IMG/VR virus record: IMGVR_UViG_3300035701_007101
Length of the DNA stretch: 64,000 nt
Origin: a virus
Lineage: Duplodnaviria > Heunggongvirae > Uroviricota > Caudoviricetes
Strand: one strand, 5' to 3'
Shown: positions 1 to 64,000 of the stretch, in pieces
Numbering within the stretch: position 1 is the first letter of the stretch
Layout: each line of letters begins with the position of its first letter
Notes under the pieces: model-generated
What the model was told of the DNA's origin: nothing
Databases searched by the model: none
The model's input: the letters and a program-made list of their open reading frames with translations, nothing else
Position numbers and translations under genes: made by a program

Positions 1-2160
1 TCTGGATCAATTACACCAGTTGAAAAAGAAAGAAAATTAAAACAAAATATTGAGTCTTTAAAGCAAAAGTTAAAAGAGCAGCAAAAAACATTAACAACAA
101 GCGAAAAAGTACATACTAAAGATGTCAGTCAATTAAGAAAAGAAATTGAAAAAATGAGGCAAAAAATGGAAAAGCCAACTGAAAAAGTTGTTGGTCATCC
201 ATTTACAAAAAAACCTGTTACTGATGAAATAAAAACTACAGAAAAAATAGATAAACCTGCTGCTGATGAAATTAAAGCTACGGAACAGCAGAAAGATGTT
301 CAAGAAAATCAAAATAAAAAACTACAACAAGTTGGCGATAAATCTAATGAACAATATCAAGAAACTTTAAAAACTGTTACGAAAAATGAGAAAAAACTTT
401 ATAGAGATGCTAGTTTTTTAAGTAATCCAGTGCCACCAGATCCTGAAAAAATTAAAACAATGCAGCTAGATCAAGCTAATTTAGAAAGAGCTGTAAAAGC
501 AATGGAGATTGGTGACGCAAAGATATCTGATGTAGTTAATAGTCCAAATGTTGTAACGTATAAAATAGATTTGTCAAATTTATCAGATATAGATAAAACA
601 AAGGCAATGAAAAAATTATTGTCATCAGATACAAAATCTATTTTTAGTCATTTTATTGGTAAAAAAGAAAATGTTATAATTGATGAAAATAGAGATACTG
701 ATACAATAGATGTTCATGTGCCAAAGGGTACTGAATTAAAGGATAGAGATCCTGTGTCGTTTAAGGAATTAGTGACAAATGACAAGTTTGTTAGTGCAGC
801 AAATGATGTAACAAAATTGCCAATTGCATTTGGTAAAAATGAAAATAATGAGACAATAATGTTTGATTTTAGCAAAACGCCGCATTTAATAGTTTCAGGA
901 GCTACTAAGTCTGGTAAGTCAGTATTCATTGAAAGTATTGCAAATTCAATTCAAATGGGCAAGTCTCCTGAAGATGTAAAAATGATATTAATTGATGTAG
1001 CTAAAAGAGGAACTGAGTTTGAACAGTTTAAAAATAGTGAATATTTAGATAGACCGATTGCAACTTCAGCTAAAGAAGCTGAAGAATCATTACAATCTTT
1101 GAATGATGAAGTAAATAGAAGAAATGATTTTTTAAAAAATGTTAGCGGCAAAACAGGAATGAGTTTTAGAAATATAGAAGATTGGAATTCATTTATTACA
1201 AAAAGTCCTGAGAAAATGAATGAAACTGAGAAAAAAGCATACGACACTATTCCTGAAGATCAAAGAAAAAAGATGCATAGAATTGTGACTATTGTTGATG
1301 AAGCTAAAGATTTATTTAATAAAGAAGTCAATCCAAATGCTGCTAAATTATTTGGTATGGTAGATCACATGTTAACTGTTGCAAGATCTGTCGGTGCTCA
1401 CATGGTTATTGCTTCTCAATCACCTGCAAAGCAAAATATACCAGGAAAAATACAGGCTAATATTGGTGCAAAAATGACTTTTAGATTACAAAATAAAAAT
1501 GATGCTGAAAATATTGGTGTGCCGGATGCAACTGATTTGTTAATGTATGGTGATGGTTATTTTGAAGATCCATTCTCTGGAGCAAAACCAACTAGATTGC
1601 AGACTGGTTTTATTGATAAAAGTGATGCTGCAAAAATAAATGAAAAGACGAAAGGTGATCAAAAATTTATTGAAAAAGCACCCAAAAAGGTTATGCCAAA
1701 ATATGAACCTACAACTGAGTCTACATCTGATTTCAAATTAAAAACTGAAGAAACTAGAAAACGTCTTGATGAGCAAAGGAAAAGAATTCAAGAAGATATT
1801 GCAAATTTAGAAAGAAAAAGAATTCAACAAGATCAAACTGAAAGTGAAAATAGACAAAAACGAGAAACTAGTGATCAAAAAAGACGCGAATTAGCACAGC
1901 AACAAGGTGATATTGAATCGAAAAAAGACTTAACGCCTGAAACAATTGAACCTTCAACTGAAACTACAACTGATGTTGCCGAACCTGAAACTGCAGATGA
2001 TGATTTGCAAAGGCAAATTGATGAATTAACTGTAGAAAAACCAGTTGATGAAGTTAAAAAACAAATGCAAAAACCAAAAGAAGAAAAACTTGAAGAAAAA
2101 CCGGTTCAAGAAAGAAAAAAAGGTCTTCTTGATAGAATTAAAAAATTTATAGGTAAATAA
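1..2160 (+). CDS. FtsK/SpoIIIE-family DNA translocase ATPase (5' partial; frame is open from nt 1 upstream of the first Met at 154)
   Basis: Walker A 'PHLIVSGATKSGKSVFIESIANS' followed by 'VKMILIDVAKRG' closely matches the FtsK motor core (PHLLIAGTTGSGKS...IMIDPK). Walker B 'IVTIVDEAKDLF'. Charged coiled-coil C-terminus. No stop between nt 1 and 154 in frame. Confidence 0.7.
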   Translation, partial: SGSITPVEKERKLKQNIESLKQKLKEQQKTLTTSEKVHTKDVSQLRKEIEKMRQKMEKPTEKVVGHPFTKKPVTDEIKTTEKIDKPAADEIKATEQQKDVQENQNKKLQQVGDKSNEQYQETLKTVTKNEKKLYRDASFLSNPVPPDPEKIKTMQLDQANLERAVKAMEIGDAKISDVVNSPNVVTYKIDLSNLSDIDKTKAMKKLLSSDTKSIFSHFIGKKENVIIDENRDTDTIDVHVPKGTELKDRDPVSFKELVTNDKFVSAANDVTKLPIAFGKNENNETIMFDFSKTPHLIVSGATKSGKSVFIESIANSIQMGKSPEDVKMILIDVAKRGTEFEQFKNSEYLDRPIATSAKEAEESLQSLNDEVNRRNDFLKNVSGKTGMSFRNIEDWNSFITKSPEKMNETEKKAYDTIPEDQRKKMHRIVTIVDEAKDLFNKEVNPNAAKLFGMVDHMLTVARSVGAHMVIASQSPAKQNIPGKIQANIGAKMTFRLQNKNDAENIGVPDATDLLMYGDGYFEDPFSGAKPTRLQTGFIDKSDAAKINEKTKGDQKFIEKAPKKVMPKYEPTTESTSDFKLKTEETRKRLDEQRKRIQEDIANLERKRIQQDQTESENRQKRETSDQKRRELAQQQGDIESKKDLTPETIEPSTETTTDVAEPETADDDLQRQIDELTVEKPVDEVKKQMQKPKEEKLEEKPVQERKKGLLDRIKKFIGK

Positions 2161-2601
2161 ATGGATCAAACAGCAATTATAAAACAATGTCCAAAAAAAG
2201 ATAAAGATTCAAGACCAAGTAATGAACAGAAGTTTTGTTTATATACTAGTGATGGTTCTAGATTGCTTGGTCGACATCCTTCAAAAGAAAAAGCTAGAAA
2301 TCAAGAAAAAGCAATTCAAAAACATAAACATGGCAAAATAATTAAACTTGAATTTTCTAAATTAGCTGTTGACTGGTGGAATGATTTGACCATTAAAGAG
2401 CAAAGAGAGTATTTAAGAAATCATCCAAAATCAATTTTAAGAGTAAGAAAAAGAGATGTTCCTGTTGGATCACTCCAATACTATAATGGTAGATATAGAC
2501 TATTGACGCATGATAGAGGTTGGATTTATTTTGATCCTGATGAAAAAGATGAATTAAAAGAAGAAAAAGCTAAAACTGACAAATTTTTAAATAGGGAGTA
2601 A
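2161..2601 (+). CDS. Small hypothetical protein, copy 1 of a paralogous 'WNDLxIxEQRxYLxxHPKS' family
   Basis: ORF start abuts the previous stop (TAAATG). Shares the motif 'WNDLTIKEQREYLRNHPKS' and 'GRHPS' with ORF 12288..12494. Confidence 0.45.
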   Translation: MDQTAIIKQCPKKDKDSRPSNEQKFCLYTSDGSRLLGRHPSKEKARNQEKAIQKHKHGKIIKLEFSKLAVDWWNDLTIKEQREYLRNHPKSILRVRKRDVPVGSLQYYNGRYRLLTHDRGWIYFDPDEKDELKEEKAKTDKFLNRE

Positions 2602-2605
2602 CTAA

Positions 2606-5500
2606 ATGTCAACAAATGATTATGGAACAACTGTTTCAAGAACATTACAGGCAGAATTCAGAGCGTTTGATACACTAGTCTTTAATGCTGGAAAGCCTGC
2701 GCTTGATTCAGAAATTAATTTGCTTTATGACATTGCTGCTGACAAACTTCAAAAATATATTCAATCTCAAATTCAATCTGGATTTTATAACAATGAGTTA
2801 TTTGCATTTGATGCTTCATGGTCTAATAAATTTCAATTACCAATTAGTACAGCTTTTGTTAATGGATTAAAAATTAACGTCAATGCTTATGGTGATCAAT
2901 TTATTTATTTGAATCCTGCGTCATTAGGCAATGGAAATCATAGATATGATTTTGTGTTTCTTGAAGTTTGGAAAACAATAATATCAGGTGAAACCACTGA
3001 ACATAAGCCGTCTTCAACAACTATTTATAAAGAAGGTAATGTACAAAATACGATTGAAACTTTGCCTGATGACATATATGATCCTGTTTTATTAACGATA
3101 GATCTTGAAACATCTAAACGTGTTCAAGTTCAATATAGGATTAGAATTCAAGAAGATACAACAACTCCAAATCAACAAAATTCTTCAATTTTTGATGGTA
3201 TAACTTTTGCACAGGGCGGTGCGTTAATACCTATTGATTCATTTACATTTATAAATTTAGGCGCATCAATTGGTGATTATGGTTTGTGGAGAGCAGGAAA
3301 TGGAGATAATGCTTCCAGATCACAGTTGCAAACTGTTGATGGATATGTGTATGCTATACCAATAGCATTAGTATTTAGAAGATCAATTGCTCCATATATT
3401 GATGAAGATCTTGGAGGACAATTTGCGTCTGACTTTGATATTGCTAGTGCATCATCAGATAGACCAGATGGATTATTTTATGATTCAGTTTGTGAAGATG
3501 ATGTAATTGATGTAAGACATAAAATAGCCATACAGCAATCTTATGATGATATATTAAGACTTACAGTACAAGATTTATTGACAGGACAAAATAAGACAAA
3601 AAGACCAATATCACTAAGATATGATGCACTAAGTGATGTTGCTATTACAGGGTATTCAATTCTCGGAAATGCAGACAAAACAAAGACGACAATAAGTGAT
3701 GTTCAAACTACTGTAGTTTCAAATGTAGTTAGAATAAATGTCGGTGACACAGATACATCTCAAGACTTTTATACAAGTAGAGCTTCTGGATCTTGGCAAA
3801 TTGGTGATACTATTACTATTAAAGTGCCTAATGGATCACCGTTAGGAACTTTAATTTTAGGAACTAATGATGCAAATGTAGCAACAAAGCCATTTGTATA
3901 TAAAAATGCAGTAGGTTTGACAAATGTGCTTGGTTCTTGGACTGGTACAGGAACTCCAATAGCATCATTTGCGATTAATGAAAATTTAGCAGGTCAAGAA
4001 TTATGGATTGTATATGATATTCAATATCCTGTAAATCAAGGATTATCATTTATTGCTGATGATATATTGAAAGTAAATTATGTAAATGCTGCATCATTTC
4101 CAATATCTCAAACAGCTTATGTGCCTCATAGCGGTATTGTTAGAGCTAGTTCAGATTTGTCAAATACATCTTTATATGTTTCAAGACATTCAAAACAGTT
4201 AAATTATACTCATACTGGCGCTGTAAATAGTTTTGCTTCAAATTATCAAATAAATAAACATAATAAAGAAATAAAAATTACGCCAATTGTTTCATCAACT
4301 ACAGTTGTTAGTGGTATTACAAGAACATTATATACTACAAATACTAATGCTACAACCAGAAAATTGTATTTGCCGTTTGCTACAAATAAAGTTTGGATGA
4401 TTAAAGGCGTTTATACTTCACAGTCTGGAATATCTCCGACAGATGATGTTGTTACAATTTCATTTTATGATCAACAGCCGTCAATAATTTCTGGTCAAGT
4501 ATTTAGACATCCAACGTCAGTAACTCAATATTCATTTGCAAAAATAACAGCTGTAGTTTTTGTGCCTACAAGTACTGATTTAATTGCTGCTGGTTATTCT
4601 CCTGTTTATAGACAAAGTTCAAATGGAAATATTGATCAGTTTGTTTTAGTTAATAGTAGTGGTGTTATTTATAATCCACCGTCTTCAAATCCAGTGGATT
4701 ATAAGTTAACGTATAAGAGTATACCAACTGTAAATGTAGCAGCATATACGACTAGTAGTAGTAGTCCAGTTGATAATTGGATTCAAGTTAGAGATGATGC
4801 TATTATTATTGATGGTCAGCAATTATGGATTGATATGGATTATATTGCAGAGCTTCATGATGGTGCTCAAACAAAAATAATATATAAGTATTTGCCATAT
4901 CAAGGTGTAGTTGATAGTACAGGTTTACAATTAAGTGCAGTGTTAAAGTCAATAACTGGACTAGTTCATACTGATGGGACAGGAAATGTTGGTATAAATA
5001 TTGATGTTAAGAAATATCCGAGAACATTAATTTCATATTTGCCGACTCAGAAGGATATTGAGTATTTATTGAAAGGAGACGCGATAAATGGAGTGGGCAA
5101 TATAGGAAAATTTAGTAGTACAGATTTATGTTATGCACTTACAAATTTATTAGATTATTCAGATTTACAACAAACAGCGATTAAGTTAAGTGACATTGTC
5201 ACTGCTCGTTATAATGATATGTTGAGTCAAATAGAACGCGGCGGAAATGAAGCAACTGCATTAAAGTCAGTAATGATTTTGCCATTGAATATAGCTAATT
5301 ATAAACAAGCAGTGGTTTTTGCATTAGGTGTTACAGCTGATGGATTTGCATTAAAGAATGAATTAGTATTATATGTATGGACATATACTAACAATGATGC
5401 TAGTAATATATTGACGTCAGCAGATGCAGATCATATTGGAGTAGATTTTTTCTTTATTAATCAAAGATTATTAACAAAAAAAGAGGGAAATTATGCTTAA
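2606..5500 (+). CDS. Large hypothetical protein (964 aa), possibly virion-structural; function unknown
   Basis: Long uninterrupted ORF, RBS GGGAG upstream, Ser/Thr/Asn-rich beta-type composition, no catalytic motifs recognised. Confidence 0.5.
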   Translation: MSTNDYGTTVSRTLQAEFRAFDTLVFNAGKPALDSEINLLYDIAADKLQKYIQSQIQSGFYNNELFAFDASWSNKFQLPISTAFVNGLKINVNAYGDQFIYLNPASLGNGNHRYDFVFLEVWKTIISGETTEHKPSSTTIYKEGNVQNTIETLPDDIYDPVLLTIDLETSKRVQVQYRIRIQEDTTTPNQQNSSIFDGITFAQGGALIPIDSFTFINLGASIGDYGLWRAGNGDNASRSQLQTVDGYVYAIPIALVFRRSIAPYIDEDLGGQFASDFDIASASSDRPDGLFYDSVCEDDVIDVRHKIAIQQSYDDILRLTVQDLLTGQNKTKRPISLRYDALSDVAITGYSILGNADKTKTTISDVQTTVVSNVVRINVGDTDTSQDFYTSRASGSWQIGDTITIKVPNGSPLGTLILGTNDANVATKPFVYKNAVGLTNVLGSWTGTGTPIASFAINENLAGQELWIVYDIQYPVNQGLSFIADDILKVNYVNAASFPISQTAYVPHSGIVRASSDLSNTSLYVSRHSKQLNYTHTGAVNSFASNYQINKHNKEIKITPIVSSTTVVSGITRTLYTTNTNATTRKLYLPFATNKVWMIKGVYTSQSGISPTDDVVTISFYDQQPSIISGQVFRHPTSVTQYSFAKITAVVFVPTSTDLIAAGYSPVYRQSSNGNIDQFVLVNSSGVIYNPPSSNPVDYKLTYKSIPTVNVAAYTTSSSSPVDNWIQVRDDAIIIDGQQLWIDMDYIAELHDGAQTKIIYKYLPYQGVVDSTGLQLSAVLKSITGLVHTDGTGNVGINIDVKKYPRTLISYLPTQKDIEYLLKGDAINGVGNIGKFSSTDLCYALTNLLDYSDLQQTAIKLSDIVTARYNDMLSQIERGGNEATALKSVMILPLNIANYKQAVVFALGVTADGFALKNELVLYVWTYTNNDASNILTSADADHIGVDFFFINQRLLTKKEGNYA

Positions 5501-6401
5501 ACTTTTAATTTATTATGGATGGTTAAGCGCGTTTAATTCTGGAGTTAATCAATGGAACAATGATTCAGTTGCTCATGATTTTGCAAAATATCAAATAATT
5601 GTTTTTGGTGATGGTATTGCAGATCCAAATCACAGTGATTATACTAATACAGTGTATGTAACTGCTAAAATTAAGCAATATAATCCAGAAACAAAAATAT
5701 TTGGATATGTTTCATCAAATCAAAATTATAGTTCATTTTGTGCAAAAGTAGATTTATTAGCTAATATATGTGTTGATGGTGTGTTCATGGATGAGTCTGG
5801 TTATGATTTTGGTGTCACAAGAGCTAACTTTAATCAAAAAGTCACATATATTAAGACAAAATTATATAGAGCATGTTTTGTAAATGCTTGGAATATTGAT
5901 CATGTGTTAGGTACCACTAATGATCCATCTTATCCAAATAGTGTTTATAATCCTGGATTAGCTGTTTCTAATTTAGAAATTGGTGATTGGTACACAGCTG
6001 AGTCATTTGTAGTAAATCCATCTTATCCAGGTGGATTTGCAACTGCTAGTGATTGGAAAACTAGAGGAGATAAAATAAAAAATTCTAGAAATACATATAG
6101 AATAAATGTTGCTGCTTCAGGTGTTATTGATAATAATGATATTAATGGTCAAAGTAAATCAGATTTTTCTTATCATGCAGCTTTAGGATATGAGTTTCAA
6201 GCACATGGAACTTCAGACATTAATTATGCAGCTAGTTCAGCTGCTGTGAAGATGTTTAATGATGCAATTAATGTTTATTGGAGAACAGGAACATCAATTG
6301 CTTGGACTAAATCAGGAAATATATATTATCGCAATGGGCAAAATCAGCAGCGCTTAAATTTAAATTTTAATACACAACAAAGTTATTTAACTACATATTA
6401 A
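5493..6401 (+). CDS. Hypothetical protein (possibly glycoside-hydrolase-like TIM-barrel; weak)
   Basis: ORF overlaps upstream gene by 8 nt (coupled). Asp/Glu-containing segments 'DGVFMDESGYDFG' reminiscent of GH-like families, not diagnostic. Confidence 0.4.
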   Translation: MLKLLIYYGWLSAFNSGVNQWNNDSVAHDFAKYQIIVFGDGIADPNHSDYTNTVYVTAKIKQYNPETKIFGYVSSNQNYSSFCAKVDLLANICVDGVFMDESGYDFGVTRANFNQKVTYIKTKLYRACFVNAWNIDHVLGTTNDPSYPNSVYNPGLAVSNLEIGDWYTAESFVVNPSYPGGFATASDWKTRGDKIKNSRNTYRINVAASGVIDNNDINGQSKSDFSYHAALGYEFQAHGTSDINYAASSAAVKMFNDAINVYWRTGTSIAWTKSGNIYYRNGQNQQRLNLNFNTQQSYLTTY

Positions 6402-6472
6402 AGTATATTTTTTCTTTATTAATCACAGATATAATAATATTAAAAAGAAAAACATTAAAACAAGGAGAATAT

Positions 6473-9400
6473 ATGTCAATTGATTTATCAGATCTGTTAG
6501 CAAAATTCTTACATGAACCTATTATAGTTACATCTACTAGAAGTCAACATGTAGATTTAGGAAAAACAGTTGCTTTAATTGTTGCAGCCATAGGTTGGCC
6601 ACAAATGACGTATCAATGGAAGAAAAATGGTGTTGTTATTACTGGCATTGATCATTGTGCATTATTACTTCTTAGGAAAGTATCTGTCATTGATGCTGGT
6701 GATTACACATGTACAGTGACAAACAAATATGGAAGTACTGTATCTCCTGTTTGTAGACTTGATGTTCATGCAATGCCGTTCGTACTTGTGCAGCCTGTTG
6801 CTGTTACTATCGATGAAGCAACTGCATTAACATTATCAGTTGTTGTAGCAGGATCATTACCAATATCATATCAATGGCAAAAGAATGGAATTGATATAAT
6901 TGGTGCAATATCTTCTACATATACAAAAGCTTCTTCAGAAGTTCAAGATACAGGCTTTTATTCATGTAAAGCTGTTAATCAATATGGACTTGTTACTAGC
7001 AAATCAGTTGCTGTTATAGTCAATCAAGTAGGTTTTGCTCCAAAAATTGATGTTCAACCTATAGGATCAAGCATTTTTGACGGTGGTAGTTTTTATTTAT
7101 CAGTTGTTGCATCTGGAACAATTCCGCTGTCATATCAATGGAAAAAGAATGGATCAATTATTACAGGAGCAATTGAAAATTTTTATGCTAAGAATGGTGC
7201 TGTAATGTCTGATTCTGGATCTTATACTTGTGTTGTTACTAATAACAATGGATCAGTTGAAAGCGTTGCTGCTGTTATATCAGTTGTAGGTGTTGCTCCA
7301 ATAATTGATGAACAACCTCAAGATGTTACTATTTATGACGGTGGAGACTTTTCTTTATCAGTCACAGTTCATGGAACAATTCCACTATCATATCAATGGA
7401 AGAAAAATGGTTCAATCATTGGTGGTGCAACAAGTGCAACATATATTAAAACTAATGCTGTAATGTCAGATTCTGGTTCTTATACTTGTGTTGTTACAAA
7501 TGTTATCGCATCTACTGAAACAATAGCTGTTGCTGTTGTAGTTCAAGGCGTAATTCCTGTAATTGACACTCAACCTCAGGATGTTACTATTTATGATGGT
7601 GGAGACTTTTCTTTATCAGTTACAGCTCATGGAACTTCTCCATTGTCATATCAATGGACAAAGAATAATGTTGATATTGGCGGTGCAACTAGTTCAACGT
7701 TTACTAAATCTCCGGCTGGAATGACTGACACTGCATCTTATGCTTGTATTGTGTCAAATATAGCTGGATCGACTTCAACTGATGAAGTTATTGTAACAGT
7801 TCAGGGCGTTGTTCCAATAATTGATGAACAACCACAGAATGTTACTATTTATGATGGTGGAAATTTTTCTTTATCAGTTACAGCTCATGGAACTTCTCCA
7901 TTGTCATATCAATGGAAAAAGAATAATATTGATATTGGTGGTGCAACTAATTCAACTTATTCTAAAGTTGGAGCGCTAATTAGTGATTCTGCACATTATG
8001 TTTGCGAAGTTTCAAATATTATTGGAACTACTAGAACTAATATTGCTGTTGTTACAGTTCAAGCTATTGTTCCGACGATTCAAGTACAGCCTAAAGATGT
8101 AACAATTGATGATAATGAAATTTTTACATTGACTATTGCTGCTACTGGAACGTTACCTTTATTGTATCAATGGAAGAAAAATGATATTGATATTCTGGGT
8201 GCAAATAGTGCGATATATTCTAAAGTTAGTGTCATGAGTGATTTAGGATCTTACACTTGTGTTGTTACAAATGCAGGAGGGTCTATAACTAGTGATGCCG
8301 CTGCAGTAGTAGTAGTAGGAGTTGCGGCTGAAGTTGTTAGCATTGAACCAGACAGTGTAGCAATTGTTGACGGTGAAAATTTTACTTTGACTGTTGCTGC
8401 TATAGGAACTCCTGTATTAACATATCAATGGAAGAAAGGTTTGTCAAATATTCCAGGTGCAACATTATCAGTCTATAATAAAGTTGGCGCTTTAATGACA
8501 GATTCAGGATCTTATACTTGTGTTGTTACAAATGATTATGGCACAGACACTAGTGCAGCTGTCATTGTGGCAGTAGCAGGTATTGCGCCAGTAATTGATG
8601 ATCAACCTCAGGGTGTTTCAATTGTTGACGGTGAAGATTTTACTTTATCAATTACAGCTCATGGAACAATTCCATTAGCATATCAATGGAAAAAAGGTGG
8701 TGTTGTTATTGAAGGAGCAACTAATTCAACTTATTCTAAAGTCTGCGCTTTAATAACAGATTCAGGATCTTATACTTGTGTTGTTACAAATGTAGTTGAT
8801 TCTATTACAAGCAGCGCAGCTATAGTGACTGTTGCAGGAATTGCTCCAGTAATTATGTCAATGACAGGTCCTCAAGGTAATGAAGTGTGGCAAGATATTG
8901 GAACAGCTTTTACGATAATTTTAGTTGCTGCAGGAACTGAACCGCTGTCTTATCAATGGAGAGTTGATTTTACAGGAACTGAAAATGATGATGGTTTAGG
9001 AATTAGAGATATTGTTGGAGCAATTGATACAGTTTATTCAGTAACTAATGCACAAAAAACTGTTTCAGGATTTTATTCTTGTAAAGTGACAAATGTATTT
9101 GGTGTGGCAACGAGTTATTCAATGCTAGTCAATATTGGTCAAGTACCAATGGTAATTAGCAATCCTGAAAATGTTACAGTTGATGAAAGACAATCTTTTC
9201 AGTTAGTAAGTCAAGCAAGAGGAGCATTTTTAAAGTTTCAATGGACAATAAATAGTTTACCAGTAGGCTCATTTGAATCAGTTACGCTTGATGGTCATGC
9301 GATTTTTACAAAACAAGCAGAAGTTTCAGATTTTGGTGTTTACAGTTGCAGATTCGTTAGTTGTTTAGAAAATGGCGATATTCCTGTAGATGCAAAATAT

Positions 9401-10624
9401 GCTTATAGTAAAGCTGTAATTGTATTAGTAACTGAAATTGGATTTGCTCCTGAAATTACTATTCAACCAGTCGGTGTTCAAATTCCTAAACCTGGTGTTG
9501 TAATTACTGGTGGTCAAACAGGCATTGCTGAAGTCGGTACTGTTCAACAAACAATAGCTATGTCTTCACTTGGTGATTATCAAACAATTTTTTCTAATAG
9601 TAACTATGCTCAGTTTTCATCAAATTTTGGAGCTACATGGGTAGCAAGACGTATTGGTCCATATTGGAATCAGTCTGTTAGTGTGTCTGGCAGTGGACAA
9701 TATCAGACGTCTTTTGCTACTGAAGGACGAGGACTGTATGTTTCAGCTAATTATGGTGTAAGTTGGGCGCTGAAAACAACAACTGAAGTAACGAATCCAT
9801 ATATTAGATCTAGTTCAATGGACAATTCTGGACAATATCAATTGGTATTGAATGAAATTTATGGTACTGCAGGAGCTTGGTTATCCAGAGATTATGGAAA
9901 TACTTGGACTAAAGTTGTAGCTCAAGGTGGGTGGGGTGCAACTGCTATATCTGCTAATGGTCAATATATGGCTGTAGCTTTAGCTGCTGTTGGATTTTGG
10001 AGGTCTACTGATTATGGCATAACTTGGACAAAACTTGTCAATTCTCCCTCATATAATGCGTACCAATTTAGAAGTCTTGCATTATCTTATGATGGAAGGA
10101 TTTGGTATTGGGTGGGTCAAAACAGTAATGTATTTGCATCTTCTGATTACGGTGCATCTTTTTATGTTCATTCAGCTTCACCGGCTGGTATAACGTGGTT
10201 ACGTCTTAGATGTTCTATTGATGGTAAAGTCATAGTTGGTGCTGCTGCAGGTCGTCCAATTTATTTTTCAAGAGATTATGGTGCAACATACAATATATTG
10301 CCAGGTTCTGAAGGTAAAGAATGGTCTGATATTGCAATATCAGCTGATGGTTCGAGAATAACTGGTGTAATGACAAATGCTAACATATATGTGTTTACTA
10401 TTTATGAAAGCCCGATTTCATTTACAGTCAGCTTAACTGTTATTGGAACTCCTCCATTATCATATCAATGGGAAAAAGAAGGAATAATTGTTCCTGATGC
10501 AACACAATATTTTTATTACAAGAATTCAGCTCAACCTTCTGATCTTGGTAATTACACTTGTGTTGTAACAAATAATTATGGTGAAATTGAAAGTGATATT
10601 GCAAGAGTTGAAATGGTTCCATAG
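6473..10624 (+). CDS. Giant surface/adhesin-like protein: about 13 tandem Ig-like (I-set-type) domains + BNR/Asp-box beta-propeller + terminal Ig domain
   Basis: 'SYQWKKNG...' followed by 'YTCVVTN..GS' recurs about every 90 aa, 13-14 times (I-set Ig signature). C-terminal region carries repeated Asp-box motifs S-x-D-x-G-x-T-W ('SRDYGNTWTKV','STDYGITWTKL','SANYGVSWAL','SSDYGASF','SRDYGATYN'). Strong RBS AAGGAGAATATATG. Ends with TAG followed by a terminator hairpin. Confidence 0.8.
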   Translation: MSIDLSDLLAKFLHEPIIVTSTRSQHVDLGKTVALIVAAIGWPQMTYQWKKNGVVITGIDHCALLLLRKVSVIDAGDYTCTVTNKYGSTVSPVCRLDVHAMPFVLVQPVAVTIDEATALTLSVVVAGSLPISYQWQKNGIDIIGAISSTYTKASSEVQDTGFYSCKAVNQYGLVTSKSVAVIVNQVGFAPKIDVQPIGSSIFDGGSFYLSVVASGTIPLSYQWKKNGSIITGAIENFYAKNGAVMSDSGSYTCVVTNNNGSVESVAAVISVVGVAPIIDEQPQDVTIYDGGDFSLSVTVHGTIPLSYQWKKNGSIIGGATSATYIKTNAVMSDSGSYTCVVTNVIASTETIAVAVVVQGVIPVIDTQPQDVTIYDGGDFSLSVTAHGTSPLSYQWTKNNVDIGGATSSTFTKSPAGMTDTASYACIVSNIAGSTSTDEVIVTVQGVVPIIDEQPQNVTIYDGGNFSLSVTAHGTSPLSYQWKKNNIDIGGATNSTYSKVGALISDSAHYVCEVSNIIGTTRTNIAVVTVQAIVPTIQVQPKDVTIDDNEIFTLTIAATGTLPLLYQWKKNDIDILGANSAIYSKVSVMSDLGSYTCVVTNAGGSITSDAAAVVVVGVAAEVVSIEPDSVAIVDGENFTLTVAAIGTPVLTYQWKKGLSNIPGATLSVYNKVGALMTDSGSYTCVVTNDYGTDTSAAVIVAVAGIAPVIDDQPQGVSIVDGEDFTLSITAHGTIPLAYQWKKGGVVIEGATNSTYSKVCALITDSGSYTCVVTNVVDSITSSAAIVTVAGIAPVIMSMTGPQGNEVWQDIGTAFTIILVAAGTEPLSYQWRVDFTGTENDDGLGIRDIVGAIDTVYSVTNAQKTVSGFYSCKVTNVFGVATSYSMLVNIGQVPMVISNPENVTVDERQSFQLVSQARGAFLKFQWTINSLPVGSFESVTLDGHAIFTKQAEVSDFGVYSCRFVSCLENGDIPVDAKYAYSKAVIVLVTEIGFAPEITIQPVGVQIPKPGVVITGGQTGIAEVGTVQQTIAMSSLGDYQTIFSNSNYAQFSSNFGATWVARRIGPYWNQSVSVSGSGQYQTSFATEGRGLYVSANYGVSWALKTTTEVTNPYIRSSSMDNSGQYQLVLNEIYGTAGAWLSRDYGNTWTKVVAQGGWGATAISANGQYMAVALAAVGFWRSTDYGITWTKLVNSPSYNAYQFRSLALSYDGRIWYWVGQNSNVFASSDYGASFYVHSASPAGITWLRLRCSIDGKVIVGAAAGRPIYFSRDYGATYNILPGSEGKEWSDIAISADGSRITGVMTNANIYVFTIYESPISFTVSLTVIGTPPLSYQWEKEGIIVPDATQYFYYKNSAQPSDLGNYTCVVTNNYGEIESDIARVEMVP

Positions 10625-10650
10625 TTATTTGAAGATTTGTAGAAATAATA

Positions 10651-10680
10651 AAAGTCAGTAAGAAATTACTGACTTTTTTA
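10651..10680 (+). terminator. Rho-independent terminator downstream of the Ig-like protein gene
   Basis: AGTCAGTAA-gaaa-TTACTGACT perfect 9-bp stem followed by a T5 run. Confidence 0.6.
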
Positions 10681-10754
10681 TTGTAAAATAACTATTATAC
10701 AAGACATAGAATAGCATTAAACAAAACAATGGTTTTAAAAATGACTATTATCTT

Positions 10755-12230
10755 ATGCTATCATTAGAAGTTGGTAATGTTAATATTAAACTAATTGGCA
10801 ATATAGACAATTTAACAATTCAAAAATTGTTTGAAGTTATGACATATAAAACCATTGAATTCAATGGTTTTAATTTTATTGAATTACAACACAATTTATT
10901 CAACAAATTAAAACAATCATTTCCGACTGGGCTTTTTTCGAAGGCTGCGGACATATTAGAAGAATTAGATGTAAAATATGATATCGTTGATAAAAGACAA
11001 CATTTCAAAATAAATCAACCTCTTAAATTGCATGATCCAAAAGATCCTCAAAAAAATGCACAACTCAGAGATTACCAAAAAGAAATTGCTAAACTAGCAG
11101 TTGAAGCTCAAAGATTTGTAATTCAAGTTGCTACTGGTGGTGGAAAAACAGTTATTGCTGCTGCTATACTTGCTGAATTAAACGTGCCTTCAATATTTGT
11201 AGTACACACTGGTGATTTATTTGAACAAGCACATGAAGAATTGAGTAAAATGTTAAATATACCAATTGGCAAAATTGGTGGAGGTGAATGTGACATACAA
11301 AAGATTAATGTATGCATGATCCAAACAATTCATTCAGTTTTAAATAAAAAGTATATACCCTTTGATGAAGATGAAAAAGAATTAATGGAACATGATGAAA
11401 TCGTAAAAAAGAGTTTCATTAAAAATGATAAAATTAAAAAATTTATTCAATCAGTCTCGTGCATACTAGTAGATGAAGTTCATCATCTTTCTTCTCGTAC
11501 TTACATTGAAACAATGAAAACATGCACATCTGCATTTTGGCGAGGAGGAATGTCAGCAACACCACACTCAGGTCAGGAAAAAGATATGATTTTGCAAGCT
11601 TATGCTGGTAAAATAATTTGTAGAATAACTGCTTCATATTTAATAAAGAGACATTTTTTAGTAAAACCAAAAATTTATTATTTGTTAGGAACAAAAAGCG
11701 GCAAATACAAATTTAGTAGAAAAAGATATAATGCTATCTATAAAGAATTCATAATCAACAATACATATAGAAATGAATTAATTTCAGATTGTGTAAGTAG
11801 ATTAAAATCACTAAATAAGTCTGTGTTAATAACTGTTACAACTAAAAATCATGGTCAAAAATTACTGAAAATTATTCAGGGTCTTGAAAATACATCAGTT
11901 CAATTCATTTGTAGTCATGTTAATAAAATGGTAAGAAAAGAATATTTGAATCAGATTAGAAATAAAGAATTAGATGTTATAATAGCAACACAACTTGCAG
12001 ATGAAGGTCTTGACTTGCCTGCACTTGATTCATTAATATTAGCTGGTGCAGGCAAGTCACCAACAAGAATGATTCAAAGAATAGGTAGAGTATTACGAAT
12101 ATATCCCGGTAAAGAAGATGCAATAGTTATTGATTTTAAAGATAGTGCAAGATATTTAGCAGGTCATTATAAGAAAAGACGCGAAATGTGCGAAAAAGAA
12201 TCAGAGTTCGAGATTATCGAGAATTTATAA
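10755..12230 (+). CDS. Superfamily-2 DNA/RNA helicase (DEAH/DExH; UvsW / type III res-like)
   Basis: Motif I 'QVATGGGKT', motif II 'VDEVHH', motif III 'SATP', motif VI 'QRIGRVLR'. Confidence 0.7.
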   Translation: MLSLEVGNVNIKLIGNIDNLTIQKLFEVMTYKTIEFNGFNFIELQHNLFNKLKQSFPTGLFSKAADILEELDVKYDIVDKRQHFKINQPLKLHDPKDPQKNAQLRDYQKEIAKLAVEAQRFVIQVATGGGKTVIAAAILAELNVPSIFVVHTGDLFEQAHEELSKMLNIPIGKIGGGECDIQKINVCMIQTIHSVLNKKYIPFDEDEKELMEHDEIVKKSFIKNDKIKKFIQSVSCILVDEVHHLSSRTYIETMKTCTSAFWRGGMSATPHSGQEKDMILQAYAGKIICRITASYLIKRHFLVKPKIYYLLGTKSGKYKFSRKRYNAIYKEFIINNTYRNELISDCVSRLKSLNKSVLITVTTKNHGQKLLKIIQGLENTSVQFICSHVNKMVRKEYLNQIRNKELDVIIATQLADEGLDLPALDSLILAGAGKSPTRMIQRIGRVLRIYPGKEDAIVIDFKDSARYLAGHYKKRREMCEKESEFEIIENL

Positions 12231-12287
12231 TTGCGACATAAATATATGTCAAAAATAGTAGGAACTATTTGAATTAAAGGAAAAATA

Positions 12288-12494
12288 ATGAAGCATTTAT
12301 CTGCAATTCAGACCGAATTTTTAAAAGAAGCTCGAAAGTGGAATGATTTGTCGATTGAGCAACAAAGAACTTATTTAAAGAAGCATCCAAAAAGTAAGAA
12401 AAAAATTAATGCAAAAGATTTTATGAAAGATTTTTCTCATGATGAACAAGTTATGTATTTAGGGCGACATCCAAGACTTAAAAAACATATTTAA
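12288..12494 (+). CDS. Small hypothetical protein, copy 2 of the 'HPKS' family
   Basis: 'RKWNDLSIEQQRTYLKKHPKSKKK' and 'GRHPRLKKH' parallel ORF 2161..2601. RBS AAAGGAAAAATAATG. Confidence 0.45.
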   Translation: MKHLSAIQTEFLKEARKWNDLSIEQQRTYLKKHPKSKKKINAKDFMKDFSHDEQVMYLGRHPRLKKHI

Positions 12495-12516
12495 TGTTGT
12501 AACATACATATTTGTA

Positions 12517-12545
12517 AAAAGGCTCATTTTTAAGAGCTTTTTTTA
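12517..12545 (+). terminator. Putative terminator hairpin
   Basis: AAGGCTC-atttttaa-GAGCTTT stem (one G-T pair) followed by a T run. Confidence 0.35.
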
Positions 12546-12582
12546 TGTAAAGTTGACGAGAATTTTTAGCTAAAATTATATT

Positions 12583-13524
12583 ATGACATATTTTACAATT
12601 GAACAAATTATTATTGAAAAATACATAAATGAATTAAGTGGCGATGCTTTTAAGACGTTGCTTAAAATAATTTATATTGCTAGAAGCAATAATGATGATA
12701 TTAATGTGCGCAATACTAAAATGCTTCAACGAATACTTGGTGTTAATTCAATTGATTCAACTAGTGTATTAAATGAATTAGTTAATTATGACGTTTTAAT
12801 TAAAAGAGAAAAACAAAATAAAATAACATATATCTTAAATAATAAAAAAATTCGTCAAGACAATCAGATATATTCAGAGAATAATGTGTTAAGACCGGCA
12901 AAAATAACTATATTTAGTGTGCAAGAGTCAAAAGTATTAAATGAAGTAGTTGATGAAATATCTGATGAAGTTATTAAGAAAAAAATGCGGCAAGTATTAG
13001 CAAGCGCTGATACTATTTTAATTGATAATTTGCTAAAGACAATTAGATTAATACAAAAGTATAATATTGAAAAAGAGCGAAGATTTTCATTTGCAATGCT
13101 TGCAAAATTTTTAGTAGATATATCTGTGTTTAATGTGCACCTTATAATGGATGTTTGTCAAAGGTATAATAATAATCCATCCATTGCTGGTTTACGAGGT
13201 TCTAGATATGTTTTGAGGATGGCTGAGGGTATTTCAAAAGAAGATCCAAGTTATGGAATAGATGAAAATTTTACTGTCGAAAATGAAAGACGACGACAAG
13301 AAGGTGAGATAAAATTTGCTCTAAAAGTAGTAAGAGGATTAGATATTGATGAAAGTGCAATTTATTTAAAATTAAAAAGAAACAATGTCGATGAATTAAA
13401 TAGATTGTGGCAGATCGGCGCTGACATATTAAGATTGCAACAAAAAGAAGATGAAATTTACTATGCATACAATTGGTTGAAACTTAAAGAAGTAAATAAT
13501 GAATCAAAAAAACAAATTTCTTGA
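12583..13524 (+). CDS. Hypothetical protein
   Basis: 313-aa ORF in the replication module, no motif recognised. Confidence 0.45.
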   Translation: MTYFTIEQIIIEKYINELSGDAFKTLLKIIYIARSNNDDINVRNTKMLQRILGVNSIDSTSVLNELVNYDVLIKREKQNKITYILNNKKIRQDNQIYSENNVLRPAKITIFSVQESKVLNEVVDEISDEVIKKKMRQVLASADTILIDNLLKTIRLIQKYNIEKERRFSFAMLAKFLVDISVFNVHLIMDVCQRYNNNPSIAGLRGSRYVLRMAEGISKEDPSYGIDENFTVENERRRQEGEIKFALKVVRGLDIDESAIYLKLKRNNVDELNRLWQIGADILRLQQKEDEIYYAYNWLKLKEVNNESKKQIS

Positions 13525-14227
13525 ACATTATTTTAGAATGTACGAGATGACAGAATATGATGGTACTCGATATCTTCTAAAAGATGAACAAAATGAAACT
13601 AAACGACACATGATTTTAGCAAATATTCCGGCTAATTATTATTCATATTCATTTACTGATGTTACTAATATTTGGAGTGATGATGTTTCAAATGATGAAG
13701 CCATACATGACTATACATTGTATTATGATAACCTTGAAGCTGCTAAAACTAATGGTACTGGATTATTTTTCTCTGGTGCTCATGGTTTGGTTAAGACTAC
13801 AGCAGCTGTTGTTGTATTAAAGAAAGCAATTTTACAAAAATTTACTGTGTATTTTATTTCAATGTCTGATTTAGTTGATTTTGTTACATCAGGATGGAAA
13901 GACTATAACTTAAAATTGAAATATCAATATATTGTCATGAATGTTGATTTTTTAGTAATTGATGATATTGGTCGAGATTACAAAATACAATCAAGTCAAT
14001 CAACTCAATTTTTAGACAAATTATTTGTTAGTAGATGCAATCAAAAGAAATCTACAATATTAACTTCTATGCACGACATAACATCTACATCAACTATCTT
14101 CACTGATTCATTAGTTACATTATTAAAGTCAAATTTAATTGAAATTAAATTGGTAGGCTCTGACATACGAGAGACTAAATCAAAATCTCTTATTGGTCAG
14201 TTAAAAATTGGTAAAAAAGGTGTCTAA
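13499..14227 (+). CDS. AAA+ helicase-loader-like protein (DnaC/IstB-like, degenerate P-loop)
   Basis: 'GLFFSGAHGLVKTTAAVVVL' (P-loop-like) and 'FLVIDDIGRD' (Walker B as in DnaC 'LLVLDDLG'). Sits directly upstream of a DnaB-like helicase with overlap. Confidence 0.4.
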   Translation: MNQKNKFLEHYFRMYEMTEYDGTRYLLKDEQNETKRHMILANIPANYYSYSFTDVTNIWSDDVSNDEAIHDYTLYYDNLEAAKTNGTGLFFSGAHGLVKTTAAVVVLKKAILQKFTVYFISMSDLVDFVTSGWKDYNLKLKYQYIVMNVDFLVIDDIGRDYKIQSSQSTQFLDKLFVSRCNQKKSTILTSMHDITSTSTIFTDSLVTLLKSNLIEIKLVGSDIRETKSKSLIGQLKIGKKGV

Positions 14228-15653
14228 AATGTTTGCGTCTATAAAAGGCGAAAATAAATTACTAAAGAGTCTAATTAGTCATGATACTATTGACCAGCAA
14301 ATTGCTATTAAAAATATTGAAAAGGTAATTAATAGTAATATATCACCTGAACATTTTACAACTGATTTTAGAGCATGGTTATTTTCTTCAATAATCTCAC
14401 ATTACTATTCATATTCTGCTGCTTTAACAATTGATCTTACTCATCAAAAAATAGTCAAAACATATAAAAAAGAACAGTCAATAAATGATGCAAACGCTTT
14501 ACTTGAAAAAGTTATTAATAGACTGTTTGATCAATTAGAACTAGAACCAACAATTGATGAATTAAAAAATTTACATCAATTAAGAAAAGTATTTGATGTA
14601 ACTCAAAGTCTATTGACAGACTTAAAAGCAATTAAAGAAGGCACTAAGGACGTAAATGCAACACCGTTAATTACTAAACTAGATAGTGCAATTGAACAGT
14701 TAAATAGTCAAAGCACTATGGAAAGAATAATTGAAGAAGACGCATTTCAAGACATTAATGGTGATATTGCATCAATACAAGACAGACACGATAATCCTGA
14801 AAAATATAAAGGTATAGATACTGGAATTGGGCCGTTAACATTAGCTACTGGTGGTTGGCAAGGCGGAGATCTTGTAACAGTAATTGGGCGAACAGGACAC
14901 GGCAAATCTATAGTTCTTTTAAATTTTGGATATTCTGCGTGGATTACTGGAGAAGATATTTTATATGCGACTATTGAAATGCCAATAGGTCAACAAAAAA
15001 GAAGATTACATTCTAGAATGACAGGTGTGCCTTATTTTAGAATGAAAAATGCAGATAAGTTGACTAATGAAGAATTGATTTATATTGAAAAAAAGATTAA
15101 GGACATTAAAAGTAAACATGACAATTCATTTGTAATATTGGATGCTCCTTCAGCTTGTAATGCTAATTTTATAAAAAAGAGAATTTATAATTATGAAAAA
15201 AGCACTGGCAAAAAAATTAAGCTTGTTATAGTTGATCCGATTTATTTAATGCAACCTAACGAACATAATGAAATGTCAAAAAAAGATCCTGTTGGAGCTA
15301 TTTCATGGGACCTTAAATTATTAGCTAGAGAATTAGATGTGCCTGTATTAACTGCAAATCAAATTAGTAGAGAAGGCAATAAAAGACATTTACAGGGTAG
15401 AGAGATAGATACCATGGATTCATCTAGTTCTGATAGATTAGGTCAAAATTCAGATATTATGTTAGGCATAATCTCTGATGATTTACAATGGTTAAAAATG
15501 ACTATTGTAAAATATAGAGATGGTAAAGGTCCAACATTATTTTTACGAAGAAAATTTGACGTAATGAAGGTAGAATATGATGTAGAATACAATCAGCATG
15601 ATGAAATAATCTCTCAAATTATGGGAACCAATAAAGAGGAAGAAAATGAGTGA
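14208..15653 (+). CDS. DnaB-family replicative helicase
   Basis: 'GGWQGGDLVTVIGRTGHGKSIVLLNFGYSAW' (Walker A), 'KLVIVDPIYLM' (Walker B), 'ELDVPVLTANQISREG' (DnaB H4 motif). Confidence 0.75.
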   Translation: MVKKVSKMFASIKGENKLLKSLISHDTIDQQIAIKNIEKVINSNISPEHFTTDFRAWLFSSIISHYYSYSAALTIDLTHQKIVKTYKKEQSINDANALLEKVINRLFDQLELEPTIDELKNLHQLRKVFDVTQSLLTDLKAIKEGTKDVNATPLITKLDSAIEQLNSQSTMERIIEEDAFQDINGDIASIQDRHDNPEKYKGIDTGIGPLTLATGGWQGGDLVTVIGRTGHGKSIVLLNFGYSAWITGEDILYATIEMPIGQQKRRLHSRMTGVPYFRMKNADKLTNEELIYIEKKIKDIKSKHDNSFVILDAPSACNANFIKKRIYNYEKSTGKKIKLVIVDPIYLMQPNEHNEMSKKDPVGAISWDLKLLARELDVPVLTANQISREGNKRHLQGREIDTMDSSSSDRLGQNSDIMLGIISDDLQWLKMTIVKYRDGKGPTLFLRRKFDVMKVEYDVEYNQHDEIISQIMGTNKEEENE

Positions 15654-15816
15654 ACAATACAAAAAGCAGTTGTTTGATAAAGATCTAGTATTTAAAATAA
15701 CAGCTGCAGCTATTACACTGTATGTATTAGAAGATAATGATGAAGTAAACGAGAAAAAGATTTCAAGTTTTGTTATTAAAAACTTTTCACAAATAGTTGA
15801 ATCAGTTACAAGCTAG
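15646..15816 (+). CDS. Small ORF (56 aa) ending in TAG immediately followed by TAA
   Basis: ATG overlaps the DnaB stop (ATGAGTGA). Not in the supplied ORF track because it is under 60 aa. Confidence 0.25.
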   Translation: MSEQYKKQLFDKDLVFKITAAAITLYVLEDNDEVNEKKISSFVIKNFSQIVESVTS

Positions 15817-15818
15817 TA

Positions 15819-16472
15819 ATGTCTACAAGTGTTATTGAAGAGTTGTATTATAAATTATACAATGCTGTGCTTCTTGGAAATATTAATGATTCAAGAATAT
15901 ATTTGGATTTGCTTAGAGATGAGTATGCTACGTGTGAAAAAGATTTTGAAATATTAAATGATGGCAGATTTGATCATTTACAACAATTAAGTATTGCAGT
16001 TGAACAAGGTCTAACTATAAAAAATTTCAATTATAAAGATGACTATGTTGATACTACTAATAAAGATGATGACCAGTTTATCACAGAAAAAGAATTAGTC
16101 GTTAGAATTTGCAAAGGTAATGAATTAAAAAAACTACTCAAGGCGTCTGACAACTTTTATATCTATAATATGGAGCATCCTACAAGATATGGCAAAATAG
16201 ATATTGTTGCTCAAGATAATTTAACAACTTATATTATTGAAACGAAAAAAAGTCATGCACATTATTCGGTCATTAGTCAGATTGATAAATATTTATTAGA
16301 TGTTAAATTGAAATTGAATTTAAAACATTACACTAAAGTTATTGGCATTGTAATAGCAAATGGCTATATTGGTAACGTGACTCAGGAATTAGTAAAACTT
16401 GGAGTGATACCAGTTAAATATATGATAATGAATGATGATTTAAAACTTAGTCTAATGATCAAGGAGATGTAA
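15819..16472 (+). CDS. Putative PD-(D/E)xK-fold nuclease-like protein
   Basis: 'GKIDIVAQD...TYIIETKK' fits the D...(D/E)xK arrangement. Weak. Confidence 0.35.
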   Translation: MSTSVIEELYYKLYNAVLLGNINDSRIYLDLLRDEYATCEKDFEILNDGRFDHLQQLSIAVEQGLTIKNFNYKDDYVDTTNKDDDQFITEKELVVRICKGNELKKLLKASDNFYIYNMEHPTRYGKIDIVAQDNLTTYIIETKKSHAHYSVISQIDKYLLDVKLKLNLKHYTKVIGIVIANGYIGNVTQELVKLGVIPVKYMIMNDDLKLSLMIKEM

Positions 16473-17770
16473 TGGAAATTAAATTAAAAAGACTAGCAAC
16501 ACCACATAAACTAAAATTTGTCGAAGATGCAGAAAGTGTAAAAAAACTTATTGATGAATGTTATGAAAAAGTAAAACCACAAATTATTGTAAATGGTTTT
16601 CGTAAAGGTAATGTACCTCGAGATGTAGCTGAAAAACAACCACATTTTGATAAATACAGAGTATATCAAACAATATTTGACATTTTATATAAAAAAGCAG
16701 TTGAACAACAAGGTCTTAAAATTGTTGATGCTAGTAATTTTGAAGTTATGGGTGCGTTTGAATATGGTGAATCATTGTCAATGCAAGCAACAGTTTATTT
16801 AAAGCCAACTGTGATAAAGTTTAATATTGATGATGTTAAAGTTTCAAGAGCTGATACAGTCATAACTCAGCAAATGGTTGACGATCAAATTAATGTATTG
16901 CAAAATACAAAAGCAATATTTACAAATGTTATTGATGTTGATTACAAGGCTAAAAAAGGTGATGTTCTTATAATTGACTTTGCAGGTAAATGTGAAGGAA
17001 AAGCATTTGCTGGAGGAACAGCTAATAATTTTAGGTATGTCATTGGTGAAACAAGATTTATTGAAGGCTTTGAAGAACAAATACTCAATATTAAACTGAA
17101 TGAGACAAATGTTGTTAAAGTGACATTTCCCGAAACATATCATGAAAAATCATTAAAAGGTAAGGCAGCTGAGTTTACAGTAACAGTACGAAAAATTGAC
17201 TCTAAAACTGTTAGATCAATTGAAGAAATGGCTGCTGCTGAGAATAAGTCTATTGAAGAATATAGAAAGTTTGTTTTTGATAAATTGGTTGAAGATTATA
17301 AGAAAATTGATGATGAACGATATGAGGCAGATGTTTTATCTCAGTGTGTTCTTATTGCTGAGATTCAACCAATACCAGATTCAATGGTAGAATATGAATT
17401 AGCAAATGAATGGAATCAATTGTTATATAGAATGAGTATGTCTGAAGAAGAATTTTTGAAAAAGAATAAGAGTGGTAAAGATGTATTTTATGCGCAAAAA
17501 AGATTGAGAGTCGAAAAAGCTCTTGAAATTAAGATGTTTTTAGATCATATTTGTGAAAAGTATAATATTACTGCGTCAGAAGAAGAAGTGCAGAAATTAT
17601 TTGACGACAGATTTACAAAGCTTAATAAAACTGAAGAAGAGAAAACTGAAATTAAAAATAATCTTAAGAAAAAACAAAATTATTCTGCAGGTGAAATGGC
17701 AGTTAAGCACGAAAAAGCAACGAAATTGTTAGTTAAATCAGTAAAAAATATTGACGATTATGCAAGCTGA
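16472..17770 (+). CDS. tig: Trigger factor-like ribosome-associated chaperone / PPIase
   Basis: N-terminal 'NGFRKGNVPRDVAEKQ' matches the trigger-factor ribosome-binding signature (GFRKGKVP). Central FKBP-type domain 'DFAGKCEGKAFAGGTANNFRYVIGETRFIEGFEEQILNIKLNETNVVKVTFPETYHEKSLKGKAAEFTVTV' matches the TF PPIase core. Length 432 aa as in bacterial Tig. Confidence 0.7.
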   Translation: MEIKLKRLATPHKLKFVEDAESVKKLIDECYEKVKPQIIVNGFRKGNVPRDVAEKQPHFDKYRVYQTIFDILYKKAVEQQGLKIVDASNFEVMGAFEYGESLSMQATVYLKPTVIKFNIDDVKVSRADTVITQQMVDDQINVLQNTKAIFTNVIDVDYKAKKGDVLIIDFAGKCEGKAFAGGTANNFRYVIGETRFIEGFEEQILNIKLNETNVVKVTFPETYHEKSLKGKAAEFTVTVRKIDSKTVRSIEEMAAAENKSIEEYRKFVFDKLVEDYKKIDDERYEADVLSQCVLIAEIQPIPDSMVEYELANEWNQLLYRMSMSEEEFLKKNKSGKDVFYAQKRLRVEKALEIKMFLDHICEKYNITASEEEVQKLFDDRFTKLNKTEEEKTEIKNNLKKKQNYSAGEMAVKHEKATKLLVKSVKNIDDYAS

Positions 17771-17801
17771 GTTGTGACGCTTGTTATGAAAAAATAAAAT
17801 A

Positions 17802-18137
17802 ATGCGTATATTGGTGCTTGATGATGATCAAATAAGATTGAGTAAATTTAAACACAAATATTTAAATGATGATGTAGATTGTGTTGAAACTTCAAAAGAC
17901 GCCATTAATAAACTTGACACTGAAAATTATGATTGCCTTTTTTTAGATCATGATCTCGGTGGTGAAGTTTATGTTGATTCAGGCGAAAACACTGGTTATG
18001 AAGTAGCTAAATGGCTTGCTGATAATCCTCAAAAACAACCAAAAATTATTTTCATACATAGTTTAAATCCTATTGGATCTGAAAACATGAAACAGTTGTT
18101 ACCCAGAGCTGTAAAAAAGACATTTGCATGGATATAA
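17802..18137 (+). CDS. Stand-alone response-regulator receiver (CheY-like REC) domain protein
   Basis: 'MRILVLDDD' acidic pocket, phospho-acceptor-like 'CLFLDHDLGGE', conserved Lys near the C-terminus. 111 aa with no output domain. Confidence 0.55.
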   Translation: MRILVLDDDQIRLSKFKHKYLNDDVDCVETSKDAINKLDTENYDCLFLDHDLGGEVYVDSGENTGYEVAKWLADNPQKQPKIIFIHSLNPIGSENMKQLLPRAVKKTFAWI

Positions 18138-18924
18138 AATGAAAAAACTTGATTTTAATCTATCTGCTTCTACAATAAATTATTTTTTTACATGTCCATG
18201 GGCATTTAAACAAGATAAAATTCTAAAAAGAGAAAAAATAAAACTATCAAATACAATTTTAGTTGTTGCACAAGCTTTTCATAAAATGCTTGCAGAGTTC
18301 TATGATCAAAAGAAATTTAGAACTTATGATTTATTCAAAAATTGGGATAAGTGTTTTGATGTAGAAACTAAAGTGCAAAAAGCTCAAAATTTGCAAGGGT
18401 TATCTTATGCAAAAATGTCAGGTTATACTCTTATAAAAAATTGGGTTGCAATGGCCAAAGAAAATGATTGGCTACATGAAGCAATTGGTGCTGAATTAGA
18501 ATTCATGCAACCATATAAGAATGATAGATTTGAAATTAATTTTCACGGTTTTATGGATTTAGTTATTGAAGTCAATAATAAGATATATGTGCTAGATTGG
18601 AAAACAGGAAAACATAATAAAGAAAAATATAGATTGCAAGCTTTGACTTATAGTTGGGCTCTTTGTAAACAATTCAATATGGTAGATGAATGCATAAGAT
18701 TCATTCATCCTTCTAAGAAAATGAATACGATTATTGATGTATATGTTAAGGATGAAGATTATTTAATAGTCAAAGATAAAGTTGAAACAATTTTCAACGC
18801 TATTGAAAAAGATGATTTTAAGAAAAACGCAGATAAAAGTCATTGTAAGTATTGTAATTGGACTGAATGTGAACATAATGTCAATGATAACTTAAAAGAG
18901 TATATAAAAAATAATGAAGATTAG
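18124..18924 (+). CDS. Cas4/RecB-family PD-(D/E)xK nuclease with C-terminal Cys cluster
   Basis: 'MDLVIEVNNKIYVLDWKTGK' (D..ExK). Cys at the N-terminus (CPWAF) plus 'CKYCNWTEC' suggest a 4Cys Fe-S cluster as in Cas4/AddB. Overlaps the REC gene by 14 nt. Confidence 0.6.
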   Translation: MHGYKMKKLDFNLSASTINYFFTCPWAFKQDKILKREKIKLSNTILVVAQAFHKMLAEFYDQKKFRTYDLFKNWDKCFDVETKVQKAQNLQGLSYAKMSGYTLIKNWVAMAKENDWLHEAIGAELEFMQPYKNDRFEINFHGFMDLVIEVNNKIYVLDWKTGKHNKEKYRLQALTYSWALCKQFNMVDECIRFIHPSKKMNTIIDVYVKDEDYLIVKDKVETIFNAIEKDDFKKNADKSHCKYCNWTECEHNVNDNLKEYIKNNED

Positions 18925-18976
18925 TATTCTATGTTGTTTGAATTGATTATTATTAAAATAAAATCAATAAAATAGG

Positions 18977-20950
18977 ATGAAAATTATGAAAGTTACTGAA
19001 AAGTCAAAGAATCAAGAGATTGGTCGATTAGAAGGCGATATACGGTTGCATAGGTATTTGTATTATAATAAAGAACCTCGAATATCTGATCAAGCTTATG
19101 ATGCTTTAGTTGAACGTCTAAGGCAATTAGCACCAAATAGCGAAGTACTCAAAGAAGTTGGTGCACCGGCAGATGAACATTCTGGATGGCAAAAAGCTAC
19201 GCATTCTATGATAATGGCATCGTTAGCAAATGCTATGACAATTGATGATTATAATAAATGGGTTCATACTACAAATGTCATTGGGAAAGTTTTAGTTTTA
19301 GAAGATAAACTTGATGGTTCATCAATTGAGTTGAATTATGAAAACGGTGAATTAACACAAGCAATTACTCGTGGTGATAGCAGAATCGGTGAAGATATTA
19401 CTCTCAACGTTAAAAAAATGAAATTTGTTCAATCCACTTTAAAGGAAAAAATTACCGTCAGCTTACGCGGTGAAATAATGTTGTTTAACGAAGAGTTTGA
19501 AGAAATCAATACATTAGTGGAAAAACCTTTTGCAAATCCAAGAAATGCAGCAAATGGCATAGCAAAACGATTTGATGGGAAATTTTGTGATAAGTTATGC
19601 ATTGTACTGTATGATATGATTTCGCCTAATGTTACATTTTCGTATGAAACTGAAAAATTAGATTACATGGCTAAAGCTCTTGATTTAGTAACTATTAATT
19701 ATAAATTAGTTACTCCTCAAGAAGTCGTTAAAGTTCGAGAGCAATATACAAAAACTGATAGAGCAAATTTACCATATAATATTGATGGCCTTGTTATTAA
19801 AATAAACAGTATTCAACGACAAAAAGACCTTGGCCGTCATCCCAATGGTGATCCTAAAGGTCATGTTGCTTTCAAATTTGATGCAAGAGGCGTTGCTACT
19901 ACTATTTTAGATTGCATTGCTGAAGTTGGTAGGACAGGAGTAATTACACCAAATGCTGTTTTAGATCCTATTAATATTGATGGATCGATTGTAAAAGCTG
20001 CAACATTACACAATTATGATGAAATTGCTCGATTAGGTGTCGGTATTGGTGATACAGTTGTCGTAGTAAAATCGGGGGAGATAATTCCCAAAGTGATCGA
20101 AGTTATTAAACATGTAGGTAATAAGATTTTACCACCTACGCAATGTCCTGCTTGTGGAGGACCAGTTGTTAAAGATGGTGACGGTGCTCATCTTTATTGT
20201 GACAATGATAATTGTGTTGGTAAGGAATTCAGAAAATTACGTCATTTTACAGATGTTTTAAAGAAACGAATGAGTTTGACTGATATTGGTCATAGTACCG
20301 TTGAGCAATTATTTGAAAAAGGTTTTATAAAGGATCCTGCTGATTTTTATACATTAACAATGACAAAAATTGCAAGTTTAGATAGATCGGGCGAAAAGTC
20401 TGCTAAGAAAATAGTTGATGGTTTTGAACGTTGTAAAGAAATGGACGTTGTTACTTTTTTAATGGGACTTGCAATACCTACATTAGGTGAAACTATGGCT
20501 GAAACTATTACTGATGAATATGATTTATTTGCATTAATGGAAGAAGTTACAGAAACAGATTTGTCAAAAATATCTGGTATTGGTCTTTCTCGTGCTCATG
20601 ACATTCTTGAAGGATTATCTCAACGTAAAGAGTTGATTGAAAAATTGATGCAAGTTGGTGTTAAAATTAAGAAATCTGGTGATGTGAAACTTGAGTCAAC
20701 TAAATTACAAGATAAGTCATTTCAAGTAACAGGACCAATTACGAAAATAAATCCAAAAACAAATAAATCATATAAACGCGAAGAATGGTATGATTTTGTA
20801 AAAGCTAATGGCGGAGAGATTAAACGAGTGAACAAGGAATTAATGTACCTTATAGCTAATAGGTCAAGTGGAAATAAGCTATCCAAGGCCTCTAGTATGG
20901 GGATTAAAGTAATATCTGAGGATGACTTTTGGAAAATGATTGACGATTAA
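18977..20950 (+). CDS. ligA: NAD+-dependent DNA ligase
   Basis: Adenylation motif 'EDKLDGSSIEL' (KxDG), Zn-finger 'CPACGGPV...C..C', HhH region, C-terminal BRCT-like domain. 657 aa. Confidence 0.85.
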   Translation: MKIMKVTEKSKNQEIGRLEGDIRLHRYLYYNKEPRISDQAYDALVERLRQLAPNSEVLKEVGAPADEHSGWQKATHSMIMASLANAMTIDDYNKWVHTTNVIGKVLVLEDKLDGSSIELNYENGELTQAITRGDSRIGEDITLNVKKMKFVQSTLKEKITVSLRGEIMLFNEEFEEINTLVEKPFANPRNAANGIAKRFDGKFCDKLCIVLYDMISPNVTFSYETEKLDYMAKALDLVTINYKLVTPQEVVKVREQYTKTDRANLPYNIDGLVIKINSIQRQKDLGRHPNGDPKGHVAFKFDARGVATTILDCIAEVGRTGVITPNAVLDPINIDGSIVKAATLHNYDEIARLGVGIGDTVVVVKSGEIIPKVIEVIKHVGNKILPPTQCPACGGPVVKDGDGAHLYCDNDNCVGKEFRKLRHFTDVLKKRMSLTDIGHSTVEQLFEKGFIKDPADFYTLTMTKIASLDRSGEKSAKKIVDGFERCKEMDVVTFLMGLAIPTLGETMAETITDEYDLFALMEEVTETDLSKISGIGLSRAHDILEGLSQRKELIEKLMQVGVKIKKSGDVKLESTKLQDKSFQVTGPITKINPKTNKSYKREEWYDFVKANGGEIKRVNKELMYLIANRSSGNKLSKASSMGIKVISEDDFWKMIDD

Positions 20951-20964
20951 AATGAGGAGTTTTT

Positions 20965-21276
20965 ATGATTAAAGAAACTATTACTATTCAAGACGTGTGC
21001 GATCTTTTAAATGAGCTATTGAAAAAAGATCCTTTTTGTATTAATAGTCTTATATTTCAAAGAGTTTTTTGTAATAAAGCTATTGCAAATCATCCTACAG
21101 TACAAGTTGATCAATGCGGAAATCAACCTCGTGTGGGTTTAATAGGAATAATCAATGGTTTGTTTGGCATTAGAGAAGATGGTATGGGTGCTTTATGTGC
21201 GGAAGTTAATAATGATGGCGAACTAATAGTTTTTAAGCCAACGCCTCCTCCTATTTCAAATGGACAAATAAGTTGA
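20965..21276 (+). CDS. Small hypothetical protein
   Basis: RBS GAGGAG upstream. First of a run of small ORFs. Confidence 0.35.
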   Translation: MIKETITIQDVCDLLNELLKKDPFCINSLIFQRVFCNKAIANHPTVQVDQCGNQPRVGLIGIINGLFGIREDGMGALCAEVNNDGELIVFKPTPPPISNGQIS

Positions 21277-21288
21277 AAGGAACGCAGC

Positions 21289-21501
21289 ATGAACAAGTAT
21301 AAACAAGCGTTAGTTAAAATATCACATTTTGATGTTCCGCCAGCTGATAATTCATGTTGTTATGAAATGCAAAGAGCTGTATACGACATCAAGGACATAG
21401 CAGAAGCTGCGATCGGTAAACAGCGTAAATCACAACAAACTCAAAAGTTTTGTAGTTGGCAGTGGAAATGTATTGTAGACAAAATATTCGGGCGTTGTTG
21501 A
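21289..21501 (+). CDS. Small hypothetical protein
   Basis: RBS AAGGAACG upstream. Confidence 0.3.
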   Translation: MNKYKQALVKISHFDVPPADNSCCYEMQRAVYDIKDIAEAAIGKQRKSQQTQKFCSWQWKCIVDKIFGRC

Positions 21502-21552
21502 ACTGTTGGTTACAATTTCATTCTTAATTGATACTGAGGAGTTTGCGTTTAA

Positions 21553-21801
21553 ATGAAACATTATACAATTGGTGCTAAGATGGCTTATGGAGATATTAGT
21601 CCTGTTTACGCTGATAATCAGCATGGTGAATGGGTTAAAGCAAAGGATATGGATAAAGCTATAAATAAACTTAAGCTTAAGTTAATAACAGTCAAGAAGG
21701 CAGTATTTACACAATCAAAATTATTAGATAATTGTGCATCTAACTTTAAATCAAAAACAATTTCTGATATAGCGTCTTCTTTAAGAAGCATTAAGTTCTA
21801 A
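21553..21801 (+). CDS. Small hypothetical protein
   Basis: RBS GAGGAG upstream. Confidence 0.3.
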   Translation: MKHYTIGAKMAYGDISPVYADNQHGEWVKAKDMDKAINKLKLKLITVKKAVFTQSKLLDNCASNFKSKTISDIASSLRSIKF

Positions 21802-21836
21802 TAGTCAAGCAGTTTCATTGTGATCAAAAACTGTAA

Positions 21837-22121
21837 ATGATAATGAAATTTAAAAAAATAGAATTAGCTTCAACAAAAGAAACTGACAAGTACGATGAGT
21901 TTGCTGCTGAATTTTTGAAAAAAATCTTTGGAATAAAAAATTTTTTAATTACTGATGAATCAAGTATCTATGATTTTGATTTTGAACTTGTAGGAAAAGT
22001 TCATCATAATACTGAGAAAGTTTTAAAAAAAATTAAAAAAAATTATGGTGTAGATGTTTCAAAAATAAAAGGTTTAAAGCTTCATAAAATTTTTCAAATG
22101 ATTTTTAAACAAAGGCATTAA
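21837..22121 (+). CDS. Small hypothetical protein
   Basis: ORF in a same-strand array. Confidence 0.3.
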   Translation: MIMKFKKIELASTKETDKYDEFAAEFLKKIFGIKNFLITDESSIYDFDFELVGKVHHNTEKVLKKIKKNYGVDVSKIKGLKLHKIFQMIFKQRH

Positions 22122-22122
22122 A

Positions 22123-22380
22123 ATGAGTATAATCTATGATTATCCATTATACAATAATGGGTTTTTACCGATTAAGTTACAATACATAGCTGCTGCTATT
22201 ACTCAAATAGTATGTGATGCAGATGAGTTTGTTTTTAATATAGTTTTAACAGAAGGTCATACTATACGAATATCACGATCAATGGAAACTCCTATTCCAA
22301 ACAATAAAGCTGAATTTGCAGAACAAAGAACAAGATTAATTACAGCATGGAAAGAGCATGAGAATCTTGCAAATAAATGA
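22123..22380 (+). CDS. Small hypothetical protein
   Basis: Start overlaps the previous stop (TAAAATG). Confidence 0.3.
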   Translation: MSIIYDYPLYNNGFLPIKLQYIAAAITQIVCDADEFVFNIVLTEGHTIRISRSMETPIPNNKAEFAEQRTRLITAWKEHENLANK

Positions 22381-22741
22381 TGACACTTTAGTTGATGTCA
22401 AAAAAGTAAAAAAGTATGCTGAGCAGAATATTGTTTCAATTGATACAATAAAAGCTGCAGTTGAATGTCCCATGGAAAGTATCCCTATAGGTGATAATCC
22501 TGAACATGTTGTGTATATTCATGATGGATTTCGTGTAGTTTATTCGATTGAAGAACAGCCTATAGGATTAATAGCTCATTTGTCTATTTCAGTAGAAGCT
22601 GTAGGTAAATATTCAAATGAGCAGGCTGTTAATGTAATTCTTAAAGAATTCGGAATGAATGATGTATCTGAAAGTATAAACGTGTGGTTGGATGAAAGTA
22701 ATCAATCAGTGAACATTTTACAAGAATTTATAAAGGATTAG
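22358..22741 (+). CDS. Small hypothetical protein
   Basis: Overlaps the previous ORF by 23 nt. Confidence 0.3.
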   Translation: MRILQINDDTLVDVKKVKKYAEQNIVSIDTIKAAVECPMESIPIGDNPEHVVYIHDGFRVVYSIEEQPIGLIAHLSISVEAVGKYSNEQAVNVILKEFGMNDVSESINVWLDESNQSVNILQEFIKD

Positions 22742-22860
22742 TATGTTTAGTTTTTTTGAAGATATGATGGACGGTATTTATTTTGCTATTGATGTGTTTA
22801 TAGAAACTGTCAATGACATTGTAGACAGCCTTTTCCAGTGGTGATTAATAGGAGAAAATT

Positions 22861-23430
22861 ATGAATTATCAAGAAAGACCTTGCGAGTCTCAACCAGGCG
22901 ACATAATAAATAGCATAAAGAGATATGAGTGTGCCGCTATGATATGTAAAGGCAAACGAGTGTTAGACTTTTCATGCGGTTATGGCTATGGTACAAATGT
23001 TTTTCATAAAGCCGGTATTGATGTAGTAGGAGTAGAAAGAGATGCTCCAGTTATAGAAGAGGCAAGAAAGAAATTTCCAAGATGTAAATTTATGGTTGCT
23101 GAAGCGTTTGCTATTGATTTAACGCAGTTTGACATAATTGTTTCTATGGAAGTTATTGAACATTTAGAATTTGAAGACAGAGATGCAACGTTGAAATTAT
23201 TTAGTAGTAAAGTAAAAGAAATTATTATGTCAACACCAAATGGTGACATGTTTCCTTATAGACCAAAAGAGAAAAAAGATCGAATTGGTTTTCATGTTTG
23301 TCATTATGCATATCTTGAACTGGACGATATTTTCAGAAAATTCTACAGCAATGTTGCAATTCTTGGACAAGCCTTTGACCCAAGAATTGGAAAATATACA
23401 GGTCATTTAGTATATGCTGCAAATACATAG
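22861..23430 (+). CDS. Class I SAM-dependent methyltransferase
   Basis: Motif I 'VLDFSCGYGYG', motif 'DIIVSMEVIEHL'. RBS AGGAGAAAATTATG. Stop codon TAG. Confidence 0.65.
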   Translation: MNYQERPCESQPGDIINSIKRYECAAMICKGKRVLDFSCGYGYGTNVFHKAGIDVVGVERDAPVIEEARKKFPRCKFMVAEAFAIDLTQFDIIVSMEVIEHLEFEDRDATLKLFSSKVKEIIMSTPNGDMFPYRPKEKKDRIGFHVCHYAYLELDDIFRKFYSNVAILGQAFDPRIGKYTGHLVYAANT

Positions 23431-23440
23431 GAGATTGCCT

Positions 23441-23584
23441 ATGAATGAACGTTCAATTAAAGTTTTGAAAAGTCAAGGATTCTTTTTAATTAAAGAATTG
23501 GAGAATGGAATGTATAGAGCTCAGTATGATAAAACTGTTTATTACAATTTGTATGTTGTTGGTAATTTAGTGAGACAAGCCTAA
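23441..23584 (+). CDS. Small ORF (47 aa)
   Basis: RBS GGAG 8 nt upstream of ATG. Under 60 aa so absent from the track. Confidence 0.25.
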   Translation: MNERSIKVLKSQGFFLIKELENGMYRAQYDKTVYYNLYVVGNLVRQA

Positions 23585-23586
23585 TT

Positions 23587-24753
23587 ATGAAAGCAATTTA
23601 TGCATTTTCGGGTGATCCAATAACATTTGGTCACATTGATATTATAGAAAGAGCTGCTAAGGTTTTTACAAAAGTGTTAGTTTGTATTGGCAGTAATCCA
23701 GATAAAAAGTATATGTTTACACTTGAACAAAGATTGCAAATGGCCCAAGATGCATTGTCGTCAATTAAAAATGTTGACGTCAAATCTTTTTCAGGATTGC
23801 TTGTTGACTTTGCTTTTGAGCAAAACATTTCAGTTATAATAAAAGGTGTTAGAAATACTACAGATTTTGAATATGAAAATACTCTTCATGCTGTAGGCGA
23901 AAGTCAAAAATTAGGTATTGAAACATTTATATTGTTTGCAAAACCACAATTGGCTCATGTTAGCTCTAGTACAGTTAAGTCAATTCAAAAAGAACATGGC
24001 TTTATTCATGAATATGTTACATTGAATGTTAAAGAAGCTTTAGAGAAGCAGATGTCAAAACAGCTTATTATTGGTGTGACTGGTGAAATTGCTGCTGGAA
24101 AATCGTATGTAACTGATGCATTAGTTAGTTTGCTGGATAAGTCAAAAATTGAAGCTCATAATATTGATTTAGATATTATTGCACATGAAATATTAGGTAG
24201 TTTAAAATTGCCTCAATATGTTGAAGTTAGACACAAAATATCTGCTAGATTTGGTGAAACCATTAAGGATCTTTATGATTCTATTAATAGAAAAAAATTA
24301 GGAGCAATAGTGTTTAAGGATTCAAATGCTCTTAAAGATTTAAATGACATAATGAGAGATTCAATACTTGTAAGAATTAAAAGAGAATTAAATAACAAAG
24401 AAGGCATTATCTTTTTGAATGCTGCTTTACTTGTAGAAGCAGGTATGACAGATTTATGTAATAATAATGTGATTTTAGTTAAGTGTGACAAAGTTGTTCA
24501 GAGATCACGTCTTTACAAACGAGGCCTTTCAACTGTTCAATTAAATAAACGATTAAAATCTCAATATTCTTATGATGAAAAGAAAGCAGTTCTTGCTGAG
24601 AGAATAAGAGAACATAACAAATATACAGGTAATATATTTATTGTAGATACTTCAAAAAATGACTCTGACATTATAAATACTGCTAAATTATTATCAAATT
24701 TGCAAAGCGGTGATTCTAAAGGATTGTGGAAAAACAAATTTTTGACTTTATAA
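23587..24753 (+). CDS. Bifunctional phosphopantetheine adenylyltransferase / dephospho-CoA kinase (CoaD-CoaE fusion)
   Basis: N-terminal 'KAIYAFSGDPITFGHIDIIERA' is the PPAT (CoaD) signature (GTFDPIT.GH..I.ERA). C-terminal half has the P-loop 'IIGVTGEIAAGKSYV' and 'NIDLDIIAHE' typical of DPCK (CoaE). Confidence 0.7.
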   Translation: MKAIYAFSGDPITFGHIDIIERAAKVFTKVLVCIGSNPDKKYMFTLEQRLQMAQDALSSIKNVDVKSFSGLLVDFAFEQNISVIIKGVRNTTDFEYENTLHAVGESQKLGIETFILFAKPQLAHVSSSTVKSIQKEHGFIHEYVTLNVKEALEKQMSKQLIIGVTGEIAAGKSYVTDALVSLLDKSKIEAHNIDLDIIAHEILGSLKLPQYVEVRHKISARFGETIKDLYDSINRKKLGAIVFKDSNALKDLNDIMRDSILVRIKRELNNKEGIIFLNAALLVEAGMTDLCNNNVILVKCDKVVQRSRLYKRGLSTVQLNKRLKSQYSYDEKKAVLAERIREHNKYTGNIFIVDTSKNDSDIINTAKLLSNLQSGDSKGLWKNKFLTL

Positions 24754-24824
24754 CCCTCTATAACTCAGTGGTAGAGTGGCGTTCTCTAAAAATGCTGTCA
24801 TCAGTTCAAATCTGATTAGAGGGA
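24754..24824 (+). tRNA. Suppressor tRNA, anticodon CUA (reads UAG amber)
   Basis: Manual cloverleaf fold. Acceptor CCCTCTA/TAGAGGG (7 bp), U8, D-stem ACTC/GAGT with loop AGTGGTA, anticodon stem GCGTT/AATGC, loop C-U-CUA-A-A (anticodon at 24786-24788), variable 4 nt, T-arm ATCAG-TTCAAAT-CTGAT, discriminator A. No encoded CCA. Confidence 0.8.
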
Positions 24825-24837
24825 TTGATAAATTATA

Positions 24838-24861
24838 AGAGGGATTAAAATCCCTCTTTTT
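24838..24861. terminator. Bidirectional terminator hairpin between the tRNA and the convergent minus-strand genes
   Basis: AGAGGGAT-taaa-ATCCCTCT perfect 8-bp stem followed by a T run. Confidence 0.55.
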
Positions 24862-25243
24862 ATGCAAAATTTAAGTGCTTAAAAATCTCGCCAGTATCAA
24901 TACATGCAATAGCTGTAACTTGATTATTCAAATCAGGTTCTTTAAATGACACATATATTTTTTTACGAGCAGCAAGTTTTGCTGCCCATAAATTTAAAAC
25001 TGATTCATTTCTTATACCAAGAAATATAAGATATGAATTATTCCATTTTTTATATGCTTCTAAATCACCTTTTAATGAATACTCGACAATAGCATGAGCA
25101 CCTTGCACGCACCGATACGTTTGATCTAGATCTTTACGCACCAATACATACATTCTCGGTTCTCGAATATTCATTAATCCAACTCCTAATAAGTTCTTGA
25201 TCAGGTTCGTTACCTTCTGCACATTTTGACTCAATTTGCTCAT
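24860..25243 (-). CDS. Putative peptidyl-tRNA hydrolase, PTH2 family (start uncertain; may be the internal Met near 25153)
   Basis: 'RMYVLVRKDLDQTYRCVQGAHAIVEY' resembles the Pth2 core 'KMVIVVRSDIKMGKGKIAAQVAHAA'. Length about 115 aa for the domain. Overlaps the upstream ORF if the first Met is used. Confidence 0.45.
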   Translation of the reverse strand: MSKLSQNVQKVTNLIKNLLGVGLMNIREPRMYVLVRKDLDQTYRCVQGAHAIVEYSLKGDLEAYKKWNNSYLIFLGIRNESVLNLWAAKLAARKKIYVSFKEPDLNNQVTAIACIDTGEIFKHLNFA

Positions 25244-25436
25244 ATTTAGTTCCTCGCATTAAACAATATGCAATATGTTTATGTCTGTATTGCCATCGTT
25301 CAAGTTTTAATTTGAATTGTAATTCACCAGCATAAAGACAACTTCTTTGAGTTTCTTTGAGATTCTTTTTATTAATTTTAATTTGAGAGGCTAATTGCTT
25401 AAGTTCGTTTTTGAAAGAAAGAATATTTGAATTCAT
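25134..25436 (-). CDS. Hypothetical protein
   Basis: 100-aa ORF overlapping the PTH2-like ORF's 5' region. Confidence 0.3.
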   Translation of the reverse strand: MNSNILSFKNELKQLASQIKINKKNLKETQRSCLYAGELQFKLKLERWQYRHKHIAYCLMRGTKYEQIESKCAEGNEPDQELIRSWINEYSRTENVCIGA

Positions 25437-25588
25437 AACTACACTCCTATTTATTTGTTTGTTGATTAATTAAACGTAATTTGACATGATCAACGAGCGT
25501 AGTTAAAATTAGGGAGGTTTGAATATCTACAGCATTTTTTAATATCTCCTATTATAATAGCTAATATATAACATTTTAATCAACGATG

Positions 25589-25810
25589 TTACATGTTTTC
25601 AATAAAATAATTGCATTGACAATATTTACAGCCCACGACAGCCATCTTTTCATAAGTGTCAAAGTGACGATAATATGGATGACCACATTTACATAGTCGA
25701 TCATCACCATAATTTGGATTGTAATGTAATTCTTTAACTATTGAAGTAATTTCAATGTATGGCTTATTATCATCTTTTAATGGTTTAATATCTGTTATTC
25801 TCATTGTCAT
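25589..25810 (-). CDS. Small Cys-rich (zinc-binding?) protein
   Basis: 'CKCGHPYYRHF...CKYCQC'. Confidence 0.35.
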   Translation of the reverse strand: MTMRITDIKPLKDDNKPYIEITSIVKELHYNPNYGDDRLCKCGHPYYRHFDTYEKMAVVGCKYCQCNYFIENM

Positions 25811-27072
25811 TGTTTAAATACCTCGTCAAATGTTTTTTCTTCAATAGTAGAATTAAAATGAGTCTTAAACATATTTTTACTGCGCATGTAATCGTGTATT
25901 GTTATTTTTTGATGTTCAGTAATTTTATCATAATCCCAGAAAAATCTATTCATTGACACTTTGACAAAACCTTTTTTATCAAGAAGAATTTGAGCATCTT
26001 TTCCTTCATGTTTGAAATTAAATTTTTCACAAAGTTCTTCAGAAAAATTAATATGATTCAAGTCAGAACAACCATAAAAATTTCCATCGCGATCAATATA
26101 ACCGGATCTCCATTCTGTTTTTCTAATATCTTCTGGCTCAATATTTTTGCGATCACTTTCTTTAAGTAATGCATTAACATATTGTTCTACATTTATAGCA
26201 GGCCCAATATTAGCCATAGCTCTGGCAATAATAGCATCAGATTGATTAGTTCTTGCATTGACAAAACTATCATTTTCATTTCCTAAAAGAGTAGTGAATT
26301 CCGGTTGTTTTGACTCATAACTTTCATGAACTATTTCATTGTCGCTAAAAACAAACAAATGCTCATATTTTTTATTAAAATAGTCTCTTATTGGATTTAA
26401 ATATGAAAATACTTCAGTGTAAACTCCGTAATTATGAAATTGACTCTTATAATTTTTTTTGTTTTTAAAAGTAGGGCCTTCAGATAATTCTAAAAAATCA
26501 GTAGGCAAATATTCTAAAGTTGGATCTAAAAAGAATTGTCTTGAAATATTTCTAATATCTGCCCAATATTCATTTATTTTTACTCTAATACTATTTTCAA
26601 TTTTATTTTCTTCAACTGCTGAAAGCCAATTTAAAGTGTAAAATTTATTCTCTTTAAAAGTAGAAGGATATTTTCGAATTAATCTAAAAGAACGAAGATG
26701 AAACTCTGAGATATATAATCGAACTTTCTTAAGTAACATTACATCATGCCAACTATCAAGTAACGGAAAATGCTTATTGTCTTTGCCTGATTTATTAGGA
26801 TCCCAACATTTTCTGTTATCATCCACAATATCAAACTCATTAGTACCAACAAATTTTTTCTTGCCAGATACAATATCAATGAAATGTGTGTTTATGTCAT
26901 CAATAGAACTGCATTGCGGAAACGTGTCTGTCCACATTTTGACGGCTTTTAATTCGCTACCTTCAGCCCAAAGATGTCGAAGTAACCATGTCATCGCTTT
27001 TCCTTCAATAGTAAAATAACATATTTTCATTGTCATAGTTTGTTTTTCTTTCAATCGTAAAAATTGCGCCAC
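25807..27072 (-). CDS. Hypothetical protein (421 aa)
   Basis: Long ORF, overlaps its neighbours by 4 and 22 nt (operon-like coupling). Confidence 0.5.
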   Translation of the reverse strand: MAQFLRLKEKQTMTMKICYFTIEGKAMTWLLRHLWAEGSELKAVKMWTDTFPQCSSIDDINTHFIDIVSGKKKFVGTNEFDIVDDNRKCWDPNKSGKDNKHFPLLDSWHDVMLLKKVRLYISEFHLRSFRLIRKYPSTFKENKFYTLNWLSAVEENKIENSIRVKINEYWADIRNISRQFFLDPTLEYLPTDFLELSEGPTFKNKKNYKSQFHNYGVYTEVFSYLNPIRDYFNKKYEHLFVFSDNEIVHESYESKQPEFTTLLGNENDSFVNARTNQSDAIIARAMANIGPAINVEQYVNALLKESDRKNIEPEDIRKTEWRSGYIDRDGNFYGCSDLNHINFSEELCEKFNFKHEGKDAQILLDKKGFVKVSMNRFFWDYDKITEHQKITIHDYMRSKNMFKTHFNSTIEEKTFDEVFKQ

Positions 27073-27401
27073 AAATAGTGAACACGAGATGAGTTTCGTA
27101 ATAATCCAAGTTGGGTAATTTTATTGATATTATCCACATTCAACTTTTCATTGATATTGTTCACATCCAGCTGATTAGGCAGACAAGAAAATGAGTCTAC
27201 ATTAGTTGATCGCATATCTTTTATTAAAAAATCTTGTTGATGATCAACTGTAATATACTTTACATTTTCACATGATTTTTTAATTTCACTTGAAAGTGCA
27301 GACGAATCTGACATTGATCGCATATCTGGAGACACTTTTACTGTATGATTTGGCCATTGTAGTTCATCTGCTTTGTTGTCTATATGTAATATCATAAGCA
27401 C
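27051..27401 (-). CDS. Hypothetical protein
   Basis: ORF in a minus-strand array. Confidence 0.35.
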   Translation of the reverse strand: MLMILHIDNKADELQWPNHTVKVSPDMRSMSDSSALSSEIKKSCENVKYITVDHQQDFLIKDMRSTNVDSFSCLPNQLDVNNINEKLNVDNINKITQLGLLRNSSRVHYLWRNFYD

Positions 27402-27619
27402 TCCTTTGTATAGTTTTTTTTACTTAATTTTTCACATTCTTTACAATATGTTTCAGACAAATGCCCTTTTTTACCCCAGACAGAGAGAGGAATTTCAGTT
27501 CGCATTACTTTTTTATTACCACATAAAGCAGGCTGACCGTTTAAACCAGTCTTTGATAAATGGAAATGCCACATGCCTTCTATACCTTCAACTATTTTTA
27601 AATTCTTTTGCATTTTCAT
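27392..27619 (-). CDS. Small zinc-ribbon-like protein
   Basis: 'CGNKK...CKECEK'. Confidence 0.35.
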   Translation of the reverse strand: MKMQKNLKIVEGIEGMWHFHLSKTGLNGQPALCGNKKVMRTEIPLSVWGKKGHLSETYCKECEKLSKKNYTKECL

Positions 27620-27812
27620 ACTCTTCTGTATATTGTATTATTTTTTCACAATCAGTTTTATCAAGTTCACCAATATGAATTTTTTTCTTTCCCATTTTAT
27701 TTGATATCCAAGAATAAGCTTCATTTTTAGTCATTTTGCCGTTTTTCCATAATTTATCAAATGCATTGTGCGCTTTAATTCGCCAATCTTTAACTTCTTT
27801 GGTTGCGGGCAC
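27588..27812 (-). CDS. Small hypothetical protein (GTG start in track; true start uncertain)
   Basis: Protein-like sequence; overlaps the upstream zinc-ribbon ORF in a different frame. Confidence 0.3.
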   Translation of the reverse strand: MPATKEVKDWRIKAHNAFDKLWKNGKMTKNEAYSWISNKMGKKKIHIGELDKTDCEKIIQYTEEYENAKEFKNS

Positions 27813-27814
27813 TC

Positions 27815-27982
27815 CTAATGGCTCACTTTCAGATTTGCACCATGAGAGCCATTACAATTAGGATAATTGATACAACTATAAAATTTTTTACTTTGACCAT
27901 TGTATTTGAATTTTGAAGTCTCTTTGAGGATCATGTCTGATTTGCAATATGGACAAGCATTTTTTAATGTTGTCGTTGTCAT
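27815..27982 (-). CDS. Small topoisomerase-type C4 zinc-ribbon protein (55 aa), TAG-terminated
   Basis: Own translation: MTTTTLKNACPYCKSDMILKETSKFKYNGQSKKFYSCINYPNCNGSHGANLKVSH-TAG. 'CPYC...SCINYPNC' resembles zf-C4 of topoisomerase. RBS AAGAG 5 nt upstream. Under 60 aa so absent from the track. Confidence 0.3.
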   Translation of the reverse strand: MTTTTLKNACPYCKSDMILKETSKFKYNGQSKKFYSCINYPNCNGSHGANLKVSH

Positions 27983-27995
27983 TGACTCTTATTTC

Positions 27996-29660
27996 TCACT
28001 TCTTGAAAATGTTATCTACAGTTAACCACGCTCTTTTTGACATCCACAAACCAAATGTTTTCACATATATAATTTGATTTTTTTCATGAGCATCAGAACC
28101 CAATGAAATTTTTACGCCCAAACTCTTGCATCTTTTAAGAATCATTTCATTTGCATCTAATCTATTTGGCTGACAATTCAATTCAATTGCAACATTATTC
28201 TGTTTACAGGCTTGCAAAACAGTTTCTACGTCAACTAAATGACCCTCACGTTCATTTATTATTCGACCAATTATATGACCTATTGTATGAACTTTGCCTG
28301 TCTGTATTGCTTTCACGTACGTTTCTGTAACATCTTTCTGTGTATTGGTATGAATTGAAGCGATTACAAAATCAAGCTGATCTAAAATTTCATCAGGATA
28401 ATCTAATGAACCATCACTTTTAATATCAACTTCAGACCCTTTCAATATCTTAATCATTGGATATTTTACTCTCAAAATATCGATTTCTTTATTCCTTTTC
28501 AATAAATCATTGATAGATAAACCTTTTGCAATTTTCAATGACTGAGAATGATCTGTTATTGCTATTTCTTCAAGATCTTGACTAATGGCAAAATTAACAA
28601 TTTCTTCAATTGATGATTTGCCGTCTGACCACGTTGAGTGTATATGATAATCACCTACAATATTTGACTTATCTAATAAAGTGATAATATTTTGGTCTAA
28701 TTTGTATTTTTGTATTTCATCTTGACCGCTTCTATGTTCTGGCGGTACCCAATGTAAACCGAGCAATTTGTAAATGTCTTTTTCAGTTCCATTGTCAAGT
28801 CTATCGCCAGTTCTTTCATTTCCATTTCTTTTGTATAAACCGTATTGTGAAAGAATGAGACCTTTTGATATTGCAATTTCACGCAATCTTTTATTATGAT
28901 CTGCAGAACCTGTTAAATGCATCAAACCAGATTCAAAATCTTTTTCACTAAATGCATAACAATCAACTCGAACGCCTTTTATCCATATTGATGATTTTTT
29001 TTCACCAGAATCAATTACACTATCGACAATTGGCATTTGTTCAAACACTCTTAATGAATCTTCTTCATTTTTTGGAATGATTGCGATGTCAATGTCACCG
29101 ACAGTTTCCGTCGACCTTCTGAATGATCCACCGACATCGATTCTTAAAACGTAAGGAGATACATAAGAAAAAATATCTCTGACTAAAATAATTGCTTCGT
29201 CTAATCTTATCCTGCCCTTTGTTTTATCTAAATATTCAAGACCTTTTTTTACTTTCAAGATCATTTTATCACCAAGGACAGAACTAATTGAATTGTCAGC
29301 TATAGAAGCTTTTAATTGTTCAATCGTAAATATGCTTAATTCACGTTGAATCTTTATAGCAGTTTTTTCTCCAATACCTTCAACTTTTAATAATTCATCA
29401 ATTTTAAAACTAGATGTAAGATGTTGTTTATTGTCTTCGATATATTGGATTTTACCCGTAGATAAATATTCTTTGATATGACCTGCTATTTTAGGCCCTA
29501 TGCCTTTTGTATTTTCTAAATCTATAGTATTTATAGGTACTGATAATAAACGGACAAATTGCGAAGCTTTTACATAAGCTCCAACAGAGAATGCATTAGA
29601 ACCAGTAGCTTTTTTAATCTTCGATATCTCTAATAAAATATCACTTACATTATCATTCAT
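27996..29660 (-). CDS. Family X DNA polymerase (Pol beta-like) with C-terminal PHP domain
   Basis: HhH motifs at the N-terminus, nucleotidyltransferase motif 'GGSFRRSTETVGDIDIAI', PHP motifs 'GDYHIHSTWSDG' and 'ITDHS'. Confidence 0.8.
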   Translation of the reverse strand: MNDNVSDILLEISKIKKATGSNAFSVGAYVKASQFVRLLSVPINTIDLENTKGIGPKIAGHIKEYLSTGKIQYIEDNKQHLTSSFKIDELLKVEGIGEKTAIKIQRELSIFTIEQLKASIADNSISSVLGDKMILKVKKGLEYLDKTKGRIRLDEAIILVRDIFSYVSPYVLRIDVGGSFRRSTETVGDIDIAIIPKNEEDSLRVFEQMPIVDSVIDSGEKKSSIWIKGVRVDCYAFSEKDFESGLMHLTGSADHNKRLREIAISKGLILSQYGLYKRNGNERTGDRLDNGTEKDIYKLLGLHWVPPEHRSGQDEIQKYKLDQNIITLLDKSNIVGDYHIHSTWSDGKSSIEEIVNFAISQDLEEIAITDHSQSLKIAKGLSINDLLKRNKEIDILRVKYPMIKILKGSEVDIKSDGSLDYPDEILDQLDFVIASIHTNTQKDVTETYVKAIQTGKVHTIGHIIGRIINEREGHLVDVETVLQACKQNNVAIELNCQPNRLDANEMILKRCKSLGVKISLGSDAHEKNQIIYVKTFGLWMSKRAWLTVDNIFKK

Positions 29661-29730
29661 ATATATATAGTCATATAGATAAGCGTAGAAAACAATAATC
29701 TATGACTTACTCTATCAATTATCGTAGCAT

Positions 29731-30090
29731 TTACTTTATTTCAATTAGCGTAGAATCAGCTGTAAGTGCAGTCTGCTTAGGTAAAATAACTGATAGCCCA
29801 CAATCATGACCTTGAAAGAAAGAATGAGTGACGCAAGCTGCGCCTTGAGGTATATTAACAACTTCATTTTCTGGTCTTTTCCAAGGAGCAAAATCAGGAG
29901 GTGTTAATATCTTTTTATTATCTAATCGAACAAATTTATAATAAGTTCGAGAACCGCCAGACCAATTTGCGTTGTATCCAGTGTCTATAGAGTCTTCATA
30001 AGATAAATAAAATTTTCGACCGGTATAATCTGGATATACTTGTTTTGCTAATCTATAAATTTTAGGATGCGACTTCTTTGTTATTTTCAT
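29731..30090 (-). CDS. Hypothetical protein
   Basis: 119-aa ORF. Confidence 0.4.
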   Translation of the reverse strand: MKITKKSHPKIYRLAKQVYPDYTGRKFYLSYEDSIDTGYNANWSGGSRTYYKFVRLDNKKILTPPDFAPWKRPENEVVNIPQGAACVTHSFFQGHDCGLSVILPKQTALTADSTLIEIK

Positions 30091-30176
30091 AAATAAATAA
30101 TCAATTAAATAATCATAGACATGTAAAGCTATTGAGGCATCTTACATATAAATCACTATGAAAGGAATCTTCTTTT

Positions 30177-31049
30177 ATGAAAATTGAATTTTATGGTGTT
30201 CGTGGAAGCTATCCAGTACCAGGTAATGATACTATCAAATATGGTGGCAACACAACGTGTGTTTCAATTTCAAAAGAAGTTAATGGTAAAATAATTAGAC
30301 TTATTTTTGATAGTGGTACTGGCATCATTCGTCTTGGAAAAGACATTATTAAAAATTATTTTGAAGGCAAAGAAACTTTATGTGTTAATTTGTTTTTCAC
30401 GCATTTACATCCTGATCATTGTCAAGGATTTCCATTTTTTGCTGTCAATTTTTTTAAAAATAGTTGTTTAAAGCTTTATGGAATGCAAACTTTGCATAAA
30501 CATATTGGCGATATTTTATCCGAACAAATGTATCCGCCAAATTTTCCTATAGAATATCGAGATTTAAAAAGTGATAGAGAAAGCATTGTTTTAGTTGATG
30601 GTCAAACAATAACAATAAGTGATTTTACTGTTACTTGTATGCAAGCGTTTGCACCGTCACATCCTCAGCAAGGTGCAATGTATTATAAAGTACGTGATAA
30701 TTATGCTAATACAGAAGTTGTTTGTGTTTGGGACAATGAGTCAAAAATTGGTGGTGATCAAGCAGTTATTAGGTTTGCAAAAGATTGCAATGTTATGATT
30801 CATGACACACATTATACTTCTGAAGAATATGTAAGTAATAAAATAATTGTTCAAGGTTTTGGTCATTCAACATACGACATGGCTATGAATAATGCTATTC
30901 AAGCGCATATAAAGCAAAAGTTGATTTGTTTACATTTTAATCCGTTACATGATGATTATAAATTAGATTTAATTCAGAAACAAATAAATGATAATTGTAG
31001 ACCTTTTGAGACAGTTTTGGCCAAAGAAGGATTGATTTTAATAATATAA
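30177..31049 (+). CDS. Metallo-beta-lactamase-fold hydrolase (RNase Z/BN-like candidate)
   Basis: 'FFTHLHPDHCQGFPFF' (HxHxDH), N-terminal 'IRLIFDSGTGI', C-terminal 'GFGHS'. The tRNA 3'-processing role is inferred because the phage tRNAs lack encoded CCA. Confidence 0.55.
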   Translation: MKIEFYGVRGSYPVPGNDTIKYGGNTTCVSISKEVNGKIIRLIFDSGTGIIRLGKDIIKNYFEGKETLCVNLFFTHLHPDHCQGFPFFAVNFFKNSCLKLYGMQTLHKHIGDILSEQMYPPNFPIEYRDLKSDRESIVLVDGQTITISDFTVTCMQAFAPSHPQQGAMYYKVRDNYANTEVVCVWDNESKIGGDQAVIRFAKDCNVMIHDTHYTSEEYVSNKIIVQGFGHSTYDMAMNNAIQAHIKQKLICLHFNPLHDDYKLDLIQKQINDNCRPFETVLAKEGLILII

Positions 31050-31058
31050 GAGGAATGT

Positions 31059-31265
31059 ATGTTTTTAATATTATTGGAAATTACTGTAGCGTGTATAGTG
31101 TTAATATTTTTTGTTACGCAATTAATTATACCTCTTTTTAGAGGAACTGTTTTCTTTCCTATGTTTAGAGAAGAGAGTGATTTAGAAACTAAATTACGAA
31201 AAACAAAGCAAAAGAAATTAGAGAAAAACTTGCAAGATGAAATTAAAAAAAATGAAAGCATATAA
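31059..31265 (+). CDS. Small single-pass membrane protein
   Basis: Hydrophobic N-terminus 'FLILLEITVACIVLIFFVTQLIIPLF', charged C-terminus. Stop overlaps the start of the SPFH gene. Confidence 0.35.
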   Translation: MFLILLEITVACIVLIFFVTQLIIPLFRGTVFFPMFREESDLETKLRKTKQKKLEKNLQDEIKKNESI

Positions 31266-32464
31266 TGTCAAAAAAACTATTAACAAATTTAAAGGAGAAG
31301 AGTATGTCACCGAAAACGATGGGTTTAACTGCTTTAGTTTCTATTGCATGTTTATTTTTTCTAATTTCATGTTTTAAATTGTTTGAAAATAATAATGCAA
31401 ATCAAATTATGTGTGTTCAAAGTCCTATACTTGGTAAATTAACATGGTACATTACTGCCGGCACTAAATGGCAAGGATTTGGAAAAATTACAAAATATGA
31501 TAAACGTTCTATTTATAATTTTTCATTACCAGTTAGATTTAATGATGCAGGACACGCCACTATGACTGGATCAGTTCAATTTGATATGTCATTATCTAAA
31601 GAACATCTTGATAAAGTACAATCTAAGTTTGGTACTGAAGAAGCTATAAAAACTCAATTGTTACAAACTGTAGTTAATAAGTGTTTGTATATGACTGGCC
31701 CAATGATGAGTAGTAAAGAATCGTATGCTGAAAAGAGAAGCTATCTAATTAATTATGTAGAAGATCAAATATCGAATGGCATTTTTAGGACTGCTATAAA
31801 AGATACTACAATTAAAGACCCTATTACAGGAGTAGATAAGATGGCTTCTTTAGTTGAAATTGTCACTGTAAACAAAATTCCTCAGCGTCAGGAAGAAGCT
31901 GTATTAAAAGAATTTGGAATTAGAGCATTTAACTTTTCTATTGAGAAATTAGATTATGACGAAACTGTTGAGAAACAAATACAGCAACAACAACAAATGA
32001 CAATGGCAGTACAGACGTCAATAGCTGATGCAAAGAGAGCAGAGCAAGCAGCTATTACTGCAGAAGCTAATGGAAAAGCAAATGCTGCTACTGCAAAATG
32101 GGAACAAGAAACTAATAAAGCTCGTGCTGTTACTATAGCTGAAAAAGATAGAGATAGTTGTAAATTAGTTATGGAAGCTGCAGCATTTAGGAAGCAAGCA
32201 AGTATATTGGAAGGCGAAGGAGAAGCTACTAAACGTCGATTGATATTACAGGCAGACGGTGCTTTATCCATTAAGCTCGACAAGTGGATTGAATCTCAAA
32301 AAGTATGGGCTGTAGCATTTGCAGCATATAAAGGTCAGATTGTTCCCACTACTGTCATGGGTGGAAATTTTAATGGTCAAAACGGTGCAACTACTTTTAT
32401 GGATATAATGGCTGCAAAAGCTGCTAAAGATTTATCTTTAGACATGAGTGTGCCAAATAAATAA
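31265..32464 (+). CDS. SPFH/band-7 (flotillin/HflC-like) membrane protein
   Basis: N-terminal TM segment, then Ala/Glu/Gln/Lys-rich coiled region 'AKRAEQAAITAEANGKANAATAKWEQETNKARAVTIAEKDRD...EGEGEATKRRLILQA' typical of the SPFH C-terminal region. Confidence 0.6.
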   Translation: MSKKLLTNLKEKSMSPKTMGLTALVSIACLFFLISCFKLFENNNANQIMCVQSPILGKLTWYITAGTKWQGFGKITKYDKRSIYNFSLPVRFNDAGHATMTGSVQFDMSLSKEHLDKVQSKFGTEEAIKTQLLQTVVNKCLYMTGPMMSSKESYAEKRSYLINYVEDQISNGIFRTAIKDTTIKDPITGVDKMASLVEIVTVNKIPQRQEEAVLKEFGIRAFNFSIEKLDYDETVEKQIQQQQQMTMAVQTSIADAKRAEQAAITAEANGKANAATAKWEQETNKARAVTIAEKDRDSCKLVMEAAAFRKQASILEGEGEATKRRLILQADGALSIKLDKWIESQKVWAVAFAAYKGQIVPTTVMGGNFNGQNGATTFMDIMAAKAAKDLSLDMSVPNK

Positions 32465-32538
32465 TTAATATTTGATAATGATAATGATAATTATGTTGTC
32501 TAAAACTAATTTTTCACAATTTTCAAAGGATTAAAACA

Positions 32539-32820
32539 ATGATGTCGATTTTTATTGGTAATCTTCCATTCTCATCAACTGAAGAATCTATTAAAAATCT
32601 CTTATCTACTTATAGCAATGTTATATCTATCAAAATAATTATTGATCGAGAAACAGGCAAATCGAAAGGTTTTGCTTTTGCTGAGGTTGATGATGGCGAT
32701 AAAGTGATTGCTAATCTTAATGGAACTGATTTTAATGGTCGAAAATTAGTAGTCAATCAAGCAAGACCAAAAGAAGATAAACCAAGAAATGACAATCGAA
32801 AACCGAATTATGTCAGGTGA
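32539..32820 (+). CDS. RRM-type RNA-binding protein
   Basis: RNP-2 'IFIGNL', RNP-1 'KGFAFAEV', 93 aa like bacterial Rbp proteins. Confidence 0.7.
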   Translation: MMSIFIGNLPFSSTEESIKNLLSTYSNVISIKIIIDRETGKSKGFAFAEVDDGDKVIANLNGTDFNGRKLVVNQARPKEDKPRNDNRKPNYVR

Positions 32821-32839
32821 CGCAAAACAAGTTATATAT
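32810..32839. repeat. 30-bp exact repeat copy A (ATGTCAGGTGACGCAAAACAAGTTATATAT)
   Basis: Identical 30-mer found again at 38673..38702. Here it spans the stop codon of the RRM gene. Confidence 0.7.
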
Positions 32840-33136
32840 TGAAAAGTAATAATTATTTTATAATTTCTAAAATAATACACGGTAGTGATTATCGGAAGTG
32901 CTCTTGGAGTTGTCTAGTTGTAAATAGAAACGTTGAAGAGAGAAGTTACTTTTGTAACGATCAATAGTAGAAATCGCTAGGACAATGAAGTTACATTAGA
33001 CACAAATGTAGCTTCATTATGTCATTATCATAGAATCACATCTGCTAAGCTATGATATGACGTAGATATTTCAAACATTCACAAATCATTGAAATTATTT
33101 CAATTGTTAAGGAGTTACATGTCAACGTAAAATATA

Positions 33137-34105
33137 TTGACTAAACTATTCATAAACTCATTTAAAAGGAGATTTATGGATAAAAGAAATTTCGTTGATT
33201 ACTCATTCGTTGACCCTATTCTTCTACAAAATCCTGAGATAACTTGGGCTGAATTTAATAAAATGTATTCAGTTAAAATGTCAGATGCTACATTTTACAA
33301 TAGGAAAAAATTTCTACTTAAAACGCTTGCAAATGAAGCTAATCCTTTAATTGATCAATCGCAAGACTTACTTACTCACTTTCACTTTCGACCTAATACT
33401 AAAACGTATGAATTAGTTAAAATGTTAATTGAGAAGCCTGAAGGCATTGATATTACTGCTGCTTCCGGTGCATTAAAGTTGAGTCAAAAGAACATTTGCG
33501 ACATTATTAGTCGTCTCAAGAATCGTAAACAAATGTCGATTGGTCATTCTGGCAATCTTATTTATATTAACAACACTAAATCAAAGCAACTAACAGTTGT
33601 CGAAAAGACTACGCAAGATCAATTATTGCCTAGCTCATTAGTGCCGGTTGAAAAGTTGCCGAGGCAGGGATCGTTAATGTATAAGATACTTGAATTATTA
33701 ATAGTTCATAAAGAGACGGGTATAAGTATTGATGAATTAAAGGGTCAATTAAAGGTCAAACGTACATCTATTTATTATCTTATTCATCACTTGAAGAAGA
33801 AAGGTATAAATATAAATTCAACACACGGTATTTATAAAATCAAAGTATCAAAAGCAATGGTGAAATCTCAGCAATTTGTTACAAAATCTGATGCATTGCA
33901 ATTTGTTACGAAATCTGATGCATTACCTTCACAAAACAAAATATTGTTGGAGCTTTCTAATTTAACAGATTCTGATTTGGGCGATGCACTTCAACACATA
34001 AAGTTGGCACGTTTTCATAGTGCTGTTTATCAAGCAATCATTGAATCAAACGCAATTGTAGTACGTTTAGAAAAAGAAATACAATCTGGACGTCAACTTA
34101 TATAA
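33137..34105 (+). CDS. Hypothetical protein with internal 27-bp tandem duplication (FVTKSDALQ x2)
   Basis: ORF. Direct repeat 'caatttgttacRaaatctgatgcattR' at 33872..33925. Confidence 0.45.
   Translation: MTKLFINSFKRRFMDKRNFVDYSFVDPILLQNPEITWAEFNKMYSVKMSDATFYNRKKFLLKTLANEANPLIDQSQDLLTHFHFRPNTKTYELVKMLIEKPEGIDITAASGALKLSQKNICDIISRLKNRKQMSIGHSGNLIYINNTKSKQLTVVEKTTQDQLLPSSLVPVEKLPRQGSLMYKILELLIVHKETGISIDELKGQLKVKRTSIYYLIHHLKKKGININSTHGIYKIKVSKAMVKSQQFVTKSDALQFVTKSDALPSQNKILLELSNLTDSDLGDALQHIKLARFHSAVYQAIIESNAIVVRLEKEIQSGRQLI
33872..33925. repeat. 27-bp tandem duplication inside ORF 33137..34105
   Basis: caatttgttacaaaatctgatgcattg / caatttgttacgaaatctgatgcatta. Confidence 0.6.
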
Positions 34106-34126
34106 AACCGTTGAAAGGAGCAGTTA

Positions 34127-34546
34127 ATGCAATCAATACAGTTGTTAACAGAAAATCAAAAACAAATTCAAGGTCTTTTGAAAGATCGCACGTATCTTCA
34201 TGCAAAAGAAATCGCTGAAGTTGTTGAAGTTCCTATAACAAGAGTATATTCGGCTATTAAGCAAATGAGGATAAGTGGCATTGGCGTGATGACTATCAAT
34301 AAAGGGTATGTGTTGTCGAACAAAGCTACAAAAAGAGACGACATTAATTTCACGCGACGGTTATATGGACGAAGAGCAAGCGATTTATTGGCTGTTATGG
34401 TCTGCAAAGATGATATTCAAAAGCGGTGGAACACTCCTCGCGATAGAGCAATGTTTCAGAAAATTACATCGCCATTACTTGTAAATTTGAGTAATTCAAA
34501 AGGTATGCAAGTTTTGTTGACTATTGAAAAGGAATTAAAAGACTAA
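34127..34546 (+). CDS. Hypothetical protein (possible HTH)
   Basis: 'LHAKEIAEVVEVPITRVYSAIKQMR' is HTH-like. RBS GGAG. Confidence 0.4.
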   Translation: MQSIQLLTENQKQIQGLLKDRTYLHAKEIAEVVEVPITRVYSAIKQMRISGIGVMTINKGYVLSNKATKRDDINFTRRLYGRRASDLLAVMVCKDDIQKRWNTPRDRAMFQKITSPLLVNLSNSKGMQVLLTIEKELKD

Positions 34547-35170
34547 ATGCCAAAAGTAAAAGTAAATGGCGAGATTTTTCTTGCTGCATGGCCAAAAGAA
34601 AGCGACAAAATAATTATAGCTGTTGCTAAAGCATATAAACGTGGTAAACTAATACAATGGCAATTAGCTGAATCTGAAGGTGCTCTCAATGGTGTTTTAA
34701 ATGTACCAATTAAAAAAATAAGATGTAGATACAATTTTTTGAGAGATAAAATAAAAATTTATGCTAAAAGAAGACTTCAAAAGCAAATCACTCGTGTAAG
34801 TAGTTATCACAATTTTAAAAGAAGATTAACTCTTCAATATGCTGCTGGTTACAATTCAAAAAGGACAAAATGGTTATTAAAAGATGAAATTTTACTATTA
34901 TGTCTTGCTAAAAAATATACAATAAATAACAGAATTAAATGGAAGCTTCTGGTTAATGATAAAAAAGTAAAAAAATTACCAACAAATAATATTAAATCAT
35001 TGTCACATACTTACAATAGATTTATTAATCTAGACGTTCATAGAAAGTCTGCTTTGAAATGGAAAAAGAAAAATCGACAAAGATTTAATGAGACTGTTCA
35101 AAAAAGATTAAAAAATAAAAGACAGCTTATACGACAATTTCTTTGGAATAAAATAGGAATAAGATCATAG
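34547..35170 (+). CDS. Highly basic (K/R-rich) hypothetical protein
   Basis: 207-aa ORF starting at the previous stop (TAAATG). Confidence 0.4.
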   Translation: MPKVKVNGEIFLAAWPKESDKIIIAVAKAYKRGKLIQWQLAESEGALNGVLNVPIKKIRCRYNFLRDKIKIYAKRRLQKQITRVSSYHNFKRRLTLQYAAGYNSKRTKWLLKDEILLLCLAKKYTINNRIKWKLLVNDKKVKKLPTNNIKSLSHTYNRFINLDVHRKSALKWKKKNRQRFNETVQKRLKNKRQLIRQFLWNKIGIRS

Positions 35171-35587
35171 TTTAAGAGTGATAGCAATTTATATAACTTT
35201 TGGATGATTTTATAGTAACCAATAGAAATTGCGTCGTAATCAAAACGTAATAATAGGAGTAAGATTTGTAAAATAAAGACTTTATTGCACAGATTAACTA
35301 AAAAGAAGTTAAAAAATGCAAAAAAAAACATCACAAAAACTTAACGTACAAAAACTTAAAGTAAAACTAATTAGTAACGAACTTGGGTGGTTTGTGTCGA
35401 TTGAACAATCTAAGTCTTTTTCATATTATTGGTACTCTTTTTTAATATGGTTAATGAGAACATTTATGAGATATGAAATTAAAATTGCCAAAATATGTAG
35501 AAACATTCATAACTTTCTTTACTGTGATCATAATGATATACGATAAATTAGTACTACAATTGTAGGTCGTTTTGAATAAGGAAAAAT

Positions 35588-35857
35588 ATGATATGTTTAC
35601 GTTGTGGTTATTGCTGCAAAAAATATTTTGTAGCAATAGTTAATGATCCAAGCAAAGGTATAACAGATAAAAATATAATTATACAAACTGGCGATAATCG
35701 ATGTAAACATTTAGTAGGTACTGAAGTAGGTAAATATAGTTGCGCCATACATGACTATACTTGGTATAAAGAAACACCGTGTTATCAATTTGATCAAGTA
35801 GGTAAAATAGATGCTCCATGTAGAATAGGTGTTTATCAATTAAGTAAGGTTAACTAA
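35588..35857 (+). CDS. Small Cys-rich protein (YkgJ/CxxCxxCC-like zinc/iron-chelating domain)
   Basis: 'CLRCGYCCKKYF' plus additional Cys (CKHL, CAIH, CYQ). Confidence 0.35.
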   Translation: MICLRCGYCCKKYFVAIVNDPSKGITDKNIIIQTGDNRCKHLVGTEVGKYSCAIHDYTWYKETPCYQFDQVGKIDAPCRIGVYQLSKVN

Positions 35858-36170
35858 AAATTTTGTGATTATCTTGCAAAAGGATAGTAATAGTTAGTCT
35901 ATGGTTACTCGATTAATGCATTATTACAGATGGTCTGATCGTGCCGGTAATGGCAATTAATTGCTACTCGTAACTCGGCGATTAAACACCATACTATTAC
36001 AAATTCGATAAGTGCGGGTGCACACGTGCGTGTATTAATTGGTAACCTGGACTTTTTAAAAACTTTTGGGGTATAGATCAACAGTTATGACTATGAAATA
36101 TATAGTTAATAATAATATAAATTATAGCAGTCGCATTTTATTTATACCATAGCTTTAAAAAGGAAAGAGT

Positions 36171-37148
36171 ATGAAAGCAAATTTAGCAAAACAAGATAAA
36201 AAGCGCTTTGTAATTATGTTAATTTGTCTCATTTTATTTTCATTGTGCTTTGCGCAAAAAGATTCAACAAGTGATAGTTCACACGTGCTATTACCAAAGT
36301 CAATCGGTCCAACAACTCTATTTCAAAAATCATCAAGATTTAGAATGCAAGAATATAATTATTTCCTTTTTGGTTTAAGTAAAAAAAGTCCTATAATGGA
36401 ATACAAAAATCAAGTTAAAATTTTATTTAGCATGAAATTTAATTTTTTTACTTTTACTTATGATTCATTATTAGTACTTGTTAAATTCAAAAAGATAACT
36501 AAAAATTTTAATTTATATAGAAGTTTAAACGTTGATATCGGCTATAGACAAAAAAGCTTCTGGAATATTTATGATGATTCTACTTCTCGTCCAATGTATG
36601 ACAATAATTACTCACCCTCTTTCTATCTTTCATGGATAACTTACATCAAAAAAATATCATTACCAATTTCAATATTAGCAGGCTATGTTCACGAATCAAA
36701 CGGTGGAGCTACTTTTTTAAACCCATATTGTCCGGCAATATCAAGAAGTTGGGATAGAATTTATTTAGGCGCAAGCGCAGGAAATTTACAAACAAATCTT
36801 GTAACATTTCAATTAGATATGTGGGTACCTTTTGGTCTTGAAGAAAATACTGATATATATAAACATTATGGAATTGGTGAAATAACTTTGTACTATCAGC
36901 CATTTTTCAAATATCAACATTCATTATCAAATTTTGGTCTATCATTTACGTGGAAAATAGCTAGTGAAAATTTCAACAATGCTGAACTTAGCTTATTTTT
37001 CAGTCCCTTTCAATTTGCTAAAAACAAAATTCTACGATTATTCACGCCCACATTTTATTCTCAACTATATTTAGGAAGCGGTGAGAATTTAATTGATTAT
37101 CAAACTAGACATATTTCTTTTAGAATCGGTTTAGCTACGTTATTTTAA
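36171..37148 (+). CDS. pldA: Outer-membrane phospholipase A (OMPLA, PldA family)
   Basis: Signal peptide 'KRFVIMLICLILFSLCFA'. Catalytic block 'GYVHESNGGATFLNPYCPAISRSWDRIY' vs E. coli 'GYNHDSNGRSDPTSRSWNRLY'. C-terminal 'YSQLYLGSGENLIDYQTRHISFRIGLATLF' vs E. coli '[32 protein letters not shown]'. Terminal Phe of an OM beta-barrel. Confidence 0.8.
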   Translation: MKANLAKQDKKRFVIMLICLILFSLCFAQKDSTSDSSHVLLPKSIGPTTLFQKSSRFRMQEYNYFLFGLSKKSPIMEYKNQVKILFSMKFNFFTFTYDSLLVLVKFKKITKNFNLYRSLNVDIGYRQKSFWNIYDDSTSRPMYDNNYSPSFYLSWITYIKKISLPISILAGYVHESNGGATFLNPYCPAISRSWDRIYLGASAGNLQTNLVTFQLDMWVPFGLEENTDIYKHYGIGEITLYYQPFFKYQHSLSNFGLSFTWKIASENFNNAELSLFFSPFQFAKNKILRLFTPTFYSQLYLGSGENLIDYQTRHISFRIGLATLF

Positions 37149-37304
37149 GGTCATAGAATGAATGTAAAATGCATTTCAACGATAGTAAAAATACTCTATA
37201 ATGGCAAATTGTTTGACCATAATCAAGTACTTAATTACAAAAACAGATTTTGACTTGTCTATGTGAATTTAGTTGACTATAATAATAGTTCGATAGGTAG
37301 TTGT

Positions 37305-37470
37305 AAGAAATAAAGGGTTACTTTTATGATTAGTATGCAGCGTTCATTAGGTGTGCGACAGTTTTCCTTCGAGGGAAACCCATGGTACGCGAACTCGAAG
37401 ATACCGCGTATGGTGTCTTATTCGTTGCTGAAAATTATGAAGTAACCCTTTTTACAATAACGTCAAAATT
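37305..37470 (+). ncRNA. Structured intergenic element (candidate ncRNA / leader) upstream of the NadD-like gene
   Basis: 12-bp closing stem AAAGGGTTACTT ... AAGTAACCCTTT enclosing about 115 nt with nested complementarity (TTCGAG/CTCGAA, TACGCG/CGCGTA). GC content above the local background. Confidence 0.3.
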
Positions 37471-37496
37471 ATTTTAAGATCATAGAACTAGATTAA

Positions 37497-38429
37497 ATGA
37501 AAATTTCAAATATTCATTCATTAATGACAAGAATACAAACTGTATTTATTGATAATTTTGGTTTTACACCATTACGTCAAAGAAATCAAGACATACTCAC
37601 AGAAGCTATTGAGATATCAAGGTTTTCATCGACTGCTAATCTCAAAGAAGAACATGGTGATTTATTGTGCAGCCTTTTAATGAGTTTCAAAGAAAACGGT
37701 TGGGACCCTGTTGAATGTGTTGAAGCAACATTAAATAAAATTGAAAGAAGAAAAAGTCAATATCAAGCATACGGTCGAAAATTGTCAATAGCTATTTTAG
37801 GTGGTGCGTTTGACCCAATTACTGTGGGCCATATTGCAGTCGCTGAATTTCTATTAAATGCTAGCTCACAATTCGACGAAGTCTGGATAACACCCTGTCG
37901 TAAGCATTTATTTAATAAAAAATTAGCAGATGCTGAGTATAGATTAGAATTATGCAGATTAGCAACAAAGCATGATAGACGTATAAAAGTTTGGGATTAT
38001 GAAATTAAACATAAACTTGGCGGTGAAACTTACAATCTTGTTAAACGATTATTAGCAGATAAAGAATATTATGATAAATATAGTTTTTCAATTGTAATAG
38101 GCATGGATAATGCAAACACTTTCAATCAATGGATGAATTTTGAACATCTTGAACGATTAATACCATTTGTTGTTGTTACTAGAAGTGGTATAGAGATAAA
38201 GCATGAAAGTAATTGGTATTTAAAGTCACCGCATAAGTTTCTTGTGCCAGAGAAACCATTGCCTGAAGTTTCATCAACAATTATTAAAGCTGATTTATGC
38301 ATATATTATAATATTTTTAAATCAGCGGGTGCTAGTTTAGGTAAAGAAAATCCATTAATAAATCGATTGAAAAATAATTTGAATCCTGAAGTTTTTGCGT
38401 CAATTATAAAAAATGAGGCATATAAGTGA
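37497..38429 (+). CDS. Nicotinate/nicotinamide mononucleotide adenylyltransferase-like protein (NadD/NMNAT family) with about 95-aa N-terminal extension
   Basis: 'LSIAILGGAFDPITVGHIAVAE' ((H/T)xGH nucleotidyltransferase motif as in NadD 'GGTFDPIH.GH'). C-terminal 'VSSTIIK' (NadD 'ISST.IR'). Confidence 0.55.
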   Translation: MKISNIHSLMTRIQTVFIDNFGFTPLRQRNQDILTEAIEISRFSSTANLKEEHGDLLCSLLMSFKENGWDPVECVEATLNKIERRKSQYQAYGRKLSIAILGGAFDPITVGHIAVAEFLLNASSQFDEVWITPCRKHLFNKKLADAEYRLELCRLATKHDRRIKVWDYEIKHKLGGETYNLVKRLLADKEYYDKYSFSIVIGMDNANTFNQWMNFEHLERLIPFVVVTRSGIEIKHESNWYLKSPHKFLVPEKPLPEVSSTIIKADLCIYYNIFKSAGASLGKENPLINRLKNNLNPEVFASIIKNEAYK

Positions 38430-38573
38430 AAAATAATGAATTATTTGCAACTATTTTATCATTAGAAAACGAAGTTGAAGATTTGACCAGTGAAAAAATC
38501 AGTACAAGTAAACAAAAAAAATTATTGAAAAGGTTGAAAATTCAAGCAAAAAATCAATTTAGACTAAAAGACA

Positions 38574-38936
38574 ATGCAACATATAATTTGTAAACCTCGT
38601 GTACAAAAGAATTGTTTTGCAGAGCATTTAACTGACGGTATTTTTTTAAATTCACATGGCGAATTACAATATATGTCAGGTGACGCAAAACAAGTTATAT
38701 ATACAAGAACTGTTTTTTTCGAATCAAACACTACTACTGCAAGTTTTATTGAAGCTTTTAATTTAACAAGAACACTTTTTAAAAAATTTTTACAAAATTT
38801 TACAAAATATTCTATTATAATATTCACTGTTTATTGGTTTTTCATTCAAGAAGAAAACAAGATTATAGTTAATATTTTTGTTAAATCAGAAGATGAAGAT
38901 GTTAATGATTTTTTTAGATATTTAAAAATATTGTAG
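38574..38936 (+). CDS. Hypothetical protein; contains copy B of the 30-bp repeat in-frame (MSGDAKQVIY)
   Basis: 120-aa ORF. Repeat at 38673..38702. Confidence 0.3.
   Translation: MQHIICKPRVQKNCFAEHLTDGIFLNSHGELQYMSGDAKQVIYTRTVFFESNTTTASFIEAFNLTRTLFKKFLQNFTKYSIIIFTVYWFFIQEENKIIVNIFVKSEDEDVNDFFRYLKIL
38673..38702. repeat. 30-bp exact repeat copy B
   Basis: Identical to 32810..32839. Confidence 0.7.
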
Positions 38937-39139
38937 TTCATGATTCAGAAAGATATGGTCTTGCTTCTGTTACTAATCAAGATAACGTTGAAATACGAAA
39001 AATGCCGTATGCAAGTCATAGTGTTCAAGTTTTAGTAAGCAAATAAATTACTACACTATATTTTTGAGAATATTGTAATACATTGAGAAAATTGATATAT
39101 ATTATACTTATAAGAAATATTGCTCTTTGGAATATAAAA

Positions 39140-39232
39140 AGAAGTGGTGCTTTAGTGAAGTTTCAGAAAATGTTCTAGGTGAACACCAAAACTGCTAATT
39201 TTGTATGACGGTTCAAATCCGTGTCTAACACT
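39140..39232 (+). pseudogene. tRNA-like fragment / degenerate tRNA (does not fold into a full cloverleaf by hand)
   Basis: Shares the 5' leader 'GAAGTGG(T/C)GCT' and 'TTCAGAAAAT' with the downstream tRNA. Has a T-arm-like 'ACGG-TTCAAAT-CCGT', but no acceptor partner was found for the 3' segment. Confidence 0.25.
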
Positions 39233-39296
39233 TTACTAGAATTTCATCCTTCTTTTAAATTTGAAAAAATGAAGTGGCGCTCAAGAATAGGACTTC

Positions 39297-39369
39297 AGAA
39301 AATTTGCTCAATTGGTAGAGCGAAAGATTTAGGATCTTTACGTTGTTGGTTCAAATCCGACATTTTCAT
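39297..39369 (+). tRNA. tRNA with anticodon UAG (Leu codon CUA/CUG by standard rules) but class-I (short variable arm) structure; A1-A72 mismatch
   Basis: Manual fold. Acceptor AGAAAAT/ATTTTCA (6 bp plus 1-72 mismatch), D-arm GCTC-AATTGGTA-GAGC, anticodon stem AAAGA/TCTTT with loop UU-UAG-GA, variable 5 nt, T-arm GTTGG-TTCAAAT-CCGAC. Confidence 0.5.
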
Positions 39370-39604
39370 CCAAACGTTTTATTCAATTTCGCCCTTCTTT
39401 TAATAAAAATTCTGTTGATACATGAGGTTAAACTCATGGTTTTAAAGGGTGCTGGTGAAAAGTCATGATTCCTCCTCGCCCTTTATTTTAAAGGTATAAA
39501 AATTATGAAAATGACAACGAACTTCACTTTTAATTGTAGCAGTTGCTTTAATAGTAGCAACTCAGTGAGGTTCATTTTCTAATTATTCCATTATAGAACA
39601 ACTA

Positions 39605-39643
39605 GAAAAAAGGGCCTCACCTAAAAAATGAGGCCCTTTTTTT
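39605..39643. terminator. Strong bidirectional terminator hairpin
   Basis: GGGCCTCA-cctaaaaaa-TGAGGCCC flanked by an A run 5' and a T run 3'. Confidence 0.55.
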
Positions 39644-40169
39644 ATTGAGAAAAACTATGAAAATGTATATTTTAAGGTATTTGTTTGATATGAATATTAA
39701 ACAATCTAAAAACTTTATTTTAAAGAAATCCCATACCTCAATTTGGAATTTTTTACTTGTAATTTCTAATTTAATGTTTTTATTAAAAACAACATTATCA
39801 CTAAATTCTTCCAATGACTTAGGGATAACAACAATAAATTCATTTAAATTTAAATTACAAGAAAACTATGTACTAAACGCATTTTTAATTTTACATATTT
39901 AAGATTCATAAAGTGAAGATTGTAATTTTTTAAAACTTTGAAATTGTATAAATGAATATGAGTTATGAATTAAAATTAAGTTTTGGTATGATGTGCAGGA
40001 AACAAAACTATTTGAGTTCTTTACAAGGATATGAGATTTTGTCGTGTTCAGAAATATTAAAACGTTATACTATTGTAAAACACGAAAATGATTATGATTT
40101 GGTAGACAATTTGGATTTGTTAGTTGAGTTTTTATATAAGAATATATTTTGAAAATTAGTGTAGTCGCC

Positions 40170-40241
40170 GCCGCCTTAGCTGAGATGGATTAGCGCAAGC
40201 CTGAAGAGCTTGAGAGCACAGTTCGATACTGTGAGACGGCA
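40170..40241 (+). tRNA. tRNA-Phe (anticodon GAA)
   Basis: Manual fold. Acceptor GCCGCCT/AGACGGC (one C-A mismatch), D-arm GCTG-AGATGGAT-TAGC, anticodon stem CAAGC/GCTTG with loop CU-GAA-GA, variable AGAG, T-arm CACAG-TTCGATA-CTGTG, discriminator A. Confidence 0.6.
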
Positions 40242-40252
40242 TTTGAAATCAT

Positions 40253-40327
40253 AGATAGGTACGCAAATTGGCACGCGGCAGGATTGTTACTCCTGTGATT
40301 TTGGGGGTTCGACTCCCTCCCTATCTG
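40253..40327 (+). tRNA. tRNA-Asn (anticodon GUU)
   Basis: Manual fold. Acceptor AGATAGG/CCTATCT (perfect), D-loop AATTGGCA, anticodon stem CAGGA/TCCTG with loop UU-GUU-AC, T-arm GGGGG-TTCGACT-CCCTC, discriminator G. Variable loop is 7 nt by this fold and needs a software check. Confidence 0.55.
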
Positions 40328-40488
40328 TTATTTTAATTATGGAGAAGTATAGGCAATGGATAATAATGCTTTTATAAATTTTCTAATGGAAAGTAGTCGG
40401 ATATTGGTTTGCCGAAGCTATCTGCTAAATAGTTGTTCAATAAAATGAACTGAAAGTTCAATTCTTTCACTTTCCGTTAGGAGATTTT

Positions 40489-41631
40489 ATGTATAAATGC
40501 AATGATTGTAAATTAGATTTTAAAAATCGATCACAATTAGCAAATCATTTTAGATGGAAACATAAACAATGTTTAATTTTCAAATGTAATAAATGCAACA
40601 AAGAAATAACAGATAAAAGCGGTTTGACGATTCATGAAAAATTTTGTACAGGTGTTAAAGAAAAGAAAAACAATATTTGTCCAAAATGTAACTTTACAAT
40701 TAAAACAAACTATAAGAAACATGTTGTTTCATGTAATGGGTTAGGTCCTCGTCGATTAAGAACAAAACATCGCGAGAGAGTTGTTTTAACAAAAGAAAAT
40801 ATTGAAATAATTAGAAAACAATATGATGATAATGTGCCATTAAAAATTATTAGACAGCAAAATAAGTTTTCAAAATTACAAGTTAGACATGCATTAAAAG
40901 GATATAAGAAGCGATCAAAGTCAGACGTTATTAAAAGAAGTCACAAAGAAGGTAGAATGTGCAGACTGCAATTTCACGAATCTTTTGCTGAAAAGTTTTT
41001 TAATGACTTTTTACAAAAATCAGGATATAAATTAGGATTGGATTATATTCGTGAATATAGAGTTTCTTATTATCGAATTGATTTCTTTTTTCAAAATTTG
41101 AATATAGCAATAGAAGTAGATGGATCACAACATTATACATATAATCATCAAATAGAAATTGATAAAAGAAAAGATCAATTATTGAATAATCTTGGTATTA
41201 AAGTAATAAGGTTACCTTGGAAAGTGGTTTGTAATGAGTCAAAAAATACATTAAATGAGGTACTAGATATTATTAAAAACAAAAATGTTGATGAATTTAA
41301 TAATAAACAGAAAATTAAATTAGCAGATTTATTAAAAAAACGAAAAGAAACAAAGAAAAAGCAAAAACAAAGAAAGAAAAATTTGCCAAAAAAATACATT
41401 GAAAAATTAATAATTGCATTAAATAAATGCATTGTATATAAAACATATATGAAGCGCATGAATGATTTAAACAATGTTGATTTAAAAAAATGGGGAACTA
41501 TTTCTGAGCTTTCAAATTTATGGAATGTTTCTCATACTCAGGTTAGACGATATATTGAAAAACATTGTTTGTTAGAAAAATCAAAGACGGTGTGGCAGAG
41601 TTGGTACATGCTACGGTCTGCAAAACCGTAA
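40489..41631 (+). CDS. C2H2 zinc-finger + DUF559/Vsr-like (PD-(D/E)xK) endonuclease-domain protein; candidate tRNA-associated homing-type endonuclease
   Basis: Three C2H2-like fingers ('YKCNDCKLDFKNRSQLANHFRWKH','FKCNKCNKEITDKSGLTIHEKFC','CPKCNF...HVVSC'). 'YRIDFFFQNLNIAIEVDGSQH...LGIKVIRLPW' matches the DUF559 pattern. The 3' end overlaps tRNA-Cys by 46 nt. Confidence 0.5.
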   Translation: MYKCNDCKLDFKNRSQLANHFRWKHKQCLIFKCNKCNKEITDKSGLTIHEKFCTGVKEKKNNICPKCNFTIKTNYKKHVVSCNGLGPRRLRTKHRERVVLTKENIEIIRKQYDDNVPLKIIRQQNKFSKLQVRHALKGYKKRSKSDVIKRSHKEGRMCRLQFHESFAEKFFNDFLQKSGYKLGLDYIREYRVSYYRIDFFFQNLNIAIEVDGSQHYTYNHQIEIDKRKDQLLNNLGIKVIRLPWKVVCNESKNTLNEVLDIIKNKNVDEFNNKQKIKLADLLKKRKETKKKQKQRKKNLPKKYIEKLIIALNKCIVYKTYMKRMNDLNNVDLKKWGTISELSNLWNVSHTQVRRYIEKHCLLEKSKTVWQSWYMLRSAKP

Positions 41632-41658
41632 ACGTCGGTTCAAATCCGATCACCGTCT
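41586..41658 (+). tRNA. tRNA-Cys (anticodon GCA)
   Basis: Manual fold. Acceptor GACGGTG/CACCGTC perfect, D-loop with GG, anticodon stem ACGGT/ACCGT with loop CU-GCA-AA, T-arm GTCGG-TTCAAAT-CCGAT, discriminator U (Cys identity element). Confidence 0.7.
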
Positions 41659-41842
41659 CTTTTTAAATCAATTCTACGATAAATCACATGATTATAATAA
41701 TAAAGGAGGATATTTGACATTATTATAAACTTTTCAAGGAGGTTTTTATAAGATCTATGTGATTAGTTTATTGTTATCTTGTCAGTTTACTGGCTAGATA
41801 TCGTTCTAAAACGAAAATTAACAATTAACGAAGGGATTAAAA

Positions 41843-42427
41843 ATGCTTGAATTACATGAACTTTTAAATTTACAGAGTGATTTTAATCAATATCAATATG
41901 GTATTGGCAATAATTTAATTCACTATTTCGCTCATCCACGAATTCCTCAACCAACTTTTATCTTTGCAAACGCTATAAATTCATTTGTCAAACGTCAACA
42001 TGCTGAATCGTTAGATCAAATGAGAATGGCACCTCAAGACGTTTCAATTTTCAAAAAACGAGCAGGACTTCTTGCAACGAATAACGCAGCTTATTATATT
42101 GCAAGTAAAGAATATCCGGCAGTGCAAGAATTATATGATTTTTCATTAATTCAACCATGTTGGTCAATACTTTTTCCGCTTAAACATTATTTACTTCATC
42201 ATCCAGAGACTGCAAGAAATTATAGAGGATTATTACCGTTTGGATCTGAAGTAGTAAAGTATATTAATAAGATGATCAAAAATAAACCTAAACCTGTATT
42301 AGCGTCACCAGATGTCGCAGATCATGTTTTCTTACAGCAAATAACTAACAGTATGTCTGATTTTACTGGAATGACTACTGTGACAATTAACAATGTAATG
42401 TATTTAGAAGGTCGAAAAATAGATTAA
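41843..42427 (+). CDS. Hypothetical protein
   Basis: 194-aa ORF, RBS GAAGGGA. Confidence 0.4.
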   Translation: MLELHELLNLQSDFNQYQYGIGNNLIHYFAHPRIPQPTFIFANAINSFVKRQHAESLDQMRMAPQDVSIFKKRAGLLATNNAAYYIASKEYPAVQELYDFSLIQPCWSILFPLKHYLLHHPETARNYRGLLPFGSEVVKYINKMIKNKPKPVLASPDVADHVFLQQITNSMSDFTGMTTVTINNVMYLEGRKID

Positions 42428-42615
42428 TTTTTTCAAGAGAGGCGAGAAATCTCTACTCTCTTACAAATCTTCGTCAAACTATATGATTATAATTACGTAA
42501 TACTACTTTCTTTGACAAATATACAGTTGACAATAGTGTTCCATTAAAATGTTCATTGATTAGTCTCAGAGTCATCTTTCGACCTATAAAGGGCAACTAG
42601 AATGAAAGGAATATA

Positions 42616-42843
42616 ATGAAGATTAATAAACGATATTATTTGTATGCTTTTCCTATTTTTCTTATTGTAGCTTTAATTCTTACTTGTACAGATAGCGAAG
42701 TTATTTCGATATATATGACATATATGAAAAGTCTTCAACTTGTAATGTTTAATTGTTCTCCAATATCAATTGTTAGAATTGCATGTTTTGTGTTGGCATT
42801 TGCTTCGTATATTATGTATTTCATTTCAAATGATAAACGATGA
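42616..42843 (+). CDS. Small membrane protein (two hydrophobic segments)
   Basis: Hydrophobic composition, RBS AAAGGAATATAATG. Confidence 0.3.
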   Translation: MKINKRYYLYAFPIFLIVALILTCTDSEVISIYMTYMKSLQLVMFNCSPISIVRIACFVLAFASYIMYFISNDKR

Positions 42844-43259
42844 ATAAAATACTTTGCATAGACGATAGTTGCTGGGTTCAAGGATTTCATGGTTATGTTA
42901 GAAAATTAGATATAACTATTGGAAAAACTTATTCTATCATTGAACAAGAAGATAGTCGTTATTACTATATTTATGATGATAAAAATAGTAGAGGATATTA
43001 TCCAAAACATTGTTTTAAAATAAGCGACGAGATTGACGATCCAAAAAATTTAGAAATTTTCAGACAAAAAGAGCTTGATGATATTAAAGCACAAACACGA
43101 CTCAATGAAGAACAGCAAAAGTTAGATAATCAAAAAGCAATAAGTGATGAAATGGATAGATTTTATAATTCACAAAAATTTTATGATCGAATAAAATGTT
43201 ATGATGCATTTGTAAATAAAATTTCACAAGTGTTTGTACAGGGCATATCGTATGATTAA
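42840..43259 (+). CDS. Hypothetical protein
   Basis: ORF overlapping the previous one by 4 nt. Confidence 0.4.
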   Translation: MNKILCIDDSCWVQGFHGYVRKLDITIGKTYSIIEQEDSRYYYIYDDKNSRGYYPKHCFKISDEIDDPKNLEIFRQKELDDIKAQTRLNEEQQKLDNQKAISDEMDRFYNSQKFYDRIKCYDAFVNKISQVFVQGISYD

Positions 43260-43369
43260 ACTAGAATTAGTTGGGGATAGCGGTCTACGTAAGTTTATCG
43301 CACTTTGTCTAACTAGATTAGATGAATCTCGGATAATCCCCTTCTAGTTCTAATTAACAAGAAATAGAT
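43260..43369 (+). other. Intergenic element closed by a long imperfect inverted repeat
   Basis: TAGAATTAGTTGGGGA ... TCCCCTTCTAGTTCTA bracket about 70 nt of relatively GC-rich sequence. Confidence 0.25.
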
Positions 43370-43577
43370 ATGAAAATAAGTAAAAATTTTGCTTTTGAAT
43401 TAAGCTTCTTAAACTTCATTCGAGAATTCTCTGATAGTATAACTTTCTTTACTGTAAACATTGAAAGTGACTGGTATAAAGGTGATCATAATCCTCAATT
43501 TGGCATTAGTTTAATTTTTTTAAATATTATGATTTTAGAATTTCGAATATACAATATTCATCATGAGGTGATAGACG

Positions 43578-44180
43578 ATGAAAAGTAAGTTTGCTAGAAG
43601 GATGTCGTTTGTTCAAAAAGATCAAATGCGTAAAATGTTTGTTGAGCAATATGCAATTAGTTGTATAGCACGAAAGTTTAAATGTCGTCAGAATACAGTA
43701 TGGAATAATGTATTTGATCTTGACAAAAATTACACACTTTCTAAAGAAAGAAAAATTAGAGCAATTACACATAGTAAGTTGAAAGTTGAACAAGTGAAGT
43801 TAATTAGAAGTTTGTCATATAAAGATAGAAAAAAATATAATGCAATTGCATTAGCAAAGCTGTATAAAGTTAGTCAATCAACTATTCTTGGTGTAGTACG
43901 AGGTAAAACTTTTAGATGGGTTGATGGATGGATATGTTCTAAAAAAGTTTGGAATTATTTGAAACCATCTAAACAAATTAGACCAAAAGGAAAAACTGAT
44001 GTTAAATTTGGTCCAAGAATAGGATCACATTTTCATTATCGTAATGGTGAATTAACAGTTATTGCGAAAAAAGCCGGTGTTTCTCTTTCTACTATGTGTA
44101 GAAAAATGAAGAGAATGAGAATGAAAGAATTGACAAAGAAAAAGAAATTGCATTTAACACATAATGATGAAGAACGATAA
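43578..44180 (+). CDS. Basic DNA-binding-like hypothetical protein (two HTH-like segments)
   Basis: 'YAISCIARKFKCRQNTVWNNV' and 'ALAKLYKVSQSTILGVVRGKTF'. Confidence 0.4.
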   Translation: MKSKFARRMSFVQKDQMRKMFVEQYAISCIARKFKCRQNTVWNNVFDLDKNYTLSKERKIRAITHSKLKVEQVKLIRSLSYKDRKKYNAIALAKLYKVSQSTILGVVRGKTFRWVDGWICSKKVWNYLKPSKQIRPKGKTDVKFGPRIGSHFHYRNGELTVIAKKAGVSLSTMCRKMKRMRMKELTKKKKLHLTHNDEER

Positions 44181-44204
44181 TCTGTTGCCGGTTTTGAAAA
44201 GAAG

Positions 44205-44495
44205 ATGCAACTGGATGTTACTATGATAGATTTTATACTAATTATAATAGGTTTAATACTCATATATAAATGTAATATAGTTCTTATCAACGAGGATAAG
44301 TATTTATTATGGGTTTTCCTCGCTCCTTATGGATTAATATTTAAAGTTTTATTAATAAAAGCTACTTTTAATACTTATATGGGTAACTCATGGGATTTTA
44401 GTTTTTATACTATAGTAACTATATATTGTTGTTTAGCGGGTTTGCTTGATGTACGGTGGTATTATAAATTTAAAAATAAAATAAATAAAATATGA
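44205..44495 (+). CDS. Small membrane protein
   Basis: Hydrophobic segments 'IDFILIIIGLILIY', 'LWVFLAPYGLIF'. Confidence 0.3.
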   Translation: MQLDVTMIDFILIIIGLILIYKCNIVLINEDKYLLWVFLAPYGLIFKVLLIKATFNTYMGNSWDFSFYTIVTIYCCLAGLLDVRWYYKFKNKINKI

Positions 44496-44528
44496 GAGTT
44501 TGTAAAAAATAAATTCGCAGAAGATAAA

Positions 44529-44687
44529 ATGACTGACAATATGAATGACGATGATTACATTGTTTGTGGTCAATGTGGCTGCGATGAATTTATTATTGAC
44601 GAGAAAGATGTAGTTAACGTTGAAAATAAAACTGCTACATGTGCTAATTGTAAAAAAGCATATAAAGTTAAATTTTTAAAAAATTGA
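44529..44687 (+). CDS. Small zinc-ribbon protein (52 aa)
   Basis: Own translation MTDNMNDDDYIVCGQCGCDEF...TATCANCKKAYKVKFLKN. Under 60 aa so absent from the track. Confidence 0.3.
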   Translation: MTDNMNDDDYIVCGQCGCDEFIIDEKDVVNVENKTATCANCKKAYKVKFLKN

Positions 44688-44858
44688 GGTTGGAAATGCA
44701 AAAATTTAATAAAGGTGAGAAAAAAGTAGATAATACAGTTGGAATTTCTACAAAATCTAAAAAACTAATGTTCTTTATTGATCCACAAATTAATTTTATA
44801 AAAAATAAAGACGACAACTTGTCTAATTTCATTAAAGCGAGACATGTCAATCAACTTA

Positions 44859-45506
44859 TTAGAACGTGGCGCTGCACCGGCGTCTAATTTCATCAATTAA
44901 CCATTTTCTAGCATTAGTCTGCTGCACAAGTTTATGATTCATGTTGATTTTTTCAATAAATTCTTTGTATGATATTTTTTCAAATGTATAAATAGCTGAT
45001 TCAAGTGAAACATTGTATATCTTACTCAAACTATTTTTGTAGACTTCATAATAAGCATTGCCTCTTAAATATGCTTTCTCATTTTGTTTTCCTCTATGCT
45101 CTACATCATGAAAGTGACTTTTATTATTAATAAATCTACCATCATATCCCAATAAATATATTTCTTTAAATTGTAATGCAATACCCACTGATAAGGCAAA
45201 CAAACCCACTAAATAAGGACTATACATGCCATCTTTAAATCCATTAGTATTATATTGTTTTGACGTTTTTAATGTAATGAAATCATCAGGAACTGACAAA
45301 ACTTTTTTTGTTATTTTCAATGCTTTATTATTTAGTATTTGTTGTTTATTGTTTTGAGAAAAATCTTTATCGACCCAAACAATAGCTGTCGGCTCATAAA
45401 AATGACATACAAAATTTAATCCAAACGTTATGTGATTATTTAATGTATGCAAATCAAAACTATCTATGCTAGAACCACCACCAATTATTATTAGCTTTTC
45501 ATTCAT
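44859..45506 (-). CDS. Hypothetical protein, co-oriented and overlapping with the large glycosyltransferase gene (possible accessory enzyme)
   Basis: 8-nt overlap with 45499..48771. Confidence 0.45.
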   Translation of the reverse strand: MNEKLIIIGGGSSIDSFDLHTLNNHITFGLNFVCHFYEPTAIVWVDKDFSQNNKQQILNNKALKITKKVLSVPDDFITLKTSKQYNTNGFKDGMYSPYLVGLFALSVGIALQFKEIYLLGYDGRFINNKSHFHDVEHRGKQNEKAYLRGNAYYEVYKNSLSKIYNVSLESAIYTFEKISYKEFIEKINMNHKLVQQTNARKWLIDEIRRRCSATF

Positions 45507-48500
45507 TTTTTAATCTTCTTGATGCTTGAAAGTGTTCAATTACAGGCTTATCTGCATCTTTCATTGTGTCAAAGATTTGACAATATGCAGGAGATAAAAT
45601 GTAAGTTTTCAAATTTTGCAATGAATTAACTGCTTCATGAAGATAGGATTGATCTAATTTATATTTTTTATTATTGCTATTAACTAACTGTTTCCATTTT
45701 TCTAACAATTCAAAAGCTTTTTGAGTATAATTGAAATACATAGTACCGCCAAGCAGCTCGCTAGTGTTATTTCTTTTCATTCTTAAGTGATATGCAAAAT
45801 CATATTTATCTAACTTAAATAATAACTCAGGCTGTTGTTGAATTATTGCATCACAATCAACCCATACTACAGGACATCTATGCTTATTTAGCATGTCTTT
45901 AACAAATTCAGTTCTATAAAAACAATTTGCAAACCAACTACCCTGTGAGTTAATACCAATTATTTCATAATTCAATTTAAATTTTTTCAATGATAATTCT
46001 AAAGTTTTGTATTCTTTTTCATAGCCTGTATTTTTAGTATAATAAGACACAAACACTAAGTTAGAAGTCGGTTGTTCTAGTTGACGTGTAACTTGTTTTG
46101 ATTCAACAATTGGTTGAATTTGTTCAATCTCTTTAAATGTGGTTTGTTCAAATTGAATATCTAAATTTTTAAAATCTATATTCTTACGATTAGGTAACAA
46201 ATTAATAAAATCATTACTCATATTTTCAATCTCTTTAAATTTATTTTGCATTACTAATTGAAAAGTGTTATCCCATAATTTCTGAGTGACTGACCAACTA
46301 AAAAACTTTTCAATGTGTTGTCTATTTCTTTCGCCAGTTTGTCGTCTTAATTGAAGATTGTTTTTCAATAACAATAACTTTTCATTCATTTCTTTTATTA
46401 CTTGATCATCAGGTGTCACTGACACTATCCATTGCTCGTCTAATAGCATACAGATACTGCCAACTTTAGTTGAAACAACTGGCAATCCGCAAGCCATTGC
46501 TTCTAATACTACTCTTGGCATACATTCACTTATGCTTGTTAAAATTAATACATCAATTGAATTGTAAAAGTCTTTCATTTTGTCTAATGTTTGACCATCA
46601 ACAAAGTATTGCTTTCCCCAGTCACTCTTTTTTTCAACTTTAAAATCTAATTGATCTAATAAATAAGGTCTTTTTACATCTCTGATGCAGCCTGCCCAAC
46701 CAACAATAAAACTATTTGATTTTTTATTAGAAGGAATAAAGTAATTAGTATCAATAGCTTCAGGTAAGAAAATTACTGACTTGTTAGGATACATTTGTCT
46801 CAAAAAATCCAGATGTTGAATCGAAATTGAGACTATTATGTCAGGCTCAGGTTCGTATTTCATTTTACATTCGCCGCCATAGCCGCCAATTATTTTCACA
46901 TTCTTTTGTTTTAATTGTGTTATCAATTGCTGACATCTAGTATAATCTATATTCGGTGAATGTATGTACACTACATCAGCGCTTAAAGTTGTTACATCTA
47001 GTAATCTTTTATATTCAATGTTATGAGTTGAATATTTTTGTTGATCTTTTGCAATAAAATAATATGCCCAACCGAACTGGTCAATTATTTTACAAATAGT
47101 AAGTTTTTTGTTTTGTAAGGTTGGTTTCTGTTGAATATTTTGAACATTTTTTTTAGTAGGTACATATTCATTCCAATTTCTAAAACATAACTTGCATGTG
47201 TCATTCATTTTATTTGGCTCACAGAGACTGTCTCTTAAATTGCTGGCATAGTCATTTTGCCAGACAATATTATCTTTTATGGTTCCGTGTTCTTTTGCAG
47301 GCGCAAAGACGGAACCACAAAATGAAACGCTTCCGTTACCATTTATGCCAATTGTTGTCCACGGTATTTGACAATTACATCTTATTTCATTTCGTTGTAT
47401 TAATGTAGGATAAAGCTTGATAATGTCAGCTTCTGGTAGATTTTGCAATTCGTCAATTTCTTTTTTATCATTATACGTTAATACTTCATTCCAAAAATTT
47501 TCATCATCATAATTGACAGCTAAGTGAGGTAATAAATTTAATAAATGAACTGTTTTAACACCATGATCTTTTACTAATTTTAAAAATTCAGGAACATATT
47601 TCAAATTACTTTTCGTGCAAACATAAGAACAAAATGTATTAAGATCATTACTTATACAAAAATCAATGCCTTGTAAGACTTTTTGAAATGTATTTGAATT
47701 ATTTATTTTATTATGTAGTTTTGCATTTGGTGCATTTAAGCTAATCGATATATAATCAGGTTTTGCATTAAGTAATTCATTAGCTCTATCAATTATTAAT
47801 GACCCATTGGTTATTAGACCCACAATTTTATTTTTATTTTTCAAATGGTTAATAATTTGAAATAAATTTTGATTTAGAAATGGTTCACCATACCCTGCAC
47901 AACAAAAACTTTTTAAACTATCAAATTTAGATAATAAATTATTGACAGTTTCAATAGTTAAGTCAGGCGCTTGTTCAATTAGATTTGTATTTCTGTAGCA
48001 AAAATTACAATTAAAGTTGCATTTTGAAGTTAAGTATAAATTTGCATTTATAGGCATTTGTAAGAAGCTACGTGCACGTTCAAAGCTTCGATGATGACAT
48101 CTAAAATCTTTTTCACCAATTTGTATGTTATCATTAATCAAACTAGTGTATATTCCAAGAAATGCATATAAGTTATTTTCGGAAGGATTAGATTTTAATA
48201 TATTCCATAATTTTAGCGGTAAATCAGCAATCCATATATATTTGAATTGCTTAAATTTGTCCATTAAATTATAATAACGTTCAAATATACCTTCATTTGA
48301 CCATTGTGGAGCATGTTTGCCAACTATATTTTTAAATAATTTAATTAAATATCCATCTTGTTTAAGTCTGTCAATTTGTTCAACTTCACAAGACATTGAT
48401 TCTAAATTATATGGATATTTTTTGAGAATATCATGCTTGTAAATTTTTACGCCCGAGATTTCAAAGTCAAGATGAACATCAATTAAATTACAAATTATAA

Positions 48501-48771
48501 TGGCAGTTTTATTATTAGATTGCTTAGCGAAATTATAGAGTGTTTCAATGCCATTTTCATTCATAACCATATCTTCATCTATTTCAATATAATATGACGT
48601 TTTACAAGAGTCAATCATTAATTGAAAAGCTGCAGACATTGGATGAACATTTTTAATAATTTCAATATTGAACGTGAGCGTTTGCTGTTGCAATGCTTTT
48701 ATACATTCATTATAGCACGGATTTTCCCCACAGCTAATTACAAAAACAGTTAAGTCTTTAGCAAAGTTCAC
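45499..48771 (-). CDS. Multi-domain enzyme: GT2-like glycosyltransferase + radical-SAM (with extra Cys cluster, SPASM-like) + GT4/GT1-like glycosyltransferase
   Basis: N-terminal 'VFVISCGENPCYNECIKALQQQT' (GT-A-like). 'CNFNCNFCYRN' CxxxCxxC radical-SAM cluster followed by 'CNCQIPW...CGS' and 'CEPNKMNDTCKLC'. 'ILTSISECMPRVVLEAMACGLPVVSTKVGS' is the GT4 E-x7-E signature. Confidence 0.65.
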   Translation of the reverse strand: MNFAKDLTVFVISCGENPCYNECIKALQQQTLTFNIEIIKNVHPMSAAFQLMIDSCKTSYYIEIDEDMVMNENGIETLYNFAKQSNNKTAIIICNLIDVHLDFEISGVKIYKHDILKKYPYNLESMSCEVEQIDRLKQDGYLIKLFKNIVGKHAPQWSNEGIFERYYNLMDKFKQFKYIWIADLPLKLWNILKSNPSENNLYAFLGIYTSLINDNIQIGEKDFRCHHRSFERARSFLQMPINANLYLTSKCNFNCNFCYRNTNLIEQAPDLTIETVNNLLSKFDSLKSFCCAGYGEPFLNQNLFQIINHLKNKNKIVGLITNGSLIIDRANELLNAKPDYISISLNAPNAKLHNKINNSNTFQKVLQGIDFCISNDLNTFCSYVCTKSNLKYVPEFLKLVKDHGVKTVHLLNLLPHLAVNYDDENFWNEVLTYNDKKEIDELQNLPEADIIKLYPTLIQRNEIRCNCQIPWTTIGINGNGSVSFCGSVFAPAKEHGTIKDNIVWQNDYASNLRDSLCEPNKMNDTCKLCFRNWNEYVPTKKNVQNIQQKPTLQNKKLTICKIIDQFGWAYYFIAKDQQKYSTHNIEYKRLLDVTTLSADVVYIHSPNIDYTRCQQLITQLKQKNVKIIGGYGGECKMKYEPEPDIIVSISIQHLDFLRQMYPNKSVIFLPEAIDTNYFIPSNKKSNSFIVGWAGCIRDVKRPYLLDQLDFKVEKKSDWGKQYFVDGQTLDKMKDFYNSIDVLILTSISECMPRVVLEAMACGLPVVSTKVGSICMLLDEQWIVSVTPDDQVIKEMNEKLLLLKNNLQLRRQTGERNRQHIEKFFSWSVTQKLWDNTFQLVMQNKFKEIENMSNDFINLLPNRKNIDFKNLDIQFEQTTFKEIEQIQPIVESKQVTRQLEQPTSNLVFVSYYTKNTGYEKEYKTLELSLKKFKLNYEIIGINSQGSWFANCFYRTEFVKDMLNKHRCPVVWVDCDAIIQQQPELLFKLDKYDFAYHLRMKRNNTSELLGGTMYFNYTQKAFELLEKWKQLVNSNNKKYKLDQSYLHEAVNSLQNLKTYILSPAYCQIFDTMKDADKPVIEHFQASRRLKNE

Positions 48772-48839
48772 TTTTTTGTCACTTTCAAAAATTTTTAATC
48801 TATTAATATAAGATTTAGATTAGGCACCAGTTTACATAA

Positions 48840-49505
48840 TTAGAATGTTCTTCTAAAAGGAGATGCAGTCGGAATATTTATATTGTATGACTGCGGCTTT
48901 GATCCTTTAGGCGCTGCTACTACATTTACTATATAATTGTAATTGTCACTCCAAATAACACCGTCACTGACTTGTAAAGCTATTTGACGAGACATATCTG
49001 ATACGTCGCCCAACACTTTAATTTTAGCTGTTGTGTCAGTTACTGAAGAAATTTCGTATTTAGTTCCAGGTGATACTAGTAATTTAAAACTACCAGGATA
49101 AGGTTTACTTGTTTGAACGTTTAGATTGTTCAAAGTAATTGTAAAATATGAGCCAATGTACATTTTTGGAAAGCTTGTTTGATTGACAATTATTGGAATT
49201 TCAACAACTGTTACATTCAATATGTACCAGTTACTATAATCAATTCCATTATTTACTCTTACTTGAACTGACAGGTTACCTTTATAACTAGCTGTGGGAA
49301 TCACATATAAGTACGTGACTTCACCTGAGTCAGTGTCAATAGTATAATGAGCGCCTGAATGAGCTTCTATTGACCAGTCTTTGCCACTACCGTCTGGATA
49401 GTCTGGATCATCAACAATCAAATCTGTTAATCTGACTGTTAAAACTTTGTTTTCTCCTAAAATAATAGGATTTACAATTTGACCTGTAATAATTGGAGCT
49501 GACAT
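48840..49505 (-). CDS. Hypothetical beta-rich protein (possibly structural)
   Basis: 221-aa ORF. Confidence 0.45.
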   Translation of the reverse strand: MSAPIITGQIVNPIILGENKVLTVRLTDLIVDDPDYPDGSGKDWSIEAHSGAHYTIDTDSGEVTYLYVIPTASYKGNLSVQVRVNNGIDYSNWYILNVTVVEIPIIVNQTSFPKMYIGSYFTITLNNLNVQTSKPYPGSFKLLVSPGTKYEISSVTDTTAKIKVLGDVSDMSRQIALQVSDGVIWSDNYNYIVNVVAAPKGSKPQSYNINIPTASPFRRTF

Positions 49506-49580
49506 AAATTTTTCCTTTCGTTATGAAACGACAATTCTGTTCATTTAGATTTAGATGAAAGATAAACTCTTAAGAAAATT

Positions 49581-50038
49581 ATGATTTTTGACACAATCAT
49601 TAAAACATTTGAAGAAAAGAACAAAAGAAACTGGACAACACTTTATTTTGCAATTGATCTACACGGCACGATAATCAATAAATATAAAGGTGATGAAATC
49701 GAGCCAATTGAATTTGCGACTGAAGTACTTACAGAATTGAGTAGTACACCTGACATTGTTCTGATTCTATTTACTTCAACTTATCTCGAACAACTTACTC
49801 ATTTTTATAAATGGTGTTCAGAAAACAACATTAACTTCAAATATCTAAATGAAAATCCAGAATGTCCTAGTACTATTACTGGAGATTTTTCAAAAAATTC
49901 TACTATAATGTATTGATTGATGATCGTGCAGGGTTTGATCATTCAGAATGGCTCGAAGTTCTCAGAGCAGTCAAAATTGGTTCTAAGTTGTACTATAATA
50001 AAAAACGACTGCGTGCTATTACGCCAAAGAAGAATTAG
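49581..50038 (+). CDS. HAD-superfamily hydrolase (5'-nucleotidase-like) interrupted by a -1 frameshift at A_AAA_AAT; second part ends at TAG
   Basis: Frame 1 'FAIDLHGTIINK' (HAD motif I-like) stops at 49916. The -1 frame carries 'FYYNVLIDDRAGFDHSEWLEVLRAVK' (HAD motif IV 'hhhDD') and is open from 49871. The heptamer A_AAA_AAT at 49893..49899 is the only junction. Confidence 0.45.
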
Positions 50039-50233
50039 TCCTTACCAGTTATGGGGGTGACCTTTTACTATCCCCATTTTTCCTCTGCACGTCATCCATG
50101 TAATACCATGAATATAGTTTATTCCTTTAGGCATTTAATGCTATACACGTTAGATACTTATTGGACATATCGCGCTGAGAGGTGGTTCGCTTCACTCATT
50201 AAAGATGGCTGCCTCTAAGCCCACTGCAATCGT

Positions 50234-50560
50234 TTATAATTCTATTGACCATTTAGATCTTAATATTATTCGTTTACCGTCTTGAGAAACAACTCTATTA
50301 ACGCCGTCTCGCAAATGCACTTCTATTTCGTCACTGCCAACAAATTTCTTAATTTCATCATTTTCTAATTGCTTTAACTTTCTTAATAAAAAGAATGTAG
50401 TAAATAAAAATCGTTTTGCATAACTTTTATTAGATGCAAATACTATACAATCTAAGTCATGATTTTTCCATTCTTTACTAATCCAAGTTTCCTGTCTTTG
50501 ACTCCAATCTCTATCATGCCAATTTGATTGCGTAAAATTTAATCGTTTTATCGTAAACAT
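50234..50560 (-). CDS. Hypothetical protein
   Basis: 108-aa ORF. Confidence 0.4.
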   Translation of the reverse strand: MFTIKRLNFTQSNWHDRDWSQRQETWISKEWKNHDLDCIVFASNKSYAKRFLFTTFFLLRKLKQLENDEIKKFVGSDEIEVHLRDGVNRVVSQDGKRIILRSKWSIEL

Positions 50561-50568
50561 ATAATCCT

Positions 50569-50724
50569 TTACGGTTCTTGCAATTTTGCACGTTCTTCAT
50601 CTGTTAAGTCTAACCAAATTGCATCCATTTTATCAAGTAAATTATCTTCCTCATTACTTTCCAAACCATTATGTAATTCTCGTATTTTCACAAGGTCATT
50701 TAGTAAAGATATATATTCAGACAT
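50569..50724 (-). CDS. Small acidic ORF (51 aa) translationally coupled to the AAA ATPase gene
   Basis: TAATG stop/start overlap with 50724..52412. Own translation MSEYISLLNDLVKIRELHNGLESNEEDNLLDKMDAIWLDLTDEERAKLQEP. Confidence 0.3.
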   Translation of the reverse strand: MSEYISLLNDLVKIRELHNGLESNEEDNLLDKMDAIWLDLTDEERAKLQEP

Positions 50725-52412
50725 TATAGTCCCTTTGGCATTAATCCTTCAGATTTATCATCAGCAACTTTTGATAAAACTTCTTTAAATAATTCATCGA
50801 TTTCATCAGTTTCATTATTAGCGAATCTTGCTCTTATACCTTCATTTCTTTCTTTATCATAACCAACCCATTTTACAAGATACTCTAATTGTTTTTCCAT
50901 CGTTTTGACAATTGGCACTTTCATTCTTAACGAGTTTTTTAACATTGCTTGCGTTAAATCAGATTTCTTATCATTTTTATAAAGTGAAAAAGCTTCATAT
51001 AAACTTTCATGAGTCGCTTGCATGATTTCTCGACCAGCTAAATTTGGGCAGCAACCAGCTAATTCATCAAGATTGAATTTTTTTGGATCTCTATTATTTT
51101 GTTTTAAATGAATATCAATAATTTCTTTTCTTTCATTTAAGTCAGGCGGCCCAACAAAGAAAATACCATCAAATCTTGATACTAATTCCGGTGGTAAAAT
51201 ATGAATCTGATTGCAAGTTGCAGCGACGAAAGTAAATGACTTATTATCATTCATCCATATCAAAAATATACCAATAGTTCTAAGAGTAGTCCCTGCATCA
51301 GAAAATGAAGAACTCTGTGACCCTGCAAAACCTTTTTCAATCTCATCAATAAACATAATTGACGGCGCTAAACTTTCAGCCCTTGCAAGAACTAAATGCA
51401 TATTTCCTTCACTCTCTCCAACCCTCGATGAAAATACTTTTGAAGGATCAAACTGAATAAAATTTAAACCCCACTCACTTGCGAGAGCCTCACAGATAAG
51501 ACTTTTTCCGCATCCTGGAAGTCCGACTAGAATCACGCCTTTTAATGGAGGTAATCCGAATTCTTTACCTTCATTAGTCCATCCACCATACATTTTTCTG
51601 AACCATTTTTTAAGTCTGCCTAAGCCGCCCACAGTCTTGAATGTAACTTCTGGCTCTTTAAACTTTAAAAGAGAAGTTTTACTAATAGCAGTTCTTTTTA
51701 GTGTATTAATTATAGTTGGATCGAGACATCCTTTACCATGTTTATTTTGTTTTCTAGTGATATCAATGCAAGAAGTTATAACTTGATGTATTTGAGGTAT
51801 GATTAGACCTTTTAATGAATTAATAACTTCAAAATCTGTTCTAACTTCAATGCTTTTTGATTTATCTTTTAAAGCATTATTAAATTTTGCAACCAAACTA
51901 ACTAATTCAAACCGTATTTCTTCATCATCAGGATATGGATATGTAAATACATCAATATATTTTTCTAATTTATCAGGCAAAAATAACTTTGAAGACATCA
52001 AAATAACAACTTTTAAATTACTATCACTACTATCAGCTTGTATAGCAAAATCTTTAACTCTACGTAATACTTGAGCATCTTCTAAATGTTGATCTGCTTC
52101 AGTGATAATAAATATTTGTCGTCTATCTTTTTTGTTTTGTTGATGAATATGAATAAGTGCATTATGAATGTCTACTGTAGCAGCATCAGCTAAACACTTT
52201 TTTTCATCAATTTCCTTCTTGTAACTTTGAATGTTCACTATGCCAGTTGTAGATTTGTAAATGAATATTTCAGTAGTATACTTATTACTTGCAGAAATTT
52301 TTTCAATATTCAAAATTACTCTATGTTCGTCTTCAGTTAATACATAAACAAGAGATGTAATTTGATCTAATTTTGATTTGAAATAATCAATTGAATTTGT
52401 TTTAATCATCAT
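50724..52412 (-). CDS. AAA+ family ATPase (classic AAA clade)
   Basis: Walker A 'VGLPGCGKSLICEALA', Walker B 'IMFIDEIEK', second region of homology / sensor 'ATCNQIHILPPELVSRFDGIF'. Confidence 0.7.
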   Translation of the reverse strand: MMIKTNSIDYFKSKLDQITSLVYVLTEDEHRVILNIEKISASNKYTTEIFIYKSTTGIVNIQSYKKEIDEKKCLADAATVDIHNALIHIHQQNKKDRRQIFIITEADQHLEDAQVLRRVKDFAIQADSSDSNLKVVILMSSKLFLPDKLEKYIDVFTYPYPDDEEIRFELVSLVAKFNNALKDKSKSIEVRTDFEVINSLKGLIIPQIHQVITSCIDITRKQNKHGKGCLDPTIINTLKRTAISKTSLLKFKEPEVTFKTVGGLGRLKKWFRKMYGGWTNEGKEFGLPPLKGVILVGLPGCGKSLICEALASEWGLNFIQFDPSKVFSSRVGESEGNMHLVLARAESLAPSIMFIDEIEKGFAGSQSSSFSDAGTTLRTIGIFLIWMNDNKSFTFVAATCNQIHILPPELVSRFDGIFFVGPPDLNERKEIIDIHLKQNNRDPKKFNLDELAGCCPNLAGREIMQATHESLYEAFSLYKNDKKSDLTQAMLKNSLRMKVPIVKTMEKQLEYLVKWVGYDKERNEGIRARFANNETDEIDELFKEVLSKVADDKSEGLMPKGL

Positions 52413-52424
52413 TAATCTTCTCCG

Positions 52425-52775
52425 TTAATAATTTGAACTTACCCATTGCCGTAAACTCTCAACTATTTCAGAAGCTACCATGTCATCTAAAGACATACAA
52501 CTATGAAGACTAAATTCAGTCTTTGCAGTTGATTGTCTATCAAGAGTTTTCATGTTGAAATATCTTTTTATTTCTTGTGGCAGAAATTGTTTCTCTGTAA
52601 CAGAAATAGAAAGAAACTCATTATTTTTGTTATCACAAAATCTAAAACATCTACCCATTGCGTCGTCAACAACTTTTAATGGTCCTTCAGGATAAATTTC
52701 TAAAAAACCTCTAGGCTCTGGATAAGATAAAAACATATTTTTTATTTTTTGCTTTAATTCAGCTTTAGAAGACAT
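52425..52775 (-). CDS. Hypothetical protein
   Basis: ORF. Confidence 0.4.
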   Translation of the reverse strand: MSSKAELKQKIKNMFLSYPEPRGFLEIYPEGPLKVVDDAMGRCFRFCDNKNNEFLSISVTEKQFLPQEIKRYFNMKTLDRQSTAKTEFSLHSCMSLDDMVASEIVESLRQWVSSNY

Positions 52776-52786
52776 CTACTTCTCCA

Positions 52787-53116
52787 TTAGATAGGTTTGT
52801 TGACTTTTACTTCTTCAATCCAATAATCATACTCTGAACTGTGGTCATGACTAGTTTGTCGTTTAAACTTATTGTCACCAATAGAATATACAGAACATCC
52901 TGAATCTTTTGCTACTTTTTTAATGAGATTTTCAGCAGCAATAATATCAGTACCAACACCAATAACAACACTAACGTCAAAATCACCGTTAGTATATACT
53001 AAAAAAACAGTATTCATAATTTTACAGGTTTTTCCATAGTGAAAACAGGTCTTAATGTTCGTTTTTTGTATATAAAAAAATGTGCCCATTTCCAAGGTAT
53101 GAAGATAAAATACCAT
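52787..53116 (-). CDS. Hypothetical protein
   Basis: ORF. Confidence 0.35.
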   Translation of the reverse strand: MVFYLHTLEMGTFFYIQKTNIKTCFHYGKTCKIMNTVFLVYTNGDFDVSVVIGVGTDIIAAENLIKKVAKDSGCSVYSIGDNKFKRQTSHDHSSEYDYWIEEVKVNKPI

Positions 53117-53364
53117 TTAGGCGGCACAATTTTTCTTACATCAAAATTAGCATAGCGAAACGTAACTTGTAATTTAATGTCAGCCACAATAAATCTTTGG
53201 ATGGTCACCATTTAAATCAATAAGTTGTTGACGTTCTTCTTTTGAATAAACAGTATCAAGTATCAAATCAGAAAATTCTGGGTTTATCCATTGAACAAAA
53301 ATTGAACCATCTTCATTAATTATAAATGTTTGAATTGATTCAACTTCTTTAAATTCATTCATAC

Positions 53365-53676
53365 TTAATACGATGCATTGATTTCAATTTTGCCGTCTAC
53401 ATTCTTCACTGACTTCACTCTGTGACCTTTTTTAGCAATTTCAGCAAGAATAAAATTTTTGCTATATGTTTGTTTAAGTCTATCAAACTCGTAACTGCGC
53501 ATTTCGTCGTACTTAATTTCACCTGTAATACAATTAATTGTCATTTTGTCGTAGCCTTGACCCCATTGAAAATTGCCTTCTTTGAGTTCATTATAAGAAA
53601 TGTTCATTTCTTTCAATGATTGTTCAAGAATTGCCCTGTTACGAATGTCAGTTGTTCCTATTATTTGTCTTGACAT
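53365..53676 (-). CDS. Hypothetical protein
   Basis: ORF. Stop/start overlap with the next gene. Confidence 0.35.
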   Translation of the reverse strand: MSRQIIGTTDIRNRAILEQSLKEMNISYNELKEGNFQWGQGYDKMTINCITGEIKYDEMRSYEFDRLKQTYSKNFILAEIAKKGHRVKSVKNVDGKIEINASY

Positions 53677-53900
53677 TAGTTGCCTCCTTGTACGAATAGG
53701 TCATTTTTTACTGGTACGTGATCATCTTTTTTGTTTTTGACAGAATCAACATTTCCCATTGAATTCATGACAGTCACAAATTCTTCACATTTGTGAGTGC
53801 CGGCATTTACAACAGATCCATTCCATGAACCGTCTCTTTCAACTGTAATTTTATATTCCATGAACTTCCTCCTCATTGTATTTTTTATTTTTTTTAACAA
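53676..53900 (-). CDS. Small hypothetical protein
   Basis: ORF. Confidence 0.3.
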   Translation of the reverse strand: MLKKIKNTMRRKFMEYKITVERDGSWNGSVVNAGTHKCEEFVTVMNSMGNVDSVKNKKDDHVPVKNDLFVQGGN

Positions 53901-53965
53901 TAAAAATTATCGCAAGTATAATTAAGGTGGTAATCATTCCTGAGGTCAAAGCAATCTTAATTTTT

Positions 53966-54709
53966 TTATTCATTTTTTTCTCCATTCATAAGCCATTTGA
54001 ATTTGTTTAAGTTATTTTTATAATATACTTCTTTATCAATAAATTTTACGACACGTTGCGGTTCCCTTACTAACAAACCGAATTTACTGCGTGTGGTTAT
54101 ATTAACTGCTAAAGTATTTGCATCTAAATCTTGATTACAATTAATATCATTAATTAAAAACCCATCAAGTTTATCTATTGCCAAGATTATGCCTGGTTCA
54201 ATAGTATCACATCTGATAATATTATTATTAACATCATGAATGGTTTTCATACTCAGTCTAGTTTTGTAGTTACATACATAATATTTAAAATCACAGTATG
54301 TGCTGAAATCAAGTTCATTGAAATCTTGAAAATCATTTATAATTACGATATTTTTAGTCATATCAAAAATATAATTAATGATTTTTAACAAACATTGCAT
54401 TTCTAGTTCAGACAATTGATCTGCGATTTTAATTGCCAAATCAGTCTTATCTAAAAGAAGCTCTATATCTAAACGACATTGCAAATCATATTTTAAAACA
54501 TGAAATGCTGCACTATTACACTTAAATAATGTAAACGCTTCTCTACGAACTGAATTAGCTATAGAATTTGATGGATTAATAATAGTAATGTTTTGATTAT
54601 TATCTAATGTAATGTACGTGTCATTTAGACGCAAAACAGACATTTGTGATTGAATAAAATTTTTACGAATGAAGTGGCATTGTAATCGTTGATTAATGAC
54701 ATTTATCAT
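53966..54709 (-). CDS. Hypothetical protein
   Basis: 247-aa ORF. Confidence 0.4.
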   Translation of the reverse strand: MINVINQRLQCHFIRKNFIQSQMSVLRLNDTYITLDNNQNITIINPSNSIANSVRREAFTLFKCNSAAFHVLKYDLQCRLDIELLLDKTDLAIKIADQLSELEMQCLLKIINYIFDMTKNIVIINDFQDFNELDFSTYCDFKYYVCNYKTRLSMKTIHDVNNNIIRCDTIEPGIILAIDKLDGFLINDINCNQDLDANTLAVNITTRSKFGLLVREPQRVVKFIDKEVYYKNNLNKFKWLMNGEKNE

Positions 54710-54735
54710 AAAGAAAAGGCTTAAATTAATGAGAC

Positions 54736-56067
54736 TTAAATTTTTAAACTAAGTTTTTTCCTCTTTTTTCGTTCTACTTCAGATTCTTCATCTTGTAGTT
54801 CAGTTTTTTCAACTACTGATTCAATCTGTGGTTCAGGAGTTTCATCGTCACTATTTGAAACATTCTTTTCAGAATATGCTGAATCTGGTATTTCTTCCTT
54901 GACTTGATCTTTATTGACAAATATTTTTCTGTCTTTAATAAGATCATTGATCTTTTGTTTTATTTCTGGTTTTGTTTCCAAGATTTCATCAAATTTTCTT
55001 TTAGAGAAGTCGTCCAAGTCATTGTATAATTTTTGACCAGATACAGGATTGACAAAATTATATCTTAAAGTTATTTTTCCATCTTTTTTGGTTGTTTGAT
55101 ATTCCTTTATAACACCATTTATGAAAGCAACATCAAATAATTCTTTTTCATTATTTACACCAGAACCATCGTGCATAAGCGTAAATACAATTGCATCTTC
55201 TGGTAAAGGTCCTGCTTTATTTTTCTCAAAAGTAACTTTTACATCATGAGAGAGTATTTCACCTGCCTCATCTCTTTCAACTGAGTCCCAAACTTTTGCC
55301 ACTTTAAGAGCAACTGTGTCATAAAATGGCAGAGCATTACCACCCGTTCGATAATCGCTAACTCGTCCTAAAGAATTGGGATTTTTACGTAATTGATTGA
55401 TAAAGAATAATATTGATCTTGATTCAACGTCTGTTCTAGCCATTGCTGAAGTAACTTTTTTCAAGCCTAAGCCAATAGCTGAAGCCTGTGATCCTCTTTG
55501 TCTTGAGTCACCTAATTGTTTAACTGAATCAATAGTCGAAACAAGTTGAGTAACACTGTCAATACCGATTATTGCATATTTGCCAGGATTAATAACTTTT
55601 AATACTTCACCTGTTTTCTTATCTACTTCATGTTCACCTAAAACTAAAGCATGAATCATATCAAAACATTCTTCAGCAGTTGAACATTTCAATACAATAA
55701 GCTTTGATATATCAACACCAACTTTTTCAGCCCATTCAGCCTGAAATTCAAATTGTCTTTCAGCATCTATTAATACGCATGGTTCATCAGGATATTTCTT
55801 TTGTGCTTCAGCTATTGCTAAATAAAGAAGCAATGTCTTACCTGCGCCTTCCCAGCCAAAAACTTCAATTGTTGAACCTCTAGGATATCCTTTACATTTA
55901 CCAATAGAATTATCCAGCAAGATTGATCCTGATGAAATAGCTTCAATAGGCTTTTTATATTTATCTCCTGATACTTCAATGGAACGACCAAATCTTTCTC
56001 TTATGATATTTGCAGCGCTAATAACGACTGATTTTTTTTCTTTTTCTTTCTTTTCTTCGTGCGACAT
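54736..56067 (-). CDS. RecA-superfamily recombinase (UvsX/RadA-like) with C-terminal extension
   Basis: Walker A 'EVFGWEGAGKTLLLYLAIAEA', Walker B 'AIIGIDSVTQL', RecA-like core. Adjacent to a gp32-like SSB gene. Confidence 0.6.
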   Translation of the reverse strand: MSHEEKKEKEKKSVVISAANIIRERFGRSIEVSGDKYKKPIEAISSGSILLDNSIGKCKGYPRGSTIEVFGWEGAGKTLLLYLAIAEAQKKYPDEPCVLIDAERQFEFQAEWAEKVGVDISKLIVLKCSTAEECFDMIHALVLGEHEVDKKTGEVLKVINPGKYAIIGIDSVTQLVSTIDSVKQLGDSRQRGSQASAIGLGLKKVTSAMARTDVESRSILFFINQLRKNPNSLGRVSDYRTGGNALPFYDTVALKVAKVWDSVERDEAGEILSHDVKVTFEKNKAGPLPEDAIVFTLMHDGSGVNNEKELFDVAFINGVIKEYQTTKKDGKITLRYNFVNPVSGQKLYNDLDDFSKRKFDEILETKPEIKQKINDLIKDRKIFVNKDQVKEEIPDSAYSEKNVSNSDDETPEPQIESVVEKTELQDEESEVERKKRKKLSLKI

Positions 56068-56147
56068 AGTTATCCTTTCATAAATAAACTAATTTTTTAT
56101 GTGCGTGAAAAAATTAGTGCCGTTAAAGCAATGGCACTAATCATCAA

Positions 56148-57428
56148 TTAAAATGGTAATTTACGTTTTACAGCAGCAGCAACTGGTGTAGAAGTTGATG
56201 CAACAGGTTTTTCAGGAATCGGTGTACTTGACCCTTGTTTACCGACTTTTCCTTGTTTGCCGACTAAACTTTTAGTAGCTTCTGCAGTTTTTTCTTTTAT
56301 GAGCTTTTCAATTTCAGCACCTGACATATTAGCAATGCTAATGTTTAATTCTTTAGCTTTTGCTTTAAATGTTGATTTTAGTTCTTGACATTGTTTAACA
56401 AATGGACATTCCTGACAACCAACATCTTCTCCATCATGAGTACCACGACAATCAAGTGCTTCAAATGTTACAGTTTCTTCATTTGATTCATTTGCATTTT
56501 CAGGTGAAGTAAAAGCACTGCTGTCATTATTGTCATCACTTGATGAGTCAGTTTCAGTATCAGTATCATCATCAGCAGATGGAGTAGCTACATCATGATC
56601 GTCTTCATCATTTGTCGAAGTAGCAGTTGTGTTTTCACTAGCTACGGGTGCAGAAGATTTTTCGTCATCATCACTATCAACTTCTTTTAATTGTTTTTTT
56701 AGTTTTTTGAGGTTAATAGTATCAAGAGGAGGTTTTGCATTTTCAATGATGTCAATCATTTCTTCAGCAGATGAAAAAGTTCTGAGTTTTATAAGATCAT
56801 AAGCAGTGGCTTTTATTGCTTGTATTTCTTCTTCAGTTAAACTTTTACGTTCAGAATCAGGCAATATTGTATATTCTCTTTTAATCTTTTCTCCAGTTAC
56901 TGTTACAGTCAAATCATAACCTCTATCTCCTGATGATGAAGGATTGCCCCATTTTGAGCTACTTCCGAGTTCAATAACAGGTTTCCAAATAGTAGGCCCA
57001 GCCACTAATCTTTTAATCTTTATTTGTCCTTTTTCATTGCGATAATCTTCTCTATGAATGACATTCATATCGTAAGTTTTTTTACCACGAAATACATTAA
57101 TTTGTTTGATCAGTTTTTTAATTTCTGGTGATTCGTCAGTCATATTTTCTTCTTCTTTTAATCTGTAAACTTCACTCCATAATAAACTAACGTAATCACA
57201 AACGGGACATTTGTATTTTACATCATGTATAATTGGTCTGTTTTTAATACTAGTTTTTATTGGAATCCAGTGAACAATGTACTTTACAAACGGTAAACCA
57301 TTTGGCTTTACACTAGGACAAATTCTAAGTGTATGATCACCTTGTTTCCATGTCATGCCTACAATGTCACTTCTTTTAGTTTTACTACTTTCTTCATTTT
57401 CATGTGCCCAGGGATTTTCGTCATGCAT
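56148..57428 (-). CDS. gp32-like single-stranded DNA-binding protein
   Basis: 'YKCPVCDYVS' matches the T4 gp32 zinc site 'VCPVCQYIS' with upstream His. Long acidic tract 'DSDDDEKS...DDDTDTETDSSSDDNND' typical of the SSB acidic tail. Confidence 0.6.
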   Translation of the reverse strand: MHDENPWAHENEESSKTKRSDIVGMTWKQGDHTLRICPSVKPNGLPFVKYIVHWIPIKTSIKNRPIIHDVKYKCPVCDYVSLLWSEVYRLKEEENMTDESPEIKKLIKQINVFRGKKTYDMNVIHREDYRNEKGQIKIKRLVAGPTIWKPVIELGSSSKWGNPSSSGDRGYDLTVTVTGEKIKREYTILPDSERKSLTEEEIQAIKATAYDLIKLRTFSSAEEMIDIIENAKPPLDTINLKKLKKQLKEVDSDDDEKSSAPVASENTTATSTNDEDDHDVATPSADDDTDTETDSSSDDNNDSSAFTSPENANESNEETVTFEALDCRGTHDGEDVGCQECPFVKQCQELKSTFKAKAKELNISIANMSGAEIEKLIKEKTAEATKSLVGKQGKVGKQGSSTPIPEKPVASTSTPVAAAVKRKLPF

Positions 57429-57463
57429 TTGCTGACTCCTTTGTTAAATGTTTATTGTTTGTT

Positions 57464-58030
57464 CTATTTTGTATCATCTTCATCTTCTTTTTCATCTTCA
57501 TCGCTACTAAAAGCACGTACATCATCATTTTTATCTTTTCTAACAAATGTTGTCGGCTTTTCTGACTTCATCATTGAAATGATATTAACTAATCGTTCTC
57601 CTCTTTCTCCAAAGCCATAGGCAATTGACTTAATATTTGCAGCATCTTTCTTTCTCATTAAAACCTGATTATATTGTCTCATATATTCAGGATCAGTCAT
57701 TACAGCTTCTTTTACCATTTTGTCAGTTATTCTTTTACCAGACACTGTCTCAGTCAATTCTTCCCTATAATGCTTTGATTGCTCTTCAACCCATATATCA
57801 AATTGTATCTGAGCTCTATCAAAATCAACTGCAGCTTCATTTGAAAGAACATTCCACCTTGCATGAAGTGCCGGATTTTCAGCCATCATATTGCATACTT
57901 TAGCTGGCGTCAAAAGATCTATATAAGGAATATGTAACTTTTCATTAACATCTATCTCTAATGTCTCTTGACGAACAAATATAGATACTTTAAATTCTGA
58001 CTGAGCAACTTTTCCTTTTTTTCCTATCAT
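57464..58030 (-). CDS. Hypothetical protein with acidic C-terminus
   Basis: ORF. Confidence 0.4.
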   Translation of the reverse strand: MIGKKGKVAQSEFKVSIFVRQETLEIDVNEKLHIPYIDLLTPAKVCNMMAENPALHARWNVLSNEAAVDFDRAQIQFDIWVEEQSKHYREELTETVSGKRITDKMVKEAVMTDPEYMRQYNQVLMRKKDAANIKSIAYGFGERGERLVNIISMMKSEKPTTFVRKDKNDDVRAFSSDEDEKEDEDDTK

Positions 58031-58073
58031 ATTATTTATTATATGTTAAATGGGTATAAAATTTTACAGAGAT

Positions 58074-61000
58074 TTATTCGTTTGCCATTTCATCATATTT
58101 GGCTAATTTCTCCTTTTGCTCGGGAGTTCTTTCATATAAATTGCCAACACAACAAATATCTAACAAATCTATAAATATTCTGCCCATATATTCGCTAGCA
58201 ACAGCTTCACCAACTAAAATATTATCAACTTTGATAACTTCTTGAACTTTGACTTTTGCATATTTTCCAGTTTCTTGTTTTAAAAGAAAAGCGCTTGAGC
58301 ATCTTCTATTATAACAGGGTATTCTAACTTTGACCATGTTAAATTTTGAATCAGTTAATGTCACATAATAATAACTATTATTAGCTTTACTTGTTTTTTC
58401 AACAATCTCAGAAGCTACTCCCCAAACAGTAGCTTTCATATTTACTTTTGGTTGTGTAAAATTTGTTAACATGACAGCTTTTAATTTTGCAACTTCTCTT
58501 TTTTGACTATCAGATAATTTTGTTCGCCAATCTAAAGCATAAGCATCAATAAACTGTTCATGTTCATATTTTGTATCATTATAATCAACATCTCGTTCCC
58601 ACTTTTTCTCTTTTCTTATTTCTTTGTAATATTTTTCTAATATCTCATTTTGAGTGCCAAATGCATCAAATGCATGACCGCTAATTAAAGCTATCATAGC
58701 TGTTTTTGTTATTTTCTTTATTTGTGATGTTTTCTCGCAAAAATCTTCAAATGAATCAAATGGCTGTGACTGTAAAATATTATTTATAACTGCAGGTCCT
58801 ACATGATTTATATGGCCTAAGCCAAACATAATACTTTTTTCTTCACCATATATTGAAAAACCTTCTTTAGCTCTGCTAATATTTGCAGGAACAATACTTA
58901 TGCCATGACTTATGATCTCTGCAAAATAACTTGTAAACTTTTCCTTCAATGAATTTGACAACAATACTACATAAAACTCCAAAGCATAATATTCTTTAAA
59001 CCACATCATCTGGTAACTTAGAACAGTGTATGCTACTGCATGCGAGCGGTTGAATCCGTAGCGTGCAAATGCGACGCAACTTTGCCACAAAATTTCAGCA
59101 GAAGTTTCAATTAAGTCACCGACGCTTATACAGCCCTTAATAAATTTATCATGAATTTCTTTTCGTTGTTTAGCTTCTTTATCTTTTGCATCAGTGTCTC
59201 GTATTGATTTCATTAAATTTTTTCTAACTGTATCAGTCAAATCTAATGGAAATCCTGCAACCATGTGACACAATCTCATTACATCTTCTTGATAAACTAA
59301 AATACCATAACTTGATTTCAAACATTTTTCAACTAATTTTGATTCGTAATTGAATTCTTTACCATTTTTTCTTTGTGCATATTCATGATGCATTCCCATA
59401 TCTAACGGTCCGGGGCGACCTAGCGCTGTTGCTGTCGTTATGTCAGAAAACGTTGTAGGTTTTATTTCTTTCAATAAAGCTTTCATTAAGTTGCTATTAT
59501 GAACTACAAATCCATTAGCTATATAATTATGATTTATAGCTTCAGGATCAAAACCAATATCATAAACTTCTTTTGTACCAACAAATTGAATGGCTTTAAT
59601 TGGCACATATATATACCTGAACATGTGTCTTGCAAATCGTTTATATATTTTAACTTTAACTTTACCCTTTTTCCATACACGTCTAAGAATATAATCTTTC
59701 TTATAAGTTTTTATTGGTCTAAATTTTGACAACAATTGAGGTCTACATGTTCTTTGACCACTTCTAATGCAACTTGCGCAATTTTCAGCTATACCTTGCA
59801 CATCTACTGATCTATTGTAAAATGCACAATAATGTTGACATCTGAACCGCTCTTGATCAATTAATATTTTGTCATCAACTTTTAATTCTTCTAATCTTTT
59901 CCAACCGCGAGGTGTATAAAATTCATGTAGTAATGCAGTTTCAATACATCTATCGTTATCATATTGAACTGTAACTCTGTAAACATCTCGTACTTGTTTT
60001 TTCATAGCAAATATTTTTTGTCTAATTTTCATTTTTCTAGTTGACGGATTTAAATTAACACAGCTAACTTTGTGTATTGACTTTTTATTTTTTTCAAACA
60101 TATCATATAAGTTTTTGATTCTATATGAGCCAACCCATGAATTGCCGTCAATACATTCAAATTGAAAAATACCATTTGTATCAGTTTGTCTAAATTTTGA
60201 ATAAATTGTGTTATTGCCATCTAACGGCAATTTTGATGAAAATTCTTCATAAAATAATGATGTTATTTGCTTATGTTCAATAGATCGTAAATCAAAATCT
60301 GCTTTATCATTATACGATTTTGTTGATCTAATAATGTCAAGTATTTCTTTTATAATAGATAATGTTTTTAGACCAAGAATATCAAATTTAATGAATCCTG
60401 AAGATTGTAAATCTTTTCGAATGATGCCATCAACCCAGCTTGTTATAAGCTCATTTTTATGTCTCATTAAAGGTATTGTTTCATCAATTTTTGTCGGCGT
60501 TGCAACTACACCTGCGGGATGTTTTGTAAGATGTCTTAATTGGCCTTTTAGTTTGAATAAGATCTCTCTTATTTGAGGATGTCGTCCAAGATATTGTTTT
60601 ATATCATATAGATCCTGTCTAAAGCCATCTTGACCAGATTCAATCATTAAAGTTGCGTCAAACACTTCTTCAGACATTTCATCAACATCATCAGCAAGAT
60701 TTTTAACAACATCATTAGTGTCTTGAATATCAATATCAAATATTCTAGCAATATCTCTTAAAACCATTTTCATTTTCATTTGACCGTAAGAGCCAATAGG
60801 AGCTACATGGTCATTGCCATATTTGTCAATAAAATATTTAATGACAAGTTCTCTTTCATTCATACTAAAATCACTATCAATGTCAGGAAATGAAGATTGC
60901 TTTTTGATTTTTAGAACGATGTTGTTTTTGATTGGATCTGTAGACGATATGTTTAAAAGATAATACATTAAAGAACCGTGCGTTTTAACTTTTACTTTAT

Positions 61001-61160
61001 TTTTAATGAGGCTAATTATGTAGTCTTGTAAATTTTGAACATTGACATTTGTTAATTCTCTTTCAAGTGCTTGAATATATTTATCATTTTCATGTAATGA
61101 TAGTTCTTTTAATTTTTTCTCACACAAATATTGAATAAAATCAATTTTTTTTATATCCAT
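58074..61160 (-). CDS. dnaE: DNA polymerase III alpha (DnaE) C-terminal part: palm, fingers, OB; carries an in-frame mini-intein; begins with a 90-aa non-DnaE leader
   Basis: 'FPDIDSDFS' (catalytic Asp pair, vs E. coli PDFDVDFC), 'KFDILGLKTL', 'ALGRPGPLDMGMHHEYAQRKNG', 'GFNRSHAVAYTVLSYQMMWFKEYYALEFY' (vs [27 protein letters not shown]). The intein interrupts between 'FQFE' and 'SNLMKALL'. Confidence 0.8.
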   Translation of the reverse strand: MDIKKIDFIQYLCEKKLKELSLHENDKYIQALERELTNVNVQNLQDYIISLIKNKVKVKTHGSLMYYLLNISSTDPIKNNIVLKIKKQSSFPDIDSDFSMNERELVIKYFIDKYGNDHVAPIGSYGQMKMKMVLRDIARIFDIDIQDTNDVVKNLADDVDEMSEEVFDATLMIESGQDGFRQDLYDIKQYLGRHPQIREILFKLKGQLRHLTKHPAGVVATPTKIDETIPLMRHKNELITSWVDGIIRKDLQSSGFIKFDILGLKTLSIIKEILDIIRSTKSYNDKADFDLRSIEHKQITSLFYEEFSSKLPLDGNNTIYSKFRQTDTNGIFQFECIDGNSWVGSYRIKNLYDMFEKNKKSIHKVSCVNLNPSTRKMKIRQKIFAMKKQVRDVYRVTVQYDNDRCIETALLHEFYTPRGWKRLEELKVDDKILIDQERFRCQHYCAFYNRSVDVQGIAENCASCIRSGQRTCRPQLLSKFRPIKTYKKDYILRRVWKKGKVKVKIYKRFARHMFRYIYVPIKAIQFVGTKEVYDIGFDPEAINHNYIANGFVVHNSNLMKALLKEIKPTTFSDITTATALGRPGPLDMGMHHEYAQRKNGKEFNYESKLVEKCLKSSYGILVYQEDVMRLCHMVAGFPLDLTDTVRKNLMKSIRDTDAKDKEAKQRKEIHDKFIKGCISVGDLIETSAEILWQSCVAFARYGFNRSHAVAYTVLSYQMMWFKEYYALEFYVVLLSNSLKEKFTSYFAEIISHGISIVPANISRAKEGFSIYGEEKSIMFGLGHINHVGPAVINNILQSQPFDSFEDFCEKTSQIKKITKTAMIALISGHAFDAFGTQNEILEKYYKEIRKEKKWERDVDYNDTKYEHEQFIDAYALDWRTKLSDSQKREVAKLKAVMLTNFTQPKVNMKATVWGVASEIVEKTSKANNSYYYVTLTDSKFNMVKVRIPCYNRRCSSAFLLKQETGKYAKVKVQEVIKVDNILVGEAVASEYMGRIFIDLLDICCVGNLYERTPEQKEKLAKYDEMANE
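59496..60155 (-). mobile_element. Mini-intein (220 aa) inside DnaE, with Cys-rich insertion; no LAGLIDADG/HNH motif seen
   Basis: Begins 'CIDGNSWV' (block A, Cys1). Ends 'VYDIGFDPEAINHNYIANGFVVHN' followed by Ser+1 (canonical blocks F/G). The flanking sequences re-join to a conserved DnaE stretch (FQFE|SNLMKALLKEI... equivalent to E. coli FQLES-RGMKDLIKRL). Confidence 0.7.
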
Positions 61161-61177
61161 TATTATCCTTATGCTTT

Positions 61178-61510
61178 TTAATTGTCGAGAGTTACAATTT
61201 TTACTTTTCTCGACGTTAATAGCGTTTGAAGATCAATATTAAAGGTGTTGTAATCTAGAATCCAACATTTTTTATCTATGAAAGTGTCGCCGTCAATATC
61301 AAATTGCTTGAAATAAATAGCTTGCCATGAAATTGATTTATTCAAAGTTGTATTACAATACATTAATAATGATGAAAAACTTTCAAGCATTATCATGGAG
61401 CTAAATTTTTGTATAAAATAGTCAAACCACATATTTCGTTGTTTGATGCCTGTAAGTTGTACAAAATCAAATAACGTTAAATTTTTATCAACAATAAACA
61501 TTATTTTCAT
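61178..61510 (-). CDS. Hypothetical protein
   Basis: ORF between the DnaE parts. Confidence 0.35.
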   Translation of the reverse strand: MKIMFIVDKNLTLFDFVQLTGIKQRNMWFDYFIQKFSSMIMLESFSSLLMYCNTTLNKSISWQAIYFKQFDIDGDTFIDKKCWILDYNTFNIDLQTLLTSRKVKIVTLDN

Positions 61511-61532
61511 AATTTAGATCTCATCATTAACA

Positions 61533-62162
61533 TTACCTCGTAGCTAAAGAGCAAATGTTCTCTTTAGAAATATCAACGTCTATTTGCTTACTTTGAATAG
61601 TAAGTTTTGCAATTGCTTTATCTTTTATAGATACAAACAATTCATTTCCCTTTAATTCAACTGATAATTGTTCATGTAATTTATCGACATCAATATTTTG
61701 TCGTAACATCCATGAAGGTGAAAACGGATCACTATGACGAAATCTTGGTACTTGAAAAGACGGTCTTCCAAATGTACCTGTTACACCTGATAAACCTGTA
61801 ACACCTGATAAACCTGTAACACCCTGTATACCCATATATCCTACAAGTTCAGCAGGCGCACCTACAAATTCAGTGCCAGTTGCACCACCAATAAGCCCGT
61901 TAGTTACCATGTGTCCGTTAGATGAAAGTGCAACACTTTGAACTCGTCTTTCAAAAAGAGTATCACGGGAAAGACATTCTTGACTTATTTGTTCATTTTC
62001 TATTTCATCGTTACAAAGTAAATTAAATTTTTCAAAAGATTTTTTACTAACAATATCTACTTTGTCAACAACTATATCGTCTACTCTATTATAGCTTCTA
62101 AAAAATAATTTTTTCTTAACTAAATCTAACCCATTAATTGCTAAAAATTTTTCATTTGACAT
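61533..62162 (-). CDS. Collagen-like (Gly-X-Y x8) repeat protein
   Basis: 'GIQGVTGLSGVTGLSGVTGTFGRP'. Underlying 18-bp tandem DNA repeat at 61772..61832. Confidence 0.45.
   Translation of the reverse strand: MSNEKFLAINGLDLVKKKLFFRSYNRVDDIVVDKVDIVSKKSFEKFNLLCNDEIENEQISQECLSRDTLFERRVQSVALSSNGHMVTNGLIGGATGTEFVGAPAELVGYMGIQGVTGLSGVTGLSGVTGTFGRPSFQVPRFRHSDPFSPSWMLRQNIDVDKLHEQLSVELKGNELFVSIKDKAIAKLTIQSKQIDVDISKENICSLATR
61772..61832. repeat. 18-bp tandem repeat (cctgataaacctgtaaca x2 plus partial copies) encoding the Gly-X-Y tract
   Basis: Direct adjacent repeats read from the plus strand. Confidence 0.6.
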
Positions 62163-62923
62163 TTTAGCTTCTTTATAGTTCTTTCATAGTCCTCAAATCT
62201 AATTTTTGCTATTTTTGATCGATCACTTGTCCTGACTACAATACCTTCTGGTTTTCCACCCTCTCCGTCAATAGGTGCATTTGTCTTACCGGGAAGCATA
62301 GTTTTTAACCAAGCAAATGTCTCTATTAAATCTTTAGGCGGACAATATGACTCTAATCTTGGAACTATTGGTATATCGACTTTTCTTGCTATATCTTGAA
62401 ATTGCTGTTCATTAAGAAATTTTTGATGACCATGATCACGAAGAAAAGAAATTGACTGAATTGAATTATTCACTAAAAAACTATCAAAATCATATTCAGA
62501 ATCATAATAAGCGACATCGAATAATCTAAAACCAGGTGCACGACAACTTGTATAATTTTTAGCGTTATTAATATTCAATCCATATACTTCACCAAAAAAT
62601 ATCCATACATAACTTGTTAAATTTATATCATTGAACTTTGACATTAATGGTCTTAAAGTATCTACTATGCCCATTGATGGATTGTAAATTAAATCACCAC
62701 TAGCAGTAAGTAGTTCTTCCCTTGAGCCTATAAAATAAGACTTATCATAAAATAGAATGATCCTTGCATTAGTGCCATCAATCTTCTCTGTAAGAATTAC
62801 TGGATCATTAAATTCAACTTGAACATTATTTACTAAACTACCTTTATCACCAAGTTCATGATAAGTAAGAATTGAAGGATATTTTGCTGCTGAATTTAAT
62901 TTGTCTAAATTTGTCTTAATCAT
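62141..62923 (-). CDS. ATP-dependent RNA ligase (Rnl2-like nucleotidyltransferase)
   Basis: Motif I 'VILTEKIDGTNARII' (KxDGxN, cf. T4 Rnl2 EKIHGTNF), motif IV-like 'FFGEVYG', motif V-like 'KPEGIVVRT', Lys motif 'KIAKIRFEDY'. Confidence 0.55.
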   Translation of the reverse strand: MIKTNLDKLNSAAKYPSILTYHELGDKGSLVNNVQVEFNDPVILTEKIDGTNARIILFYDKSYFIGSREELLTASGDLIYNPSMGIVDTLRPLMSKFNDINLTSYVWIFFGEVYGLNINNAKNYTSCRAPGFRLFDVAYYDSEYDFDSFLVNNSIQSISFLRDHGHQKFLNEQQFQDIARKVDIPIVPRLESYCPPKDLIETFAWLKTMLPGKTNAPIDGEGGKPEGIVVRTSDRSKIAKIRFEDYERTIKKLKCQMKNF

Positions 62924-63000
62924 TTCATTTCCTTTAAAAATCTGTCTTTATCTTTAAAAAAATATGTATGTTGCACATATCTTCTAAAACTGCAGAAAAT

Positions 63001-64000
63001 TTATTCATTATCCAACCTAATGAGTCTATTATTATACCATTCTTCAAATTCATTTTCTATATATAATTCGTTCTTATCTTCTATTTCTTTAATCTCACCA
63101 ACAGATAAGTCATATACAGCCATACTTCTTGACATACTCAAAAATCTCTCAAATAACAAATCATGCTTTAATGGATCTATATTTGTAATATCCATTAAGT
63201 AACATGCAAGAGAACCTGCGCTCGACCCACGTGCTGGGCCTACAAGCACACCATGTTCTTTGGCCCATTTAATATAATCAGCTACAATTAAAAAATAATC
63301 AGACATTTCTGTGCGCCTGATAACACTTAATTCATATTTTATTCTTTTTGTATATTGACTATTTTCTTCATACCAATGATCTTCAGCTTTTCTATCCCAT
63401 CCATCTCTAGTCAACTGAACTAAATAATCGTAACTGCTCAAATCACCAGTATCAATTTTTGGTAATTTTTCTTTAGTATCCCAGTCCCAAGAATCAATTT
63501 TTTTAGCTACTTTTATTGTATTATCAAGAGCCACTTGAAAGTCTTCAAGGCTTAAGTATTTATAATGACCTTGATCTATATATGCATCAATCATTTGATG
63601 TCTGTCTTTAAACCAGAAGTCTTTAGTTGAAAACTCCCAAACTCTTTTAAATTTTTTCTTTCCAGTAACAATGTCTAAAATTTCATTAAAAGTAATTCCG
63701 TCATCTTTATCTCTTAATGGTTTAAACTTTTTAAATCTATCTAACTCAATAAAACTATTGTAAGTTTTACGTATATGATTTGGATCAACATCATTTCCAA
63801 TTGCATCTAAAATTTCACCCATTGCATGCAATCTTTCTTTATCTTTCATTGTAACTTGTTCACCATCATCTTTAGAACCCAACATTAGTGATATTTCTTG
63901 AGCTTTAGAATCAAGTTTATCTAAATAATGAACGTCGTTTGTTACAATGAAATTAATGTTTAATTCTTTAGCAATCTCAACTAATATCTTATTTACATAT
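63001..64000 (-). CDS. dnaE: DnaE N-terminal part (PHP domain to start of palm), 5' partial (ORF continues beyond window end); ends with a 40-aa non-DnaE tail
   Basis: '[54 protein letters not shown]' vs E. coli '[59 protein letters not shown]'. Own translation upstream of 63885 shows '[10 protein letters not shown]' (PHP) with no stop to nt 64000. Confidence 0.75.
   Translation of the reverse strand, partial: [332 protein letters not shown]

What the first reader, a model, noticed from the sequence alone, without database searches (positions are those of the whole stretch)
36171..37148. Phage-encoded outer-membrane phospholipase A (OMPLA)
The catalytic His-Ser-Asn block (HESNG...SRSWDRIY) and the C-terminal beta-barrel strands align closely to E. 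coli PldA, including the terminal aromatic residue. OMPLA is a host envelope enzyme. A phage copy is a plausible outer-membrane disruption or lysis effector, functionally analogous to spanins, or an entry or exit lipase. It also shows the host is a diderm.
Basis: partly seen in the sequence, partly recalled or inferred. Interest (0 to 1): 0.6.

Follow-up and report, generated by a model that had tools for sequence, protein, structure and literature searches.

The report
Jumbo-phage outer-membrane phospholipase A gene
A very large bacteriophage carries its own intact-looking copy of a bacterial outer-membrane lipid-cutting enzyme (OMPLA), a gene type not found in the phage collections or papers searched here, which may help the phage break or manage its host's outer membrane.

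Summary
ORF 36171-37148 (+, 325 aa) is a real member of the Phospholipase A1/OMPLA family: Pfam PF02253 scores 83.9 bits against a cut-off of 27, and the AlphaFold model's top 8 PDB matches are all OMPLA. It has a Sec-type signal peptide, a beta-barrel and a C-terminal Phe. The catalytic His174 and Ser176, oxyanion Gly178, Ca2+-site Ser191 and Ser139, and dimer-interface Gln127 and Tyr147 are all conserved.

One correction: the third triad residue (E. coli Asn156) is Asp195 here. That is a common natural variant (41 D against 90 N in 138 family members).

The window is the replication module of a phage-like genome. The identical protein lies on a 262-kb contig. The gene belongs to a small monophyletic clade (13 relatives among 5.8 billion proteins), found only on phage-like metagenomic contigs and under purifying selection (dN/dS 0.10-0.15). 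Most members carry an extended beta2-beta3 hairpin.

No PLA1 was found in PHROGs, in bona fide GenBank phages or in BFVD, and no report was found in the literature.

The proposed lysis role is plausible but untested, and the gene is not in a lysis cassette. An entry lipase is unlikely. The host is an unidentified diderm.

The parts
36171..37148 (+). Complete gene for a 325-aa OMPLA (Phospholipase A1, PF02253) homologue; TAA stop
   Evidence: ORF; sequence; Pfam 83.9 bits; PDB OMPLA E=3e-10; OMPLA fold; dN/dS 0.10-0.15 against relatives
36160..36169 (+). Shine-Dalgarno-like ribosome-binding site AAGGAAAGAG just upstream of the ATG
   Evidence: Sequence; SD-type motifs occur upstream of 45% of window genes against 6% background
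36171..36254 (+). Predicted Sec signal peptide (residues 1-28: basic n-region, hydrophobic core VIMLICLILFSLCF, C-F-A then Gln)
   Evidence: Hydrophobic segment 9-32, Kyte-Doolittle 2.02, no lipobox; modelled as an N-terminal helix 3-26; relatives have equivalent N-termini. The cleavage site is by inspection only; no SignalP was run
36447..36530 (+). Clade-typical extension of the beta2-beta3 hairpin (about residues 93-120) with a Lys-rich tip (KFKKITKNFN); inferred to protrude on the periplasmic side
   Evidence: 42 residues between anchors K83 and Y125, against a family mode of 22-25; 12 of 13 clade members have 38-43. Modelled as two strands of 24-26 residues with pLDDT 81-90. The periplasmic side is inferred from E. 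coli OMPLA topology
36690..36704 (+). HESNG: catalytic His174 and Ser176, plus oxyanion-hole Gly178 (E. coli H142, S144, G146)
   Evidence: Invariant in all 15 aligned sequences
36705..36740 (+). Active-site loop of 12 residues (GATFLNPYCPAI) where most family members have 5; an insertion specific to the window subclade (window, P0001-P0003)
   Evidence: Loop length 5 in 124 of 138 family members and 12 in 4; low model confidence there
36741..36764 (+). SRSWDRIY: Ca2+-ligand Ser191 (E. coli S152) and third triad residue Asp195 (E. coli N156)
   Evidence: Asp or Glu in all clade members. Across the family: N 90, D 41, E 4
37119..37145 (+). C-terminal strand with terminal Phe (FRIGLATLF), the usual recognition signal for outer-membrane barrel assembly
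   Evidence: Sequence; last strand 314-322 in the model; a C-terminal aromatic in 12 of 13 clade sequences (Leu in P0010)

Best explanation
The gene encodes a catalytically competent outer-membrane phospholipase A made by a jumbo phage in the infected cell. It would be exported by Sec and inserted by the host BAM machinery into the outer membrane of a diderm host. Like cellular OMPLA, it would sit there as an inactive monomer. When the envelope is perturbed at the end of infection (holin and endolysin action, with phospholipids reaching the outer leaflet), it would dimerise with Ca2+ and hydrolyse outer-membrane phospholipids to lysophospholipids and fatty acids. That would weaken the outer membrane and help release the large virions. 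In effect it would be an enzymatic, trigger-dependent outer-membrane disruptor that adds to or replaces spanin-type functions. Shown: family membership, fold, conserved catalytic, Ca2+ and dimer residues, export signals, phage context, purifying selection. Inferred: localisation, latency, the trigger and the contribution to lysis. Confidence in identity and competence is about 0.9; confidence in the lysis mechanism is about 0.4, and that is the figure given below.
For: Family and fold. Every residue needed for dimerisation-gated catalysis is conserved: His174, Ser176, Gly178, Ser191, Ser139, Gln127, Tyr147; Asp195 replaces Asn156, and Asp is a frequent natural variant. Signal peptide and C-terminal Phe. 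Purifying selection, dN/dS 0.10-0.15. The clade is monophyletic (NJ bootstrap 82%) and was found only on phage-like contigs of at least five different gene contexts. It is absent from about 185,000 species genomes at more than 33% identity. Cellular OMPLA is switched on by phage-induced lysis and damages the outer membrane (PMC11457642), and it is dimerisation-gated (PMC9743053). Phage lipolytic enzymes that attack an outer lipid layer have a precedent in mycobacteriophage LysB (PMC5707550). Endolysin-like peptidases lie a few genes away in two lineages: M23 in L001 and M15_3 in L097. Latency as a monomer would make expression from a non-late region harmless.
Against: The gene is not in a recognisable lysis cassette in any lineage. 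In the window it lies among replication, regulatory, tRNA and NAD-metabolism genes, and in L004/L010 among small accessory ORFs. No holin or spanin-like neighbours were seen. Expression timing is unknown, because the promoter scans were uninformative. Only 64 kb of a genome of at least 262 kb was examined, so the phage may well have ordinary spanins. The gene is very rare, so it is clearly dispensable for most phages. From my own recollection of the older literature, E. coli pldA mutants still lyse after T4 infection, so OMPLA is at most an accessory in that system.
Confidence: 0.4

Rival explanations
1. Outer-membrane housekeeping during a long infection. The phage supplies OMPLA to remove phospholipids that stray into the outer leaflet, keeping the barrier intact (and possibly producing the fatty-acid signal that boosts LPS synthesis) while host gene expression is shut down. 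This would protect the virus factory until lysis.
For: The gene sits with host-maintenance-type auxiliary genes: an NMNAT-like enzyme, tRNAs, an SPFH protein and a CTP_transf-like/CoaE fusion, not with lysis genes. The conserved dimer and Ca2+ residues imply the same substrate-gated regulation as the housekeeping enzyme. The cellular role of OMPLA is lipid-asymmetry maintenance (PMC9743053). Jumbo phages are known to carry many host-function genes (PMC7824862).
Against: A diderm host would probably have its own OMPLA or Mla system. A stable outer-membrane protein should persist through one infection cycle, so the benefit of a phage copy is unclear. The clade is very divergent from cellular enzymes and has its own hairpin insertion, which suggests a specialised rather than a replacement function.
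Confidence: 0.3
2. Surface remodelling for competition. Phage OMPLA alters outer-membrane lipid content or vesicle shedding to block superinfection by other phages, or to stop progeny adsorbing to debris.
For: Jumbo phages commonly modify host surface molecules to exclude rivals (PMC7824862). OMPLA status changes vesiculation (PMC9743053). The gene behaves as a mobile accessory gene with variable neighbours, sometimes next to IS605-type TnpB, as exclusion genes often do.
Against: OMPLA does not destroy or mask any known receptor class. There is no direct evidence from this analysis.
Confidence: 0.1
3. Lysogenic-conversion or host-fitness moron. The enzyme is expressed from a prophage or pseudolysogen and benefits the bacterium (colonisation, acid or bile tolerance, haemolysis), as reported for PldA in pathogens.
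For: Phage-encoded outer-membrane barrels are typically morons (own knowledge: lambda Lom; OmpW and porin-like proteins of uncultured phages appear). PldA is a colonisation factor in Helicobacter (PMC11457642). The gene has its own RBS and long flanking intergenic regions.
Against: No integrase or repressor module was seen in the 64 kb. The replication and recombination set (DnaE, UvsX, UvsY-like, gp32-like SSB) is typical of large virulent phages. No copy of the clade was found in about 185,000 bacterial species genomes, so no prophage copies are known.
Confidence: 0.08
4. Not a phage gene: a piece of cellular or plasmid DNA, or a chimeric assembly, carrying an ordinary bacterial pldA.
For: No capsid, portal or terminase gene lies in the window, and the 'tail/Hoc-like' hits are only Ig-like repeats. 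Several 'phage' database records with pldA are really bacterial.
Against: The same gene order recurs in independent assemblies from JGI and Logan samples. Phage-type genes lie on both sides. A sister lineage is an IMG/VR viral genome. The clade is absent from cellular genomes. The gene's composition matches the window (30% GC).
Confidence: 0.03

Closest known systems
E. coli / Salmonella outer-membrane phospholipase A (PldA, OMPLA; PDB 1QD5, 1QD6, 7EZZ; Pfam PF02253)
   Same: Same family and fold. H-x-S-N-G catalytic motif, Ca2+-site serines, Gln94/Tyr114 dimer-interface residues, signal peptide and C-terminal Phe.
   Different: About 27% identity. Fails the PldA equivalog model (62 against 369 bits). 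Asp instead of Asn156. A 12-residue instead of a 5-residue active-site loop. A much longer beta2-beta3 hairpin. A different N-terminal segment (IGPT..F..S.RF motif). Encoded by a phage rather than a chromosome.
Mycobacteriophage LysB (mycolyl-arabinogalactan esterase)
   Same: A phage-encoded lipolytic enzyme aimed at the outer lipid barrier of the host; the closest functional precedent for enzymatic outer-layer disruption at lysis (PMC5707550, PMC8309991).
   Different: Per, LysB is encoded in the lysis cassette and cleaves a lipid-wall linkage. From my own knowledge, it is a soluble cutinase-like alpha/beta hydrolase. This protein is an integral beta-barrel, not in a lysis cassette, and would cleave glycerophospholipids.
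Spanins (Rz/Rz1, u-spanins) and disruptin
   Same: The possible shared end result is removal of the outer membrane as the last barrier to virion release.
   Different: From my own knowledge, spanins act by membrane fusion and disruptin as a cationic peptide; neither is an enzyme or a beta-barrel. No sequence or structural relation.
Phage-encoded outer-membrane beta-barrels (lambda Lom; OmpW-, porin- and autotransporter-like proteins of uncultured phages)
   Same: Sec/BAM-dependent host-type outer-membrane proteins carried by phages as accessory genes (BFVD hits; Lom from my own knowledge).
   Different: Those are non-enzymatic and mostly morons of temperate phages. None has the OMPLA fold (no BFVD hit at E <= 0.001).
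Bacteriocin release proteins and phage infections that activate the host's OMPLA
   Same: They exploit OMPLA activation to permeabilise the outer membrane (PMC11457642).
   Different: They rely on the host enzyme. Here the phage brings its own.

Membership tests
Phospholipase A1 / OMPLA (Pfam PF02253) | Profile match above the curated gathering score | tested here: met
   83.9 bits against a cut-off of 27, E=1.8e-23, profile positions 65-256 of 257
Phospholipase A1 / OMPLA (Pfam PF02253) | Antiparallel beta-barrel of the OMPLA type | tested here: met
   AlphaFold2 model (pLDDT 68, pTM 0.65; strands mostly 75-90) is an all-beta barrel. The Foldseek top 8 PDB hits are all OMPLA, E 1e-9 to 1e-8, TM 0.64-0.70. 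This is a prediction, not an experiment, and the strand count was not verified from coordinates
Phospholipase A1 / OMPLA (Pfam PF02253) | Catalytic His and Ser in an H-x-S-N-G motif, with the oxyanion Gly | tested here: met
   His174, Ser176 and Gly178 align to H142, S144 and G146 and are invariant in the clade
Phospholipase A1 / OMPLA (Pfam PF02253) | Third triad residue Asn156 | tested here: not met
   Asp195 here, and Asp or Glu throughout the clade. Asp is a natural family variant (41 D, 90 N, 4 E among 138 members), so this does not exclude membership. It gives a classical Ser-His-Asp triad
Phospholipase A1 / OMPLA (Pfam PF02253) | Ca2+-site serines (S152, and S106 of the partner) and dimer-interface Gln94/Tyr114 | tested here: met
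   Ser191, Ser139, Gln127 and Tyr147 are invariant. The main-chain ligand (R147 carbonyl) cannot be judged from sequence
Phospholipase A1 / OMPLA (Pfam PF02253) | Sec signal peptide and C-terminal aromatic residue for outer-membrane assembly | tested here: met
   Hydrophobic segment 9-32 after a basic n-region; the protein ends in Phe. By inspection only
Phospholipase A1 / OMPLA (Pfam PF02253) | Ca2+-dependent, dimerisation-activated phospholipase activity | not testable with these tools
   Needs expression and an enzyme assay
PldA equivalog (NCBIfam NF008031 / PRK10763) | Score above the equivalog cut-off | tested here: not met
   62 bits against a cut-off of 369: a family member, but not an orthologue-grade PldA
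Phage outer-membrane lysis effectors (functional class: spanins, disruptin, LysB) | Encoded in or next to the holin-endolysin lysis cassette | tested here: not met
   Window neighbours are regulators, PolX, an NMNAT-like enzyme and tRNAs. Only loose proximity to endolysin-like peptidases in L001 and L097. No holin or spanin-like neighbours
Phage outer-membrane lysis effectors (functional class: spanins, disruptin, LysB) | Required for, or able to complement, the outer-membrane step of lysis | not testable with these tools
   Needs a lambda Rz/Rz1-null complementation test or a phage knockout
Bacteriophage genome (context of the gene) | Phage hallmark genes around the gene; viral classification of relatives | tested here: met
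   UvsX, UvsY-like, gp32-like SSB, DnaB, DnaC-like, DnaE, ligases and 6 tRNAs. The identical protein lies on a 261,940-bp contig. A sister lineage is an IMG/VR genome. No capsid or terminase gene lies within the 64 kb seen

The most novel reading that the evidence does not exclude
The clade is a phage-specific, enzymatic outer-membrane disruptor, a further class beside spanins, disruptin and LysB. It would be pre-loaded into the host outer membrane as a silent monomer and triggered at lysis. The clade-typical basic beta-hairpin, which is inferred to reach into the periplasm, would couple activation to loss of the peptidoglycan layer after endolysin action.
Probability: 0.2. Interest if true: 0.75.

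Novelty: new variant of a known kind. Interest (0 to 1): 0.55.

Why it matters
OMPLA is a textbook host enzyme, described in a review title as 'known structure, unknown biological function' (Dekker 2000, cited in PMC9743053). It has long been known to be switched on during phage lysis. A phage lineage that keeps its own copy under purifying selection shows that controlling outer-membrane phospholipid hydrolysis has direct value to a virus. It also gives a simple testable model: complementation of spanin-null lysis, and knockout lysis timing. If it acts in lysis, it would be the first enzymatic outer-membrane disruptor known for phages of Gram-negative-type hosts, and a candidate outer-membrane-permeabilising partner for endolysin-based antibacterials. 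If it acts in maintenance, it would be a new kind of host-envelope auxiliary gene in jumbo phages. In either case it marks the unknown host as a diderm.

Tried and rejected
1. Stop-codon recoding. A suppressor-type tRNA (anticodon CTA) suggested TAG recoding, but treating TAG as sense barely changes coding coverage (75.4% to 76.5%), and the gene ends in TAA after an upstream in-frame TAA. Recoding is irrelevant to this ORF.

2. Bacteroidota host or origin. The genome scan returned only Bacteroidota PLA1, but that reflects the peptide patterns used. In the distance analysis Bacteroidota PLA1 is as far from the window protein as E. coli PldA (1.67-2.13 against 1.88). Strong SD-motif usage (45% against 6%) argues against a typical Bacteroidota host. 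The '+1 Gln after the signal peptide' idea is not consistent across relatives. The host remains unidentified.

3. Known phage relatives. Megablast of 15 kb found nothing, and the DnaE polymerase is only 26-30% identical to assorted phages.

4. 'Phage' records with pldA. The Acinetobacter 'phage MD-2021a' contig checked (H4) is a bacterial chromosome fragment; its sister contig H5 and the two Salmonella WGS records were judged bacterial from their titles and annotation only. The unverified 4.3-kb fecal contig carries a canonical PLA1 beside a glycosyltransferase and a TPR gene.

5. Lysis-cassette linkage. Not found in any lineage.

6. Promoters, terminators and shared upstream motifs. These were uninformative. 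A T4-late-like TATAAATT at -55 is not a shared signal.

7. The two structured elements flanking the gene. No Rfam match, no copies in IMG/VR, and absent in syntenic relatives, so they are not part of the gene's function.

8. The context of P0014, the nearest outgroup, is a 2-kb contig and gives no information.

9. A first tree run timed out. A second had saturated distances that corrupted the bootstraps. Only one search is used.

Full report
WHAT IS THERE. It is bounded upstream by an in-frame TAA and preceded by a Shine-Dalgarno-like AAGGAAAGAG. It matches Pfam PF02253 (Phospholipase A1) at 83.9 bits against a gathering score of 27, E=1.8e-23. It also matches the solved OMPLA structures of E. 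coli and Salmonella at E=3e-10 to 1.4e-9. It falls far below the NCBIfam equivalog threshold for enterobacterial PldA (62 against 369 bits). It is therefore a family member, not an orthologue-grade PldA. PHROGs has no family for it.

STRUCTURE AND RESIDUES. An AlphaFold2 model built on a 14-sequence alignment (mean pLDDT 68, pTM 0.65, most strands 75-90) shows an N-terminal helix (the signal peptide), a disordered linker and an all-beta barrel. The best eight Foldseek matches in the PDB are all OMPLA, with E about 1e-9 and TM-score up to 0.70 on the target. The next hits are unrelated barrels at E > 0.008.

I aligned the protein with E. coli PldA. The following are conserved and invariant across the clade:
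- catalytic His142 and Ser144 (His174, Ser176);
- oxyanion-hole Gly146 (Gly178);
- Ca2+-site Ser152 and Ser106 (Ser191, Ser139);
- dimer-interface Gln94 and Tyr114 (Gln127, Tyr147).

The third triad residue, Asn156 (SRSW-N-RLY), is Asp195 here (SRSW-D-RIY). The Asn inside HESNG corresponds to Asn145, which is not a triad residue. Asp is not a defect: among 138 family members with a recognisable motif the position is N in 90, D in 41 and E in 4.

The N-terminus (MKANLAKQDKKRF-VIMLICLILFSLCF-A|QKD) has the layout of a Sec signal peptide and no lipobox. The protein ends in Phe, the usual signal for barrel assembly. These two points rest on inspection only.

WHAT THE WINDOW IS. The 64 kb has 30% GC. 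It encodes a DnaE-type polymerase (split by intervening ORFs), DnaB, a DnaC-like loader, UvsX, a UvsY-like protein, a gp32-like SSB, an NAD-dependent DNA ligase, an RNA-ligase-like protein, PolX-PHP, an exonuclease, an FtsK-like ATPase, a 1383-aa Ig-repeat protein and six tRNAs. No cellular housekeeping genes were seen, and no capsid or terminase gene lies in this stretch. It resembles no deposited phage at the DNA level, and its polymerase is only 26-30% identical to those of assorted phages. The identical PLA1 protein is encoded on a 261,940-bp JGI metagenome contig and on several shorter ones with the same gene order. I therefore accept 'phage', specifically of jumbo-phage size, as well supported though not proven by a virion gene.

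A PHAGE-RESTRICTED CLADE.
- A word-indexed search of 5.8 billion proteins found only 13 relatives: 12 at 45-92% identity and one distant, GC-rich sequence at 28%.
- An exhaustive profile search of 1.84 billion cluster representatives found 2326 PLA1 proteins. The clade representative scored 476 bits, one outlier 289 bits, and everything else 216 bits or less.
- In a neighbour-joining analysis of 171 sequences the clade is monophyletic in 82% of 200 bootstraps, or 92% if the outlier P0014 is included.
- A scan of one genome from each of about 185,000 bacterial and archaeal species found nothing above 33% identity.
- IMG/VR holds one member, on an 80-kb viral genome.
- The contigs fall into at least five unrelated gene contexts. 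These are the window type (L008, L009, L091-L093; syntenic), L001-L003, L004-L007 plus L010, L097 and L098. Each is gene-dense with many small unknown ORFs and phage-type genes. L011 is ambiguous.
- Within the flanks held, PLA1 is essentially the only gene these lineages share with the window. Their GC ranges from 29% to 46%. The gene therefore behaves as a mobile accessory gene, in two cases near IS605-type TnpB.

The gene is under purifying selection. Nei-Gojobori dN/dS is 0.10-0.15 in all six pairwise comparisons, with dS from 0.30 up to saturation.

Two structural peculiarities stand out. First, the beta2-beta3 hairpin is extended: 38-43 residues between two invariant anchors in 12 of 13 clade members, against a family mode of 22-25. 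It is confidently modelled as two strands of 24-26 residues with a Lys-rich tip. In E. coli OMPLA the equivalent turn lies one strand-length away from Ser106 and the active site, which face the outer leaflet. From this I infer that the extension points into the periplasm. Second, only the window subclade has a 12-residue active-site loop where 124 of 138 family members have 5.

HAS THIS BEEN SEEN BEFORE? None of the places searched yielded a phage-encoded OMPLA.
- PHROGs has no family for it.
- A tblastn search of 50,697 GenBank phage records gave five hits. The Acinetobacter 'phage' contig I inspected (H4) is a bacterial chromosome fragment carrying ilvA, rpiA and trkG. I judged its sister contig and the two Salmonella WGS contigs to be bacterial from their titles and annotation alone. 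The fifth is an 'UNVERIFIED' 4.3-kb fecal contig with a canonical PLA1 next to a glycosyltransferase and a TPR protein.
- BFVD, the library of predicted viral protein structures, has no OMPLA-fold protein at E <= 0.001, although it does contain OmpW-, porin- and autotransporter-like barrels from uncultured phages.
- Full-text searches found no report of a phage-encoded OMPLA. Neither a comparative genomic overview nor a 2026 review of jumbo phages mentions one.

HOW IT MOST LIKELY WORKS. The established background is as follows. OMPLA sits in the outer membrane as an inactive monomer. It dimerises, with Ca2+, when phospholipids appear in the outer leaflet (PMC9743053). Known activators include phage-induced lysis, and its products damage the outer membrane (PMC11457642). 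Phages of mycolata use a lipolytic enzyme, LysB, against their host's outer lipid layer, and phages of Proteobacteria use spanins.

Every residue needed for gated catalysis is conserved here, and the protein carries export and assembly signals. The most economical model is therefore that the phage loads extra OMPLA into the host outer membrane during infection, and that the enzyme fires when the envelope is perturbed at the end of the cycle, helping to dismantle the outer membrane. Latency as a monomer would explain why the gene need not be a late gene. Weak positional support comes from endolysin-like peptidases a few genes away in two lineages.

Against this, the gene is in no recognisable lysis cassette, its timing is unknown, and most of the genome, where ordinary spanins may lie, was not seen. 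I put this model at about 0.4.

The main rival, at about 0.3, is the housekeeping reading: the phage maintains outer-membrane lipid asymmetry and barrier function during a long infection. This fits the neighbouring host-maintenance-type genes. Surface remodelling for superinfection exclusion (0.1), a lysogenic-conversion moron (0.08) and a non-phage origin (0.03) are less likely, for the reasons given under the rivals. An 'entry lipase' is unlikely because an integral, BAM-assembled barrel is made in the infected cell and cannot easily be part of a tailed virion.

HOST. A diderm host is implied. Its identity is open. The Bacteroidota-only genome hits are an artefact of the search patterns. SD-type ribosome-binding sites precede 45% of genes against a 6% background, which argues against typical Bacteroidota. 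Several PLA1-carrying phage lineages co-occur in the same sample series.

VERDICT. Family membership, phage context and a diderm host hold. The lysis role is plausible but unproven, and the entry role is unlikely. The protein family is well known. What is new is a divergent, phage-restricted clade with its own structural insertion, carried by jumbo-sized phage genomes. I rate it a new variant of a known kind, of moderate interest (0.55). The key experiments are simple: an activity assay, Rz/Rz1 complementation, and a phage knockout.

Noticed in passing
window 35903-36047 and 37316-37447: Two relatively GC-rich (41-43% against 30%) non-coding elements bracket the PLA1 gene. Each is closed by a GGTTAC...GTAACC stem, and they are the only two such pairs in the 64 kb. 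Their RNA folds are far better than shuffled controls (z = -4.0 and -5.9). They have no Rfam match even at E <= 1, no copies in IMG/VR and no similarity to each other. They are absent from the syntenic relatives L008 and L009. Possibly small RNAs or remnants of a mobile insertion.
   Followed up: partly
window 37140-37158 and 37469-37487: A 19-nt direct repeat, TTATTTTAAG(G/A)TCATAGAA, flanks the 330-bp spacer between PLA1 and the next gene. In L009 the spacer is only 128 bp. In L008 a 111-aa ORF sits there, and it is cut to about 31 codons in the window. This looks like an insertion or replacement event.
   Followed up: partly
window 24754-24824: A suppressor-type tRNA with anticodon CTA (ARAGORN calls it tRNA-Pyl; Rfam tRNA 60 bits), yet there is no sign of TAG recoding in this 64 kb: 6 of 37 long ORFs end in TAG, and coverage barely rises if TAG is read as sense. 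Recoding may be confined to late genes elsewhere in the genome.
   Followed up: partly
window 58074-63885 (- strand): The DnaE-type DNA polymerase is split. An N-terminal part (63001-63885) and the main part (58074-61160) are separated by two ORFs (61533-62162, unknown; 62141-62923, RNA-ligase-like). Whether this is an intron or intein-type insertion or a true two-subunit arrangement was not examined.
   Followed up: no
window 39297-41659: A tRNA cluster (Leu, Phe, Asn, Ser, Cys) is interrupted by a 380-aa ORF with a C2H2 zinc finger plus a DUF559/REase-like domain (40489-41631). The 3' end of this ORF overlaps tRNA-Cys (41586-41659). It looks like a homing-endonuclease-type insertion.
   Followed up: no
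window 45499-48771 (- strand): A 1090-aa fusion of a radical-SAM domain and a GT1 glycosyltransferase domain. Radical-SAM genes also sit next to PLA1 in the L004/L010 lineage.
   Followed up: no
window 23587-24753 and 37497-38429: Two cytidylyltransferase-like genes. One is annotated in the twin contig as a CTP_transf_like + CoaE fusion, a possible coenzyme A biosynthesis fusion. The other has a weak MazG-like N-terminus and lies directly downstream of PLA1, and is NMNAT-like. Cofactor-metabolism auxiliary genes.
   Followed up: no
L098 2594-6548; L097 4747-6424: In other lineages PLA1 lies near further hydrolases: a patatin-like phospholipase 2 kb upstream and an IS200/IS605 TnpA-TnpB pair immediately upstream (L098), and a papain-like Peptidase_C1 immediately upstream with an M15_3 endolysin-type peptidase 4.4 kb upstream (L097).
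   Followed up: no
L091 against window 31265-35170: The 262-kb contig that carries the identical PLA1 lacks several window genes (the SPFH/Band-7 protein at 31265-32464, the RRM-like ORF at 32539-32820, and the 139-aa and 207-aa genes at 34127-35170). L093 has the last two. This indicates strain-level gene flux around PLA1.
   Followed up: no
window 6473-10624: A 1383-aa protein made of many Ig-like repeats hits PHROG 'tail' and 'Hoc-like decoration' families through the repeats only. It shares 31% identity over 281 aa with the 2530-aa giant protein next to PLA1 in L001.
   Followed up: no

Follow-up and report, generated by a model that had tools for sequence, protein, structure and literature searches.

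Our study suggests that the tRNA island of a huge, AT-rich phage is an operon governed by a codon-sensing, ribosome-dependent transcription attenuator, with a resident homing-type nuclease gene co-transcribed, a reading to which we assign a probability of about 75 %. The window, that is the whole 64 000 nt stretch of DNA that was analysed, belongs to a Caudoviricetes virus (IMGVR_UViG_3300035701_007101) whose host is probably a member of the Bacteroidota. Its region 39140–41658 was read as a single plus-strand tRNA operon, and all features described below lie on the plus strand. In the proposed arrangement, two tandem tRNA-like RNAs enclosed in conserved leader–trailer helices would form the head of the operon, with the attenuator next. 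The phage probably makes the four tRNAs encoded downstream when ribosomes stall for want of them. A literature search and a term search of the huge-phage paper returned no description of codon-sensing control of a phage tRNA operon.

The leader ORF and proposed attenuator

A leader ORF of 25 codons (39505–39582), reading MKMTTNFTFNCSSCFNSSNSVRFIF up to its stop, lies at the start of an attenuator that runs to 39643. Fifteen of 24 codons specify Phe, Asn, Ser (AGY) or Cys, against an expected fraction of 0.17 (p=5.9e-7), four of the five Ser codons are AGY and the peptide contains no Leu codon. The sensed codon set comprises the cognates of exactly the four downstream tRNAs, namely Phe-GAA, Asn-GUU, Ser-GCU and Cys-GCA. 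The leader ORF and attenuator (39505–39643), which are the most informative feature of the interval, were absent from the initial annotation of this DNA.

Computation also revealed the alternative pairings of the leader transcript. Segment 1 (ACUUCACU, 39521–39528; codons Asn-Phe-Thr) pairs with segment 2 in the minimum free energy (MFE) fold when the leader is untranslated, and an inner hairpin, AGUUGCU/AGCAACU (39541–39562), spans the codons S-C-F-N-S-S-N. Segment 2 (AGUGAGGUUC, 39564–39573), the 5′ strand of the antiterminator, is located within the ORF and 6 nt 5′ of the stop codon, and would therefore be covered by a terminating ribosome. Segment 3 (GGGCCUCAC, 39612–39620) has alternative partners, as it pairs either with segment 2 to give the antiterminator or with segment 4 (UGAGGCCC and then a U7 tract, 39629–39643) to give an intrinsic terminator. 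This terminator (39612–39643; GGGCCUCA/UGAGGCCC plus U7) stands between the leader ORF and the tRNA genes. The full fold of 39505–39645 contained the 1:2 and 3:4 pairings (MFE −43.6 kcal/mol), and structure prediction for a transcript cut before segment 4 gave an extended 2:3 helix (−26.8 kcal/mol), such that the antiterminator and the terminator are predicted to be mutually exclusive. The Rfam Thr_leader model gave a weak match at the island leader (34.9 bits, E=6e-4).

The leader ORF is conserved in four other lineages overall. Orthologous leaders were found in L008, L013 and L079, all of which keep the peptide core C-x-x-C-F-N-S/CNSNYFTSSFSNY, and the inner hairpin has a counterpart at the same place in L008 and L013 (GUUUUUGC/GCAAAAAC). 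Segments 2, 3 and 4 show covariation when the window is compared with L008, L013 and L022, segment 2 occurring as GUGAGG, as GGUGGGG (L013) and as GGUGGAG (L008 and L022), and L079 has its own complementarity between segment 2 and the terminator. One strain variant (L020) carries an in-frame deletion of 18 nt in the leader, which removes the inner hairpin.

The direction of regulation is modelled upon the trp, his and phe attenuators. By this analogy, fast decoding of the Phe, Asn, Ser and Cys codons would bring the ribosome to the stop codon, where it would cover segment 2, allow the 3:4 terminator to form and halt transcription upstream of the tRNA genes. When the charged cognate tRNAs are scarce, which could stem from a host pool insufficient for this codon usage or from depletion of host tRNAs, the ribosome would stall on the run of Phe, Asn, Ser and Cys codons and leave segment 2 exposed. 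Free segment 2 would then pair with segment 3 as the antiterminator, and RNA polymerase would proceed into tRNA-Phe, tRNA-Asn, tRNA-Ser, the nuclease gene and tRNA-Cys. If this is true, attenuation would provide a self-limiting, on-demand supply of exactly those tRNAs that are in shortage.

Leaders in related phages

The codon-to-tRNA match seen in the window is general among related phages. A structure-only pipeline without any codon criterion was run on about 70 related phage loci, all of which were sampled via the nuclease family and not from phage tRNA arrays at large. Its only requirements were a terminator, an upstream complement to the 5′ arm of that terminator and a small ORF whose end fell at this complement, all no more than 800 nt 5′ of a tRNA, and it yielded 31 candidate leader ORFs at 27 terminators. 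As the antiterminator complement was itself a selection criterion, independent evidence comes solely from the codon match and from the shuffle controls.

Enrichment of cognate codons, measured against the array of each leader, gave a sum z of 88, whereas permuting the arrays among leaders gave 5.9±7.7 with a maximum of 41, and none of 20 000 permutations reached 88. The other reading frames gave sum z values of −17 (+1) and −3.6 (+2), a control set of 1226 small ORFs had a mean z of −0.01, and the Fisher combined p value for leader enrichment was 1.6e-40. The match extends to synonymous codons, as 129 of 193 informative codons were cognate compared to 89.5 expected (z=6.2). Leaders within a single genome fit their own sub-arrays, with L072 scoring z=9.7 for its own and −0.9 when swapped, and L039 behaving likewise, and the regulatory panel reaches about 14 tRNA species (L022). 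Of the terminators lying within 200 nt upstream of a tRNA, 44 % had an antiterminator segment that was 7 nt or longer, compared to 4 % in shuffled upstream regions and 6 % at other terminators. In most lineages the terminator ends 12–37 nt before the first tRNA. A published 735 kb phage (LR756501) has a Leu-rich leader 5′ of five tRNA-Leu genes (p=5e-4). Several candidate leaders, such as L037 and leader 2 of L056, showed no enrichment, and the tRNA array of a cultured Rhizobium phage that was examined contained no such leaders.

The tRNA genes and promoter-like motifs

The island contains five tRNAs, UAG, Phe, Asn, Ser(GCU) and Cys, called by ARAGORN and, for all but Ser, by Rfam, and the hand-folded UAG, Phe, Asn and Cys tRNAs of the initial annotation were thereby borne out. 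That annotation had counted five tRNA-type sequences; its four tRNAs and a duplicate are real, but ARAGORN added a sixth element that had been overlooked, the class II tRNA-Ser(GCU) at 40387–40477, directly 5′ of the nuclease ORF and with six compensatory pairs across four lineages. The others downstream of the attenuator are tRNA-Phe(GAA) (40170–40241; Rfam 49.8 bits), which has a C5.A68 mismatch, tRNA-Asn(GUU) (40252–40328; 48.9 bits) and tRNA-Cys(GCA) (41586–41658/9; 63.6 bits). The spacing of tRNA-Phe and tRNA-Asn, put at 11 nt earlier, measured 10–11 nt. The tRNA(UAG) gene at the head of the island had been described as having a class I body and an A1-A72 mismatch, and both features held, with a variable loop of 5 nt and the A1.A72 mismatch flagged by cmscan. 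The statement that no tRNA encodes CCA was incorrect, as tRNA(UAG) reads ...AUUUUCA-U-CCA; the remaining four lack CCA here, yet their orthologues in related phages encode it.

The spacer from the terminator to tRNA-Phe is ~530 nt in the window, compared to only 12–160 nt in relatives, and holds a 66-aa ORF (39952–40152) that had no match in Pfam and PHROG searches. Two kinds of promoter-like motif were found, and any promoter in the island is named here from motif resemblance. CTCTTTGGAATAT (39121–39133), just 5′ of the first tRNA-like unit, is a weak form of a conserved GTTCTTTGACATATTGG motif found in many lineages (23 matches) at a distance of 11–18 nt 5′ of the start of a tRNA; L079 has CTCTTTGAAAGTATTG at the equivalent position. 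This motif may possibly be a phage promoter or a processing signal. Weak GTTCTTTGACATATTGG copies before the spacer ORF and before tRNA-Phe may act as an internal promoter, and about a third of lineages have the motif between the terminator and the first tRNA. TAAATTTG (39256–39263), ~7 nt 5′ of the start of the second unit, matches the Bacteroidota −7 promoter box TAnnTTTG and is a putative promoter element; the box is found within 120 nt upstream of 12 of the 27 leaders, compared to 7.7 % in shuffles. A search between tRNA(UAG) and the leader ATG found no canonical promoter, and the leader may be transcribed through from the second unit. Given the long spacer and the candidate internal promoter motifs, the attenuator is perhaps not the sole or main control.

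The stem-flanked tRNA-like units

Both RNAs at the head of the island are members of a tRNA-like RNA family that is conserved and carries a flanking AG(U)GG/CCCU helix, for which distal covariation was seen in four lineages. Unit 1 (39137–39256; fold −29.3 kcal/mol, z=−3.05) is closed by helices P1 (39137–39149 with 39245–39256) and P2 (39151–39161 with 39230–39240), and its core comprises D-like and anticodon-like arms, the latter with the loop CUGCUAA, plus a T arm, without an acceptor 3′ strand or CCA; neither ARAGORN nor Rfam called a tRNA in it. Its AG(U)GG...CCUU flanks are common to unit 2, L079, L059 and L013. Unit 2 (39271–39397; fold −34.4 kcal/mol, z=−2.81) places leader–trailer helices around tRNA(UAG), the outer being GAAG-U-GGCG (39271–39279) with CGCC-CUUC (39390–39397) and the inner GAAUAGGAC (39285–39293) with GUUUUAUUC (39376–39384). 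Compensatory differences separate unit 1 from unit 2 (GGUG/CAUC versus GGCG/CGCC) and unit 2 from L079 (GAGCAAGAC/GUUUUGUUC in L079). Unit 1 had been described as a partial, decayed copy of tRNA(UAG) with a shared leader. The duplication and the leader are real and the trailer is common to both as well, but there is reason to doubt decay, since each copy retains long leader–trailer helices that differ by compensatory changes, and three other phages have the same flanks.

The tRNA-like gene itself (39297–39372; ARAGORN, Rfam tRNA 56 bits) has, besides its class I body, U73, the encoded CCA and a generic D arm (GCUCAAUUGGUAGAGC) of non-Leu type. Compared with bacterial tRNA-Leu, it lacks the long variable arm, A73 and the Leu-type D arm. 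The orthologous stem-flanked unit of L079 has the anticodon AUU and a G1.U72/A73 end, and the anticodon is thus not conserved. The A34 of this anticodon is not known from any standard bacterial tRNA-Asn.

The nuclease ORF

The 380-aa nuclease (40489–41631) is preceded by AGGAG 7 nt before its ATG, and has tandem C2H2 zinc fingers (aa 2–81), an HTH-like middle, a DUF559/Vsr-like core (aa 164–262) and a C-terminal HTH. A profile search for the DUF559/Vsr similarity proposed earlier recovered it, with Pfam matches to zf-C2H2 (3.3e-7) and DUF559 (4.7e-10; 39.7 bits against a cut-off of 20.6), and the reported overlap of 46 nt with tRNA-Cys was also found; Pfam gave no GIY-YIG match. Searches against the PDB matched the fingers of ZNF568, PRDM9 and CTCF (3e-11) and also 3hrl, and the family profile matched 3hrl (3.6e-8) and 3r3p, which is I-Bth0305I (0.004). 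Alignment invariants include E209, D211, H215, D225 and K228.

Relatives of the nuclease were inside phage tRNA arrays at 48 of 50 viral loci and inside tRNA arrays in all eight metagenome contexts, and a cultured Rhizobium phage has a homologue in its tRNA array that is annotated as a homing endonuclease. The protein therefore appears, from its domains and surroundings, to be a resident homing-type endonuclease of a family specialized for phage tRNA arrays, with activity and mobility presumed. The slot between tRNA-Ser(GCU) and tRNA-Cys is the same in five lineages (46–77 % protein identity), and because of this conserved position we regard the nuclease as resident rather than recently inserted; at the family level, position, strand and copy number vary, and L011 has a decayed second copy. 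The earlier idea of a homing-type endonuclease beside tRNA genes was thus upheld for the family, but not as a recent insertion. No nuclease-free strain or empty site that might define an insertion was found, and the strain variants are identical at this locus. For L079 the overlap with, or gap to, the next tRNA is 45 nt, for L025 it is 10 and 7 nt and for L011 2 nt, and ORF and tRNA abut in L008 and RHph_TM61. Members of the family thus repeatedly run into the tRNA that follows, and this is not a sign of insertion.

Alternative readings

The interval could be taken as no more than a tRNA island in which a tRNA-Leu is aberrant, a duplicate is decaying and a homing endonuclease has recently inserted by tRNA-Cys; the small ORF and terminator would then be incidental, the latter just ending the tRNA(UAG) unit. 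In favour of this view, the tRNAs, duplicate and nuclease domains do exist, the nuclease family is patchily distributed and leaves remnants behind, and the terminator is symmetric (A6...T7), with a simple scan placing it on the minus strand. However, the leader ORF, terminator and codon match are kept in L008 and L013, both of which lack the upstream tRNA(UAG), and the codon-to-tRNA statistics speak against coincidence, as do the nuclease in one slot across five lineages with no empty site and the flanking helices of both units conserved across phages against the remainder of this account. We consider this reading as a whole very improbable. Slightly less improbable, though still unlikely, is that the leader is translated and senses decoding while its output is how the polycistronic tRNA precursor is processed or how stable it is, or else the access of Rho; the hairpin would then serve in processing or stabilization. 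All that the codon match demonstrates is a tie between leader translation and the tRNAs, and the internal promoter-like motifs 3′ of many terminators and the long spacer before tRNA-Phe in the window would suit such an output. Against it, the GC-rich hairpin with its U7 tract is a canonical intrinsic terminator, and the complement to the terminator 5′ arm lies, in the cases inspected, 1–17 nt 5′ of the stop, where a terminating ribosome would cover it, and is 10-fold enriched over shuffles only at terminators that precede tRNAs.

The role of tRNA(UAG) is a closer question. It may be a true Leu-decoding tRNA whose variable arm has been shortened, and unit 1 its dead copy, which is a possibility of some weight but still doubtful. 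At least nine other lineages have tRNA-Leu(UAG) genes of 74–77 nt, and the window tRNA itself folds into a good cloverleaf (56 bits), with G37 and an encoded CCA; the odd body for which the initial annotation called it aberrant is real, but short-arm tRNA-Leu(UAG) genes are common in such arrays. Yet those short Leu tRNAs carry A73 and mostly Leu-type D arms, whereas the window tRNA shows U73, the A1.A72 mismatch and a D arm of generic type. The L079 unit has both a different anticodon and a shifted acceptor end, the same flanking helix surrounds YrlA-like, non-decoding cores in L059 and L013, and Leu codons are absent from the leader. An ordinary Leu decoder is doubtful because the family of stem-flanked tRNA-like RNAs is conserved, has YrlA-like members and includes an orthologue with anticodon AUU, and tRNA(UAG) is probably not a Leu decoder.

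Comparison with known systems

YrlA and bacterial Y RNA-like RNAs (Rfam RF02553) have paired 5′ and 3′ ends and a conserved bulged helix around a tRNA-like module, and YrlA-type RNAs occur in phages beside tRNA and RNA-repair genes (PMC4201824). In such RNAs this helix is the protein-binding module. The window units may have a comparable element, as their ends are predicted to pair into a bulged helix around a tRNA-like core. The same-flank units in L059 and L013 scored 31.9 and 28 bits with the YrlA model, below its gathering score of 69, and the model had no match in window positions 39100–39420 at E≤10. Unlike YrlA, with its permuted T arm, closed acceptor and D arm, the window cores keep the arm order of an ordinary tRNA, with unit 2 forming a full cloverleaf that includes CCA, and the helix sequence is AG(U)GG/CCCU. 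A scan of the 18 larger ORFs of the window, which is part of a 262 kb contig, turned up no TROVE domain that would mark a nearby Ro60/TROVE gene.

SegB of T4 and T6 is a free-standing GIY-YIG homing endonuclease in a tRNA gene cluster, which biases inheritance in favour of tRNA genes and drives their segmental amplification (PMC2330249; PMC13096335). The window nuclease is also encoded by a free-standing gene between phage tRNA genes, and its family is statistically strongly associated with them, making SegB a plausible model, by analogy, for the nuclease and for the tandem duplication of the units. The niche is common to both but the family is not, as the window protein combines Vsr-like/DUF559, C2H2 zinc finger and HTH modules, and its position is conserved over five lineages. 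I-Bth0305I represents the ‘EDxHD’ Vsr-like homing endonuclease family (PMC3239194; PDB 3r3p), and shares a Vsr-like catalytic domain, a phage origin and a multidomain build with separate DNA-binding modules. It differs in being intron-encoded, whereas the window nuclease is free-standing, the sequence similarity is weak, and the N-terminal array of tandem classical C2H2 fingers gives the window protein the layout of a natural ‘zinc-finger nuclease’.

The attenuator resembles those of trpL, hisL, pheL, thrL, leuL, ilv and pheST (pheM) in its short ORF rich in regulatory codons, its alternative 1:2, 2:3 and 3:4 pairings, the intrinsic terminator directly downstream and the stop codon placed for masking of segment 2 by a terminating ribosome. 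Classical attenuators precede biosynthetic or aminoacyl-tRNA synthetase genes, whereas viral tRNA genes and a nuclease follow here, and this is the point of novelty. Also unlike the classical cases, the codon panel covers multiple amino acids and mirrors the downstream tRNA set down to synonymous choice, and several leaders are possible per genome, each fitted to its own sub-array.

Leader ORF and predicted attenuator

The main interest of the island appears to be a predicted attenuator that carries a panel of codons matching the tRNA genes it precedes, a function proposed here from computational modelling. A 25-codon ORF at 39505-39582, between tRNA(UAG) and tRNA-Phe, encodes MKMTTNFTFNCSSCFNSSNSVRFIF and is followed by a GC-rich hairpin with a U7 tract at 39612-39643. 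Past the start, 15/24 leader codons specify Phe, Asn, Ser (AGY) or Cys, compared to a genomic expectation of 0.17 (p=5.9e-7), and these are the codons decoded by the four downstream tRNAs (anticodons GAA, GUU, GCU and GCA). Folding of the leader RNA predicts the classic four-segment arrangement: segment 1 (39521-39528), which lies over Asn-Phe-Thr codons, pairs with segment 2 (39564-39573), whose alternative partner is segment 3 (39612-39620) in an extended antiterminator, and segment 3 can pair with segment 4 (39629-39636), which together with the U tract forms the 3' side of the terminator. The leader stop codon lies 6 nt 3' of segment 2, so segment 2 would be masked by a terminating ribosome.

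Orthologous leaders with the same layout were found before the same tRNA set in three related phage loci, namely L008 (MKNYTKTCNNNMFSSFCFNSKNELVEFA), L013 (MIFTSRNFSNSNNTCSFCFNSKNEKVGST) and L079 (MTSLTCNSNYFTSSFSNYGKTDQWGFA). Segments 2, 3 and 4 covary jointly among the window, L008, L013 and a further locus, L022 (GUGAGG, GGUGGAG, GGUGGGG), and L079 has its own matching pair of segment 2 and terminator. The strain variant L020 carries an in-frame 18-nt deletion within the leader. The spacer between the window terminator and tRNA-Phe is of unusual length (~530 nt, with a 66-aa ORF); the distance from terminator end to first tRNA is 12-37 nt in most lineages.

In the trp, his and phe attenuators, stalling within the leader frees the antiterminator, and fast decoding leads to termination. 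By analogy, a ribosome stalled on the codon panel would leave segment 2 free and allow read-through into the tRNA genes, and rapid decoding of the leader would cause termination ahead of them, with the net outcome that precisely those tRNAs that are limiting would be provided by feedback. It is from this analogy that we infer the direction of regulation, from stalling to read-through.

Distribution of codon-matched leaders

A detector based on structure only was run on about 70 related phage loci. It required, no more than 800 nt upstream of a tRNA, a terminator, a preceding sequence complementary to the terminator's 5' arm, and a small ORF whose end falls at this complementary sequence, and it yielded 31 candidate ORFs with 27 distinct terminators. 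The candidate leader peptides reflect the tRNAs behind them: QQPQPQQPR in L065 precedes Pro, Gln, Pro, Pro, Arg and Gln tRNAs, QNPQQPQVDVDQDPD in L073 precedes three Asp and three Gln tRNAs, TNTATVATTTTAPVGGRPVR in L060 precedes Pro, Ala, Thr, Gly and Val tRNAs, and a leader of 41 codons in L022 precedes 15 tRNAs. Cognate-codon enrichment of the leaders against their own arrays gave a summed z of 88, compared to 5.9 +/- 7.7 when arrays were permuted among leaders (highest of 20,000 permutations, 41) and to -17 and -3.6 in the +1 and +2 leader frames, and the mean z of 1,226 control small ORFs from the surroundings of these arrays was -0.01. The array permutation, frame-shift and control-ORF tests speak against the view, rejected here, that the codon match merely reflects the composition of AT-rich small ORFs. 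At the synonymous level, 129/193 informative codons were cognate compared to 89.5 expected (z=6.2), which argues for the sensing of isoacceptors, not of amino acids. Furthermore, in two genomes with two leaders (L072 and L039) each leader fits its own sub-array, and an antiterminator complement of at least 7 nt accompanies 44% of tRNA-preceding terminators, as against 4% of shuffles and 6% of other terminators.

The predicted codon-panel attenuator is widespread among related huge phages. LR756501, a published 735-kb phage, has the same predicted device, with a leader MNNILHINLLNSLCLLGIKLIG ahead of five tRNA-Leu genes; the terms 'attenuat', 'leader peptide' and 'terminator' are all absent from the text of the paper describing it. 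A full-text literature search of incomplete coverage, such that an earlier description is possible, returned no account of attenuators of this kind, and GenBank phages gave no match to the leader regions of two other lineages and no cultured model phage. The attenuator is not found in every array: the small ORFs in the tRNA array of RHph_TM61, a cultured Rhizobium phage, are ordinary, and none is a leader with matching codons.

A conserved 17-nt motif, GTTCTTTGACATATTGG, was found 11-18 nt 5' of tRNA starts in many phage lineages (23 matches, in loci including L036, L037, L038, L050 and L056), at times between the terminator and the first tRNA, and the window has weak copies of it at 39121, 39932 and 40143. 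It may be a phage-specific promoter, perhaps an internal one, or a processing signal in tRNA arrays. As a canonical TAnnTTTG box it is a misfit, because its position 2 is T.

tRNA genes of the island

The initial annotation proved largely right in its sequence observations. ARAGORN and Rfam agree on tRNA(UAG), tRNA-Phe, tRNA-Asn and tRNA-Cys where they had been folded by hand, the class-I body and A1.A72 mismatch described for tRNA(UAG) both hold, and 10-11 nt separate tRNA-Phe from tRNA-Asn as reported. The four calls of that inventory stand, but a class-II tRNA-Ser(GCU) at 40387-40477, for which six compensatory pairs were seen over four lineages, had been overlooked. It had also been stated that no tRNA encodes CCA, whereas tRNA(UAG) does and the other four do not; CCA is encoded in the L008, L011 and L013 orthologues of these four. 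The 3' ends of these four tRNAs lie at 40241, 40328, 40477 and 41658; tRNA-Phe, tRNA-Asn and tRNA-Cys have lost the encoded CCA, and its sole keeper is the stem-flanked tRNA(UAG).

The window tRNA-Phe (40170-40241) matches its counterpart in T5-like Salmonella and Escherichia phages at 89% identity along 54 nt and is unlike that of the related islands L008 and L013, which suggests, on sequence comparison, gene replacement or exchange among unrelated phages. In L008 (9543-9812) the anticodon loop of tRNA-Asn(GUU) is split by a group I intron at 9570-9771 (Intron_gpI, 55.2 bits, E=1.3e-13), and L079 has a similarly interrupted tRNA-Asn at 6268-6535. A tRNA of L013 (5071-5170; Rfam, 45.2 bits) contains a hairpin of ~27 nt inserted in the anticodon loop and received no ARAGORN call.

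Stem-flanked tRNA-like RNAs

Two tandem tRNA-like units, unit 1 (39137-39256) and unit 2 (39271-39397), the latter enclosing tRNA(UAG), are each closed by a two-part helix of leader and trailer. The proximal helix pairs GAAG-U-GGYG with CRYC-CUUC, and the distal helices have unlike sequences in the two units yet remain paired. The flank pattern (NNAG-U-GG ... ACUUC, core, CCCUNN) is seen beyond the window: flanks of this type occur in L079, to which the island as a whole is most closely related, in L059 (three tandem units) and in L013 (one unit), with covariation of the distal pairs (GA:UC, AA:UU, UA:UA, UC:GA). A pattern scan of the collection gave only one match, an unrelated tRNA-like sequence in L006 whose acceptor stem is poor. 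The cores inside the flanks are of several kinds. Some are complete cloverleaves with unusual ends, namely A1.A72/U73 (window), C1.A72/U73 (L059) and G1.U72/A73 (L079), which differ in anticodon (UAG in the window, AUU in L079), and L059 and L013 contain permuted YrlA-like cores (31.9 and 28 bits). The core of window unit 1 is tRNA-like with no acceptor stem and matches no Rfam family, so by model it is neither a tRNA nor YrlA.

Two readings of tRNA(UAG) can be weighed against these data. A Leu decoder would be expected from its anticodon, and short-arm tRNA-Leu(UAG) genes do occur in many arrays, but these have A73 and Leu-type D arms. The contrast with them, the shared flanks around varied cores and the change of anticodon therefore favour a module of a Y-RNA-like family, which on this sequence evidence we regard as a tentative assignment with a little less than an even chance of being right, and as likelier than the Leu decoder, which we consider improbable. 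More generally, tRNA-Leu of class-I size (74-77 nt, variable loop of 4-6 nt, A73) is common in phage arrays (L029, L030, L041, L043, L049, L058, L059, L022 and L072), and three isoacceptors of this size (UAG, AAG and CAA) are present in L029.

No Ro60/TROVE gene was found among the 18 larger ORFs scanned in the window. In RHph_TM61 (L078, MN988561) a TROVE (Ro60) gene lies in the region from 16255 onward, right after a 19-tRNA array that holds two homing-endonuclease genes, and RtcB genes lie beside the islands of L008 and L079; thus RNA-repair and Y-RNA functions cluster with phage tRNA arrays.

The zinc-finger nuclease

The combination of zinc fingers and DUF559 described for the 380-aa ORF at 40489-41631 holds, as does its overlap of 46 nt with tRNA-Cys. 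The protein comprises two to three classical C2H2 fingers, an HTH-like middle, a DUF559/Vsr-like core and a conserved C-terminal HTH. The best PDB matches of the fingers are ZNF568, PRDM9 and CTCF (E about 3e-11), and the family profile matches 3hrl, a structure of the DUF559 family (3.6e-8), and I-Bth0305I, a homing endonuclease of the EDxHD type (PDB 3r3p, 0.004).

A single-sequence query of viral contigs found no close relative. An alignment-based query found viral relatives, 48/50 loci lying inside tRNA arrays, and in the metagenome contexts examined the relatives were always inside such arrays. The family is seen on either strand and at times in two or three copies. In RHph_TM61 the homologue carries a homing-endonuclease annotation and stops 1 nt short of tRNA-Met. 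Repeatedly, the nuclease gene ends at or inside the next tRNA (46, 45, 10, 7, 2, 0 and -1 nt). A homing-type endonuclease was the right kind of enzyme to propose, but a recent insertion is not borne out: the slot between tRNA-Ser(GCU) and tRNA-Cys is occupied in five lineages (the window, L011, L008, L013 and L079), in L013 with an additional Rnl1-type RNA ligase gene, and a search for a nuclease-free strain found no empty site. A remnant of a nuclease gene lies in L011. Because the window gene runs into tRNA-Cys, processing of that tRNA by RNase P would strip the nuclease stop codon from the transcript, which could limit expression.

Genome setting and host

The window has a G+C content of 30% and reads well in the standard code. 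It encodes a DnaB-like helicase, NAD-dependent ligase, trigger factor, intein-containing Pol III alpha, RecA, RNA ligase and PolX, a set of replication and RNA-repair genes that is typical of huge phages. The same or nearly the same DNA is present on one JGI contig (262 kb) and several Logan contigs, and its gene order is similar to that of a 416-kb phage contig. At the DNA level, the only phage match near the island was to LR756501, in an NMNAT-like gene with no tRNAs nearby. The Bacteroidota -7 box, TAnnTTTG, is present at 12/27 leaders of related loci compared to 7.7% in shuffles, which makes a host from the Bacteroidota likely.

An amber-suppressor tRNA (anticodon CUA; tRNA-Pyl by ARAGORN) lies at 24754-24824, directly 3' of the stop codon of a gene with CTP_transf_like and CoaE domains (23587-24753), and is followed by a terminator at ~24840-24865; arrays L067, L071 and L079 also have suppressor tRNAs (CUA, UUA). 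Notwithstanding this tRNA, the window gives no sign that TAG recoding is needed, and recoding of TAG or TGA was rejected since alternative genetic codes brought no clear gain and code 11 fits. A 2,975-bp segment (32208-35182; three ORFs, one encoding an HTH_11 protein) is shared by the window and L004 and missing from the strain variants L002 and L003; an indel or a mobile cassette could account for it. On the minus strand, three ORFs, one of them an RNA ligase gene (62141-62923), divide the Pol III alpha gene into two pieces (58074-61160 and 63001-63885), the larger of which has an insertion resembling an intein (Intein_splicing at 1.3e-7, short of the Pfam cut-off). A 1,383-aa protein at 6473-10624 has about nine immunoglobulin-like domains (Ig_3, E=1e-96).

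Discussion

Phage tRNA arrays are usually explained by codon usage or as a counter to tRNA-targeting defence. Our study proposes that each leader lists the codons of its tRNAs, so that the phage would gauge which codons cannot be decoded and switch on the matching tRNAs; the shortfall could arise from codon-usage mismatch or from a host tRNA-cleaving defence. Taken as a whole, the reading that leader attenuators are a general and undescribed control of tRNA arrays in huge phages, probably infecting Bacteroidota, and that the AG(U)GG/CCCU-stem tRNA-like RNAs heading the operon are a new Y-RNA-like class is given a probability of roughly 0.45.

If this is true, a leader that mirrors the tRNAs behind it would sense decoding capacity directly, and tRNA supply would be self-limiting and isoacceptor-specific. 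Leader sequences could predict which tRNAs form one regulatory unit, validate doubtful tRNA calls and supply small components for synthetic circuits designed to show how available selected tRNAs are. The conserved stem-closed tRNA-like RNAs would connect phage tRNA operons with Y-RNA biology. Classical attenuation would be extended from metabolism to the translation machinery, and to viruses.

The Vsr-like nucleases with eukaryote-like C2H2 fingers, nearly confined to tRNA arrays, would amount to a natural zinc-finger nuclease. In function, the nearest precedent is the SegB nuclease of phages T4 and T6, encoded within the tRNA cluster, through which tRNA genes are preferentially inherited and amplified (PMC2330249, PMC13096335). 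The tRNA-cluster niche is common to both but the fold differs, and the window family would represent a second, independent nuclease lineage in the niche of SegB.

Follow-up and report, generated by a model that had tools for sequence, protein, structure and literature searches.

What does a tailed phage do with a protein in which glycosyltransferases (GTs) are joined to a radical SAM (rSAM) enzyme? The question is raised by a 64,000-nucleotide stretch of viral DNA (Caudoviricetes, IMG/VR record IMGVR_UViG_3300035701_007101; hereafter the window), in which a sequence-only reading picked out a 1090-residue ORF as a fusion of GT2-like, SPASM-like rSAM and GT4-like domains, not standard for a phage, with a small co-oriented ORF overlapping it downstream. 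Both ORFs are there (Table 1), and the length of the larger one in DNA of 29% G+C, together with full-length homologues 53-81% identical to it, rules out a chance reading frame. The protein has four catalytic modules, GT2-like, twitch rSAM, GT4 and PF03407-like; the three domains first proposed are all present, but the fourth, at residues ~901-1090, had been overlooked. We found no studied member of this multi-GT and rSAM combination in the sources searched. Such a protein, here encoded by a large uncultured phage, probably builds and chemically edits a glycan on a phage protein.

Table 1. Features of the operon and of the fusion protein, in window coordinates (residue numbers refer to the fusion protein)
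Feature	Position	Strand	Basis
Four-module fusion gene	45499..48771	-	single ORF, 1090 aa, start GTG, stop TGA
GT2-like GT-A module with helical tail, aa 1-239	48055..48771	-	AF2 fold, Foldseek, conserved DxD
Radical SAM core with twitch (truncated SPASM) auxiliary-cluster domain, aa 240-535	47167..48054	-	Pfam, AF2, Foldseek
CxxxCxxC motif C251/C255/C258, predicted to bind the SAM-cleaving [4Fe-4S] cluster	47998..48021	-	conservation
Predicted auxiliary-cluster ligands C467-X12-G480-X4-C485 ... C526-X2-C529	47185..47373	-	conservation
GT4-type GT-B module, aa ~556-865	46177..47106	-	Pfam, EX7E motif
PF03407-like (nucleotide-diphospho-sugar transferase) GT-A module, aa ~901-1090 and stop	45499..46071	-	homologues, motifs
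215-aa putative sialyltransferase-like / DUF115 (MptE-like) glycosyltransferase, overlapping the fusion gene by 8 nt	44859..45506	-	phrog_4603
Ig/cadherin-like 221-aa protein, first operon gene	48840..49505	-	ORF, weak Pfam, homologues

Pfam profile searches find Radical_SAM and Glycos_transf_1 in the fusion above their cut-offs, but the Glycos_transf_2-type domain and SPASM both score below theirs. For the N-terminal module (13.6 bits against a cut-off of 23.3; PF00535 is matched by four of 14 homologues) the GT2-like assignment is nevertheless borne out at the level of fold. The best PDB matches of its AF2 model (pLDDT 93.2) are all GT-A/GT2 enzymes (Foldseek, residues 1-239: 6p61, E=2.4e-9; CgT, WrtF, BcsA, TarP, RmlT and SpsA), and the Che8 glycosyltransferase is likewise a GT-A fold match. 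D65 and D67 of the DxD motif (D65-E-D67), and C128, are at least 90% conserved across 67 family representatives, taken from a library in which sequences had been clustered at 50% identity. The module is mobile: other multi-GT proteins carry it at their C-terminal end, with 45-52% identity.

Pfam Radical_SAM matches residues 246-399 (E=3.6e-22, 79.7 bits against a cut-off of 29.5), and the AF2 model of residues 1-540 has a pLDDT of 86.9. The auxiliary region is better described as twitch than as SPASM-like. Its four cysteines, C467, C485, C526 and C529, are 100% conserved in the 67 divergent family members, with no additional conserved Cys after C529, and the SPASM profile reaches 15.4 bits against a cut-off of 21.5; a full SPASM domain, with seven Cys, is therefore rejected. 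The CX12GX4C ... CX2C arrangement gives four ligands and fits a single auxiliary cluster, in keeping with the definition of twitch and the four-Cys auxiliary cluster of BtrN (PMC9012708). The two extra Cys groups originally described are both conserved, but together fit one cluster only. The CxxxCxxC cysteines are invariant in A1 and A2 and 99% conserved in the representatives, so that across all the Cys clusters conservation in homologues is 99-100%, and every cluster ligand is kept together with the GxGEP and TNG motifs. Retention of these motifs across sequences so divergent indicates that the radical module is under selection as an active enzyme.

The sequence and fold of this module do not point to a single substrate. 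NCBIfam matches fall only in the MoaA/NirJ/SPASM clade, all far below cut-offs, and diverge among tungsten-cofactor maturase, MoaA, NirJ and sactipeptide maturase. The closest folds are BlsE, MoaA, SkfB, viperin-like enzymes, DesII and NifB, with BlsE the best structural match (E=1e-12) at a sequence identity of ~15-20%, and several of these neighbours (BlsE, DesII, MoaA, viperin) take sugars, sugar nucleosides or nucleotides as substrates. Among twitch enzymes, BtrN is a dehydrogenase of a sugar-like substrate with a four-Cys auxiliary [4Fe-4S] cluster (PMC9012708), and NeoN and HygY are epimerases as cited in PMC10991966. BtrN, HygY, NeoN and BlsE are a chemical precedent for late-stage sugar editing, and share with the fusion, through its four invariant Cys, the combination of a CxxxCxxC cluster with one auxiliary [4Fe-4S] cluster; they differ in being stand-alone enzymes of bacterial antibiotic pathways, ~15-20% identical to the fusion module. 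We know of none that is fused to a glycosyltransferase, and of none from phages.

Characterised SPASM/twitch enzymes are mostly peptide maturases (PMC9012708), and the module might instead modify the side chains or backbone of a protein, as RiPP maturases do. A possible substrate would be the C-terminal tail of the 221-residue protein, on which the radical step would make or prepare a site for the fused transferase. Weak NCBIfam matches to sactipeptide and WgkB maturases, the presence of SkfB, SuiB and anSME among the fold matches, and the Ser/Pro-rich, partly conserved character of that tail are consistent with such chemistry. Against it, the maturase matches all lie far below the family cut-offs, a GT-A fold and helical tail precede the radical core with no RRE/PqqD-like leader-binding domain, no short precursor-peptide gene is conserved beside the unit, and in most lineages the unit occurs without the 221-residue protein. 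We regard peptide-directed chemistry as improbable, the least probable of the readings weighed here.

The C-terminal half of the fusion adds two transferases. Glycos_transf_1 (residues 706-818, E=4.7e-14), Glyco_trans_1_4 (E=2e-13) and Glyco_trans_1_2 (E=1.7e-5) all reach their cut-offs in the GT4 module, which carries the EX7E motif at residues 749-757, as the GT4-like call would have it; in lineage L005 the GT4 is encoded as a separate gene adjoining GT2-rSAM. The fusion's own sequence at ~901-1090 has no Pfam match; the module has 194 homologues, mostly stand-alone proteins of ~190 aa, and PF03407 is found in 18 of the 120 listed. Across 121 sequences, D972 and D974 of its DxD motif (D972-C-D974), D1068 and Q1082/S1084/R1085 of a QASR motif are 100% conserved, and H1080 97%.

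Judged from sequence, the GT2 and twitch-rSAM pair is a conserved unit. The family has at least 67 divergent representatives, almost all metagenomic (40 stand-alone at ~530-590 aa, 21 with N-terminal and six with C-terminal extensions), and the pairing is retained down to 28% identity (P0019). All units whose neighbourhoods were examined lie on phage-like contigs. The unit is absent from GenBank phage records, which upholds the view that this is not a standard phage gene, and no characterised member was found in the sources searched. In the neighbourhoods inspected it is always among sugar enzymes: GT4s, methyl-, sulfo- and pyruvyltransferases, and epimerases. Close relatives of the window (L001, L002, L092) have a GT10 (fucosyltransferase-like) gene and other methyltransferases near the operon, including in L001 and L092 a TylF O-methyltransferase (E=2.5e-87). 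Elsewhere the neighbours are a sulfotransferase-like gene, NAD epimerase and GT4 (L005), a GT4-like gene, methyltransferase and UDP-glucose dehydrogenase-like gene (L085), an epimerase, B12-rSAM, GT2, GT4, PIG-L deacetylase and pyruvyl transferase (L089), or a sulfotransferase (L090). Glycan building, one suggestion of the sequence-only reading, is strongly supported by this comparison of the neighbourhoods of 13 phage lineages.

Most viral loci share a recurrent partner protein whose methyltransferase domain has its best match (E=1.9e-11) in WbdD, the O-antigen chain-terminating kinase/methyltransferase of E. coli O9a, which suggests capping of the glycan's non-reducing end. The partner differs from WbdD in its N-terminal half, which is not a WbdD-type kinase and has a weak ParB/Srx-like (SbnI) match (E=0.025), and in having no membrane-association region; the window itself has no partner gene. 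Resemblance to WbdD would also suit a phage that, while infecting, alters or caps host lipopolysaccharide, capsule or another undecaprenyl-linked glycan, perhaps so that superinfection is blocked or release made easier. Also in favour of this reading, bacterial MAGs commonly encode the N-terminal GT module, with 126 loci in the GTDB species set; it frequently follows a GT4 in a fused protein and, in Nitrospira, lies near B12-radical SAM genes. An outer-membrane phospholipase A1 gene in the window points to a host that is probably Gram-negative. Such envelope remodelling is nonetheless decidedly unlikely: the three operon proteins (221, 1090 and 215 aa) have no transmembrane segment and no membrane anchor, flippase, polymerase, ABC exporter and initiating phosphoglycosyltransferase genes are all missing from the inspected clusters, the carriers, which are large phages, bring their own replication genes and show no integrase in the regions examined, and it would be hard to explain why several lineages have the unit immediately behind the head protein gene.

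Four lineages have the unit in that position, close behind the gene for the major head protein. The interval is ~0.9 kb in L087, L088 and L099 (phrog_1005, E=5.3e-53); in L089, L102 and L114 a head-protein homologue is 2-5 kb upstream of the unit, and the L005 cluster is 4-7 kb from portal and prohead protease genes. The operon of the window and of its closest relatives is found among replication/recombination genes, not structural genes, and its surroundings in the window include genes for an AAA ATPase, RecA, DnaE and PolX. This replication and repair setting would accord with an alternative in which a sugar chain is built on 5-hydroxymethyl-pyrimidines in DNA and remodelled by the rSAM module, shielding the genome from host nucleases. 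Di- and trisaccharides made on 5hmC by phage GT-A and GT-B enzymes are documented (bioRxiv 10.1101/2023.12.21.572611), the rSAM enzyme gp53 of M6 sculpts a DNA base modification (PMC8989533), and the closest folds of the radical module include nucleotide-acting enzymes. A 5-hmdU DNA kinase gene (PF18723, E=1.5e-46) lies directly beside the L005 cluster, and L085 has an N6/N4 DNA methyltransferase and UDG within 10 kb upstream. The published clusters resemble the window operon in placing phage GT-A and GT-B in series, making short glycans and often lying near replication genes. However, in those clusters the GTs accompany a C5-methyltransferase/5mYOX pair or ThyS, and such pathways are usually clustered (bioRxiv 10.1101/2023.12.21.572611), but neither the window nor the surroundings of the operon in its close relatives yielded their base-activating enzymes. 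A Pfam or PHROGs search covering all but three of the window ORFs of at least 120 aa, over 64 kb of genome, gave no thymidylate-synthase-like hydroxymethylase, C5-methyltransferase/5mYOX pair or HMUDK, and homologues of the L005 HMUDK are absent from the window and from L001-L004. As only these 64 kb of the genome are visible, such enzymes may be encoded elsewhere in it. The preprint does not mention rSAM enzymes, and the M6-type enzyme is spore-photoproduct-lyase-like, not twitch-type (PMC8989533). Moreover, the unit is within the head-gene module in four lineages, and its partners (WbdD-like methyltransferase, TylF, sulfotransferase, pyruvyl transferase, PIG-L) are typical of surface glycans. 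To our knowledge none of these partners has been reported on DNA. A glycan on DNA is therefore unlikely, though still a serious rival, and of the two products first suggested, a virion glycan or a modified nucleotide, context favours the protein or virion glycan, although the kinase beside the L005 unit points the other way.

The acceptor is thus probably a phage or virion protein, and in the window clade the 221-residue product of the first operon gene is the leading candidate. It comprises two ~100-aa β-rich repeats and a ~25-aa C-terminal tail, with just weak Big_9 and tandem-95 matches in Pfam, is 52-56% identical to the first gene product of the corresponding operon in L001, L002 and L092, and has been inherited together with the fusion in all the close relatives that were examined. 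It has five database homologues; two of these could be assigned to contigs, and in both cases a fusion homologue is encoded there too. Its limitation to this clade rules it out as a general acceptor for the GT2-rSAM family. The 1383-aa Ig-repeat protein of the window, previously suggested as the target, finds no support: it is 35 kb away and unrelated to the co-travelling Ig-like protein. The 215-aa protein matches phrog_4603 ('alpha-2,3-sialyltransferase', E=1.8e-12) and weakly Pfam MptE-like (E=0.076 in the window, 0.0068 in L001), with no PDB sequence match; its counterparts in L001, L002 and L092 are 53-60% identical to it, and in the distant phage contig L091 a homologue (24-27% identity) is encoded two genes upstream of the GT2-rSAM gene.

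We infer, with about even confidence, that the three genes at 49505..44859, all in one orientation, are an operon by which the phage assembles a glycan with soluble (cytoplasmic) proteins, that the radical module edits a sugar and that the glycan is placed on a phage protein. The transferases, with the 215-aa protein as a fifth, sialyltransferase/DUF115-like activity, would attach sugars sequentially, drawing on host nucleotide-sugar pools. The CxxxCxxC cluster would cleave SAM to a 5'-deoxyadenosyl radical that takes a hydrogen atom off a sugar carbon, either of the GT-A module's nucleotide-sugar donor or of the residue that module has just installed, and the substrate radical could then undergo oxidation, epimerisation or deoxygenation. 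The auxiliary cluster, ligated wholly by Cys, may serve as electron conduit and, more speculatively, the conserved non-cluster C290 as hydrogen-atom donor. In this way the phage would obtain a rare sugar with no nucleotide-sugar pathway dedicated to it, and the finished oligosaccharide would pass to the 221-aa Ig-like protein in the window clade or the capsid in other lineages.

Viral precedents exist for glycan building of this kind. In chlorovirus PBCV-1, A111/114R (three GT domains) and A064R (two GT domains and a methyltransferase) build the capsid-protein glycan (PMC7826918). Like the fusion, these are virus-encoded, soluble single polypeptides with several GT modules, independent of host glycosylation machinery, and the likeness extends to the O-methyltransferases and GT10 gene carried by relatives of the window operon; unlike it, they belong to a eukaryotic giant virus, have no rSAM module and show no detectable sequence relationship. 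Mycobacteriophage GTs decorate capsid and tail-tube subunits (Freeman et al. 2023, via PMC12619734), and the placement of GT2-rSAM just downstream of the head gene is comparable, but the phage enzymes described in that account are separate small GTs without an rSAM module, and the window operon does not adjoin structural genes.

Two further observations concern the homologues. The PF03407-like domain is a gene of its own (P0026) on a 65,113-bp contig, and the contig of P0007, which lacks the domain, is likewise 65,113 bp. Inteins occur at the CxxxCxxC and GGEP sites, in P0009 and P0010 exactly at the third Cys of CxxxCxxC.

Encoding of a single polypeptide of 1090 aa, as originally proposed, is borne out by the ORF itself (see table) and by seven full-length or near full-length homologues from metagenomes, 53-100% identical to the fusion; homologues share its start position. 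The region upstream of the start is A-rich, without a clear Shine-Dalgarno sequence, and the local DNA has a G+C content of ~29%, at which long ORFs are not expected by chance. The small co-oriented ORF said to overlap downstream is present too, encoding 215 aa, and neither the fusion nor its two flanking products, the 215-aa protein and an Ig-like 221-aa protein, has any transmembrane segment. The sequence-only reading had divided the chain into three domains, GT2-like, radical SAM and GT4-like; all three are there, but a fourth, also a transferase module (aa ~901-1090), had been overlooked.

Coordinates of the fusion, its operon neighbours and related features (in the window unless a homologue locus is named)
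Feature	Position	Strand	Remarks
Fusion ORF	45499..48771	-	1090 aa, GTG start, TGA stop
215-aa ORF	44859..45506	-	co-oriented with fusion; 8-nt overlap with fusion stop codon region
Ig-like 221-aa protein	48840..49505	-	first of three operon genes, then fusion, then 215-aa gene
5-hmdU DNA kinase	L005 10838-12013	-	PF18723, E=1.5e-46; directly adjoins GT2-rSAM/GT4/sulfotransferase/epimerase cluster
P0008 gene	L091 8001-10649		intein-bearing GT2-rSAM
Partner protein (~350-430 aa)	L001 5391-6449
Partner protein (~350-430 aa)	L002 6094-7146
Partner protein (~350-430 aa)	L087 11631-12914
Partner protein (~350-430 aa)	L085 13612-14646
Partner protein (~350-430 aa)	L091 6830-7999

The first module (aa 1-239) is GT2-like by fold and motif, but not by profile score, as Glycos_transf_2 (PF00535) reaches 13.6 bits on the fusion, missing the 23.3 cut-off, and is matched by four of 14 homologues (best E=1.5e-4). 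Its AF2 model, built on 14 homologues (pLDDT 93.2), resembles GT-A/GT2 glycosyltransferases in all 50 PDB fold matches listed, the best being the Leptospira GT 6p61 (E=2.4e-9), with CgT, WrtF, BcsA, TarP, RmlT, chlorovirus hyaluronan synthase and SpsA among the others; PDB sequence searches with this module (single sequence and profile) gave nothing useful. Model and alignment together show the DxD motif of the Rossmann-like GT-A fold, which binds metal and nucleotide-sugar, at D65xD67, and this motif, C56 and C128 are each at least 90% conserved among 67 representatives, which were taken from a 50%-identity clustered library. BLAST of the fusion against its own matches also shows the same module, 45-52% identical, forming the C-terminal end of other multi-GT proteins of ~1190 aa, and GTDB (one genome per species) holds 126 loci with it, most of them from MAGs of Planctomycetota, Acidobacteriota and Nitrospira. 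At Nitrospira/Nitrospirales MAG loci L060-L084 one or two genes for B12-binding radical SAM proteins are situated 2-5 kb upstream of the GT2-module gene, a further link, without fusion, between this type of glycosyltransferase and radical enzymes.

The radical SAM assignment withstood the profile search, with PF04055 matching aa 246-399 at E=3.6e-22 (79.7 bits, cut-off 29.5). Its C251-x3-C255-x2-C258 motif is invariant in homologue sets A1 and A2 and 99% conserved across the 67 representatives, in which the only conserved cysteines after the radical core are those of C467-X12-G-X4-C485 ... C526-X2-C529, all four at 100%; stand-alone homologues of the GT2+rSAM unit stop ~6 residues past the equivalent of C529. 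A SPASM domain carries the seven-Cys motif CX9-15GX4C ... CX2CX5CX3C ... C and two auxiliary Fe-S clusters, and the Pfam SPASM profile (PF13186) scores 15.4 bits on the fusion, below its 21.5 cut-off. Judged by its cysteines, the C-terminal part of the radical module (aa 240-535) is instead a twitch domain with a predicted single auxiliary cluster, because the four-Cys pattern matches the arrangement of this shortened SPASM domain, which has one auxiliary cluster, held in BtrN by four cysteines (PMC9012708). The SPASM-like region and two further Cys clusters of the sequence-only reading are hence retained as to the cysteines, which are conserved, and corrected as to their number and kind, the prediction being of one four-Cys cluster. 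A two-domain AF2 model of aa 1-540 (pLDDT 86.9, pTM 0.74) places the radical module closest to BlsE (E=1e-12), then to MoaA, SkfB, viperin-like enzymes, DesII and NifB, and the partial TIM barrel is evident in the matches to BlsE, MoaA, viperin and NifB, each at probability 1.00. The two best of these, BlsE and MoaA, are twitch enzymes. NCBIfam matches are spread over the MoaA/NirJ/SPASM clade, every one far below cut-off, and the module therefore lies outside any named subfamily. The conservation pattern indicates clear purifying selection for both predicted clusters. One non-cluster cysteine, C290, just ahead of the GxGEP motif, is 94% conserved in the same set, and we speculate that it might be a hydrogen-atom donor.

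The GT4-like domain (aa ~556-865) was likewise recovered by profile, Glycos_transf_1 (PF00534) matching aa 706-818 at E=4.7e-14 (52.7 bits, cut-off 26.4), and its EX7E motif is E749-CMPRVVL-E757. The fourth module has 194 homologues, mostly stand-alone proteins of ~190 aa, and precomputed matches to PF03407 (nucleotide-diphospho-sugar transferase) are found on 18 of the 120 homologues listed, while the fusion's own copy has none at E<=0.1. Among 121 sequences conservation is 100% for D972xD974, for D1068 and for the Q1082/S1084/R1085 of a QASR motif, and 97% for H1080. The homologue P0007 (880 aa) lacks this module, which is apparently a separate gene there (P0026), the longest contigs of both being 65,113 bp. 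The 215-aa protein matches phrog_4603, 'alpha-2,3-sialyltransferase' (E=1.8e-12), and, weakly, Pfam MptE-like (DUF115; 13.2-16.6 bits, including the homologue from sister phage L001, cut-off 34.6). PDB sequence searches gave nothing useful with the fusion's C-terminal domain (single sequence) and no match with the 215-aa protein (single sequence and profile).

The GT-rSAM fusion is conserved and widespread in uncultured phages, and we infer its substrate and target. An exhaustive profile search of 1.84 billion representatives returned 534 proteins at E<=1e-30, and among the sequences retrieved at least 67 span the GT2 and rSAM domains in full: 40 stand alone (~530-590 aa), 21 are extended N-terminally and six, the window's clade, C-terminally. 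BLAST of the fusion against its own matches shows P0008-P0010 to consist of GT2+rSAM with no further modules, and all three homologues bear inteins within the radical SAM core, sited at the GGEP motif in P0008 and at the third Cys of CxxxCxxC in P0009 and P0010, the latter two also containing LAGLIDADG endonuclease domains. Inteins typically occupy functionally essential sites. In IMG/VR 20 of 31 loci have both domains, many on contigs of 110-390 kb, and the representatives inspected in context lie on phage-like contigs; among the GTDB GT2-module loci kept, 3/80 have the fused radical module, one of them (L005) being itself a phage contig, which encodes portal and prohead protease and is deposited within a Bacteroidales MAG. 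The unit is in no GenBank phage record, and no cultured carrier phage can be named, since GenBank phages gave no megablast match to the locus and eight weak single-domain tblastn matches to the full fusion, none to the GT2 module. No two-domain structural match was found in BFVD, no family covering the fusion in curated NCBIfam and Pfam, and no description of GT-radical SAM fusions in our literature searches.

Every neighbourhood inspected is one of sugar chemistry. In L087/L088 a prohead protease, scaffold and major head protein (phrog_1005, E=5.3e-53) precede a 238-aa gene, the GT2-rSAM gene, a partner protein, a GT4 and a GT2_4-like gene, and in L089 the same head module is followed by a methyltransferase, an epimerase, a B12-radical SAM gene, GT2-rSAM, GT2, GT4, PIG-L, a GT4-pyruvyl transferase fusion and a further GT. 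The 528-kb contig L085 has a Srx-like/methyltransferase partner together with a methyltransferase and genes resembling GT4 and UDP-glucose dehydrogenase. In L090 a methyltransferase and a sulfotransferase accompany a GT4-GT4-GT2-rSAM fusion, and L091 has a DUF115-like gene homologous to the 215-aa gene of the window, a partner, an intein-bearing GT2-rSAM gene, a methyltransferase, a GT4 and a GT2. Glycosyltransferase genes stand beside capsid or tail genes in L087/L088/L099, L089, L102 and L114, with a head-protein homologue 2-5 kb upstream of the unit in the last two, whereas the window's neighbours are replication genes. On two unrelated phage contigs (L001 17877-18926 (-), L085 9255-9971 (+)) genes of the TnpB/Cas12f type (OrfB_IS605, Cas12f1-like_TNB) are no more than 10 kb away from the glycan cluster.

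In viral loci no family neighbours the GT2 module more often than the partner family, whether or not the radical module is present; the window has no member of this family. Its C-terminal half is a methyltransferase best matched by WbdD (E=1.9e-11), an O-antigen chain-capping enzyme, and its N-terminal half has a conserved DGxHR motif and a weak ParB/Srx-like (SbnI) match (E=0.025). The partner may be a kinase-plus-methyltransferase enzyme that caps glycans. A WbdD-like partner and the bacterial distribution of the GT2 module would also suit remodelling of the host envelope, but we think this quite unlikely, as the clusters come without membrane anchors or export genes.

Glycan hypermodification of DNA is unlikely too, though it has published precedents (bioRxiv 10.1101/2023.12.21.572611; PMC8989533), the window operon lies among replication genes, and in L005 the cluster, comprising the unit, a sulfotransferase-like gene, an NAD epimerase/dehydratase and a separate GT4, has a 5-hmdU DNA kinase (HMUDK) next to it on the opposite strand. 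In this contig portal and protease genes are 4-7 kb away, and in some lineages the unit lies within the head module. Such a base-activating neighbour was seen only in L005, a distant relative: tblastn with its HMUDK found no homologue in the window and close relatives, and the window, which is part of a genome, has no ThyS-like hydroxymethylase, C5-MT plus 5mYOX or 5-HMUDK among its ORFs of at least 120 aa (all but three scanned). The partner enzymes, moreover, are of surface-glycan type.

The window operon keeps its three-gene order in sister phages L001, L002 and L092, with flanking genes 52-60% identical, but is the minimal form, because in these relatives additional genes separate the fusion from the Ig-like gene: in L001 and L092 a TylF O-methyltransferase (E=2.5e-87), and besides it more methyltransferases, a fucosyltransferase-like gene of the GT10 type and a protein whose methyltransferase domain is WbdD-like. 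When the operon was scanned for promoters and terminators, counts were not above shuffled expectation. For the 221-aa protein the databases yielded only five homologues, of which two could be placed on contigs, both shared with fusion homologues; none was found beside the unit in other lineages. The earlier suggestion, a glycan built or modified on the virion (perhaps on an Ig-repeat protein) or a hypermodified nucleotide or sugar, is supported in part: the neighbourhoods speak for glycan building, but the 1383-aa Ig-repeat protein (6473..10624) has no similarity to the co-inherited 221-aa protein and is not supported as the target. Peptides are the usual substrates of the SPASM/twitch clade, and the radical module might in principle act on one, but this is improbable given that no RRE domain is present and the 221-aa protein is specific to one clade.

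The fusion represents viral glycan biosynthesis built on an uncharacterised enzyme family. We propose a soluble, phage-encoded glycan assembly line drawing on host nucleotide-sugar pools, in which the three transferase modules of one chain and the downstream 215-aa transferase would add sugars, and the radical module would most plausibly use SAM to abstract hydrogen from a sugar carbon, either on the nucleotide-sugar donor or on the residue just placed by the fused GT-A module, resulting in oxidation, epimerisation or deoxygenation. Twitch enzymes carry out just such chemistry in the biosynthesis of aminoglycoside and nucleoside antibiotics: BtrN (PMC9012708), NeoN and HygY (as cited in PMC10991966), and BlsE and DesII, both fold matches here. 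The acceptor would be a protein on or in the virion, the Ig-like 221-aa protein being the obvious candidate in the window clade; we favour a virion protein because four lineages place the unit in the head module and because capsid glycosylation by virus-encoded enzymes has precedent. The proposal as a whole, from glycan assembly and radical sugar editing to a virion-protein acceptor whose steps we infer, could as readily prove wrong as right. More tentatively, the GT2-twitch-rSAM unit could be a new enzyme class that transfers a sugar and edits that same sugar radically (by epimerisation, oxidation or deoxygenation) just before or after transfer, making rare sugars on virions from common host nucleotide sugars, with the window protein as a four-step 'glycan synthase' for the Ig-like carrier.

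The closest analogues are the multi-domain capsid glycosyltransferases of PBCV-1, mycobacteriophage virion glycosylation, twitch sugar-editing radical SAM enzymes and phage DNA-glycan pathways, but in none of the four do a glycosyltransferase and a radical SAM domain share one polypeptide, as they do in the fusion. To our knowledge sugar-editing radical SAM enzymes have so far come only from antibiotic pathways, as stand-alone proteins, and phage protein glycosylation is barely studied beyond mycobacteriophages. A conserved obligate GT-rSAM fusion would point to a branch of radical carbohydrate chemistry as yet unexplored and to a viral route to unusual glycans, bearing on phage recognition, stability and immune evasion if the clusters decorate virions, and adding radical chemistry to the DNA-glycan repertoire if DNA is modified instead. 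With its three genes, a candidate carrier, the four-module enzyme and a fifth transferase, the window operon is an uncommonly compact system to reconstitute.

The window comes from a large bacteriophage genome and encodes a FtsK-like ATPase, two helicases, an NAD-dependent ligase, PolX, RecA, a split DnaE, an RNA ligase, an AAA ATPase, six tRNAs, trigger factor, a CoaD/CoaE fusion and outer-membrane phospholipase A1. One homologue 58% identical to the fusion (P0006) is named at NCBI 'MAG: radical SAM protein [Nitrosarchaeum sp.]', but an archaeal virus was rejected on the bacterial-type DnaE, NAD-dependent ligase, DnaB, RecA, trigger factor and phospholipase (OMPLA), and on the sigma-70 factor encoded in relatives; as the gene content of this phage clade is bacterial in type, the P0006 contig is probably a mis-binned phage fragment. 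The phospholipase (PF02253, E=1.8e-23; 36171-37148 (+)) points to a Gram-negative host, and possibly has a role in lysis or entry. The trigger factor homologue (16472-17770 (+)) is full-length (Trigger_N, FKBP_C, Trigger_C), a ribosome-associated chaperone that is, as far as we know, unusual for a phage. A cytidylyltransferase-like (CoaD-type) domain fused to dephospho-CoA kinase (CoaE), covering the two final steps in the synthesis of coenzyme A, is a phage auxiliary gene (23587-24753 (+)), and another CTP_transf_like gene is found at 37497-38429. The CoaD/CoaE gene is immediately followed by a tRNA whose anticodon is CUA (amber suppressor; 'Pyl' in ARAGORN; 24754-24824 (+)); genome-wide TAG recoding as its explanation finds no support, TAG still being the stop of 8/43 long ORFs. 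The tRNAs Leu-tag, Phe, Asn, Ser-gct and Cys at 39297-41659 are split by a DUF559/zinc-finger endonuclease-like gene. DNA polymerase III alpha (DnaE) occupies two genes, 58074-61160 and 63001-63885 (-), the larger part bearing an intein according to precomputed Pfam matches on L004, a contig identical to the window.
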